This document shows positions 1-32,000 of a DNA stretch of 32,000 nucleotides, in pieces. The translations under genes were made by a program, and so were the position numbers. The notes under the pieces were generated by a model, which was not told where the DNA came from, searched no databases, and worked only from the letters and a program-made list of their open reading frames with translations. This stretch comes from an uncultured Actinomycetes bacterium. Lineage in GTDB: Bacteria; Actinomycetota; Actinomycetes; S36-B12; CAIYMF01. The stretch covers positions 1,260,001 to 1,292,000 of the forward strand of contig CAWJMG010000003.1 of NCBI GenBank assembly GCA_963843975.1, read 5' to 3'. The first letter of the stretch is position 1. Each line of letters opens with the position of its first letter.

Positions 1-1
1 C

Positions 2-562
2 ACGGCTATCGATCTCGCGCGCTCGCGCTCGCTCTGGTCGGCGCTCATCCCGTTGGACGCCGCGATGCGCGCGATCGTGAGCCGCCAGTCGGGCATGGAG
101 GGGAACGACCTGCGACAGGTTGCCCGCGACCCTGGTCCTGCGCGTACTGCCCGTGCCGAGCTCGAGTACGCGCTCGGAGCAATCACCGGATGGCACGGCG
201 TCGTAGCGGCACGCCGCGCCCTCCGATACGCCAGCCCTGCCGCGGAATCGCCAACCGAGTCCCGGAGTCGAGGCTGGTTCCTCGCCGCCGGCATCACGTC
301 GCTCGAGGTCGGCTTCCCCATCGCCGTCGGGCGCCGCACCTACTGGGCCGACTTCTGCGACGAGAAGCGCAAGGTCATCGGCGAGGCCGACGGCTGGATC
401 ACGTACGGCGACGACCTGGAGTCGATCAAGGGGACGATCCGAGCCGAGAAGGTGCGCCAGTCGGACCTCGAGGGCGACGGATGGCGGTTCGTGCGCTGGA
501 TGAGCGACGACCCGCGCCGCGACGTGGTCGCCAGGATGACCGCAGCCCTCCGCTCAACCTGA
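2..562 (+). CDS. DUF559/Vsr-like (PD-(D/E)XK-type) endonuclease-domain protein, 5' end cut by window edge
   Basis: Frame 2 is open from nt 2, with no stop before the listed TTG at 53. Stop is TGA 560-562. The C-terminal pattern ESRSRGWFLAAGI...YWADFCDEKRKVIGEADG...EKVRQSDLEGDGWRFVRW resembles the core of common actinobacterial DUF559-type proteins. Assignment is from memory only. Confidence 0.5.
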   Translation, partial: TAIDLARSRSLWSALIPLDAAMRAIVSRQSGMEGNDLRQVARDPGPARTARAELEYALGAITGWHGVVAARRALRYASPAAESPTESRSRGWFLAAGITSLEVGFPIAVGRRTYWADFCDEKRKVIGEADGWITYGDDLESIKGTIRAEKVRQSDLEGDGWRFVRWMSDDPRRDVVARMTAALRST

Positions 563-611
563 TCAATCCGTCGCTACCCGCCGCCGGAAACGACGGATTG
601 ATCAGGTTGAG
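553..611. repeat. Perfect 21-bp-stem inverted repeat (hairpin) enclosing the stop codon of the upstream gene
   Basis: CTCAACCTGATCAATCCGTCG (553-573), a 17-nt loop, then CGACGGATTGATCAGGTTGAG (591-611), which is the exact reverse complement. The stem is about 52% GC in a much GC-richer context. A second small hairpin, CTGCGAA-GTG-TTCGCAG, follows at 622-638. No T-tract follows. Confidence 0.6.
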
Positions 612-835
612 CGACTGGGCTCTGCGAAGTGTTCGCAGCACCGGTCTCGCTGTGCGGACCTCGGTGGCGAGGTCTCGTACCGCATCCCTACGCTCGGCAC
701 GTGATCTCCTCGGCGACCCCCACCGCGCACGCGCTGCGCGCTGTCGCCTGTTGTCGCTGTCTCGGCTGACGCCGCCCGCCCTCGGGTACGGCGTCCACTC
801 GACGCCCTGACCACCCGACACCGGAAGACACGACC

Positions 836-1276
836 ATGACCGCACTCGCGCAGCAGAACCACCACATCGCCGACCACCTGCGGGACGCCGCCGATCCGCG
901 TGCTGTCGCCCGCGTGGTCGCCGAGCACCGCGACCTCTGGGCCGCGCACGTCCGCTTCGACCCGTCCGAGCCCCACCACGCGACGGTGTGGGCCGACGGC
1001 CGCTGGGAGGTCGTCCTCGGGGCCTGGCTGCCGGGTCAGAGCAGCGGCAGCCACGACCACGTCGGGCGCCCCGGCGCGCTGCTCGTCCTGCAGGGAGCGC
1101 TGCGCGAGACCACCTGGCACGTGGCCACCGACGGGCCCGCCCCGGGACGGCGTACGGCGGTGTCGCGCGTGCACGCCGCGGGAGGCCTGCGCACCCACGG
1201 CGCGGTGCACGTGCACGATGTCGCGGCCGAGGGCACGGACCCGGCCGTCGCCCTCCAGGTGCACGCACGCCCCTGA
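836..1276 (+). CDS. Cysteine dioxygenase-like cupin protein
   Basis: ATG 836, TGA 1274-1276, 146 aa. The cupin-type motifs WLPGQSSGSHDHVG...GALLVLQGALRE...HGAVHVHDV...AVALQVHA match my memory of actinobacterial type-I cysteine dioxygenase homologues. Confidence 0.6.
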   Translation: MTALAQQNHHIADHLRDAADPRAVARVVAEHRDLWAAHVRFDPSEPHHATVWADGRWEVVLGAWLPGQSSGSHDHVGRPGALLVLQGALRETTWHVATDGPAPGRRTAVSRVHAAGGLRTHGAVHVHDVAAEGTDPAVALQVHARP

Positions 1277-1282
1277 CGCGCG

Positions 1283-1315
1283 ACGACGCCCCCGGCCTGA
1301 GGCCGGGGGCGTCGT
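1283..1315. terminator. Bidirectional GC-rich terminator hairpin between convergent genes
   Basis: ACGACGCCCCCGGCC (1283-1297), loop TGA, GGCCGGGGGCGTCGT (1301-1315), giving a perfect 15-bp stem. It lies between the stop at 1276 (+) and the stop at 1331 (-). Confidence 0.6.
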
Positions 1316-1330
1316 GGTGCGGGCGATGGG

Positions 1331-1981
1331 TCAGTGCGCCAGCGGCGGGAGGTCGATCGGGCGCAGCACGCGGTCGATGCCATGCGCGACCTGCTTGTTG
1401 AACTTGTTGAGGTCGACCTGCGACAGGATCACGCGGGCGTTGCGCGAGTTCTTGTCCTTGTCCCAGAGGGAGATCTCGGGGCCGGCGTACACGGCGACGC
1501 CGAGCGTGCCGCCCTGGGCGGTCTTGAGCACCGCACCGTTGGCCTTCACCGCGGCGGACGAGTAGATCGTGGCGCCGGGGACGACGTGGTACAGCAGCAC
1601 GGCCTCGACGGTGGGGATGCCGAGCTTGGCGACCGCGTTGAAGATCTGCTTCTCGGACTTCGGCGCGATGCCGGTCAGGTCCTTGACCAGCAGGCGGAAG
1701 GCCTGGTCGTTGGGGATGAACGCCGTCAGGGCGACGGTGCCGTCCGTGAGGACCTTGACCTTGCTGTTCGGCTTGGCCGCGAGCACCGCGAGCACCGCCT
1801 GGGTGACGATGTCGTAGTCCTTGGCGTTCGTGTCGAACGTGCCGCCGCCGTTGGCGGTGAGCACCGCGGCGAGCGAGCGCTGGCCCTGGGCCTGCGCGGC
1901 CGGGGCGGCGGTGAGGGCGACGCCGGACACGCCGAGGGCGACTGCGGCGGCTGAGGCGGCGATGCGCGTGCGGAGCTTCAT
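1331..1981 (-). CDS. Secreted fasciclin (FAS1) domain protein
   Basis: The listed 361-aa ORF is over-extended. The internal ATG at 1981 is preceded by GGGAGAG and starts a signal peptide, MKLRTRIAASAAAVALGVSGVALTAAPAAQA. The FAS1-like blocks TAFIPNDQAF, VLLYHVVPG and AHGIDRVLRP are present. Confidence 0.85.
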   Translation of the reverse strand: MKLRTRIAASAAAVALGVSGVALTAAPAAQAQGQRSLAAVLTANGGGTFDTNAKDYDIVTQAVLAVLAAKPNSKVKVLTDGTVALTAFIPNDQAFRLLVKDLTGIAPKSEKQIFNAVAKLGIPTVEAVLLYHVVPGATIYSSAAVKANGAVLKTAQGGTLGVAVYAGPEISLWDKDKNSRNARVILSQVDLNKFNKQVAHGIDRVLRPIDLPPLAH

Positions 1982-2138
1982 GTCTCTCCCGAGGTGAGGT
2001 CCGGCGACCCGGACGACTGCCCCTACTTCTGCGGCATGCCCCGCCGTGGATGCAGGTGCCTCAGGAAATCTTCGGGCGCCTGTCGGAGGTGGCAGCGAGG
2101 ATGCGGGCACGAGCACGTGGACGAGCGAGGAGAGCCCC

Positions 2139-2657
2139 ATGACCTGGACCGCACCCGAGATCGATCGCGCCGAACCGCCGTACGTCGGGGACGAGCGTGC
2201 GTCGCTGCAGGCATGGCTGCGGTTCCAGCGCGAGACGCTGCTCTGGAAGTGCCAGGGCCTGACCCACGAGCAGCTCGCGACCCGGGCGGTCCCGCCGTCG
2301 AGCATGTCGCTGCTCGGGCTCGTGCGGCACATGACCGACGTCGAGCGCTGGTGGTTCCGGACGAACCTCCGCGGCGAGCAGATCGACGGTCTCTTCGGCC
2401 CGAGCGACAACCTCACCGGCGACTTCGACGACCTCGACTCGATGCCGGCCGAGCAGGTGTGGATGGCCTATGACGCGGAGTGCGACGCCGCCGACGCGGC
2501 AGCGGACGGCCTGCCGCTCGACTCCACGTTCGAGCACCGCCGCCACGGCACTGTCGACCTGCGCTGGGTCTACGTCCACATGATCGAGGAGTACGCCCGG
2601 CACAACGGTCACGCCGACCTCCTGCGCGAACTGGTCGACGGCACCACCGGCGACTGA
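2139..2657 (+). CDS. DinB-family / DUF664 protein
   Basis: ATG 2139 is preceded by GAGGAGAG. The sequence ERASLQAWLRFQRETLLWKCQGLTHEQL...LLGLVRHMTDVERWWF...VHMIEEYARHNGHADLLRELVDG is typical of the DUF664/DinB_2 four-helix-bundle family. Confidence 0.8.
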   Translation: MTWTAPEIDRAEPPYVGDERASLQAWLRFQRETLLWKCQGLTHEQLATRAVPPSSMSLLGLVRHMTDVERWWFRTNLRGEQIDGLFGPSDNLTGDFDDLDSMPAEQVWMAYDAECDAADAAADGLPLDSTFEHRRHGTVDLRWVYVHMIEEYARHNGHADLLRELVDGTTGD

Positions 2658-2693
2658 CCACCGGGCGCACCCGGGGCACGGCAGGATCAGCGG

Positions 2694-3662
2694 GTGACCA
2701 CCGCCGCTGACTCCCTCTGGACCGACCTCGCCACGCTGCGCTGCACTCTGGTGCCGGACCCGGTCCCCACGGACGGCGGCGGCAGCACCCGCCTGCTCGT
2801 CGTCCGCCTCGACAACCCGTCGGGCGACCTCGTCGACACCGCGGTGTTCGCCGACCTCGACCAGCTCGGGCGCCGCCTCGCGGCCACCACGGCCATCGGC
2901 GGCGTCGTCATCACCGGCCGCGAGCCGGGGATCTTCGCTCCGCACTTCCGGCTCGGTGAGATCGCCGAGGGCGCCGAGGCGCTGGGGCGCCCGGTGCCGT
3001 ACGGCCTCGCCCGCCTCGCGTTCACCGGCGTCGCCGCGCTCTCGCGCAGCGACCGCGTGCGCGACGCGTTGCTCGCCTCCCCCGCCGCGGGCATCGCCGA
3101 GCTCGCCCGCACGCACGCAGCACTCGACCGCCTCGGCACGCTGCCGCAGGTCGTGGTCGCGGCGATCGACGGCGACGCGCTGGCCGGCGGCTGCGAGATC
3201 GCGCTCGCCTGCGACCTGCGCGTCATGGCCCGCGGCGAGGGCCGGATCGGCCTCGTCGAGATCACCGCCGCCATCCCGCCGGGCGCCGGCGGCACCCAGC
3301 GTCTGGCGCGCGCGGTCGGCACGGCCCGCGCGCGCTCGATGATGCTGCGGGCCACGACGTACGACGCCGACACCGCGCACGACGCAGGTCTCGTCGACGA
3401 GGTGACGACACCGGAAGCACTGCTCGAGACGGCGATCGCTGTGGCCACCGAGGTGGCCCGCCGCAGCCCGGACGCCGTCGCAGCGGTCAAGCGCTCGCTG
3501 CACGGCGGGCGCACGTGGCGGTCCGGCGTCGCCGACGAGGCTGCGTCGTTCGTCAGCACCGCGTCGCGCACGCGCGCCATCGCACGGCTGAAGGACTTCG
3601 CGTCGCAGTCCGACGCCCGTGGCAGCCGCACGCCCTGGCGCGACCGCACCTGGATCTCGTAA
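2694..3662 (+). CDS. Enoyl-CoA hydratase/isomerase (crotonase) family protein
   Basis: 322-aa ORF with the crotonase signature VVAAIDGDALAGGCEIALACDLRVMA and IPPGAGGTQRLARAVG. The GTG start at 2694 is uncertain. Confidence 0.8.
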   Translation: MTTAADSLWTDLATLRCTLVPDPVPTDGGGSTRLLVVRLDNPSGDLVDTAVFADLDQLGRRLAATTAIGGVVITGREPGIFAPHFRLGEIAEGAEALGRPVPYGLARLAFTGVAALSRSDRVRDALLASPAAGIAELARTHAALDRLGTLPQVVVAAIDGDALAGGCEIALACDLRVMARGEGRIGLVEITAAIPPGAGGTQRLARAVGTARARSMMLRATTYDADTAHDAGLVDEVTTPEALLETAIAVATEVARRSPDAVAAVKRSLHGGRTWRSGVADEAASFVSTASRTRAIARLKDFASQSDARGSRTPWRDRTWIS

Positions 3663-3668
3663 ACCCTG

Positions 3669-5198
3669 TCAGCGCAAGGCCATCGCGCGCTCGGCGAGGG
3701 CCGTGATCGTCAGGGACGGGTTGACACCGACGTTGGCCGGCACGGCGCTGCCGTCGAGCACCCGCAGGTCCTCGTGCACGTCGCCGTCCGGCGTCGCCCA
3801 CACGCGGTGCTGCGGATCGATCACCCCGTGCCCGGGGGCGGTGGAGATCACCGCGCCGCCGAGGATGTGCGCCGTGGCGCCGATGCCCAGCACGGGGTCG
3901 AGCAGAGTGCCGTACGCCTGACCGCCGCTCGCAGCAGCGACGGCACGGGCCGCAGCGTTCGCCTGCGGGAGGTACGTCGGGATCGGCGCCGCACCGGGTG
4001 CGAGCCGCGAGCGCAGCCCCCACCCGAGCGGGCCGCGGCGCAGCTCGAGCGCGATCTCGTTGTCGTCGTGCTGCATGACCGTGAGCACGGTGATGCGGCG
4101 GTTCCAGTCACGGGCGCGCATGTTGGCGGTGGCGGCGCGCGGGTCGCGGAGCATCGCGGCGAGGGTGCCTCGCGCCCGGGCGCCTCGGCGCTCGTCGTCG
4201 ACGATCGGGGCGAGGTACCAGCGCATGAAGCCGTACGACGCGGGGAAGCGGTTCTGCGTCACGTGGGTGCTGTCGTCCGGGTGGAAGTCGCTGCTGATCG
4301 TGGCGCCGTCGGTGCTGACGTCCTCGCCGCCCTCGGGCTGCAGCACGGCGGTGAACGCCTCGGAGTTGGTGCGCACGTGCTGACCCAGGGCCGGCGAGAG
4401 CCACGGCACCGAGCGCCACCGGTCGCGCGAGGCGAGCAGCAGCTCGGTCGTGCCGAGCACTCCCCCGGCCAGCACCACCTCGCGCGCCGCCAGCGTGCGC
4501 ACCGGCGAGCGACGGTCGAGCGGGTCGATGACGTCGAGCTGCCATCCGCCGCCGGGGAGCCTCGACAGGCGCTGCACCTTCGAGCGCGGCGTGATGGTGG
4601 CCCCGAGCTCCTCCGCGCGCGCGAGGTACGTGCGGTCGACGCTGTTCTTCGCGCCGTGCACGCAGCCGGTCAGGCAGGCGCCGCACCGCGTGCAGTCGGC
4701 GAACGAGATCCCCTGCGGCGTGGGCGCGAACGTCGACCCGGCGCCGAGCGAGTCGGCTGCCGCACCGAGCCACCGGTCCTGCGCGCCGACGTACGGGTTG
4801 GTCTCGACGCCGAGCATCGAGGCCGCCGTCGCGTAGTGGCGGTCGAGCTCCCCTGCCCAGTCCAGACCGGTCGACGCCCAGCCGGGCGCCTCCCAGGCGT
4901 GCGGCTTCGGGCGCAGAAGGACCGCGGCGTAGACAACCGAGCCGCCGCCGACGCCGATGCCGTGCACGACCACGACGTGACGCAGCAGCGTCTGCCGGAA
5001 GTAGCCGGACAGCCCGGCCTCGGGCGCCCACAGCAGCGCGCGCGTGCTGCGCGCGCCCGCCTCGAGGTCCTCCCGGGTGAGGCGGCGTCCCTGCTCCAGG
5101 ACGGCGACCGAGCGACCCGCCTCCGCGTGCCGAAGGGCGGCCACGCCCCCGCCGAAGCCGGACCCGACCACGGCGACGTCCACGTCGAAGGTGCTCAC
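3669..5198 (-). CDS. GMC-family FAD oxidoreductase (cholesterol-oxidase-like)
   Basis: GTG 5198 is preceded by GAGGA. An N-terminal Rossmann motif VAVVGSGFGGG is present, along with the C-terminal GMC block LRVLDGSAVPANVGVNPSLTITALAER. Length is 509 aa. Confidence 0.85.
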   Translation of the reverse strand: MSTFDVDVAVVGSGFGGGVAALRHAEAGRSVAVLEQGRRLTREDLEAGARSTRALLWAPEAGLSGYFRQTLLRHVVVVHGIGVGGGSVVYAAVLLRPKPHAWEAPGWASTGLDWAGELDRHYATAASMLGVETNPYVGAQDRWLGAAADSLGAGSTFAPTPQGISFADCTRCGACLTGCVHGAKNSVDRTYLARAEELGATITPRSKVQRLSRLPGGGWQLDVIDPLDRRSPVRTLAAREVVLAGGVLGTTELLLASRDRWRSVPWLSPALGQHVRTNSEAFTAVLQPEGGEDVSTDGATISSDFHPDDSTHVTQNRFPASYGFMRWYLAPIVDDERRGARARGTLAAMLRDPRAATANMRARDWNRRITVLTVMQHDDNEIALELRRGPLGWGLRSRLAPGAAPIPTYLPQANAAARAVAAASGGQAYGTLLDPVLGIGATAHILGGAVISTAPGHGVIDPQHRVWATPDGDVHEDLRVLDGSAVPANVGVNPSLTITALAERAMALR

Positions 5199-5208
5199 AG
5201 GGACATCC

Positions 5209-5649
5209 TCAGGGTTCGTGGACCACCGGCGGGTCGATGTGGACGAGGTCCACCTCCGGCGTCAACTCCACCAGGATCCAGACCCGCTTCTTCCCGACGA
5301 GGCGCAGCGGCCAGCGCGCGGGCCACATGATCGAGAAGTGCCGGCCGTACTTGGCCCGGTGCGCGCGCACGCCGGGCCGGAATTCGCTGCGGTCGAGCAC
5401 CTCAGCGCGACCGGCGACGTACGACGCCCCCGCGAGCAGGCGCCCCGGTCCGTCGCAGGGCGCGACGGCGACGAGCGGGTTGAGCCCGATGCGGCGCACC
5501 TTGTGGGAGTCGCCGAAGGTGGAGACGAAGAGCCGCTCGCCGTCTCCGCTGACCCAGACCGGCGTGTGCGCGGGCGAGCCGTCGGCGCGGAAGCTGACGA
5601 GGTCGACGAAGGGCTCCTGGCCGAGCGCGCGGGTCAGGTCGTCGGCCAT
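5209..5649 (-). CDS. PPOX-class (pyridoxamine-5'-phosphate-oxidase-like, probably F420/FMN-dependent) protein
   Basis: The listed 462-aa ORF is over-extended. The ATG at 5649 gives 146 aa, beginning MADDLTRALGQEPFVDLVSFRADGSPAHTPVWV..., which is typical of the split-barrel PPOX class. The stop lies 10 nt upstream of the GMC start, so the two genes are probably co-transcribed. Confidence 0.7.
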   Translation of the reverse strand: MADDLTRALGQEPFVDLVSFRADGSPAHTPVWVSGDGERLFVSTFGDSHKVRRIGLNPLVAVAPCDGPGRLLAGASYVAGRAEVLDRSEFRPGVRAHRAKYGRHFSIMWPARWPLRLVGKKRVWILVELTPEVDLVHIDPPVVHEP

Positions 5650-5754
5650 GGGCCGACTCTCCCACGCCGCACCGCGGACGGATGAAACCGTGACGCGGGG
5701 TCGGATTCCGCGGGCCGTGGCTCCCGCCGCCGCGCTCTCCCCTACGCTCGCCGC

Positions 5755-6876
5755 ATGACCGAGGACGCAGGCACGCCGTCGCCGTCCGAGCCTGCCGCGG
5801 ACGAGATCGCGGCGGCCGGGCCGCGACCGGCGCTGGACAAGAAGAAGTCGATCATCTTCGGCCTGATCGGCCTGGCGGTGCTCGTCATCATCTTCGTGAA
5901 GGTGATCCCCCAGATCGGCAGCTACTCCGACGCCGTGGAGTCGCTGAAGCGGATGAGTGCCGGCGACGTCGTGCTCATCGTGCTCATGGTGCTGATCTAC
6001 CTCGCGTTCTACCCGCTGCCGTTCATGGCGGCGACCCCCGGCCTGTCGTACGGCCGTGCCTTCCAGCTCAACCAGGGCGCGTTCGCGATCAGCAACGGCA
6101 TCCCCGCCGGCGGCGCCTTCGGCCTCGGCGTCCAGTACGCGATGCTCGCCTCCTGGCGGGTGCCGCCCACGGTCGCGACCGCCGCGATCGGCGCCGTGGG
6201 CGTGTGGAGCGTGTTCGTCACCCTGGGCCTGCCGGTGCTCGGCGTGTTCGCCCTCTGGGCCTCGGGCCTCGTCGACGTAAGCTCGTACGTCAAGTACGCC
6301 GCGATCGGCCTGGGCGTGCTCGCGGCGATGATCGTCGTCTTCGCGCTCATCATGCGCAGCGAGGCGCTCGCCGTGAAGATCGGCGAGCTCGCCAACAAGA
6401 TCATCAACCCGGTGCTGACGCGCTTCAAGCGCCAGCCGGTCGACGTGGTCCAGTCGGTGCTCAGCTTCCGCAACGACACGGTCGACCTCGTGAAGAAGCG
6501 GTGGCACGTCATCACCGCCGCCCAGGTCGGCGTCTCGGTCACCCAGGGCCTGATCCTGCTCGCCGCGGTCTGGGGCGTGCAGGGCAGCGGCAACCACACC
6601 CCGGCGCTGGCCGTGCTCGGCGCGTACGCCGTCGCGCAGATCGGCATCATGATCCCGCTGACGCCGGGCGGGCTCGGCACCGTCGACGCGCTGATGCTGG
6701 GCATCCTCACCGCCGCTGGAGTGTCCGACGGCGACGCGACGGCAGCGGTGCTCGTGTGGCGCGCGGCGTCCTTCGTCCCGCAGATCATCGTCGGGGTCCT
6801 CAGCCTCGTCGTCTGGAGCCGGACCGCCGCCAAGGCGCTCGCGGGGGCGCCGGCGGCCCCGGAGGCTGCTGCCTGA
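5755..6876 (+). CDS. UPF0104 / lysylphosphatidylglycerol-synthase-TM-region-like ('flippase-like') membrane protein
   Basis: 373 aa and multi-pass hydrophobic. The characteristic motif IPLTPGGLGTVDA lies near the C-terminus. Confidence 0.75.
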   Translation: MTEDAGTPSPSEPAADEIAAAGPRPALDKKKSIIFGLIGLAVLVIIFVKVIPQIGSYSDAVESLKRMSAGDVVLIVLMVLIYLAFYPLPFMAATPGLSYGRAFQLNQGAFAISNGIPAGGAFGLGVQYAMLASWRVPPTVATAAIGAVGVWSVFVTLGLPVLGVFALWASGLVDVSSYVKYAAIGLGVLAAMIVVFALIMRSEALAVKIGELANKIINPVLTRFKRQPVDVVQSVLSFRNDTVDLVKKRWHVITAAQVGVSVTQGLILLAAVWGVQGSGNHTPALAVLGAYAVAQIGIMIPLTPGGLGTVDALMLGILTAAGVSDGDATAAVLVWRAASFVPQIIVGVLSLVVWSRTAAKALAGAPAAPEAAA

Positions 6877-6916
6877 TCCGGTCGCCGGACCGGCCCTGCG
6901 CCACTACCGTCCTGCC

Positions 6917-7645
6917 ATGACCTCGACGACGCAGGGCACGGCGACCGGCATCGAGCGCAGCACTCGGGCGCAGAAGTGGTTCCTCGTCAACGCGGTGGTG
7001 GCCTGGTTCGGCCTGGCCATCCAGCTGACGATCTCCGCCACCGGCATGTACCCGACCACGGCCACCAAGCCGAGCCAGTACGGCTACGGCAACCTGCCCG
7101 GCATCGACGGCCTCGTCGGACGGCTCGTGGACTTCCTCTCCTACTTCACGATCTGGAGCAACATCGCCGTCGCCGTGGTGGTGACCCTGCTCGCGCTCGA
7201 CTCCCGTCGCGACTCCCCCGTGCTGCGCGCCGTCCGCCTGTCGTCGCTGCTGATGATCTCGATCACGGGTCTCGTGTACGGCGTGATCCTCTCCGGAGTC
7301 GTGACGCTGCGCGGGTGGGAGTATCTCGCGAACTTCTTCATCCACCAGGCGGTGCCGCTGCTGACGGTCGTGGTGTTCGTCGTGGCCGGGCCCCGCGGGT
7401 GGATCGATCGGCGGGTGCTGCTCGGCTCGTTCGTCCTGCCCATCGTGTGGCTGGCGTACGCACTGATCCGCGGTGCGGTCATCGGCGCCTACCCGTACTT
7501 CTTCATCGACGTCGCGACGCTCGGCTACGGCACGGTCGCGCTCAACCTCGCCGGCGTCCTGCTGCTCGGCCTCGTCATCGCCCTGATCCTCTGGGCGCTC
7601 GACCGCTGGCTCGTACGCAGGGCCGCTGCGCGCGCGGCGCAGTAG
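6917..7645 (+). CDS. Pr6Pr-family (FAR-17a/AIG1-like) membrane protein
   Basis: 242 aa with about 6 hydrophobic spans. The YFTIWSNIAV motif matches what I remember of the family. Confidence 0.6.
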   Translation: MTSTTQGTATGIERSTRAQKWFLVNAVVAWFGLAIQLTISATGMYPTTATKPSQYGYGNLPGIDGLVGRLVDFLSYFTIWSNIAVAVVVTLLALDSRRDSPVLRAVRLSSLLMISITGLVYGVILSGVVTLRGWEYLANFFIHQAVPLLTVVVFVVAGPRGWIDRRVLLGSFVLPIVWLAYALIRGAVIGAYPYFFIDVATLGYGTVALNLAGVLLLGLVIALILWALDRWLVRRAAARAAQ

Positions 7646-7657
7646 CGGGACCCGCTA
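7643..7657. terminator. Compact palindrome containing both convergent stop codons
   Basis: TAGCGGG-A-CCCGCTA. The TAG at 7643-7645 ends the + gene and the CTA at 7655-7657 is the TAG of the - gene. It could fold as a 6-bp stem with a 3-nt loop. Terminator function is a guess. Confidence 0.3.
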
Positions 7658-8887
7658 GTACAGCGCCATCCCGGTCACGCGCGCGGTCGACCAGCGAAGG
7701 CACCGCGACGACAGCTCGAGCGCAGGCACCGGCTCGCTCACGAGGTAGCCCTGGACCTTGTCGACGCCGAGCGTGCGCAGACGCTCGAACACCAGCGAGG
7801 TCTCGACGCCCTCTGCGGTCACCGCGAGCCCGAGCTGGTGGCCGAGCAGGACGGCGTTCTCGACGATGATCCAGTCGTTGAGGTTGTTGATGGGGTTCGC
7901 CGAGACGAACTCGCGGTCGATCTTCAGAGTGGTGAAGGGGTACCAGCGCAGGCGGTCGACGGTGGACGAGCCCGTGCCGTAGTCGTCGATGGCCAGCTTG
8001 AACTGCGCGAGCCCCAGCCGTGTCATGACGTCGAGCGCGGTCACCGCCACGCCGTCCGCGACCGTCTCGGTGATCTCCAGCGTCCAGGACGACGGCGGTG
8101 CCGCGCGGCCGAGGATGGACAGCAGCTCGTCCGGCGTCTCAGGCACGTTGAGGTCGAGCGCCGAGACGTTGATCGACACGTCGTCGAGGTCGGCGACGCC
8201 CGGCACCGACATGCGGTCCTCGGCCACCTGCTGCGCGACGTGCAGGAGCAGGTCGTGCTGACGCCCGAGCCGCTCGAGAGCCGGGACGAACTGGTCGGGC
8301 GGGATCAGCCCGTGCTCGGGGTGCCGCCAGCGCACCAGCGCCTCGGCCGAGCGGACGGTGCCGTCGGCGACGTTCGCGATGGGCTGGTAGAGCACGTGCA
8401 GCTGCGACGGCACCAGGTCGTCGATGATCGTGTTGACGTCGGGTCGCTGGCGCAGCACGAGCGCGGACTTCTGGACGGCGTCTCGGCAGTCGCGCAGCAG
8501 CGTACGCAACGACGAGAGGCCGAGCGGCTTGGGCATCGTGCCCAGCACCTGCAGGCCGTACAGCTGGGCGACGCGCGTCGCGGACGCGATGATCCGCTCC
8601 GACGCCCCACTGGCCAGCACCACCCGCGCGCCAGGCGCACGGCTCGCCAGGGTCTTCATCACGGCGATGCCGTCGCTGCCGATCAGCGCGAGGTCGAGGA
8701 CGATCACGTCGAAGTCCGCACCGAGCAGGCGGTCGATCTCCTCGGCCGTGCTCGCGCTCTGCGCCACGAAGCCCACCATGTTGGCGACGTCCGAGATCAG
8801 CTCGCAGATCGACGGCTCGTCGTCCACCACCAGCAGGCGGGGTCCTGCGTCCACCAGCGCGATCGGCATGGTCGTCGGGTCGCTCAT
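7655..8887 (-). CDS. Response regulator with REC + EAL (c-di-GMP phosphodiesterase) domains
   Basis: ATG 8887 overlaps the stop of the upstream kinase (ATGA at 8884-8887). REC motifs are LLVVDDEPS and DVIVLDLAL. The EAL domain retains YQPI, AEALVRW, LEITET, AIDDYGTGSS, LKIDREF, TAEGVET and QGYL. Confidence 0.9.
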   Translation of the reverse strand: MSDPTTMPIALVDAGPRLLVVDDEPSICELISDVANMVGFVAQSASTAEEIDRLLGADFDVIVLDLALIGSDGIAVMKTLASRAPGARVVLASGASERIIASATRVAQLYGLQVLGTMPKPLGLSSLRTLLRDCRDAVQKSALVLRQRPDVNTIIDDLVPSQLHVLYQPIANVADGTVRSAEALVRWRHPEHGLIPPDQFVPALERLGRQHDLLLHVAQQVAEDRMSVPGVADLDDVSINVSALDLNVPETPDELLSILGRAAPPSSWTLEITETVADGVAVTALDVMTRLGLAQFKLAIDDYGTGSSTVDRLRWYPFTTLKIDREFVSANPINNLNDWIIVENAVLLGHQLGLAVTAEGVETSLVFERLRTLGVDKVQGYLVSEPVPALELSSRCLRWSTARVTGMALY

Positions 8888-11805
8888 CGCACTACCTCCG
8901 CGGTTGCGGCGAGGACGTCGCCGGGGACGCGCAAGGCGTCGTGGAGCTCGTCCTTGGTGAAGGGCTTCGCGAGCACCCGGGTTCCGATCGCCTGCGCCTC
9001 GGCCATGCGGTCGGAGTAGCCGGTCATCAGCACCACGGCGACATCGGGAAGCAGCGCGGTCACCCGTGCCGCCACCTCGATCCCGTCCATCTCGGGGTCG
9101 CCGAGGCGGATGTCCGTGACGAGCACGTCGGGGTGGAACGACGCCGCGAGCTCCAGCGCCTCGAGGGGCGTGGACGCGACCCGCACCGAGGCTCCGGTCT
9201 CCTCGACCCATGCGCCCACCAGTCCGGCGAGCGCCGCCTCGTCGTCGACGACGAGGACGCGCCTCGCACCGGCCACGGGGCCGTCGGCCACGGGCTCGTC
9301 GGGGTCGACGTCGGTCGCTGCGAGAGGCAGGAACATCTGCACCGAGGTGCCGCTGCCGGGCTCGGTGACGATCGTGGCCATGCCGCCGCTCTGCGTGGCC
9401 AGCGAGTAGACCGCCGTCAGCCCGAGGCCCGTGCCGTTGCCGGTGCTCTTGGTGGAGAAGAAGGGCTCGAAGGCGCGCGCCCCGACCTCGGGGCTCATCC
9501 CCGAGCCGTCGTCGCGCACGTCGAGGACGACGTACTCACCCGGCGACACGTCGGCGACGCCGTCGCTGAGGGTCCTGCGTCCGACGTGGACGACGATCGT
9601 GCCGCCGACGTCCGTCGCATCGCGCGAGTTGATGACCAGGTTGAGCACGGCGCTCGAGAGCTGGCCGGAGTCGACGAGCACGTGATGGCTGCCCGGGTCG
9701 ACCTCGAGGGTGACGCTGCGCTGGCCGCCGACGGCCTGGCGCACCAGCGGCATCATGTCGCGCACGAACGACCCCACCTCGACGTCGCTCGCCTGCAGAG
9801 GCTGGCTCCGGGACACCGCGAGAAGCGAGGAGGCGATCTCGGTGCCGCGGCCCGCGGCGTCGACCGCGCGGTCGACGTACCGCACCAGGTCGGGGTGCGC
9901 CTCGACGCGGCCGTCCTCCTGCAGCATCTGCAGGTAGCCCGTGATGATGAAGAGCAGGTTGTTGAAGTCGTGGGCGAGACCGCCGGCCATCGTGCCGAGG
10001 GCCTGCAGCCTCTGGGCCTGGGCACCGCGCACGGCACGGGCGCGCTGCTCGGTGACGTCCTGCACCTGGATGAGGCCGCGGACGCCGTCGCGCTCGGCCA
10101 CGTGCACCGGGCTCGCGTTGACGAGGTAGATCCGCAGCGACTCCTCGGACGTCATGTCGACGTGCTCGAGCGTGCCGGGGATGCCGGTGACGCAGGCCTC
10201 GAGGAGGGTCGCGAACTTCGCCCGGTCCTGATCGGTCGTGCTGAACGGGAGGACGTCGACGACGTGGCGACCCACGAGCTCGTCGGCGGCCTTGTCGGTG
10301 CCCCCGTTGGCCATCCGGACGACGCCGTCGGAGTCGATGAGCGCGACGAGCCCGGGAGCCGAGGCGATGGCGGTGGCCAGGAGCTCCTCGCGGTCCTCGA
10401 GCCGGCGCTGCCCGCGGTAGCGCGCGTTGGCCGCCTGCAGGACGAGGAACAGCGCCACGATGCCGAAGCCGGCGAGGCCGAGCAGCACCATGGCGCGCAC
10501 GAGCATCGACGGACCGAGCGCATCGGTGGCGAGCGCCTCGATCCGCAGCGTCACGGTGCCGAACGTGGCATCGGCACCCGCACGCTCGGCCTCGGCGTCG
10601 AAGATCGCGTCCTCGGGCACGATGCTCGTCAGCGTCGTCTCCGGCCCCGTGGCGGGGACCTCGACGAGGACAAGCGCGACCTCGTCGTGGAGCGGACCGA
10701 GACCTGCTGCGGCCTCCTCGAAGACGACGGGCAGCGACACGGCCATGGAGAGCAGCCGCGGCACGGACGGGGCCGGATCGATCGACTGCGGTGTCACGAA
10801 CACCAGCGAGGGCTCGGGCTCTGCGTCGGCCGCAGGGACGTCACGCACCCCGAGGAGCTGAAGCGAGCCCGACTCGACGACCTGCGTGGCTGCGGTCCGG
10901 TCGGCGGGGCTGCCGCCCATCACCGCGGCGAGATCGGGCGAGCTCCCCTGCCGCGAGAGGATCTGCAGCGCCGTCGGACCGTCGGGCGTGCCGGCCAGCA
11001 GCGCGAGGGCGGAGACCGACGTGTTGCCGCCGAGGAACGGCTGCATCGCCTGGGCGAACGAGTCCTCGGTGTCCCAGGGCAGGCGCGGTGCTGTCGCGGC
11101 GCGGGCCATGTAGCTGTCGATGTCGGTGCCGACGGCCTGCTGGAACGACGCGGCCGCCGTGTCCGCGGCGGTCTGCAGCGTGGCGGCGTCGTCGGCCGCC
11201 CAGAACGCGAGCACCGCCCGGGCCCCGAGCCCCACGAGCGCTACGACCACGAAAGGGCCGGCGAGCGTCGACAGCGGCGACCGGGCCCGCTGACCGACCG
11301 TCGGTCGGGCGGCGACGGCCCCGGCGACGAACGCCGCGACCGCGACCGGGAGCGCACGGGCGAAGAACATCTCCGCGAACGTCGTCCACCCCGTCGAGGC
11401 GGGCAGCAGCCACGCCTCGGCCATGCCACCGAGCACGGCCACGGCGACGAGGTAGGTGCTGACGACCGCGAAGCGGTGCCCGGGCGCCGCGTTGGCGCCG
11501 GCTCGGCGCGGCGCGAGGGTCAGGGCGGCCGCCACGGCGCACGCCTCGACGACCCCGATGACCGCGGCGGCGGGGCTGACCCCGAGGCCCCCGACCGCGA
11601 GCTGCGCGGCGAGGGCGAGCAGGACGTAGGCGACCCGCTGCGGCACCGAGCGCACCTCGCGCAGGAGCGTCGCGAGGACGATGAGGTCGACGCGTACGAG
11701 ACCGTGGGTGAACGCGGCGAGCGCGGAGGATGCGACGACGACCAGCACGGCGAGAAGGGCGAGGGCGGCGCGGACGGCAGCGGGACGTCCCGCGGTCGCT
11801 GCCAT
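8884..11805 (-). CDS. Hybrid sensor histidine kinase (multi-TM N-terminus, extracytoplasmic domain, PAS, HisKA, HATPase_c, REC)
   Basis: ATG 11805 is preceded by GGAGG about 10 nt upstream, so the listed 1081-aa ORF is over-extended. About 7 N-terminal hydrophobic spans come first, then a hydrophilic stretch of about 260 aa, then one more TM. Kinase motifs are the H-box GGLAHDFNNLL, N-box LNLVINSRDA, DDGSGM, FEPFFSTK and GTGLGL. A C-terminal receiver is present (VLVVDDE, VLVTDIRL, AKPF). Confidence 0.9.
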   Translation of the reverse strand: MAATAGRPAAVRAALALLAVLVVVASSALAAFTHGLVRVDLIVLATLLREVRSVPQRVAYVLLALAAQLAVGGLGVSPAAAVIGVVEACAVAAALTLAPRRAGANAAPGHRFAVVSTYLVAVAVLGGMAEAWLLPASTGWTTFAEMFFARALPVAVAAFVAGAVAARPTVGQRARSPLSTLAGPFVVVALVGLGARAVLAFWAADDAATLQTAADTAAASFQQAVGTDIDSYMARAATAPRLPWDTEDSFAQAMQPFLGGNTSVSALALLAGTPDGPTALQILSRQGSSPDLAAVMGGSPADRTAATQVVESGSLQLLGVRDVPAADAEPEPSLVFVTPQSIDPAPSVPRLLSMAVSLPVVFEEAAAGLGPLHDEVALVLVEVPATGPETTLTSIVPEDAIFDAEAERAGADATFGTVTLRIEALATDALGPSMLVRAMVLLGLAGFGIVALFLVLQAANARYRGQRRLEDREELLATAIASAPGLVALIDSDGVVRMANGGTDKAADELVGRHVVDVLPFSTTDQDRAKFATLLEACVTGIPGTLEHVDMTSEESLRIYLVNASPVHVAERDGVRGLIQVQDVTEQRARAVRGAQAQRLQALGTMAGGLAHDFNNLLFIITGYLQMLQEDGRVEAHPDLVRYVDRAVDAAGRGTEIASSLLAVSRSQPLQASDVEVGSFVRDMMPLVRQAVGGQRSVTLEVDPGSHHVLVDSGQLSSAVLNLVINSRDATDVGGTIVVHVGRRTLSDGVADVSPGEYVVLDVRDDGSGMSPEVGARAFEPFFSTKSTGNGTGLGLTAVYSLATQSGGMATIVTEPGSGTSVQMFLPLAATDVDPDEPVADGPVAGARRVLVVDDEAALAGLVGAWVEETGASVRVASTPLEALELAASFHPDVLVTDIRLGDPEMDGIEVAARVTALLPDVAVVLMTGYSDRMAEAQAIGTRVLAKPFTKDELHDALRVPGDVLAATAEVVR

Positions 11806-12041
11806 GGATCCCTGCCTCCGCCTCGTGACCCCCGACGGGCGTCGTGGTCGATCGACGCTCGCGGGCCGGTGCTCCGGCGCGGCTGCCTTGCGTCTCTCCT
11901 GAGAGTAGGCACCGGGCAGGTGCCCAGTCGCCCCCACTTCTCCTCCCACGCAGCAGAGGAGAGGAAATCTTGAGCCCTTTCGGGTGTTCGGTGGAGCCTC
12001 CGGAGGCGACCTGGTCGCGTCTCCGCCCGTACGGTGTCTGC

Positions 12042-12497
12042 ATGCGCAAGAACCGGAGCAGGTGGACGACCGTGGGTGCAGCAGCTGCGCTCTCGCTCGC
12101 CCTCGGCATGGCGTCCGCCCTGCCGGCACAGGCCGTCACGGCCTCCTCGACGTCGGGCTCGATCAGCTTCACCGGATCCGGCACGTCGATGAAGGTCGTC
12201 ACGAGCGTGAAGTTCACCTCGACGTACGCCGGCTCCTACAACGTCAAGTACGACATCTACCGCAGCTTGTCCTCGTCGAGGTCCAGCGCCGTGAAGGTCA
12301 ACACCAAGACGGTGTTCACCAAGACGCTGTCGACCAGCAAGGGCTCGTCGTACACCTACGGCCCCAACTCGACCAACTGCGCGGCCGGCACGACGACGTA
12401 CTACTACTGGATCCAGGGCACGGTCACCGACACCACCGGCGGGACCGCCTCGTTCGTGTCCGCCGTCGCCTCGGCCAAGGCCTGCACGTCGCTGTGA
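12042..12497 (+). CDS. Small secreted two-cysteine protein, paralogue A (family unknown to me)
   Basis: ATG 12042 begins a signal peptide, MRKNRSRWTTVGAAAALSLALGMASALPAQA. Length is 151 aa. The protein is Ser/Thr/Tyr-rich and has 2 Cys. About half of its aligned positions are identical to the next ORF. Confidence 0.7.
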   Translation: MRKNRSRWTTVGAAAALSLALGMASALPAQAVTASSTSGSISFTGSGTSMKVVTSVKFTSTYAGSYNVKYDIYRSLSSSRSSAVKVNTKTVFTKTLSTSKGSSYTYGPNSTNCAAGTTTYYYWIQGTVTDTTGGTASFVSAVASAKACTSL

Positions 12498-12952
12498 CCG
12501 GCGCCGGACCTCGCTCGTTCCTGCGCTCCGCGACCGCAGTCGTGTCCGCCCTCCTGGTCGGCGCGACCGTCGTCGCACCCGCCCACGCGAGCGCGGCCAC
12601 CAACGCCGGCGCCAGCCTCAGCTTCTCGGGCTCGGGCAGCACGATGCGCATCGTCACCAGCGTGAAGTTCACGGCGACCTACACGGGCATGTACAACGTG
12701 AAGTACGACGTCTTCCGCAGTCTCTCGGCGTCCAAGACGAACCCCGTGAAGGTCAGCACCAAGACGGTCTTCAGCCGTACGTACTCGGCCATGAGCGGGA
12801 CGACGTACGTCTTCCGGCCGACCAGCTCGCTCTGCGCGGCCGGCGGCACCACGTACTACTACTGGGTGCGCGCGTCGGTCTCCGACACCGCGACCGGAAC
12901 CGTCGTCGTTCGGTCGCCCGTCGTCGCCGCCGCAGGCTGCACCGAGATCTGA
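12494..12952 (+). CDS. Small secreted two-cysteine protein, paralogue B
   Basis: GTG 12494 overlaps the stop of paralogue A (GTGA at 12494-12497). The signal-like N-terminus is VTGAGPRSFLRSATAVVSALLVGATVVAPAHASA. Shared blocks are SFxGSGxxMxxVTSVKFTxTYxGxYNVKYDxxRSLS, VKVxTKTVF and CAAGxTTYYYW, plus a C-terminal Cys. It is embedded in a longer listed ORF (11984..12952) whose N-terminal part is out-of-frame shadow. Confidence 0.7.
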   Translation: MTGAGPRSFLRSATAVVSALLVGATVVAPAHASAATNAGASLSFSGSGSTMRIVTSVKFTATYTGMYNVKYDVFRSLSASKTNPVKVSTKTVFSRTYSAMSGTTYVFRPTSSLCAAGGTTYYYWVRASVSDTATGTVVVRSPVVAAAGCTEI

Positions 12953-12961
12953 CGCCGCCGC

Positions 12962-14116
12962 TCAGACGTTCGCGAGCGCGAGCTGCAGCGTCTCGGTGAC
13001 GAGGTCGAAGACCCGCTCGCGCTCGACGAGGAACCCGTCGTGGCCGTACGGCGACGTGATCGCGCGCAGGCCGCCCACGGTGCCCGGTGCGTTCTCGGCC
13101 ACGAAGCCCTGGGTGTGCAGCGGGTAGAGGCGGTCGCTGTCGATGCCCGCAACCACGAGAGGCACCGAGACGCGGGCGAGGGCGGCCTCCGCTCCCCCAC
13201 GGCCACGACCGACGTCCCACGTGTTCATCGCGTCCGTCAGGGCGACGTAGGTGCCGGCGTCGAAGCGGTGCAGCAGCTTGGCCGCCTGGTGGTCGAGGTA
13301 CGACTGGACGGCGTACCGCCCGCCCGACAGCGGGTCCTCGCCGTCCTGGGGCTGCGACCCGAAGCGGGTCGCGAGCTCCAGCTCGCTGCGGTAGGTGAGG
13401 TGGGCGATCCGCCGCGCGATCCCGAGGCCCGCTGTGGGCCCCTCCCCCGGCGCCGCGTCGTGGTAGTCGCCGCCGCGCCAGCCCCGGTCCGAGGTGACGG
13501 CGAGGATCTGCGCGGTCTGGGTGCCGATCTGGTCGGCCGTCGCGACGGCACCCGAGGCGAGGAACAGGGCCGAGGCGATGCGGTCGCCGTGGCCGACGGC
13601 CCATTCCAGCGCCCGCATGCCACCCATCGAGCCGCCGAGCACGGACGCCCAGCGCGCGATGCCGAGATGGTCTGCGAGGGCTGCCTCGGCCCGCACCTGG
13701 TCGCCGACGGTGATGCGCGGGAACCGCGACCCGTAGCGGGCTCCGTCCGGAGCGAGCGAGGACGGCCCCGTCGTGCCCTGGCAGCCGCCGAGGATGTTGG
13801 GCGCCACGACGAACCAGCGGTCGGTGTCCAGCGGGGCCCCGGGCCCGATCAGGCCGTCCCACCATCCGGGCGTCGGATGCCCCGGTCCTCTGTCGCCCAC
13901 CACGTGGGAGTCGCCGGTGAGGGCGTGCAGCACGAGCACGGCGTTGGAGCGGTCGGCGTCGAGCTCGCCCCAGGTCTCGTACGCCACGGTGACGTCGTCC
14001 AGGCGGCCCCCGAGCTCGAGATCGAGCCCGCCGAGCCGCGCGAACCTGCGAGCGCCCACGGGGTCACCCGCCTGCCAGGCACCGCTGGCAGGAGGGAGAC
14101 CCCGGGCGTCGCTCAT
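12962..14116 (-). CDS. metX: Homoserine O-acetyltransferase
   Basis: The internal ATG at 14116 of the listed 825-aa ORF gives 384 aa. Family blocks are [38 protein letters not shown], the nucleophile elbow LGGSMGGM, and SPYGHDGFL at the C-terminus. Confidence 0.9.
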
Positions 14117-14121
14117 GGAGG

Positions 14122-15439
14122 TCAGGCGCTCTTGGCCGCGCGGAAGCCGGCGTCGAGGTCGGCGAGGATGTCCTCGATGTTCTCGATGCCCACCGAGAGG
14201 CGGACGAGGCCGGGGGTGACGCCGGTCGTGGCCTGCTCCTCCGCGGTGAGCTGCGAGTGCGTGGTCGACGCCGGGTGGATCACGAGCGAGCGCACGTCGC
14301 CGATGTTGGCGACGTGGCTGTGCAGCTCGAGGCCCTCGACGAAGCGCTTGCCCGCCTCGACGCCGCCCTGGATCTCGAAGGCGAGGACGCCGCCCGTGCC
14401 CTTCGGCGCGTACTTCTGACCGCGCTCGTACCACGGCGAGGCTCGGCAGGCCGGCGTAGTTCACCGACAGCACCTCGTCGCGCGTCTCGAGCCACTCGGC
14501 CACGCGCTGCGCGTTCTGCACGTGCCGCTCGACGCGCAGCGACAGCGTCTCGATGCCTTGCGCGATGAGGAACGCGTTGAACGGCGAGACTGCGGAGCCG
14601 AGGTCGCGCAGCAGCTGCACGCGGGCCTTGAGGATGAACGCGAGGTTGGCACCGAGGGCCGAGCCGACGCCGAGGTCGCGCGCGTAGACGAGGCCGTGGT
14701 AGCTCGGGTCGGGCTGGTTGTAGTTCGGGAATCGCTCGGGGTCGGCGGCGAAGTCGAAGCGGCCGCTGTCGACGATCACGCCGGCGATCGACGAGCCGTG
14801 GCCGCCGAGGTACTTCGTTGCCGAGTGCACGACGATGTCCGCGCCCCACTCGAACGGACGGATGAGGTACGGCGTCGCCACCGTGTTGTCGACGACGAGC
14901 GGCACGCCGACCTCGTGGGCGACCTTGGCGACGCCCTCGATGTCGAGGATGTCGTTCTTCGGGTTGGAGATCGTCTCGCCGAAGAACGCCTTGGTGTTCG
15001 GGCGTGCGGCCGACCGCCACTGCTCGAGGTCGTCGGGGTCCTCGACGAACGAGACCTCGATGCCCAGCTTGGGGAACGTGTAGTGCAGGAGGTTGTACGT
15101 GCCGCCGTAGAGCGAGGGGCTGGCCACGATGTGGTCGCCGGCCTCGGCGAGGTTGAGCAGGGCGATGGTCTCGGCCGCCTGGCCGCTCGACACCAGGAGC
15201 GCGGCGAGGCCGCCCTCGAGCGCGGCGACGCGGTCCTCGACCGCCGCCTGCGTCGGGTTCATGATGCGGGTGTAGATGTTGCCGAACTCCTTGAGGCCGA
15301 ACAGGTTGGCCGCGTGCTCGGTGGAGTCGAAGGTGAACGACGTGGTCTGGTAGATCGGCAGCGCACGTGCGTTGGTCTGGCTGTCGGGCGTCTGGCCCGC
15401 GTGGATCTGCTTGGTCTCGAAGCTCCAGTCGGCGCTCAT
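14122..15439 (-). pseudogene. metY: O-acetylhomoserine sulfhydrylase interrupted by a 1-nt insertion (or sequencing error)
   Basis: The span is 1318 nt, which is 3n+1. From ATG 15439 the frame gives a canonical MetY N-terminus ([24 protein letters not shown]) up to ...VNYAGLPS. The canonical continuation [23 protein letters not shown]...[10 protein letters not shown]...[22 protein letters not shown] with TGA at 14122-14124 lies one frame over. Coding strand reads ctg ccg agc C tcg ccg tgg, so the extra base is G at + strand 14440/14441. Confidence 0.85.
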
Positions 15440-15579
15440 GTCAGGTGGCTCTCTTCTGTGCGTCCCGGTCTGGCGGGAAGGGCTGGTGAGGATCGGGGTG
15501 CCGCGGCGGGCGGCGAGGTTCTGGGTGGCCGGATGGCCGGACGAGGCGCCCGGGAGGGCGGGTGCGACCGCGGGACGAC

Positions 15580-15609
15580 GAAGGCCGGAGAAGGTGCTCT
15601 CCGGCCTCG
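15580..15609 (-). terminator. Strong hairpin in the intergenic region between the polysaccharide-locus end and metY
   Basis: Minus-strand GGCCGGAGA-GCACCT-TCTCCGGCC forms a 9-bp perfect stem that flanking pairs can extend. It lies about 220 nt downstream of the 15829 stop and about 140 nt upstream of the metY ATG. It could be a terminator or a leader attenuator, and has no U-tract. Confidence 0.35.
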
Positions 15610-15828
15610 GGCGCGAGTCTTTCTAGTCCCGCTAGGGACGGTCGCACGGCCGCATGCCGGGCATTCGACACATCTGCGAGGACACGCGACCGAGGTCGAC
15701 GTGTCGGCGAGAGGTGAGAGCCGGGCGGCGGTGCATGGGCAGGACCGTAGCAACGCACCTGGACGGGCGACAACGCGGGGTCGCCGGAAGCGCCCTTGTT
15801 GCAAGGACTTTGCAGGACGCTGCAGCGG

Positions 15829-17475
15829 CTAGTAGGCGCCGCGCGACGCGAGCACGGCGCGAACGGTGCGCACCATGATCGCGATGTCGAGCAGGAAGCT
15901 CCAGTTCTCGACGTAGTACAGGTCGAGACGGACCGAGTCCTCCCAGCTGAGGTCGGCGCGACCGCTGACCTGCCAGAGGCCGGTGAGGCCGGGCTTGACG
16001 AGCAGACGGCGCTGCACGTGGTTCTCGTACTGCGCCACCTCGCGCGGCAGCGGCGGCCGCGGCCCGACGAGCGACATCTGGCCGAACAGCACGTTGACCA
16101 GCTGCGGCAGCTCGTCCAGGGACGTCTTGCGGAGGAACTTGCCGACGCGGGTGATGCGCGGGTCGTCGACGACCTTGAGCAGCGGGCCGTCGCCGTGGAC
16201 GTTGGCGGCCTTGATGTCGTCGAGGCGCGCCTCGGCGTCCATGCTCATGGATCGGAACTTCAGCATCGTGAAGGTCTTGCCCGCGCGCCCGACGCGCTCC
16301 TGGCGGAAGAAGGCCGGGCCGTGCGAGTCGAGCCGGACTGCGATCGCGAGCACGAGGAACAGCGGAGCGAGGAGCACGAGGGAGACGAAGGCGACGCCTC
16401 GGTCGAAGAGCCCCTTGAAGACGCGGCGGAAGCCGGTGAACTCGGGCTTCTCGACGTGCAGCAGCGGCAGGCCGGCGACCGGTCGCACCGAGATGCGCGG
16501 GCCTGAGACGTCGGTGAGGTTCGGCGTGACGAGGATGTCGACGTGGGTGCCCTCGAGCTCCCACGACAGGCGGCGGAGCTCGGCCTGCGACAGCGTCGAC
16601 CACGCGCCGAACGCGATGGTGTCCGCACCGGACCGGATGAGGGCGTCAGCGGCGTCGCGAGAGGTGCCCACGACCGGGACACCCTCGACGGTGTCGCCCT
16701 GCGCCTGGTCGACGAGCGCGCCGACCACGAGGAACGGGTGGTCGTCGTGGCGGCGCAGGCGGCGGATGAGCTCGGCGGTCGAGCGCTCGGTGCCGATGAC
16801 GAGCACGCGGCGCGAGGCCGTGCCCTCCCTCTCGGCGCGACGCTCGACGCGGCGGCCGATGGCGCGCACGATCAGGCTGAGGACCATCGCCAGCGGGATG
16901 GCGACGATGGCGTAGCCGCGGGCGAAGTCCCAGTTGAGCAGGTACGACAACAGCGCCAGGATCGCGAGGAACCGCACCGCGGAGTCGAGCACGCGGCGGA
17001 ACTCGTCGGTGCCGTCCCCGATGAACCGGGCCTCGTAGGCGCGGCCGAGCCCGAGCACGCCCACCCAGGCGAGCGGGAAGAGCAGGGTGACCGGCAGGTA
17101 GATCGCGTTGGGGCCGTAGCCGGCGTCGACGCCGAAGCGCAGGACGAGGGCGAAGGACGCGGCGAAGAAGGCAGCGAGCGCGTCGGCGACGATCAGGCCG
17201 CGGATGTAGCGCTTGACCCAGCGGACCCTGCGCAGGGAGATCGCCTCCAGGTCGGGGCGCCGGTCCTCGGGAGTGAGGTCGGCCTTGAAGATACGGGTCG
17301 TCTGCTGGGGAACGCTGGTCAGGACCGGCGGCTCGACCGCCGTGGCGCCGGGGACGAGGGCGATGACCTCGGGGTCAACGGGGTCTGCTGCGCGCAGGGC
17401 GTCGTCGATCGCGTGCGCCAGGCCCGCGCTCTGCGCCCGCTGCCGCTCCACCGCCACCGCTTCCTCGTCGAGCAT
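15829..17475 (-). CDS. Polyprenyl glycosylphosphotransferase (WbaP/CpsE-type priming sugar transferase)
   Basis: ATG 17475 is preceded by GGGGGAG. N-terminal TM spans and a linker are followed by the conserved C-terminal bacterial sugar-transferase domain (FRQERVGRAGKTFTMLKFRSM, DELPQLVNVLFGQMSLVGPRP, KPGLTGLWQVSGR). Confidence 0.9.
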   Translation of the reverse strand: MLDEEAVAVERQRAQSAGLAHAIDDALRAADPVDPEVIALVPGATAVEPPVLTSVPQQTTRIFKADLTPEDRRPDLEAISLRRVRWVKRYIRGLIVADALAAFFAASFALVLRFGVDAGYGPNAIYLPVTLLFPLAWVGVLGLGRAYEARFIGDGTDEFRRVLDSAVRFLAILALLSYLLNWDFARGYAIVAIPLAMVLSLIVRAIGRRVERRAEREGTASRRVLVIGTERSTAELIRRLRRHDDHPFLVVGALVDQAQGDTVEGVPVVGTSRDAADALIRSGADTIAFGAWSTLSQAELRRLSWELEGTHVDILVTPNLTDVSGPRISVRPVAGLPLLHVEKPEFTGFRRVFKGLFDRGVAFVSLVLLAPLFLVLAIAVRLDSHGPAFFRQERVGRAGKTFTMLKFRSMSMDAEARLDDIKAANVHGDGPLLKVVDDPRITRVGKFLRKTSLDELPQLVNVLFGQMSLVGPRPPLPREVAQYENHVQRRLLVKPGLTGLWQVSGRADLSWEDSVRLDLYYVENWSFLLDIAIMVRTVRAVLASRGAY

Positions 17476-17739
17476 CTCTCCCCCTTTCACCAGCTGCCGC
17501 CCGAGTCGACCCGGGCCACCGAACGTCTCGACTACCGGACACTGCAATCCGCCTGAACGCGAGATGAACGGAGAGGCAATCCCTGCTGTCCACCATGCGT
17601 CCGGACGGGTTCTCCGTCGTCACGCTCATGGATACCTCAGCACCGTTTCGTGCAGGTTGCTTCCACCGAACGGCTGAAGGTTTCGGCCCACGCGGGCGGA
17701 CATCACCCGTATGGGTGAACGACCACGACGATCGGTGAG

Positions 17740-19287
17740 TTACACCGACGACCGAGCACCCGCTTGGACCCCGCGAGGCTCCGACGCGACCGGTACCCGG
17801 TCGCCCCGCCGGAGGTCCTCGGAGCCGATCGCAGCCGCCAGGAGGCCCCAGACCACCCACATCGGCTGCGGCATGCCGCTGGCGGTGAAGTAGGGGAAGA
17901 AGAAGTTGATCACCGGGGTGATCGCGGCGATGCCCATGACGGTGGCGGCGATCGCGATCTCCGGCGAGGAGTCCGCGGAGAGCAGCCGGCGACGGGCGGC
18001 GCGCCACGACAGGTAGACCACGACCCCGCCGATCACGAGGAACGGGATCCCGCCCCGGAGCAGCAGCGTGATGTAGCCCGACTCGGTGTGGTCCCAGCTG
18101 ATGCCCGGCGGGTCGGCCGGCCCGTAGCCCGTGACCCACATCCCCGACAGCGCGGGCAGGTACTGGTCGCTCCAGACGATCCAGCGGTACAGCACCGTCT
18201 GCGGGATGATCGAGTCGCCCGCCATCGGCGTCGCACGCGTCGCGGTGGTCTGCTCAGCGATGCGGCCGACGACCAGCGGGAAGAAGGCGATGAGCCCGAC
18301 GGCTCCGCCCACGACGAGCCAGGTGAGCACCAGCTTCAGCCGCTTCATCGCCCAGCCGACCACCAGCACCCCGAGGACGAGGCCGGCGAGGATCGTGGCG
18401 GTCAGGGTGAACACCAGCGAGATGCAGGCGATGCCGAGGATTCCGAGGAGCCAGAGCGTCGGCAGGACCGTGGTGTCGCGCTTGAGCAGGAGCGCGACGG
18501 CGAGGAGCGCGATCACGACGAGGTAGCCGCCGAGCGGGTGCCACATCGGGAAGACGCTCGTCGCACGCATGACCGGGTCGTAGCCCGGCGTGATGAAGAT
18601 GCCTGTGCCGGAGAGGCTGACCGCGAGGTTCTGGAAGAACGCCGGGCCGACCATCTGCGCGATCGCCAGGAGGCTCACGGGGATGCTTGCGAGCAGCAGC
18701 GCACGCAGGGCCACGACGCGCAGCGCGCGGGTCGGGAAGGCCGAGGCCACGACGCGGTAGAGCAGGAGGAACTGGATCGGGCCGAGCATCGTGGTGACGT
18801 CGTCCGCCGTGATGATCGACTGCTGCAGCGCGGAGTTCAGGATGCCGAACACCGCGGTGCCGAAGCAGTACGCGAGCGCGGCCCAGTCCCAGGCGCGCCA
18901 GCGCGGCCCGGGCAGGTAGCGGGCCGCGAAGCCCAGCACGACGATCGCCGCGAAGACGGTGAGGAGCTCGGAGAACTTCAGCTGCGGCACCGGCAGCCCG
19001 CGGCGCAGGCCCGACGTGACCGGGACCAGCGCCACCGCGATCAGCGCGAGCAGGATGGGCCGCTGGGCGAGGTAGAGCCCCAGGCCGACGCCGAGCACGA
19101 CTGCGACGCCCACGATCGGCAGCCGCGCGGCGAACAGGCCGGCGACCGCCGTCGCACCGATCGCACCGAGCACGATCGCCCACGCCGGCAGCGGCACGAC
19201 GTCCATCACCCGCAGCGTGCGCACCGACCGGACCGGCCCCGGTGCGGGGAATGCAGCGGCGGGCGCGTGCACGGGCGCGAGGGTCAC
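17740..19287 (-). CDS. Wzy-like O-antigen polymerase/ligase-family multi-pass membrane protein
   Basis: At least 10 hydrophobic spans and a larger loop near the C-terminal third. The position in the locus fits this role. The GTG start at 19287 overlaps the upstream stop (GTGA at 19284-19287); an alternative start is ATG 19206. The stop is TAA, which is rare here. Family assignment is by architecture and context only. Confidence 0.6.
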   Translation of the reverse strand: MTLAPVHAPAAAFPAPGPVRSVRTLRVMDVVPLPAWAIVLGAIGATAVAGLFAARLPIVGVAVVLGVGLGLYLAQRPILLALIAVALVPVTSGLRRGLPVPQLKFSELLTVFAAIVVLGFAARYLPGPRWRAWDWAALAYCFGTAVFGILNSALQQSIITADDVTTMLGPIQFLLLYRVVASAFPTRALRVVALRALLLASIPVSLLAIAQMVGPAFFQNLAVSLSGTGIFITPGYDPVMRATSVFPMWHPLGGYLVVIALLAVALLLKRDTTVLPTLWLLGILGIACISLVFTLTATILAGLVLGVLVVGWAMKRLKLVLTWLVVGGAVGLIAFFPLVVGRIAEQTTATRATPMAGDSIIPQTVLYRWIVWSDQYLPALSGMWVTGYGPADPPGISWDHTESGYITLLLRGGIPFLVIGGVVVYLSWRAARRRLLSADSSPEIAIAATVMGIAAITPVINFFFPYFTASGMPQPMWVVWGLLAAAIGSEDLRRGDRVPVASEPRGVQAGARSSV

Positions 19288-20429
19288 GCCTTGCCCTCCA
19301 GGCGGTTCGCGATGCTGACGGTGGCGGGCGCCGGCGCGGTGGCCGGTGCGTGAGAGCGGTGCTTGGGTGCGAGCAGGCCCCACACCACCACGACGCCGTA
19401 CTCCCCCAGCCGGACGAGCGACTCGCGGACGACGGCCATGCGCGTGCCTTCGCGGACGACGACGACGACCAGGTCGCTGGTCTGGGTGCGGAGCTCGGCG
19501 CCCTCGCCGGTGCCGGGGGCACCGACTGCGACGAGACCGATGTCGCCCGACGTCCCGGCGTCGTCGGCGCGGGCCACGGCCTGCGACGCGTTCGGCGTGG
19601 TGGACCCAGCGCTGCGGGCCGACGCGGCAGGGTCCGGGCCGAGGCTCGCCAGGAGGTCCTTGACGTCGTCGCGGGACATCGGAGCGGTGGCCACGACGGC
19701 GACCTCGGGCGCCTCGACGCCCGAGAGCGACCGCCAGCGGTACGCGAGAGCGCGCGCCTCGGCGGGCGTCACGGTGCCCCAGTCGGTGGCGGGGGTGCCG
19801 AGGAGATCGGCGAGGTCGTCGGCCGTGTCGACGCGACGGTCGGAACGCTCGAGCGCGAAGGCGGCCAGCAGGCCCACCAGCAGGCCGAGGAGGCCGCCGA
19901 TGAACAGGGCCGACGAGCTGGACTCGCCCACGCGGACGGCGGCGTCAGGCACCGTGACGAGCTTCAGGCCGTCCTTGACGATCTGGCCGGGCGGGATCGG
20001 CCGCGTGACCGTGGTGGCGACCGCTGCCGCGGAGTCGACCGCCACCAGCGCCTTCTTGGCCACGACGTCGATGCGGACGAGCGCCGTTCCGGGGTCGCTC
20101 GTGACGGTGAGGCTCTCCCGCAGGTCCTTGGGCGCCACCCCCGCCTTCGCAGCGGCCGCGGCGATCACGGCGTCGTCGAGCGGGATGAGCGTGGCGTAGT
20201 TGGTGGCGGACTTCGCGGCGGCGTCGGGCGAGCCCGGCGGCAGCCCGCCCGGCGCGACCGCGGGAGCGATGACGACGGCCTCGGCCTGGTAGAGCGCCGG
20301 GGTGCGCGAGGACACGAGGAAGGCCACGCCCACTCCCACCACGACGCAGAGCAGGACGATGTACCAACGACGCTGCATCGGCTTGCGCCAGCGTCGGAGA
20401 CCACGGAAGCGGCCGGTGGTCGAGGTCAT
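19284..20429 (-). CDS. Wzz/polysaccharide co-polymerase-like protein with a degenerate BY-kinase-like C-terminal domain
   Basis: ATG 20429 is preceded by GGAGG and overlaps the upstream stop (ATGA at 20426-20429). TM1 is WYIVLLCVVVGVGVAFLV, followed by YQAEAVV, an extracytoplasmic stretch of about 160 aa, and TM2 ALFIGGLLGLLVGLLAAFAL. The C-terminal region resembles tyrosine-kinase partner domains (DLVVVVVREGTR) but has no GK[ST] Walker A. Confidence 0.65.
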   Translation of the reverse strand: MTSTTGRFRGLRRWRKPMQRRWYIVLLCVVVGVGVAFLVSSRTPALYQAEAVVIAPAVAPGGLPPGSPDAAAKSATNYATLIPLDDAVIAAAAAKAGVAPKDLRESLTVTSDPGTALVRIDVVAKKALVAVDSAAAVATTVTRPIPPGQIVKDGLKLVTVPDAAVRVGESSSSALFIGGLLGLLVGLLAAFALERSDRRVDTADDLADLLGTPATDWGTVTPAEARALAYRWRSLSGVEAPEVAVVATAPMSRDDVKDLLASLGPDPAASARSAGSTTPNASQAVARADDAGTSGDIGLVAVGAPGTGEGAELRTQTSDLVVVVVREGTRMAVVRESLVRLGEYGVVVVWGLLAPKHRSHAPATAPAPATVSIANRLEGKA

Positions 20430-21487
20430 GGGCGTCGTGCCTCCGTTGCTGGCTCGGCGTCGGACGCCGGGTCGTCGTGCAGGTCTCGCGCTCGCGCGGG
20501 TGCGTCGAGGTCGAGCATCGCGAGCAGCGCCTGCCGTTGATTGTCCCAGCGTCGTTGCTGGCGCGCGCGCACGGTGTCGAGGTCGTGCACGAGCCGGTCG
20601 TGGTCCCGTACGGCGAGGCTGAGCGCCTCGGCGATGCCCGCGCGGTCGTTCGCGCAGCACACCGCCTCGGGGAACAGCTCCCGCATGGTCAGAGTGTCGC
20701 TCATGACGAGCACCCGACGCGCGTAGCCGGCCTCATATGCAGCACGCATCACGGAGGTCGGCTCGGTGGTCAGGGCGAGCAGGATGTCGCAGGCGTCGAC
20801 CTCGGCGGCGTACGCGGCCTGGTCGAGCCAGCCCGTGAGGCGGACGTTCGGCGGAAGGTCGTCGAGCAGGCCGTCGCCCGCCTTGCGCGGATCGCCGGTG
20901 ACGACGACGTCGACGTCGGGGAGATCGCGCGCGGCACCGATCACCTCGGCCACCGGCTCGTCGGAGGCGAAGACGCACGAGAAGAGCACCTGCGGGCGGC
21001 GGGCGTCCAGCGGCCGTGCGGGCGAGGTGGACCAGTGCGGCGGCGCCTCGTGGAGGACCAGCGGTGTCCCGCCCCACGAGCGCACGACGTCTGCCCACGA
21101 GTCGGTGGTCACGAGGACCCCGTCGGCCAGGCGGGCGAGGCGCTGAGTGACCTTGAGCATCTTCTGCGCCTGCGCGTTGTCCTTGGCGCCGAAGGATGCC
21201 GGGTGGCTGTCGAGGACGAAGCGGGCACGCGTGAGCCTGGCCCAGCCGAGGCCGATCAGGCCCGGGTAGACCGGAGGGTTCTGCACCACGACCGCGCGGG
21301 GGCGGCTGCGGACGAGACGTCCCACGGTGACGAGCGCGCTGGCGGCGTACCGCACCGGCGTCAGCCGACGCTCGGCGAGCCGCTTCGGGTAGATCGTGAC
21401 GGCCTCGCCGTCGAGGTCCGCCGCCAGGTCGCGGGCACGACCGGCGGTGGGTGCCCAGGCGAGGAACTGAACGCGGGCGCGGCTCAT
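20426..21487 (-). CDS. Glycosyltransferase (GT-B fold, GT4-like)
   Basis: 353 aa. ATG 21487 overlaps the upstream stop (ATGA at 21484-21487). It has a two-Rossmann-like layout with the C-terminal block ILLALTTEPTSVMRAAYEAGYARRVLVMSD. Family assignment has moderate support only. Confidence 0.6.
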   Translation of the reverse strand: MSRARVQFLAWAPTAGRARDLAADLDGEAVTIYPKRLAERRLTPVRYAASALVTVGRLVRSRPRAVVVQNPPVYPGLIGLGWARLTRARFVLDSHPASFGAKDNAQAQKMLKVTQRLARLADGVLVTTDSWADVVRSWGGTPLVLHEAPPHWSTSPARPLDARRPQVLFSCVFASDEPVAEVIGAARDLPDVDVVVTGDPRKAGDGLLDDLPPNVRLTGWLDQAAYAAEVDACDILLALTTEPTSVMRAAYEAGYARRVLVMSDTLTMRELFPEAVCCANDRAGIAEALSLAVRDHDRLVHDLDTVRARQQRRWDNQRQALLAMLDLDAPARARDLHDDPASDAEPATEARRP

Positions 21488-22440
21488 GCGGCACCGTCCC
21501 GGAGCAGCTGGAACACGGGCGGGTCAGGAACGGGTTCGACCGTGCGGGCCATGGCCGCGCTCAGCACCGCGGCGTCGAGGTCGTCGACCTCGCACGCGAT
21601 GGCCACGCCGCGGCGGTCGAGCTCGGCCGCGATCTGCACCTGGTGGTCGTCGACGTGCTCGCCGTACGCGAGCCGGCGCGGCAGCAGGACCGCGCACTTG
21701 CCCTCGGCCATCGCGAGGAGCCCCGAACCCGTGCCGGAGTGGCCCACCACGAGGTCGGCCTCGCGGACCGCGGCGGACAGGTCGGCCGAGGGCACGCTGT
21801 GCTTGCCGTCCACGGGCAGGCCGCTGATGTCGGTGTCGCCGGTCTGCCACAGCACCTCGGCGTCCGCGGGCAGCACCGCGAGGAGCTTCTCGACCGCCCG
21901 GCGGAAGCCGTACGGCGAGATGGTGCCGAGCGTGACGACGACGGACCGGGGAACCGTGGGCGCGCCGACGCGGGCCGGGCCGGGGCGGAAGGCGTCGAGG
22001 ATCGAGCCGGAGTAGTGCCAGCGCCCGCCGGCCCAGGCCGGGTACTGCGAGTACGTGTTGACGCCGGGGATGCGCGAGACGATCTTGCCCGACAGCGAGG
22101 GGCCGTCCGCCCTGGCGGCGCTCTCGACGTAGTGGCACGTGATGCCGCGGGCGCGCGCGGGGACCATGAAGGACACCGCGACGCTGGCGCCGGTCGACAC
22201 GACCCGGTCGTACGTGCCCGTCTTGAGCAGGTCGTTGGCGGTGCGGCCGATCGTCACCGCGACCGCGAGGTCGCGCGGGGCGGCGTACGGCACGTAGACG
22301 ACGTCCTCCCCGGCGAGCAGCGACCGCGACTGCGGCGTGTCGAAGGTGACCCAGGTGACGTCGCCGATGGGCAGGCGGGGGCGCAGGGTCCACATCTGCT
22401 GGAGGTGGCCGCCTCCCGAGCAGACGAGCAAGGTGGTCAT
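21484..22440 (-). CDS. Fused Alg14-like + Alg13-like (Glyco_tran_28_C) glycosyltransferase
   Basis: The N-terminal LLVCSGGGHLQQM matches the Alg14/PssD-like motif. The C-terminal half (VVVTLGT...VVGHSGTGSGLLAMAEGK...DDHQVQIAAEL) matches the Alg13/PssE-like half. ATG 22440 overlaps the upstream stop (ATGA at 22437-22440). Confidence 0.7.
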   Translation of the reverse strand: MTTLLVCSGGGHLQQMWTLRPRLPIGDVTWVTFDTPQSRSLLAGEDVVYVPYAAPRDLAVAVTIGRTANDLLKTGTYDRVVSTGASVAVSFMVPARARGITCHYVESAARADGPSLSGKIVSRIPGVNTYSQYPAWAGGRWHYSGSILDAFRPGPARVGAPTVPRSVVVTLGTISPYGFRRAVEKLLAVLPADAEVLWQTGDTDISGLPVDGKHSVPSADLSAAVREADLVVGHSGTGSGLLAMAEGKCAVLLPRRLAYGEHVDDHQVQIAAELDRRGVAIACEVDDLDAAVLSAAMARTVEPVPDPPVFQLLRDGAA

Positions 22441-23498
22441 GAGGCGGCCTTCTGGTAGCCGGGCGAGGAGTAGCCGACGCCGGGCGTGCCCTCGGGGAGC
22501 TTCGCACCGTCGGCGGTGGTGGCCAGGCGCACGCCGCCCTCCCAGACGCCGAACGGCCGCAGCATCCCCTCGAGGTCGCTGCGCTGGTCTACGAGGACGA
22601 TGTCCTGCGCGGTGAGGTACGGCGCGGTGTCGTCAGCCCACAGGAGGTAGGCCGCGCCACCGTTCTCACCGCCGGGGTTGCCGGTGATCACGATGCGGCG
22701 CAGGTCGAACGAGTCCGGGGGCGTGTCGAGGAACTGCTGCGGCAGCAGGAAGAAGCCCTGGTACTGCGTGGCACCCGTCAGGCCGTCGATGCGGAGCGTC
22801 GACGGCCCCGCCCACGTCTGGAGGATGTCTGCGTGGTGGCCGTCGCGCGAGCCGTGCACCTCGTCGACGGCGATGTTCTGCAGGACGACGGTGGCACCCA
22901 TGCTCTGGTCGAGGTCGATGCCCTCGGCGAGGTCGGTGCCGGAGATGCGCACGCCCTCGATGTGGATCGTCCCGGTCTGGTTCTTGAGCAGCAGTCCCGT
23001 CCGGTCACGGGACTCCGGCGCCTCGGACTTCGGAGGCACAGCGATCTCTCCACCGATGATGACGACGTTGTGGCCGCCCTCGATGCGGACGCCGCCCGCG
23101 ACCACGAGCGGAGAGGCCGGCAGCGTCACGATGTAGTCGCGGTCCGGGCTCAGCTCGACCTTGTTCGAGGTGGCCGTGACGGTCACGGTGAGCGGGTCCT
23201 TGAGCGTCGGGGGCGCCCAGGTGAGCCGGTCGGCCTCGGCTGCGGTGCTCGTCGGCGTCGGTAGCGCGGGCCCGGCGGCGGGCTTGCCTGCCGCACGAAC
23301 CGCGAGGACGGCGGCGACGGCGGCGACGAGGAGGACGAGGGCGGCCACGGCGACGACCGCCCGACGCGGCGCGCGCGGGGCCGCCGGAGGAACGGACGGC
23401 TGCGAGCGCTCCTCGGTGGACGACGTGCGCACCGTCACCCCCAGATCGTCGAGCATGGACACCACCAGCCTAGGTGAGCGGTGACGGATAGTCGTCAT
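22437..23498 (-). CDS. Membrane-anchored protein with unassigned extracytoplasmic domain (paralogue 1)
   Basis: A single TM, RRAVVAVAALVLLVAAVAAVLAV, is followed by a domain of about 260 aa homologous to the C-terminus of the next gene upstream. The start is uncertain: ATG 23498 is chosen, with alternatives GTG 23564 and ATG 23456. None has a strong RBS. Confidence 0.6.
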   Translation of the reverse strand: MTTIRHRSPRLVVSMLDDLGVTVRTSSTEERSQPSVPPAAPRAPRRAVVAVAALVLLVAAVAAVLAVRAAGKPAAGPALPTPTSTAAEADRLTWAPPTLKDPLTVTVTATSNKVELSPDRDYIVTLPASPLVVAGGVRIEGGHNVVIIGGEIAVPPKSEAPESRDRTGLLLKNQTGTIHIEGVRISGTDLAEGIDLDQSMGATVVLQNIAVDEVHGSRDGHHADILQTWAGPSTLRIDGLTGATQYQGFFLLPQQFLDTPPDSFDLRRIVITGNPGGENGGAAYLLWADDTAPYLTAQDIVLVDQRSDLEGMLRPFGVWEGGVRLATTADGAKLPEGTPGVGYSSPGYQKAAS

Positions 23499-23579
23499 CG
23501 CGCCGCCGTATCTACCTGTTCGGCCTACCGCGGTCGCACGACCCGCGTCCCGGGTCGTCACCACCGGTCACGCAGAGCA

Positions 23580-23616
23580 ACGAACGGCCGACCCCGGGAC
23601 GACGAACGGCCGACCC
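23580..23616. promoter_or_regulatory. Perfect 15-nt direct repeat with 22-bp periodicity upstream of the 23498->17740 operon
   Basis: ACGAACGGCCGACCC occurs at 23580-23594 and again at 23602-23616. An adjacent inverted repeat, CCAGG-TT-CCTGG, lies at 23618-23629. The repeats sit between the terminator hairpin of the upstream gene and the next start codon. Confidence 0.3.
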
Positions 23617-23636
23617 GCCAGGTTCCTGGACGCGCG

Positions 23637-23667
23637 CCGGCCCCGCCCTCAGCGAGGACGGGGCCGG
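23637..23667 (-). terminator. Terminator hairpin after the malectin-domain gene
   Basis: Minus-strand CCGGCCCCGUCCUC-GCU-GAGGGCGGGGCCGG forms a 14-bp stem with one U-G wobble. On the opposite strand that position would be a C-A mismatch, so the hairpin favours the minus-strand transcript. It lies 20 nt downstream of the stop at 23687. Confidence 0.6.
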
Positions 23668-23686
23668 TGCGATGGTGCAGGTGCGG

Positions 23687-25273
23687 TCAGCCCACGTAGC
23701 CGGGGCTCGTGTAGCCGGTGCCCGCCGAGGCTGCGAAGTCGACCGGGGCGCGGCCCTTGGTGACGTTCGGCCAGTCGCTTGCGGAGTTCCAGTTGCCGAG
23801 GCCGCCGGAGGTGAACACGTTGTAGGTCGCGATGCCCTGCGGCGGGCGGACCCGCCAGAGGATGTACTTCGCGGACGCGTTGCCGACGAGCTCGACGTTC
23901 TTGAGGACCCAGTTCTCGGTGACCGCAGAGGCCGTCGAGGTGTCGTGCGGGTTGAGGAACATGCCCTGGTAGCCCGTGGTGGCGGTGAAGCCGTCGACCA
24001 GGAGGGTCTCAGGACCGTTCCAGGCCTGGAGGGCGTCAGCGTGGTTGTACGCCTGGGTGCCGGTGAGGACGGTGTCGATCGACACGTTCTGGATCTGCAC
24101 GGTGGCGAGCGGCGCGCTGATGTTGATGCCCTCGGAGAGGCTGCCCGAGGAGGAGATGAAGCGCACGCCCTCGAGGTGGACCGTGCCGGTCTGCGAGAGG
24201 AAGTACGCCGCGCGCTTGACCATGCCGTCCGCGGGGACGCCAGGACCGGTGCCCGAGCTGTACCAGCCGCCGGCCACGTCGACGGTGCCGCCGACGATGA
24301 CGACGTTGCGGCCGCCCACGATCTCGAGCCCGTGGGTGTTGGTGTACACCGCGCCGGCCGGGAGCTTCAGGATGTAGTCGGTGCCGGCCGAGAGCGAGAT
24401 CTTGCCGTCAGGACGGCTGGCCAGGTCGATGGTCACCGGGTTGGTGAGGGCCGGCGGTGCCCAGGACAGCGGACCGGCCTGCGTCGGGTTGGTGCTGGCC
24501 GGCGGCGGGGTCGTGGTGACCGGGGCCGGGGTCGTGGTCACGGGCGCGGGGGTCGTGGTGACCGGGGCCGGGGTCGTGGTCACGGGTGCCGGGGTCGTGG
24601 TGACCGGGGCCGGGGTCGTGGTCGCAGGTGCCGGGGTCGTGGTGACCGGCGCGGGGGCGACGGTGACGTCGACGGGGTCGATCCGGAGTCCGGAGACCAT
24701 CGCGTAGTCCTTGCTCGCCTTGAACGCGAGCGACAGGGCGCCGTCCTTGACCGTGACGACCGCGGAGCGGGTGAGCTCCTTGTCGTGGCCGGCGACGGCG
24801 TACACGTCGAGGTTCGAGAAGACGCTGACGCCCTCGGCGGTCGCGCTGAAGATGCGCTTGCCCTTCGCCTTCCAGTAGGTCTCGGCCATCACGAAGGTGA
24901 CCTTGTAGGTGCCGTTCGCGACCGGGACCTTGTAGGCGCTCATGCCGTAGCGGTAGTTGCGCACGACGCCTGCGTCGTCCGAGCTGGACACCGAGTCGGA
25001 GGTCTTGCCGATCTTGCCGCCGGTGAAGCCGGTGTCGGCGGACCAGACCGTGCCGTCGCTGGAGGCGATGCCGGCACCGCCGGAGTCGATGTTCAGGGAC
25101 GGGACGGCGGCGTCGCCGGCGCTGGCGCCGAACACGGACGTGAGGCCGGCCGCGACGAGAGCGGCAGCGACGCCCGCGGCGGTGAGGGAGCGGGGGGAGG
25201 CCGAGACGCGACGGGTGCCGGCAGCGGTGCGCCGCGGCTGCTCCGTGTGACGCCCGGAGGACGAAGTGCTCAT
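23687..25273 (-). CDS. Secreted protein: malectin-like carbohydrate-binding domain + (PAPVTTT)x7 linker + unassigned domain (paralogue 2)
   Basis: ATG 25273 is preceded by AGGAG. The signal region is ...TRRVSASPRSLTAAGVAAALVAAGLTSVFGASA. The malectin-like block is YRYGMSAYKVPVANGTYKVTFVMAETYWKAKGKRIF...LDVYAVAG. The C-terminal domain shares LxWAPP, DYIxxLPA, GGxNVVIxGG, QTGTxHxEGVR, EGI, HADxLQxWxGP, YQGxFL and GYxSPGY with the 22437..23498 product. Confidence 0.8.
   Translation of the reverse strand: MSTSSSGRHTEQPRRTAAGTRRVSASPRSLTAAGVAAALVAAGLTSVFGASAGDAAVPSLNIDSGGAGIASSDGTVWSADTGFTGGKIGKTSDSVSSSDDAGVVRNYRYGMSAYKVPVANGTYKVTFVMAETYWKAKGKRIFSATAEGVSVFSNLDVYAVAGHDKELTRSAVVTVKDGALSLAFKASKDYAMVSGLRIDPVDVTVAPAPVTTTPAPATTTPAPVTTTPAPVTTTPAPVTTTPAPVTTTPAPVTTTPPPASTNPTQAGPLSWAPPALTNPVTIDLASRPDGKISLSAGTDYILKLPAGAVYTNTHGLEIVGGRNVVIVGGTVDVAGGWYSSGTGPGVPADGMVKRAAYFLSQTGTVHLEGVRFISSSGSLSEGINISAPLATVQIQNVSIDTVLTGTQAYNHADALQAWNGPETLLVDGFTATTGYQGMFLNPHDTSTASAVTENWVLKNVELVGNASAKYILWRVRPPQGIATYNVFTSGGLGNWNSASDWPNVTKGRAPVDFAASAGTGYTSPGYVG
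24509..24655 (-). repeat. Seven tandem 21-bp units (alternating as 42-bp units) encoding PAP[VA]TTT
   Basis: The + strand reads ggggtcgtggtgaccggggcc / ggggtcgtggtcacgggcgcg and so on. The units are in frame within the CDS and encode a Pro/Thr linker. Confidence 0.9.
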
Positions 25274-25403
25274 GATGATGTGCTCCTGTCGTCGGCACTG
25301 ACGGCTGTGAGGGGCCGCCTTGCGGAAGTGCGCGAACAGTTGGGGTTTCGGGACTGCGAGAGCCCGGCTTGACCCTTCGGGGCGCTGCTGGGCCATGTGG
25401 GTT

Positions 25404-25421
25404 ATGTGCCCGTGGGCACAT
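25404..25421. promoter_or_regulatory. 18-bp palindrome in the 427-nt intergenic region upstream of the malectin-domain gene
   Basis: ATGTGCCC-GT-GGGCACAT has perfect 8-bp arms and lies about 130 nt upstream of ATG 25273. Function is unknown. Confidence 0.25.
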
Positions 25422-25700
25422 CGGCGACGGTCTCCGTGACTCGTCGATGCGGCCGTCCCTGGCCCGTCCGGAGGATCCCCTCCTCACCCCGTCACGGACC
25501 GCGAGCACTCCGTACGTGCTGGATCCGTCACGTCAGGCGACGACACTCACCCGATCGGCCCAGAGAAGGGCGACCTGAGGGACTTCGTCGCGGTCCTGTC
25601 CTCCGGTGACGTGATGTGACATGACCGACGTCGCTCACGATCGACGCACGAGGCAGCAGCGCCGCCGACGTCGGTCGACGGGATCGGCTGGTGTCCGGGT

Positions 25701-26753
25701 TCACCCGCGAGGAGCAACGGCCGATCGCCAGAGAGCGACGTTCCGGCTCGCCTCTACCTCGCGCAGGACGGAGGGGGCATCGTCGGCTGCACCGGCCGCG
25801 GACGGGGCGAGACGGTCGAGGATGCGCAGCGCCGAGCGGGCCCAGGCGAGCGCGAAGAGAGCGGGCTCGAGATCGGCGTCGGTCCGCGCCCCGACGTGCT
25901 GCGCGAAGGCCCGACGGGACGCGCCTGACGGGTCGGCCAGCTCTCGCTCGAACACCGGCACCTCGGCCGCCACGCCGTGCACGCCGGCCTCGGAGAAGGC
26001 GAGGAACGCGAGCAGCTGGGCGAGGTCGTGCCCGATGACGCCGTACTCGCGCCCGAGCTCCCAGTCGACGAGCCCGATCGCCGATCCAGGGCCGTCGAGG
26101 ACGAGGATGTTCGGGTGCGCGGGATCTCCGTGCTCGAACACCGTCGGCAGCAGGCGGCCTCGCAGCGGCTCGACGGCGGCGCGCGTCGCAGCGACCGTTG
26201 CGTGCAGCTCGTGCCCCTCGGGCAGGAGCGCGACCAGCCGTTCGAGCAGCGGCTCGAGCAGGAGCGCCAGCAGATCGGCCCCGTCGGCCTCCCCGGTCAT
26301 CGGCAGCCCGTCGACCCACGTCAGGGCGCTCCCCCGCGCTGCCGCGTCGGTGCGCGCGCGGGCGTGGGTCAGTGGCTCGCCGTTGAGCGGGCTCTCGAGC
26401 AGCAGGCGGCGTCCATCGACACGCACGCAGGCGAGTGCCCCGGGCGTGGTCCCGAGGAGCCCGGGCGCGCGCTGGCCGAGGCGGCGCAGCACGGTGGCCT
26501 CGTGCACCACGGCATGGTCGGCGGTGATCGACCGCGGCACCTTGAGGACGCTGCGCAGGCGCCCCCGGCGGTCGAGGACCAGGCCGACGACGTGGCGCGA
26601 CTCCACGAAGCCCGGGGTCACCACGAGGACGCGTGCGTCAGGCGGCAGCGCGTCCGCGAGGACGGCGGGCTCGGCGCACCAGTCGAGCTCGGAGTCCTGC
26701 GCCGGCACGCCGGTGCGCAGCTGCTCGATGACGCTGTCGAAGTAGGTGCTCAT
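25701..26753 (-). CDS. Aminoglycoside-phosphotransferase-like (APH / protein-kinase-like fold) kinase
   Basis: The listed 739-aa ORF is over-extended. ATG 26753 overlaps the flippase stop (ATGA at 26750-26753) and gives 350 aa. The catalytic-loop motif FEHGDPAHPNILV and the downstream GLVDWELG are present. Confidence 0.75.
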   Translation of the reverse strand: MSTYFDSVIEQLRTGVPAQDSELDWCAEPAVLADALPPDARVLVVTPGFVESRHVVGLVLDRRGRLRSVLKVPRSITADHAVVHEATVLRRLGQRAPGLLGTTPGALACVRVDGRRLLLESPLNGEPLTHARARTDAAARGSALTWVDGLPMTGEADGADLLALLLEPLLERLVALLPEGHELHATVAATRAAVEPLRGRLLPTVFEHGDPAHPNILVLDGPGSAIGLVDWELGREYGVIGHDLAQLLAFLAFSEAGVHGVAAEVPVFERELADPSGASRRAFAQHVGARTDADLEPALFALAWARSALRILDRLAPSAAGAADDAPSVLREVEASRNVALWRSAVAPRG

Positions 26754-28885
26754 GGCCGCGCCCGGCGTCCGGTGGCGATGCGGTCGCGCGCCACCCAGGA
26801 CACCAGCCCGAGGCGCACGAGCACCCGGGCGGCGGCCGACAGGACGCGGCCGCGGCGGCTGCCCTCGTGCCGCCCGAGGGCCACGCGGACGGCGACCGAC
26901 GAGTCGAGGGGCACGAGCATCGAGCGCGAGCTGCGGCGGGGCGCCTCCCAGTGCAGGGCGACGTCGGCGAGTCCCGCCGCGGTCAGCGCGCGGACCGACG
27001 ACCGGAGCGGTCGGCGGGTGGGCGCGAGCTCGACCACCACCCAGGTGCCGTCGGGCACGTCGGCCAGCGCAGCCGCCAGCGCGGCGTCCGGCAGCGGCCC
27101 GAGGCGGACGCCGCCTCCCACGGTCGGGAGGAGGAACAGCGGGTCGTCGGTGCGCGGGTCGAACGGCGGCGGCGGAGGCTCGGCCGGGTCCGTGCCGTCC
27201 GTGGCGGGCGGCACGTCGCCCGCGGCTTCCGGGGCTCCCGCGGACGGCACGAGGTAGGGGTTGCGCCCGCCCTTCGTGCCACGCGCCGACAGCCGGCGCA
27301 GGATGCCGCCGGCGACCGGGATGCGCAGCAGCTCGGGGAAGGTGTGCGCGACGTCGAGGTACGGCAGCGTCACCACGAGAACGCCGATGCTCACGATCGC
27401 GCTGAGCAGCAGGGCGAGGAGGAACCCGACGCCGAGCCATCGCTGCAGCAGCGCGGTGGCCACGACCCCGGCCGCCATCGCGGCGTACGGACCCACCATC
27501 CACCGCTCGACGACGCCGGGTGCCAGCCCCTTGAGGCCGAGCTGGCGCAGGACGTTCCCGAGCACGAGCGACAGCGTCATGCTCACTGCCGCGCCCCAGG
27601 CCCCGTAGCGCGGGATGAGCAGGAAGGCGCTCGCGATGCCGATCGCGAGGGTCGCGAGGTTGGCGAAGAAGATGAAGCGGAGGCGTCCGGCCGTCGCCAT
27701 GAGGATCGCGCTGAAACCCGTGGCCGACTGGAACCAGAAGCCGAACGCGGTGATGGCCAGGAGCGGTGCGCTGGCGGCGTACTGCTGGCCGAGCAGAGTC
27801 GTGGTGACGGGCGGGGCGAACGAGACGCTGAGCACGAGCGCCGGATACGACACGAGGGCGACCCAGAGAGCGGTGCGCCAGTAGGTGAGCCGTACCCCGT
27901 GCATGTCGCCGCGCTGCCACTGCCGCGTGATCATCGGCGGGAACAGCACCCAGAAGGCGCCCGAGGCGGCCATCGACAGCTGGGCGATCGGCATGACGGC
28001 GCGGAGAGCCGCGACGTCCGCCGAGGTGCCCACAGCACCGAGCACGAACGTCGGCAGCGCCATCACGACGACGTACACGAGCGAGGACGTCATGAGGGGG
28101 AAGCCCTCGCGCATCATCGCGCGGACGGGCAGCGTGACGCGGCCGCGCAGCTCGGCGAGGATGCCCATCCGCGACAGCAGCTGCACGACCATGACGGCGT
28201 AGATCGACACACCCAGCAGGGAGGCCAGCACATAGCCGACGGTGAGGCCGTAGACGCCAGCGCCGAGGAGGTAGACGCCGACGATCGCCGTGAGGCGCAG
28301 GCCCGGCTCGAGCAGGTAGCGGCGGACGAAGACCGCACGGGCTCGGGCGAAGGTGGCGAAGGTGTTCATCACCATCGCGTCGAGCGCGCCGAGCGGCGCG
28401 AGCAGCACCATGAGCACGAGCAGGTTGGCCGCGGTGTCCGACGGCGCGATGCCCGGCGACAACCGGCCGTGCCAGATCAGGACCGCCACGAACACGAGGG
28501 AGCCGAGGCCGACGACGACGAGCCCCTCGGTCACGAGGACGCCGACGAGCTTGCGGTCGTCACCCTCCTCGTCGTACTTGGCGAGGAAGCGCGAGTCGAT
28601 GCGGTCGAGCCCGAGCGGGATCACCGACTGCACGAGCGTGACGATCGACAGCGCCCAGGCGAACGAGCCGAAGTCGTCCTTGGTGAGCACGCGCACGAGC
28701 AGCAGCTGGATGACGAGCCCGAGGCCCATGCCGAGCAGGCGGCCGATCAGCAGCAGTGCCGAGCCGCGCATCTGCGCCTTGCTCGAGGCCTTGCCACGGG
28801 GTGCCCGTTGCGGGGCCGAGCCGTCGGTGCCGCTGTCGTCCCCGCCTCCCAGGGAGCCCTGATCGAGCGCCCCGTCGGCGGTCAC
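26750..28885 (-). CDS. Wzx-like polysaccharide flippase (MOP superfamily) with a C-terminal soluble extension of about 200 aa
   Basis: 711 aa. About 12-14 hydrophobic spans run to about residue 507. A Pro-rich linker (PAEPPPPPFDP) follows, then a globular tail (LLPTVGGGVRLGP...WVVVELAPT...HWEAPRRSSRSMLVPLD...). GTG 28885 overlaps the repaired-frame stop of the upstream gene (GTGA at 28882-28885). Confidence 0.75.
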   Translation of the reverse strand: MTADGALDQGSLGGGDDSGTDGSAPQRAPRGKASSKAQMRGSALLLIGRLLGMGLGLVIQLLLVRVLTKDDFGSFAWALSIVTLVQSVIPLGLDRIDSRFLAKYDEEGDDRKLVGVLVTEGLVVVGLGSLVFVAVLIWHGRLSPGIAPSDTAANLLVLMVLLAPLGALDAMVMNTFATFARARAVFVRRYLLEPGLRLTAIVGVYLLGAGVYGLTVGYVLASLLGVSIYAVMVVQLLSRMGILAELRGRVTLPVRAMMREGFPLMTSSLVYVVVMALPTFVLGAVGTSADVAALRAVMPIAQLSMAASGAFWVLFPPMITRQWQRGDMHGVRLTYWRTALWVALVSYPALVLSVSFAPPVTTTLLGQQYAASAPLLAITAFGFWFQSATGFSAILMATAGRLRFIFFANLATLAIGIASAFLLIPRYGAWGAAVSMTLSLVLGNVLRQLGLKGLAPGVVERWMVGPYAAMAAGVVATALLQRWLGVGFLLALLLSAIVSIGVLVVTLPYLDVAHTFPELLRIPVAGGILRRLSARGTKGGRNPYLVPSAGAPEAAGDVPPATDGTDPAEPPPPPFDPRTDDPLFLLPTVGGGVRLGPLPDAALAAALADVPDGTWVVVELAPTRRPLRSSVRALTAAGLADVALHWEAPRRSSRSMLVPLDSSVAVRVALGRHEGSRRGRVLSAAARVLVRLGLVSWVARDRIATGRRARP

Positions 28886-30088
28886 GTCCGGCCCGACCAG
28901 GTACGCCAGACGAGCCGCTCGACGTCGCGTCGCACGGTCTCGGCGTCCTGGGTCGCGTCCACGACCACAACGTTGCCATAGCGCTCGCGCAGGTCGAGGT
29001 ACCGCTGCCGCCGCTCCTCGAGCAGCTCGGGAGTGTGCTCACCCTTCCGGGCGAACATCAACGCGCCGGGGGCGTCCAGGACGACGAAGACGTCCGGGGC
29101 CGGGCAGCTGTGGTGCAGGAGCCAGTAGCTGACGCTCGCGCGGAACGTCGGCTTGCCGGGTCGCAGCAGGGCGTCGACGACGTGCCGGTCGTAGAGGACG
29201 ACGCGACCGCGCCTCTGGTCGACCGCGGCCTTGGTGGAGCGCCAGCGGAAGCTTCGCGAGCTTCACGCCGAGACCGACGCCGGGGACGCGCTGCCACAGC
29301 GGCTCGTTCGGGTCGACCCGGAAGACGCCGAGGTAGCGGATGGAGACGGCGAGCGGGATCGCGTCGCGCAGTCCCTCGACGAGCGTCGTCTTGCCGGCAC
29401 CGTCCGGGCCGAGCACGGCGAGGGACACGCCAGGCTGCCCGGCCGAGCGCCAGGCGAGGGCGTCGCGGACCTTGCGCACGTCCTTCGCCACCCGGCCCCG
29501 GGCGGGCTTGAGCAGCGGGTTCCAGCGGTCGAGGAGCGCGACGAGCGCTGCGTCGTCGCCGGCCCGAGCCGCCTCGACGGCGGCGATGCCGGCCTCGGCC
29601 TGACCCGTGCCGAGCACGCGGTCGACGGCGGCGGGAAGCGGGCCGTCGAGCACGGGCAGGCCGGTGAGCGAGCCAGGGCCGCGGTGCACGGCGCGGATGA
29701 GCGAGAGCCAGTCTCGGTCGACGGTGGACACGCGCCGTACGCCGTCCTCCCCCGCGACCGACCGGGAGACGAGCTCGTCGAGGACGGGCAGGGTGACACT
29801 GCGCGGCCCGGCCGCCTCGAGGACGGGCAGCACGTCGAGGACGAGCCAGCCGTCGTCGGTGCTGGCGCGCCGCACGAGGAGGCGGTGCGGGCGGTGCTCG
29901 GGCGCACGACGCAGGACGAAGCCGCTCGCGACGAGGGCGTCGGTGGCCTCGGTCAGGCGCGACGGAGGGACGAGCACGTCGACGTCGCCCCCCGGGCGGT
30001 CGAGGGCTCCGCGCAGGACCGCCCACGGCACGCCGGACTGCTCGAGCGCGGTGAAGGCGGCGGAGAGGTCAAGGTGCACGGTGGACAT
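28882..30088 (-). pseudogene. Nucleotidyltransferase-like N-domain + P-loop (thymidylate/deoxynucleoside-kinase-like) C-domain, interrupted by a 1-nt insertion (or sequencing error)
   Basis: The span is 1207 nt, which is 3n+1. From ATG 30088 the product reads MSTVHLD...PGGDVDVLVPP (NTase-like)...LGPDGAGKTTLVEGL (Walker A)...GVKLAKL. The frame then degrades into Arg-rich sequence ending at 29039. One frame over it continues RWRSTKAAVDQRRGRVVLYDRHVVDALL...VFVVLDAPGALMFARKGEH...VVVVDATQDAETV... to TGA 28882-28884. Coding strand reads aag ctt C cgc tgg, so the extra base is G at + strand 29247/29248. Confidence 0.7.
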
Positions 30089-30138
30089 GGCGCTGGCGTC
30101 CGCGGCAGTGCCGACCTCGTCCGAGGGGGACGTGACCA

Positions 30139-32000
30139 CTACGACAGGACCTCGATCGCGTTGACCTGCGGGTTGTCCGTCTTGCGACCGAAGGTGATGA
30201 CGATCGGGCTGCCGGTCGTGACCGTGAACGTCTTCACGATTCCCCGCTTCGCACCGCCTGCCGCCGACACGATGTCGAAGCCGGTGAGGACCTTGGTGCC
30301 GTTGATGGACACATCGAAGACCCGCTTGCCCGTGGCGGTCCAGTAGGTCTCGGCGAAGTAGAGCCGGACGGTGTACGTCTTCAGCCCGTTGACCGGCATG
30401 GTCCAGATCATGTTCTTGCCGCCGGACAGGTCGTAGCGCGAGCTCTGGAAGAGCGCGGCCGGCGTCCCCGCGGGGATGGACGGGTCGGACACGTTGATGG
30501 CCGAGGTCGTCGTCGCGACGCCCGTCTTGGTCGACCCGGAGTTGGACCAGGGCGACCGCGACGTGGCGGTGTCGACGAGCCAGCCGCCCGTGAGCGCGGC
30601 GCCGCCGGCGTTGACGCGGTCGAGCGGCGTCAGTGCCGGAGCGGGGCTCACGACCACGGTGGTGCTCGCGGAGGTCGAGCCTCCCGCGTTGGTCGCGGTC
30701 AGGGTCACGGTGTAGGTCCCTGCCGCCGTGAAGGTGTGCGACGGGCTCTGAGCCGTGCTGGTGCCGCCGTCGCCGAAGTCCCACGCCCACGACGTCGCAC
30801 CGCCGGTCGAGGTGTTCGCGAACGTCACTGCGAGCGGCGCGCTGCCCGAGGTGGCCGACGCCGTGAACGACGCGGAGGGAGCCGCCGGGAGGCTGACGTC
30901 CACGGTGGTGCTCGCGGAGGTCGAGCCGCCTGCGTTGGTCGCGGTGAGCGTGACGGTGTAGGACCCGACGGCCGTGAACGTGTGCGACGGGTTGCGCGAG
31001 GTGCTCGCGCCGCCGTCGCCGAAGTCCCACGCCCACGACGTCGCGCCGCCGGTCGAGGTGTCGGTGAACGACACCGCCAGGGGCACGGTGCCGGACGTGG
31101 CCGACGCCGTGAACGACGCGGTGGGTGCGACGGGGGCCGCTACGTCGACGGTGGTGGTGGCCGTGGTGGAGCCGCCGGCGTTGGTGGCGGTGAGCGTGAC
31201 GGTGTACGAGCCCGATGCTGAGAACGTGTGCGAGGGGCTGCGCGAGGTGCTGGTGCCGCCGTCGCCGAAGTCCCACGTCCATGAAGTGGGGGCACCGGTC
31301 GACGTATCGGTGAACGACACGGGGAGCGGTGCGGTGCCGGACGTGGTCGACGCCGTGAACGACGCAGTGGGCGCGACGGGCGCTCCCACCTGGATGACGG
31401 TGGTGGCCGTCGTCGAGCCGCCGTCGTTCGTCGCGGTGAGCGTGACGGTGTAGGCGCCGGACGCGCTGAACGTGTGCGACGGGTTGCGCGACGTGCTCGT
31501 GCCGCCGTCGCCGAAGTCCCACGCCCACGACGTCGCACCGCCGGTGGACGTGTCGCTGAACGACACGGGAAGCGGTGCCGTGCCGGACGTCGTCGACGAC
31601 GTGAACGACGCGGTGGGCGGCGTGACACCGCCGAAGTCGGCGAACCAGTAGCGGGGGCTCGTCTCCGTCGCCGCCAGCACGAGCACGCCCGATGCGGCGG
31701 TCGCCGGCAGCTTGGCCGACGTCGCGTTGTTCATCGAGGCGTTCGACGCCTCGCGCAGCACCGGCACGCCCGCGCCCGAGAACGACAGTGCCGAGAGGGA
31801 GCTCGACTTCTCGTAGACCGTGCCCTGGAACGCCACGATGCCGGCTGTCGAGGGACCGGTGTAGAAGGCGTGGAGCTGGTCGTCGGCCGGGTCTACGACC
31901 ACCATGGGCCGAGTGCCCGAGTCGGCGACGGTGGCGAACGGCGCGGTCGTCCAGGTGCCCGAGGCCGGGGTGTAGACGGCGGCGACGAGCAGCGGGTCGG
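30139..32000 (-). CDS. Large secreted/surface protein: N-terminal domain (continues past window) + 4 PKD repeats + C-terminal malectin-like domain
   Basis: The frame is open from the window edge (32000) through the listed M at 31905. Stop is TAG 30139-30141. Four repeats of about 82 aa carry WxWDFGDGxxS and SHTFxxxGxYTVTLTATN. The C-terminal block RVNAGG...YTVRLYFAETYWTATGKRVFDVSINGTKVLTGFDIVSAAGG...NAIEVL is malectin-like. Confidence 0.85.
   Translation of the reverse strand, partial: DPLLVAAVYTPASGTWTTAPFATVADSGTRPMVVVDPADDQLHAFYTGPSTAGIVAFQGTVYEKSSSLSALSFSGAGVPVLREASNASMNNATSAKLPATAASGVLVLAATETSPRYWFADFGGVTPPTASFTSSTTSGTAPLPVSFSDTSTGGATSWAWDFGDGGTSTSRNPSHTFSASGAYTVTLTATNDGGSTTATTVIQVGAPVAPTASFTASTTSGTAPLPVSFTDTSTGAPTSWTWDFGDGGTSTSRSPSHTFSASGSYTVTLTATNAGGSTTATTTVDVAAPVAPTASFTASATSGTVPLAVSFTDTSTGGATSWAWDFGDGGASTSRNPSHTFTAVGSYTVTLTATNAGGSTSASTTVDVSLPAAPSASFTASATSGSAPLAVTFANTSTGGATSWAWDFGDGGTSTAQSPSHTFTAAGTYTVTLTATNAGGSTSASTTVVVSPAPALTPLDRVNAGGAALTGGWLVDTATSRSPWSNSGSTKTGVATTTSAINVSDPSIPAGTPAALFQSSRYDLSGGKNMIWTMPVNGLKTYTVRLYFAETYWTATGKRVFDVSINGTKVLTGFDIVSAAGGAKRGIVKTFTVTTGSPIVITFGRKTDNPQVNAIEVLS
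30634..31620 (-). repeat. Four tandem repeats of about 246 bp (PKD-domain coding)
   Basis: The 246-nt periodicity is visible directly. For example, ggtgctcgcggaggtcgagcc occurs at 30661 and 30907. Long near-identical stretches occur between units. Confidence 0.9.

What the first reader, a model, noticed from the sequence alone, without database searches (positions are those of the whole stretch)
11806..12952. Tandem pair of unassigned small secreted two-cysteine proteins, divergent from a sensor-kinase/EAL operon
Two translationally coupled ORFs (12042..12497 and 12494..12952, GTGA overlap) encode proteins of 151 and 152 aa. Each has a clear N-terminal signal peptide.

I counted about half of the aligned mature positions as identical. 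Shared blocks:
- S-[IL]-SF-x-GSG-x-x-M-x-x-VTSVKFT-x-TY-x-G-x-YNVKYD-x-x-RSLS
- VKV-x-TKTVF
- C-AAG-x-TTYYYW
- a second Cys 4-5 residues from the C-terminus, suggesting one conserved disulfide

The proteins are Ser/Thr/Tyr-rich and beta-strand-like. They contain no catalytic motif I recognise, and I cannot name a family for them.

A 236-bp region separates them from the hybrid histidine kinase, which is transcribed the other way and has an extracytoplasmic domain of about 260 aa. That region carries several symmetric elements:
- GGCACC-GGGCA-GGTGCC at 11908-11924
- the perfect 12-bp palindrome GCCTCCGGAGGC at 11996-12007
- GCGAC-CTG-GTCGC at 12006-12018

Inference: the pair may be an extracellular partner or ligand, or a regulated output, of the kinase/c-di-GMP module. 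If so, this would be a signalling unit I have not seen described. It is my best candidate for novelty in the window.
Basis: partly seen in the sequence, partly recalled or inferred. Interest (0 to 1): 0.7.

Follow-up and report, generated by a model that had tools for sequence, protein, structure and literature searches.

The report
Orphan secreted beta-sandwich pair beside c-di-GMP genes
Two adjacent genes encode small exported proteins of a previously unnamed family found only in a narrow group of uncultured actinobacteria; they always lie next to genes that control the signalling molecule c-di-GMP, but their function is still unknown.

Summary
ORF A (12042..12497) and ORF B (12494..12952) overlap by GTGA. 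They are 51% identical and clearly coding (GC3 0.95/0.93; dN/dS 0.3-0.45). Each has a Sec-type signal peptide and two invariant cysteines.

No Pfam, NCBIfam, PHROGs, PADLOC or PDB sequence match exists. The family is tiny: 40 clusters among 5.8 billion proteins, and 3 of 185,579 species genomes, all Nanopelagicales-like MAGs.

AlphaFold gives a confident eight-strand beta-sandwich. Foldseek finds only generic Ig/FN3-like folds (ApaG, CsgC, GH2 Ig domains, RbmA). There is a borderline profile link to bacterial FN3 domains.

Nearly all homologous loci share whole-neighbourhood synteny, so that linkage counts as one event. One locus (L010) is independent: a single copy lies 117 bp downstream of a cytoplasmic PAS-GGDEF-EAL gene.

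The conserved elements are a 17-nt motif, a -10-like hexamer for the kinase operon, and a TAnnnT-N6-start arrangement suggesting a leaderless mRNA.

Best reading: a lineage-specific exported FN3-like surface or matrix protein set, functionally tied to c-di-GMP signalling as an output rather than as a kinase ligand. Moderately interesting; function unproven.

The parts
12042..12497 (+). ORF A, 151 aa. First-position ('A-type') paralogue: exported FN3/Ig-like beta-sandwich protein. Mature part about 120 aa, pI about 9.7, 40% Ser+Thr.
   Evidence: GC3 0.95; family alignment; AF2 mature domain, pLDDT about 83-92 for most blocks; groups with position-1 orthologues; dN/dS 0.33-0.45.
12042..12134 (+). 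Predicted Sec signal peptide of ORF A (residues 1-31, cleavage after AQA).
   Evidence: Sequence read directly, hydrophobic core, pLDDT <50 for residues 1-27. The AxA site is conserved in the family. Cleavage is inferred, not tested.
12494..12952 (+). ORF B, 152 aa. Last-position ('C-type') paralogue, translationally coupled to ORF A by the GTGA overlap.
   Evidence: GC3 0.93; orthologous to the third gene of three-gene loci L001/L003/L006, 72-75% identity; dN/dS 0.31-0.44. Four-nt overlaps recur in L001, L003 and L006.
12494..12589 (+). Predicted Sec signal peptide of ORF B (residues 1-32, cleavage after AHA).
   Evidence: Inferred.
12378..12485 (+). Span between the two invariant Cys codons of ORF A (C113 at 12378-12380, C148 at 12483-12485). 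The equivalents in ORF B are at 12833-12835 and 12938-12940. Presumed single disulfide.
   Evidence: Both Cys are invariant in all aligned members.
12030..12035 (+). TACGGT, a -10-like hexamer (TAnnnT) exactly 6 nt before the ATG of ORF A. Suggests a leaderless transcript starting at the start codon.
   Evidence: TAnnnT-N6-ATG/GTG is present at the first paralogue in all eight syntenic loci examined, including the diverged L008 (TAGGCT...GTG) and L011. There is no Shine-Dalgarno sequence before the ATG. The promoter role is inferred.
12006..12011 (+). GCGACC, a -35-like element 18 nt upstream of the -10-like hexamer.
   Evidence: GCGAC is invariant in the five-locus alignment. The right half (GTCGC) is kept only in the window, L003 and L006.
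11959..11975 (+). Conserved 17-nt motif GAGAGGAAATCTTGAGC between the divergent operons.
   Evidence: It occurs once per syntenic locus at 3 or fewer mismatches. The core GGAAATCTTGAGC is unique in the 32-kb window, with 0.2 expected at up to 2 mismatches. It lies a fixed 57-58 bp from the kinase-side block in all locus types. L011-type loci carry a second, inverted copy. Its TTG is not a conserved start: the frame stops after 3, 15 or 49 codons in L006, L011 and L008.
11902..11907 (-). TACTCT on the minus strand, a -10-like hexamer for the kinase/EAL operon. GCGACT (11926-11931, minus strand) lies 18 nt upstream as a -35-like element.
Evidence: The columns are invariant. It reads TAnnnT on the minus strand in 6 of 6 locus types but on the plus strand in only 3 of 6 (read output). 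The role is inferred.
8884..11805 (-). Hybrid sensor histidine kinase, 973 aa: about seven TM segments, a loop of about 234 aa predicted to be extracytoplasmic, one TM segment, then PAS_4, HisKA, HATPase_c and REC.
   Evidence: The loop has no Pfam match and its AF2 model is unusable (pLDDT 45).
7655..8887 (-). REC-EAL response regulator, 410 aa, a predicted c-di-GMP phosphodiesterase. It overlaps the kinase stop by 4 nt.
   Evidence: EAL 2.9e-50, Response_reg 2.9e-11. The EAL, N, ExxE, DDxGTG, KxD, EGVE and QGY motifs are visible in the translation.

Best explanation
ORF A and ORF B are real paralogous genes. They belong to a lineage-specific family, not yet in any curated library, of small proteins that are exported and then probably cleaved by signal peptidase.

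Each mature protein is about 120 aa, basic and Ser/Thr/Tyr-rich. It folds into one Ig/FN3-like beta-sandwich, probably stapled by a single conserved disulfide. It has no catalytic motif, no lipid anchor and no sortase signal.

The most likely role is structural, adhesive or binding at the cell surface or in the extracellular matrix, as a set of two or three specialised paralogues made together from one operon. Within the window-type group of loci, each array position forms its own orthologue group.

Production or use of these proteins is functionally coupled to c-di-GMP turnover, as an output or co-regulated partner of the pathway. They do not appear to be a ligand of the kinase's outer loop.

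In this window they are transcribed divergently from a kinase/REC-EAL phosphodiesterase operon. The shared 236-bp control region holds two sigma-A-like promoters, the small-gene one apparently leaderless, and one conserved 17-nt motif that is a candidate site for a common regulator.

Shown:
- gene reality
- paralogy
- signal-peptide features
- fold class
- family distribution
- synteny
- the second independent c-di-GMP context
- the conserved DNA elements

Inferred:
- export
- the disulfide
- a surface or matrix role
- the promoter assignments
- regulatory coupling
For: **Real genes under selection**
- GC3 is 0.95 and 0.93.
- dN/dS against orthologues is 0.31-0.45, and dN is about twice that of the neighbouring EAL, metX and Bac_transf genes. 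This is typical of exposed proteins.

**Export**
- Both proteins have an n-region, h-region and AxA site.
- The N-terminal 27 residues are disordered in the model.

**Fold**
- The AF2 model has mean pLDDT 77.5, with most 10-residue blocks of the mature part at 83-92 (one at 73) and eight strands.
- The top 16 Foldseek PDB hits are Ig/FN3-like sandwiches: ApaG, GH2 Ig-like domains, CsgC and BsuPI. Further down are GH3 FnIII-like domains and, at rank 24, the biofilm matrix protein RbmA. Scores are weak: E 8e-4 to 1e-2, TM 0.4-0.5.
- A whole-library HMM search reaches proteins with FN3 repeats at E 3.6e-4 to 6e-4.
- hhalign against those repeats gives 96.8% probability over strands C to F.

**Not an enzyme or a known family**
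- Nothing was found in Pfam (all 27 members tested), NCBIfam, PHROGs, PADLOC or PDB sequences.

**Paralogue sets maintained**
- Positions 1, 2 and 3 form separate orthogroups across L001, L003, L006 and the window.
- Four-nt overlaps between the genes recur.

**c-di-GMP link**
- The genes are divergent from the kinase/REC-EAL operon in every syntenic locus.
- Independently, in L010 the gene lies 117 bp downstream, on the same strand, of a non-orthologous PAS-GGDEF-EAL gene in an otherwise unrelated neighbourhood.
- L010 also carries GAAACTTGAGG, which resembles the motif core, about 90 nt upstream of its gene.

**Shared control region**
- Conserved elements are documented.

**Precedent**
Against: - No experiment, and no homologue with a known function.
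- The fold matches are weak and generic, so fold class says little about function.
- The FN3 profile link used target repeats picked from the query's own hits, which is circular. Canonical FN3 domains (fibronectin 10Fn3, tenascin Fn3) give no signal.
- The independent genomic link rests on one locus (L010). My estimate that chance adjacency is below about 1% assumes about 10 GGDEF/EAL genes per roughly 2,700-gene genome, which I did not measure.
- The 17-nt motif keeps a fixed distance to the kinase-side promoter, not to the small genes. It may regulate only the kinase operon.
- Promoter and leaderless assignments are pattern-based. The simple sigma-70 scan found nothing.
- The disulfide distance could not be measured.
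Confidence: 0.45

Rival explanations
1. Accessory protein or ligand of the kinase. The exported proteins bind the loop of about 234 aa, predicted to be extracytoplasmic, on the hybrid histidine kinase. They would set its activity, and through the REC-EAL protein the c-di-GMP level, much as LpqB acts on MtrB or ExoR on ExoS (comparisons from my own knowledge).
For: - The divergent adjacency is kept across the whole clade, down to about 40-50% identity of the small proteins.
- The kinase loop has no known domain. It diverges about as fast as the small proteins: 53% identity between the window and L011 loops, against 38-51% for the small proteins.
- The kinase N-terminal and loop region found few homologues, all apparently from the same clade. 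Those searches were technically limited.
Against: - In L010 the neighbouring c-di-GMP protein is soluble, with no TM or extracytoplasmic part, and no kinase is nearby.
- Accessory proteins of this kind are usually co-transcribed with their kinase, not divergent (my own knowledge).
- Two or three diverged paralogues are more than a single sensor partner would need.
- Synteny within one clade is not independent evidence.
- No interaction modelling could be run.
Confidence: 0.15
2. Coincidental neighbours. The small proteins are lineage-specific exported beta-sandwich proteins with a role unrelated to c-di-GMP, for example glycan or cell-wall binding, protection, or a proteinase-inhibitor-like role. 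They merely occupy a stable syntenic slot between the kinase operon and metX.
For: - All but one locus are explained by inherited gene order.
- The conserved motif tracks the kinase promoter rather than the small genes.
- Foldseek hits include binding and inhibitor modules: BsuPI, CsgC and carbohydrate-enzyme Ig domains.
- The many invariant surface-capable Tyr/Trp residues (Y62, Y66, Y70, Y104, YYYW) would suit glycan binding.
Against: - The L010 adjacency to a second, non-orthologous c-di-GMP enzyme in an unrelated neighbourhood is unlikely by chance.
- A motif-core-like sequence lies upstream of the L010 gene.
- L011-type loci have a second, inverted motif copy lying 71-87 nt upstream of the small-gene start.
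Confidence: 0.3
3. Subunits of a polymer. The paralogues assemble into a heteromeric extracellular fibre or sheath by strand exchange or disulfide linking. They would be functionally comparable to chaplins/rodlins, TasA or Bacillus Ena fibres, with assembly governed by c-di-GMP.
For: - Tandem arrays of two or three small beta-sandwich paralogues are maintained as separate orthogroups.
- There is an invariant Cys pair.
- The composition is Ser/Thr-rich.
- An exopolysaccharide-type gene cluster lies nearby: Bac_transf and GT4 in the window, Wzy_C in L001.
- There is a weak, non-significant Pfam similarity to BclA_C in 5 of 27 members.
Against: - The AF2 monomer is a complete, self-contained sandwich, and its first strand is placed confidently.
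- Nothing in the data indicates polymerisation.
- L010 has a single copy.
- No dedicated assembly or secretion genes are adjacent.
Confidence: 0.1

Closest known systems
Bacterial fibronectin type III-like (FN3) domains of surface proteins, with the 'YxVYRS ... TYYYxVxA' pattern (Pfam fn3 PF00041 / GH85_C-type repeats, as in P0048)
   Same: - Beta-sandwich of similar size.
- Shared strand C to F sequence pattern: YNVKYDVYRS...VKVNTKTVFT...TTYYYWVQG against KYEVYRATS...IKTTTGTSFT...KTYYYKVKA.
- hhalign probability 96.8%.
- Library-wide HMM E-values of 3.6e-4 to 6e-4.
- Foldseek hits to FN3/Ig-like folds.
   Different: - No member reaches any Pfam FN3 or Ig model, even at E = 1.
- No signal against canonical FN3 sequences.
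- A 16-residue insertion carrying the first invariant Cys lies between strands E and F.
- It is a stand-alone single domain with its own signal peptide, not a repeat inside a large protein.
- It has a conserved Cys pair.
RbmA (two FnIII domains), the Vibrio cholerae biofilm matrix protein of a c-di-GMP-controlled matrix regulon
   Same: - Exported FN3-type sandwich with no enzymatic site.
- Appears among the Foldseek hits (rank 24).
- Conceptually, a matrix protein whose production follows c-di-GMP (my own knowledge).
   Different: - No sequence similarity.
- RbmA is a two-domain dimer in a Gram-negative organism and is encoded inside the vps/rbm cluster.
- Here there is a single domain, tandem paralogues, and a phosphodiesterase module as neighbour.
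- Any matrix role here is untested.
Chaplins and rodlins of Streptomyces (hydrophobic sheath proteins)
   Same: - Small exported actinobacterial proteins encoded as several paralogues.
- Chaplin domains carry two conserved Cys (my own knowledge).
[quoted passage not shown]
   Different: - Unrelated in sequence and fold: chaplins are hydrophobic amyloid-forming domains of about 55 aa.
- The present proteins are hydrophilic, basic sandwiches of about 120 aa.
- There is no evidence of amyloid or surface-active behaviour.
ApaG/DUF525 and CsgC (small single-domain Ig/FN3-like proteins)
   Same: Best structural matches: 1xq4 (E = 8.4e-4, TM 0.38-0.54 across its three chains) and 2xsk (TM up to 0.53). 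Size and strand topology class are similar.
   Different: - Sequence identity is 9-16%.
- ApaG is cytoplasmic.
- CsgC has a CxC motif and belongs to curli operons.
- None of their defining motifs or contexts is present here.
Extracytoplasmic accessory proteins of sensor kinases (LpqB-MtrB, CseA-CseC, ExoR-ExoS, YycH/I-WalK)
   Same: An exported protein encoded beside a membrane sensor kinase that has a sizeable outer loop.
   Different: - Those accessory genes are usually in the same operon as the kinase. Here they are divergent.
- The one independent context (L010) has no kinase.
- There is no homology to any of them.
- Comparison from my own knowledge; not tested.

Membership tests
Pfam fn3 (PF00041) / bacterial FN3-like domains | Match to the family HMM at or above the gathering score | tested here: not met
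   No fn3 hit for either window protein at E<=10, nor for any of the 27 family members at E<=1.
Pfam fn3 (PF00041) / bacterial FN3-like domains | Seven-strand Greek-key sandwich with the conserved strand C (YxVxYR) and strand F (YxYxVxA, tyrosine corner) patterns | tested here: inconclusive
   - AF2 gives an eight-strand sandwich.
- Foldseek hits are Ig/FN3-like but weak, with TM 0.4-0.5.
- hhalign gives 96.8% against FN3 repeats taken from the query's own weak hits.
- hhalign gives below 1% against 10Fn3 and tenascin Fn3.
Sec-exported soluble proteins (signal peptidase I substrates) | N-terminal basic region, hydrophobic core and AxA cleavage site, without a lipobox Cys | tested here: met
   Read directly from the sequence and the hydrophobicity calculation, and conserved across the family. 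No dedicated signal-peptide predictor was available, and export itself is untested.
Sortase-anchored surface proteins / pilins | C-terminal LPXTG-type sorting signal followed by a hydrophobic tail | tested here: not met
   The proteins end 3 residues after the last Cys (…CTSL, …CTEI). The NCBIfam LPXTG-family hit (E = 0.067) covers only the signal peptide.
Chaplins (DUF320) / rodlins | Chaplin domain HMM match; a short hydrophobic domain | tested here: not met
   No Pfam hit. The mature proteins are hydrophilic, with 40% Ser+Thr and pI about 9.7.
Copper-binding cupredoxin/CopC-like (one source labels homologue P0024 'plastocyanin') | Conserved His/Cys/Met copper ligands and an HMM match | tested here: not met
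   There is no His and at most one to three Met in the mature proteins. The only Cys are the two invariant ones. There is no Pfam cupredoxin hit. The label appears on 1 of 40 homologues.
c-di-GMP-associated gene module (functional linkage, not a sequence family) | Recurrent adjacency to GGDEF/EAL genes in independent genomic contexts | tested here: inconclusive
   Two independent contexts only: the syntenic kinase/REC-EAL locus type and L010's PAS-GGDEF-EAL. The family occurs in too few genomes for statistics.
Known structured RNA leaders (e.g. c-di-GMP riboswitches) | Rfam covariance-model match in the 5' region | tested here: not met
   - No Rfam hit at gathering score in the whole window.
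- Only chance-level hits in 11700-12200.
- The region folds no better than shuffles (z = +1.0).
- The covariation term is unfavourable.

The most novel reading that the evidence does not exclude
The tandem paralogues are the building blocks, or the secreted effector set, of a previously undescribed c-di-GMP-governed cell-surface structure in uncultured Nanopelagicales-related actinobacteria. This would be a disulfide-stapled FN3-like sheath, fibre or adhesin. It would be made from a leaderless operon and co-controlled with a sensor-kinase/REC-EAL phosphodiesterase through the shared 17-nt motif. That would make it a new output class of actinobacterial c-di-GMP signalling, beyond the chaplin/rodlin sheath of Streptomyces.
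Probability: 0.12. Interest if true: 0.65.

Novelty: new member of a known kind. Interest (0 to 1): 0.35.

Why it matters
- If the link to c-di-GMP is real, these genes would be a candidate extracellular output of second-messenger signalling in a group of actinobacteria known only from metagenomes. In that group nothing is known about surface biology or c-di-GMP targets.
- They also define a compact new sequence family: about 120 aa, an invariant Cys pair and a YYYW strand. It could be added to domain libraries so that it stops being annotated as 'hypothetical', or wrongly as 'plastocyanin'.
- The family is very narrowly distributed, its fold class is common, and no function is shown. For now it is a modest annotation gain rather than a new biological principle.

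Tried and rejected
**Family and structure searches**
1. Curated family searches all gave nothing significant: Pfam, NCBIfam, PHROGs, PADLOC, PDB sequences and a PDB profile search.
3. The weak Pfam BclA_C similarity (E = 0.17, 5 of 27 members) was rejected as non-significant.

**RNA and upstream reading frame**
4. A riboswitch or structured leader was rejected: no Rfam hit, no excess stability and no net covariation. One hairpin, GAGCAC-loop-GUGYUC, has a single one-sided change that keeps the pair (G-U to G-C in L006); I did not pursue it.
5. I considered the conserved SD-like GGAGAGGAAA plus the TTG at 11970 as the true start of ORF A, or as a leader peptide. I rejected it as a conserved coding feature because the frame stops after 3, 15 or 49 codons in L006, L011 and L008. 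Some gene callers did use this start (the 173-aa call in L003).
6. The simple sigma-70 and terminator scan found nothing. ECF-type (GGAAC...GTT), sigma-WhiG-type and BldD-box readings of the motif were considered by eye and dropped because no consistent -10 or box was present.

**Kinase sensor loop**
7. Searches with the kinase N-terminal region and outer loop returned only 4 and 1 hits, because word pre-filtering was swamped by Ala-rich sequence. They are uninformative about wider distribution.

**Other**
9. Extra context look-ups (P0041, P0039, L018) gave only standard synteny or very short contigs.
10. A literature search for Nanopelagicales plus c-di-GMP found no papers.
Full report
**1.

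The window is 72% G+C. ORF A (12042..12497, ATG, 151 aa) and ORF B (12494..12952, GTG, 152 aa) overlap by GTGA. They align without gaps at 51% identity (68/134, E = 2e-47).

Third-position G+C is 0.95 and 0.93, against 0.64-0.68 in the upstream in-frame extensions. This is the coding signature of a high-GC genome. Against orthologues, dN/dS is 0.31-0.45. For the adjacent REC-EAL, metX and Bac_transf genes it is 0.13-0.18, and their dN is about half as large. The small genes are therefore under purifying selection but evolve faster than the neighbouring cytoplasmic enzymes.

Both proteins begin with a basic stretch, a hydrophobic core and an AxA site: AQA|V in A and AHA|S in B. There is no lipobox Cys, no LPXTG and no consistent twin-arginine motif across the family. 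The mature parts are about 120 aa, with pI about 9.7 and 31-40% Ser+Thr. Two Cys (C113 and C148 in A) are invariant in every member aligned.

**2. What the proteins are**

No curated library recognises them. Pfam was run on both window proteins and on all 27 aligned members. NCBIfam, PHROGs, PADLOC, PDB sequences and a PDB profile search were also negative.

The family is extremely narrow:
- 40 clusters among 5.8 billion proteins, all at least 57% identical to ORF A.
- Three full-length representatives at 50% identity among 1.84 billion proteins read exhaustively with a family profile.
- Three of 185,579 species-representative genomes. Two are labelled Candidatus Nanopelagicales MAGs and one an Actinomycetota MAG.
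- Seven metagenome loci.

AlphaFold2 with the family alignment gives a confident all-beta model: mean pLDDT 77.5, most blocks of the mature part at 83-92, eight strands, and a disordered signal peptide. Foldseek against PDB returns only generic Ig/FN3-like sandwiches at weak scores (E 8e-4 to 1e-2, TM 0.4-0.5). These are ApaG, GH2 Ig-like and GH3 FnIII-like domains, CsgC, the BsuPI inhibitor and RbmA.

The exhaustive profile search also reaches, at library-wide E of 3.6e-4 to 6e-4, proteins whose matched segments are bacterial FN3 repeats (Pfam fn3 3.5e-11 in P0048). A profile-profile comparison with those repeats gives 96.8% probability over strands C to F. It places a 16-residue insertion carrying the first Cys.

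That test is partly circular, because the targets came from the query's own hits. Canonical FN3 sequences give no signal. I therefore call the fold 'Ig/FN3-like' and leave FN3 family membership open.

**3. Paralogue history**

Loci carry one, two or three copies. In a distance tree, the position-1, position-2 and position-3 genes of L001, L003 and L006 form three separate groups. The window's ORF A falls in the position-1 group. ORF B falls in the position-3 group, at 72-75% identity to those genes. The window has thus lost, or never had, the middle copy. The L011/L017 and L008 lineages have their own sets. Four-nt overlaps between consecutive genes recur. Keeping distinct paralogue types over this depth suggests the copies are not redundant.

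**4. Genomic context**

In the window the order is:
- LPG_synthase_TM-like protein
- a 242-aa membrane protein
- REC-EAL (7655..8887, minus strand)
- hybrid kinase (8884..11805, minus strand)
- the two small genes
- metX and metY (convergent)
- a Bac_transf/glycosyltransferase cluster

The same order appears in every other locus long enough to judge, including those only 40-50% identical. This is inherited gene order in one clade and counts as a single observation.

The one exception is informative. In L010 (MAG Chersky_517) a single copy lies 117 bp downstream, on the same strand, of an 843-aa soluble PAS-GGDEF-EAL protein. It is flanked by MFS and DUF4442 on one side and by convergent KatG, Fur, ferritin-like and GcvP on the other. 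That protein aligns with the window's REC-EAL at only 31% identity and is essentially unrelated to the kinase.

So the family lies next to c-di-GMP enzymes in two unrelated settings. If such genomes carry about ten GGDEF/EAL genes among roughly 2,700 genes, chance adjacency would be below 1%. That gene count is my assumption, not a measurement. Because the L010 partner has no extracytoplasmic part, the tie is more likely regulatory or pathway-level than a physical ligand-sensor contact.

**5. The control region**

Short inverted repeats are mildly enriched in the 236 bp. In the alignment of five orthologous regions, however, the first two palindromes are not conserved. Of the third, only GCGAC (12006-12010) is invariant.

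Three elements are conserved:

a. AGAGTA at 11902-11907. On the kinase strand this reads TACTCT, and TAnnnT in all six locus types. A GAC-containing hexamer lies 18 nt upstream. This is a plausible sigma-A-type promoter for the kinase operon.

b. TAnnnT exactly 6 nt before the start codon of the first small gene. It is present in all eight syntenic loci examined, including the diverged L008 (TAGGCT-N6-GTG) and L011. GCGACC lies 18 nt upstream, and no Shine-Dalgarno sequence is present. From general knowledge of actinobacterial transcription, where leaderless mRNAs are common, this geometry predicts a transcript that starts at the A of ATG 12042.

c. A 17-nt motif, GAGAGGAAATCTTGAGC (11959-11975).
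   - It is present once per syntenic locus.
   - Its 13-nt core is unique in the window.
   - It lies a fixed 57-58 bp from element (a), while its distance to the small-gene start varies between 71, 145 and 169 nt.
   - L011-type loci carry a second, inverted copy lying 71-87 nt upstream of the small-gene start.
   - L010 has a similar core, GAAACTTGAGG, about 90 nt upstream of its gene.
   - It resembles a ribosome-binding site plus TTG, and some gene callers used it. It is not a conserved reading frame.

I read the motif as a candidate binding site for a regulator acting on one or both divergent promoters. This is inference. No known RNA family or stable conserved RNA structure is present.

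**6. Mechanism, ranked**

1. Confidence about 0.45: exported, disulfide-stapled FN3-like proteins with a structural, adhesive or binding role at the cell surface. They are produced as a co-translated set and functionally coupled to c-di-GMP turnover as an output or co-regulated partner.
2. Confidence about 0.30: unrelated exported proteins that merely share a stable syntenic slot.
3. Confidence about 0.15: extracytoplasmic accessory or ligand of the kinase loop. The L010 context argues against this.
4. Confidence about 0.10: subunits of a fibre or sheath.

The nearest functional precedents are c-di-GMP-controlled surface and matrix proteins. Examples are the Streptomyces sheath genes (bioRxiv 10.1101/2020.04.24.060822) and, from my own knowledge, RbmA of Vibrio cholerae. 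Neither is homologous to this family.

**7. Verdict**

This is a real, well-defined orphan family with a common fold class and a suggestive but thinly supported link to c-di-GMP signalling. It is a new member of a known kind (small exported Ig/FN3-like proteins), not a demonstrably new signalling unit. Interest is moderate to low (0.35). It would rise if expression proved c-di-GMP-dependent or if a surface structure were found.

Noticed in passing
window 12962..15439 (-), especially about 14100-14460: metY (O-acetylhomoserine sulfhydrylase-like, Cys_Met_Meta_PP) and metX (Abhydrolase_1) read as one 825-aa ORF with an Arg/Pro-rich nonsense middle. The metY profile is matched only to position 282 of 381. 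An alternative frame at 14122-14460 has GC3 0.96. Relatives L003, L006 and L008 have two separate genes, while L001 shows a similar 747-aa fusion. This is probably a frameshift from assembly error, or a pseudogene.
   Followed up: partly
window 11959-11975; L011 9742-9758 and about 9836-9852: A conserved 17-nt motif, GAGAGGAAATCTTGAGC, lies at a fixed 57-58 bp from the kinase-side -10-like block in every locus type. L011-type loci have a second, inverted copy. It is a candidate operator of an unknown regulator. It looks like SD+TTG but is not a conserved ORF start.
   Followed up: partly
window 12030-12044 and the equivalent positions in L001, L003, L006, L008, L011, L012 and L015: TAnnnT-N6-ATG/GTG is found at the first paralogue in all syntenic loci. 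This implies a leaderless mRNA. The public record's gene call for ORF A (P0001, 141 aa) starts 10 codons further in and drops the basic n-region.
   Followed up: partly
L010 7296..10441 (JADGOZ010000067.1): A single-copy family member lies directly downstream of a soluble PAS-GGDEF-EAL gene, next to a convergent KatG-Fur-ferritin-like-GcvP block. This is a completely different neighbourhood from all other loci.
   Followed up: yes
window 15829..17547 (-), 20426..23567 (-); L001 14222..18019: A polysaccharide-synthesis-type cluster lies just beyond metXY and is syntenic across the clade. It comprises a Bac_transf priming transferase with a CoA_binding_3 domain and GT4 glycosyltransferases in the window, plus Wzy_C in L001. 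A possible functional relation to the secreted proteins was not examined.
   Followed up: no
window 8884..11805 (-), residues about 204-437 of the kinase: The loop of the hybrid kinase predicted to be extracytoplasmic has no Pfam domain. It is conserved at 53-78% across the clade. The few homologues found by a limited search all appear to come from this clade. Its AF2 model was unusable (pLDDT 45). It may be an undescribed sensor domain.
   Followed up: partly
P0024 (homologue, JGI record): One source labels a family member 'plastocyanin'. Nothing in the sequence supports copper binding: the mature window proteins have no His, and there is no cupredoxin HMM hit. This is probably an annotation error.
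   Followed up: partly

Follow-up and report, generated by a model that had tools for sequence, protein, structure and literature searches.

Genes A and B, adjacent within a Wzx/Wzy polysaccharide locus on a 32,000-nucleotide stretch of actinobacterial DNA (hereafter the window), are paralogues that encode the same extracytoplasmic domain, a right-handed β-helix which we call domain X and which in other proteins is fused to diverse carbohydrate-binding modules. We propose that domain X serves as the catalytic module in a hitherto undescribed right-handed β-helix family acting on polysaccharide outside the cytoplasm, most likely as an endo-acting, glycan-cleaving hydrolase or lyase; we put the probability of this reading at roughly 0.55. 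A β-helix glycanase within a polysaccharide cluster is a well-established theme; the protein family that carries it here is undescribed and widespread.

Table 1. Positions of genes A and B and of their features in the window.
Feature	Positions	Strand	Description and basis
Gene A (P0001, 353 aa)	22437..23498	(-)	Short cytoplasmic tail, TM anchor, Pro/Ala spacer, domain X; ORF and translation
TM signal-anchor of A (residues ~46-70)	23289..23363	(-)	Kyte-Doolittle and preceding PRAPRR
Domain X of A (residues 88-353)	22440..23237	(-)	Right-handed β-helix, ~8 coils; AlphaFold2, Foldseek
H222-A-D224-I-L-Q227-T-W229 of A	22812..22835	(-)	Most conserved block; candidate catalytic/substrate site
ATGA overlap	22437..22440	(-)	A stop codon overlaps GT28_C start codon; read from sequence
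Gene B (P0002, 528 aa)	23687..25273	(-)	Signal peptide, malectin domain, PT linker, domain X; translation
Signal peptide of B (residues 1-52, ASA/G)	25118..25273	(-)	Hydropathy and cleavage motif read from sequence
Malectin domain of B (residues 60-186)	24716..25096	(-)	PF11721 and Foldseek
Pro/Thr linker of B, (PAPVTTT)x7	24482..24661	(-)	Disordered; sequence and low pLDDT
Domain X of B (residues 265-528)	23690..24481	(-)	BLASTP against A; AlphaFold2

Third-position GC is 0.90-0.92 for the A and B reading frames (0.90 for A), values typical of real genes at the 72% GC of the window. The start of B is backed by full-length homologues of 528 aa. That of A may be M15 (position 23456) rather than 23498; the closest A homologues are annotated at 339-340 aa and one at 353 aa, and all 72 A homologues carry the label 'hypothetical'. 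BLASTP aligns residues 88-287 of A with 265-473 of B at 38% identity over 216 aa (E 5e-36), which bears out the common C-terminal domain described in an earlier note on this DNA, and the eight conserved blocks listed there are all present in both products. The same note had the two regions aligning along their whole length: MAFFT does extend the alignment to a common terminal G.GY.SPGY, whereas BLAST similarity fades over the last ~65 residues, a variable C-terminal cap. Its description of two paralogues holds for the relationship but not for the count, the source genome containing four copies of domain X (A, B, C, and D), of which C and D lie outside the locus, elsewhere in the genome.

Domain X is extracytoplasmic in both proteins, with the two layouts that had been described. 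In A, residues 49-67 reach a 19-residue Kyte-Doolittle mean of 3.11 and are preceded by PRAPRR, which makes this segment a TM signal-anchor. In B, the hydropathy of residues 30-48 is milder (1.92) and is followed by ASA/G, as is typical of a cleavable signal peptide; a TRRVSA stretch in this peptide may be a twin-arginine motif. The next module of B is a malectin domain (PF11721, E 1.2e-18; score 68 bits, cut-off 23) which in Foldseek matches human malectin 9ikp (E 1.6e-6) and the malectin-like module of Bacteroides β-glucuronidases (E 6.5e-8). This clear Pfam and structural match to malectin (CAZy CBM57) concerns the N-terminal module of B only. Malectin-type modules are also appended to bacterial glycosidases, the Bacteroides β-glucuronidases among them; that of B differs in being joined to an uncharacterised domain through a Pro/Thr linker of ~60 residues, built from seven PAPVTTT-type units and with pLDDT <50 over residues 204-264.

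The AlphaFold2 model of domain X of A (pLDDT 96, pTM 0.93) is a short right-handed parallel β-helix made of regular two-strand coils, and the whole-protein model of B shows the same strand pattern, with pLDDT mostly >90 over residues 270-528. The best 50 PDB matches in Foldseek, together with the named BFVD matches, are all right-handed β-helices, consistent with the earlier suggestion of a repetitive β fold, possibly a β-helix. They span PL6, PL1, PL3, GH28, GH49, GH87, CE8, and tailspikes, proteins with which domain X has in common the fold class, the architecture to be expected (a long groove on one face, its catalytic residues on neighbouring coils), and an appended carbohydrate-binding module. 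None of the PDB or BFVD matches is significant (best E 0.1, TM ≤0.47), and because of this they establish the fold class alone, right-handed parallel and pectin-lyase-like (E at least 0.1), and not homology to any enzyme. The best single match is the PL6 entry 7dmk (E 0.1, TM 0.41); given this score and the absence of a PDB sequence match by profile, identity as a PL6, PL1, or PL3 lyase was rejected. Sequence searches of Pfam, NCBIfam, PHROGs, and PDB sequences, profile search included, gave no significant match, so that domain X stays outside named families, as first noted. Neither A nor B matches the Pfam β-helix clan (PF13229 Beta_helix, Pectate_lyase_3, NosD, and others) at E up to 1, and no β-helix CAZyme model of Pfam matches the domain; one of 55 homologues matches PF13229 weakly (E 0.009).

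Conservation is highest in the HAD.LQ.W block, which the earlier note had singled out as a candidate active site: its H, D, Q, and W are retained in 96-97% of 274 family domains and are invariant in profile A2. In domain numbering, D37, H138, D140, Q143, W145, Y162, and Q163 are retained in 95-97% of these domains, and an acidic residue occupies position 108 (E108) in 95%. In P0001, the conserved positions of polar or aromatic type are D121/Y122, E192, H222/D224/Q227/W229, Y246/Q247, and Y284/W287; the conserved columns place the candidate site of B at E381, H411, D413, Q416, W418, Y435, and Q436. Where PL6, PL1, and PL3 lyases would have a Lys/Arg base beside a Ca-binding acidic cluster, domain X keeps a basic residue widely at just two positions, R83 (81%; T in A) and R183, again in domain numbering. 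A non-catalytic sugar-binding site would also typically contain Trp, Tyr, Gln, Asp, and His, which counts against an enzyme. From the strand starts in the DSSP string of the model (37, 83, 108, 140, 163, and 200), we infer that the conserved residues stand in register from coil to coil, each where the first strand begins, and would thereby line one long groove of ~30 Å along the helix. On the same strand register, E192 and D224, on neighbouring coils, would be the strongest candidates for the acid and base of catalysis. We know of no β-helix CAZyme or tailspike signature that corresponds to the motif set D-Y, E-G-I, H-A-D-x-x-Q-x-W-x-G-P, Y-Q-G, and G-x-G-Y-x-S-P-G-Y.

These residues also bear on a different activity, in which domain X would modify the nascent chain at the membrane without cutting its backbone, either as a C5-epimerase of the AlgG/AlgE type or as a carbohydrate esterase of the CE8 type. 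The β-helix fold is shared by AlgG/AlgE and by CE8, the pectin methylesterases 5c1c and 9mm2 are among the fold matches, and copy A combines a membrane tether with co-translation with glycosyltransferases; the conserved His/Asp/Gln are similar in kind to the epimerase and CE8 sets (Asp/Gln/Arg or His/Asp). However, the catalytic signatures are absent from domain X: the DPHD/E motif of mannuronan C5-epimerases is missing, with DPH in none of the four genomic copies, and so are QDT(L) and DFIFG of CE8. Identity with either enzyme was rejected on these grounds, and the CE8-type fold matches are weak and score no better than those to lyases and hydrolases. Secreted copies with binding modules, dockerin and phage-tail fusions, and a catabolic context would also be unusual for a biosynthetic modifier, and we regard such an activity as improbable.

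The surrounding genes point to polysaccharide synthesis. One strand of the window carries genes for Bac_transf, Wzy, a co-polymerase-like protein, GT4, GT28_C, A, B, APH, and Wzx. The gene downstream of A (21484-22440) encodes an Alg13/14-like glycosyltransferase matching PF04101 (GT28_C), to which A is translationally coupled via the ATGA overlap. Bac_transf, GT28_C, GT4, and GT2 accompany Wzx/Wzy in all four distant domain X loci examined (a record labelled 'Jannaschia' sp. R86511, a Solirubrobacterales MAG, Modestobacter, and a JGI metagenome contig), and within 10 kb of domain X genes single-sequence tblastn finds GT28_C in 16 of 26 loci and Wzy and GT4 in 13 each. The adjacency of A and B is retained in five other genomes.

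At 50% identity the family falls into 1654 clusters (667 with E <1e-30) from Actinomycetota and PVC/FCB-group bacteria, and, large as it is, it lacks Pfam, NCBIfam, and PDB coverage. If catalytic, domain X would found a new CAZy-type family and give an annotation to a recurrent unknown gene of actinobacterial exopolysaccharide loci. Its fusion partners are malectin, ricin-B, F5/8-C, legume lectin, CBM6, CBM60, PKD, fn3, SLH, CWB2, and dockerin. In a Lentisphaerae MAG, a copy that is secreted and stands alone is flanked by AraC regulators and a GH130 gene; Microcystis phage Mae-JY30 carries a copy near its tail-fibre gene, and another copy is fused to a phage Dit domain. Such behaviour, with fusions and with catabolic and phage copies, is typical of a CAZyme catalytic domain. 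The conserved neighbourhoods, the fusions to carbohydrate-binding modules, and the GH130/AraC context support the prediction that a glycan-processing enzyme acts on what the locus makes.

A non-catalytic, polymer-binding β-helix (a lectin, adhesin, or scaffold), with A anchoring or organising the capsule or matrix and B cross-linking it, bivalent with its malectin module, is in our view less likely, though it deserves more weight than the other alternatives. No catalytic family shows significant similarity to domain X, its fold matches include PfbA, a surface adhesin, its conserved residues are aromatic and polar as in sugar-binding sites, and WceF, itself a β-helix glycosidase, gives lectin-like agglutination with its substrate (PMC7949094). 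On the other hand, appending at least six kinds of carbohydrate-binding module is the pattern of a catalytic module, and domain X is the sole large globular domain in many members. From one phylum to the next, a His and two acidic residues on adjacent coils hardly vary, and the GH130/AraC setting and the phage copies suit an enzyme better than a binder.

The substrate could also be something other than the locus product, either a phosphodiester-containing wall glycopolymer or a foreign nutrient polysaccharide, with placement in the locus reflecting co-regulation only. Fusions to five different phosphoesterase families (PhoD twice, PF04185, Metallophos, and PF03372), the catabolic setting of the Lentisphaerae copy, and the patchiness of the family (4 of 24 congeners; 3 of 300 genomes sampled across the phylum) would agree with this. 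Against it stand the tight linkage to one biosynthetic gene set recurring across families, the translational coupling of A to a glycosyltransferase gene, and the joint gain and loss of domain X genes with the whole locus, which make it quite unlikely. About as doubtful is a minimal 8-coil β-helix of a new catalytic class, whose Glu/His/Asp site would break sugar-phosphate bonds, or the glycosidic ones next to them, in phosphodiester-linked or phosphorylated glycopolymers; it would explain the phosphoesterase fusions, the kinase-like genes that adjoin the flippase in this locus, and the gene for a NAGPA-type phosphodiester glycosidase ~5 kb beyond copy C.

Were domain X the glycan-cleaving enzyme we favour, E192 and D224 would act as the acid/base pair, assisted by H222. 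Copy A, anchored on the external side of the membrane and linked to glycosyltransferases by translational coupling, could trim or release nascent polymer beside the Wzy/co-polymerase machinery and thereby control chain length or release. Copy B would be secreted, targeted by the malectin module on its long flexible linker, and would remodel polymer in the capsule or matrix, while copies C and D may be further secreted variants. The tethered and secreted paralogues form a tractable system for studying how Gram-positive cells build and trim a Wzy-dependent polymer.

The family is probably analogous, and not homologous, to the known β-helix enzymes of such clusters, WceF/WcaM or RbmB. RbmB, the VPS lyase of Vibrio cholerae, is reportedly a β-helix enzyme, encoded alongside the genes for the biofilm polysaccharide, that cleaves matrix polysaccharide made by the cell itself. 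Its PDB entry 9ozd is among the weak fold matches (E 1.4, TM 0.14), it has no sequence similarity to domain X, and it is a lyase, whereas a hydrolase or lyase is predicted here. Sequence homology to WcaM/WceF was rejected: when profile A2 was compared with E. coli K-12 WcaM by hhalign, the probability was 0.3% over 7 aligned columns; no WceF entry is among the best 50 PDB fold matches. WceF of Pantoea stewartii is a β-helix glycosidase encoded in an EPS cluster, and it hydrolyses the polymer which that cluster makes to repeat units (PMC7949094). Like WceF, AmsF of Erwinia amylovora, and WcaM of E. coli colanic acid, domain X is an exported right-handed β-helix encoded within a Wzx/Wzy exopolysaccharide cluster. 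It is far shorter than WceF (~260 aa, ~8 coils), without tailspike-like N-terminal or trimerisation parts, and it differs from all three in occurring as TM-anchored and malectin-fused paralogues and in Gram-positive actinobacteria.

Two neighbouring genes, A (product P0001) and B (product P0002), encode proteins that share a C-terminal domain of about 260 residues, here called domain X, over which they align with 38% identity across 216 residues (BLASTP, E 5e-36), the similarity reaching the terminal G.GY.SPGY of both in a multiple alignment. The earlier note had described the two as paralogues, one membrane-anchored and one secreted with a malectin module, and this description is upheld: all of its motif blocks are found in A and in B. 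The window has a GC content of 70-76%, and third-position GC shows a genuine run of minus-strand genes from about 15.8 kb to the window end. Residues 49-67 of A form a strongly hydrophobic 19-mer (Kyte-Doolittle mean 3.11) preceded by PRAPRR, which makes it a signal-anchor. In B, the hydrophobic core is weaker (1.92) and is followed by an ASA|G site, as in cleavable signal peptides; a malectin domain (Pfam PF11721, residues 60-186, E 1.2e-18) and a linker with seven PAPVTTT-type units, disordered in the predicted model, complete the protein ahead of domain X.

Domain X has no significant match in Pfam, NCBIfam or PHROGs, and searches of the PDB sequences with a single sequence or a 55-sequence profile returned nothing, two HMG-D matches at E 0.75 being noise; none of these libraries recognises it, and the earlier note likewise could not place it in a named family. 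NCBIfam also matched A twice below threshold, with CU044_5270 covering the TM/linker region (E 0.0015) and with invert_tail (E 0.37), and both matches were disregarded. AlphaFold2, run with a 55-sequence alignment, gives a confident model of domain X of A (mean pLDDT 96, pTM 0.93) made of regular coils, each with one short and one long strand, and the X part of the B model (pLDDT mostly above 90) has the same strand pattern. In Foldseek searches of the PDB and BFVD, every top match is a right-handed parallel beta-helix, among them PL6, PL1 and PL3 lyases, GH28, GH49 and GH87 hydrolases, CE8 esterases, phage tailspikes and the adhesin PfbA, none of which reaches significance (lowest E 0.1, highest TM 0.47). 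This establishes the fold class that had been guessed from the repetitive sequence, without showing homology to any one enzyme family. When the full-length B model was used, the significant matches concerned the malectin part only; a GH87 match (E 5e-4) was not relied on because of its rmsd of 20 Å and TM of 0.18.

Pfam scans of the neighbouring genes point to a one-strand Wzx/Wzy-type polysaccharide locus around A and B (see table). The A stop codon and the GT28_C start codon overlap in the sequence ATGA, so that A is translationally coupled to the glycosyltransferases. A promoter and terminator scan of 23400-25800 found none. Immediately downstream of the locus, a single 825-aa ORF (12962-15439, minus strand) combines a PLP enzyme of Cys/Met metabolism (PF01053, E 1e-101) with an alpha/beta-hydrolase (PF00561), and looks like a sulfhydrylase and acyltransferase-type fusion of methionine biosynthesis.

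Genes carrying domain X and their neighbours. Positions refer to the window unless a record is named (G000, the genome of the window; L, locus records).
Feature	Position	Strand	Remarks
Bac_transf priming transferase	15829-17547	-	Pfam
Wzy-like polymerase	17740-19383	-	Pfam
Protein without Pfam match	19284-20660	-	candidate co-polymerase-like topology
GT4	20426-21487	-	Pfam
GT28_C (Alg13/14-like) glycosyltransferase	21484-22440	-	Pfam
A (P0001)	22437-23498	-	ORF, 353 aa
B (P0002)	23687-25273	-	ORF, 528 aa
APH-type kinase-like gene	25701-26786	-	Pfam
Wzx flippase	26750-28885	-	Pfam
PKD x4 + malectin protein	from 30139 (30139-31999 in window)	-	Pfam
Further PKD/fn3/malectin proteins beyond Wzx	L046:2102-5623; L046:7214-9622	-	
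C	G000:C3:1301758-1302681 (L003 1504-2466)	-	320 aa, signal peptide + X
D	G000:C3:2334116-2334961 (L002 847-2343)	+	498 aa, TM + Pro/Thr linker + X
Mae-JY30 homologue of X	L045:5992-6813 = PP438422.1 58630-59451		stand-alone, 273 aa, annotated hypothetical

The genome holds four copies of X. C lies about 19 kb upstream of A and about 10 kb past the window end, at the far edge of the extended locus, beyond further PKD/fn3 proteins and adjoining an XRE/TPR regulator; D is found elsewhere in the genome, next to a transposase-like ORF. In a maximum-likelihood tree, the TM-anchored proteins of the A clade are united with support 95/95 and B, C and D group apart from them, C and D each with its own orthologue in another Nanopelagicales MAG. 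A recent tandem duplication of A and B is thereby ruled out, and the division of labour within the pair is old and has been maintained. Between the Wzx gene and C lie several large secreted proteins that combine two to four PKD domains, fn3 and malectin; with these and the X copies, the locus is unusually rich in exported proteins that are candidates for acting on glycans. Some 5 kb further on than C, on the other side of an MFS sugar transporter gene, is a gene for a NAGPA phosphodiester-glycosidase domain protein (PF09992, E 1.9e-18; L046:15539-16876 = G000:C3:1307539-1308876, minus strand).

When 1.84 billion cluster representatives were searched with the profile, 1654 matched with an E value of 1e-3 or lower, 667 of them with 1e-30 or lower. 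Carriers among named genome records include Nanopelagicales MAGs, Longivirga aurantiaca (whose orthologue of A is 74% identical), Cellulomonas, Actinotalea, Pseudokineococcus, Quadrisphaera, Acidothermaceae and Solirubrobacterales and, outside the phylum, Lentisphaerae, Kiritimatiellia, Victivallales and one FCB-group MAG. The distribution is patchy: in a phylum-wide sample of 300 genomes the family was found in 3, and of 24 species belonging to the window's own genus 4 have it. Genomes with the copies (G307, G320, G321 and G314, and G326 from another family of the order) carry them as a set in which A and B are neighbours. The record 'Jannaschia sp. R86511' (NZ_JAXHCD010000001.1), assigned to a genus of the Roseobacteraceae, may be mislabelled: its locus has a GC content of 75%, and its X domain barely differs from the one in an Actinomycetales MAG (branch lengths 0.04 and 0.11). 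In two metagenomic proteins, P0018 and P0075, the X profile matches two separate stretches each, so X also exists as a tandem pair within one polypeptide. Among 50,697 phage records, only one, Microcystis phage Mae-JY30, carries a homologue; at 28-29% identity and on a very long branch of the tree, it is encoded a few genes downstream of genes for a tail fibre and a peptidoglycan-binding protein. One further family member has a phage Dit domain. A phage origin of A-D was rejected on the rarity and low identity of the phage homologue.

Association with Wzx/Wzy loci, which the earlier note had put forward for examination, recurs across the family. All four distant loci examined in precomputed Pfam tables are of this type, with Bac_transf, GT28_C, GT4, GT2 and often Wzy, and, among 26 loci for which 12 kb of DNA or more was available, single-sequence tblastn found a GT28_C homologue within 10 kb in 16, Wzy in 13, GT4 in 13 and Bac_transf in 11. 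In Lentisphaerae bacterium GWF2_50_93, a stand-alone secreted X gene (L024:9872-10786) lies between two AraC-family regulators and adjoins a GH130 beta-mannoside phosphorylase gene, a catabolic rather than a biosynthetic setting. Fusion partners of X are malectin (at least 10 proteins), ricin-B, F5/8-C, legume lectin, CBM6, CBM60 and CE2_N, as well as PKD, fn3, SLH, CWB2 and dockerin, which is how a CAZyme catalytic module behaves; a purely binding role for X is, in our estimation, rather improbable. The only recurring catalytic partners are phosphoesterases, counted as five different families (PhoD twice, Phosphoesterase PF04185, Metallophos and Exo_endo_phos PF03372, in P0036, P0261 and three proteins of the family alignment), which may hint at phosphate-containing glycopolymer substrates.

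Based on the neighbourhoods and fusions, which support the predicted activity on the locus product, we propose that X is a family of extracytoplasmic, endo-acting glycan-cleaving enzymes. The anchor of A, followed by a Pro/Ala spacer of about 20 residues, keeps the protein at the membrane, where it would act on the nascent polymer beside the polymerase and thereby affect chain length or release. B is a secreted protein, directed by its malectin module on a flexible 60-residue linker, and would act on the polymer within the capsule or matrix. Hydrolase and lyase chemistry are inseparable for X. Epimerase or esterase chemistry would also be accommodated by a beta-helix, as the CE8 matches illustrate, but has a lower probability, since X lacks the motifs that define AlgG/AlgE and CE8.

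The closest functional analogues of the proposed glycan-cleaving enzymes are WceF, AmsF and WcaM, and another is RbmB, which is described as a VPS lyase (PMC11637428). The stewartan cluster encodes WceF, a trimeric beta-helix glycosidase, which cuts stewartan to repeat units (PMC7949094). X would work alike as far as can be told. In sequence it forms a family of its own, with shorter members that occur chiefly in Gram-positive actinobacteria; by sequence X does not belong to the WceF/WcaM family (hhalign comparison with E. coli WcaM, probability 0.3%), and the best 50 fold matches contain no WceF entry. The evidence supports a new sequence family on a known theme, familiar in fold and role, large and unannotated.

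Conservation, counted over 274 family domains (domain numbering + 84 = P0001 numbering), singles out D37 (97%), Y38 (94%), E108 (acidic in 95%), H138 (97%), D140 (96%), Q143 (97%), W145 (97%), Y162 (95%), Q163 (97%), Y200 (90%) and W203 (88%), and so strengthens the case for the HAD.LQ.W cluster as candidate active site. The first strands of successive coils begin at 37, 53, 83, 108, 140, 163 and 200 in the DSSP string of the model, which would place the conserved residues in register on consecutive coils. Such a register is the substrate-groove arrangement of pectate-lyase-like enzymes, and a groove of this type is suggested for X, with E108 and D140, on neighbouring coils, as the likeliest catalytic pair. 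Three further residues, E97, N124 and D154, at the turn within the long strand (xEGx, xQNx, xDGx), look structural and resemble an Asn ladder. At domain position 83, 81% of the family has Arg (RRGLYLK), which B retains (VKRAAYF); the A clade has Thr (DRTGLLLK; T167 of A, window about 22998-23000) and keeps only the preceding Arg, a contrast that may reflect a specificity difference between the paralogues.
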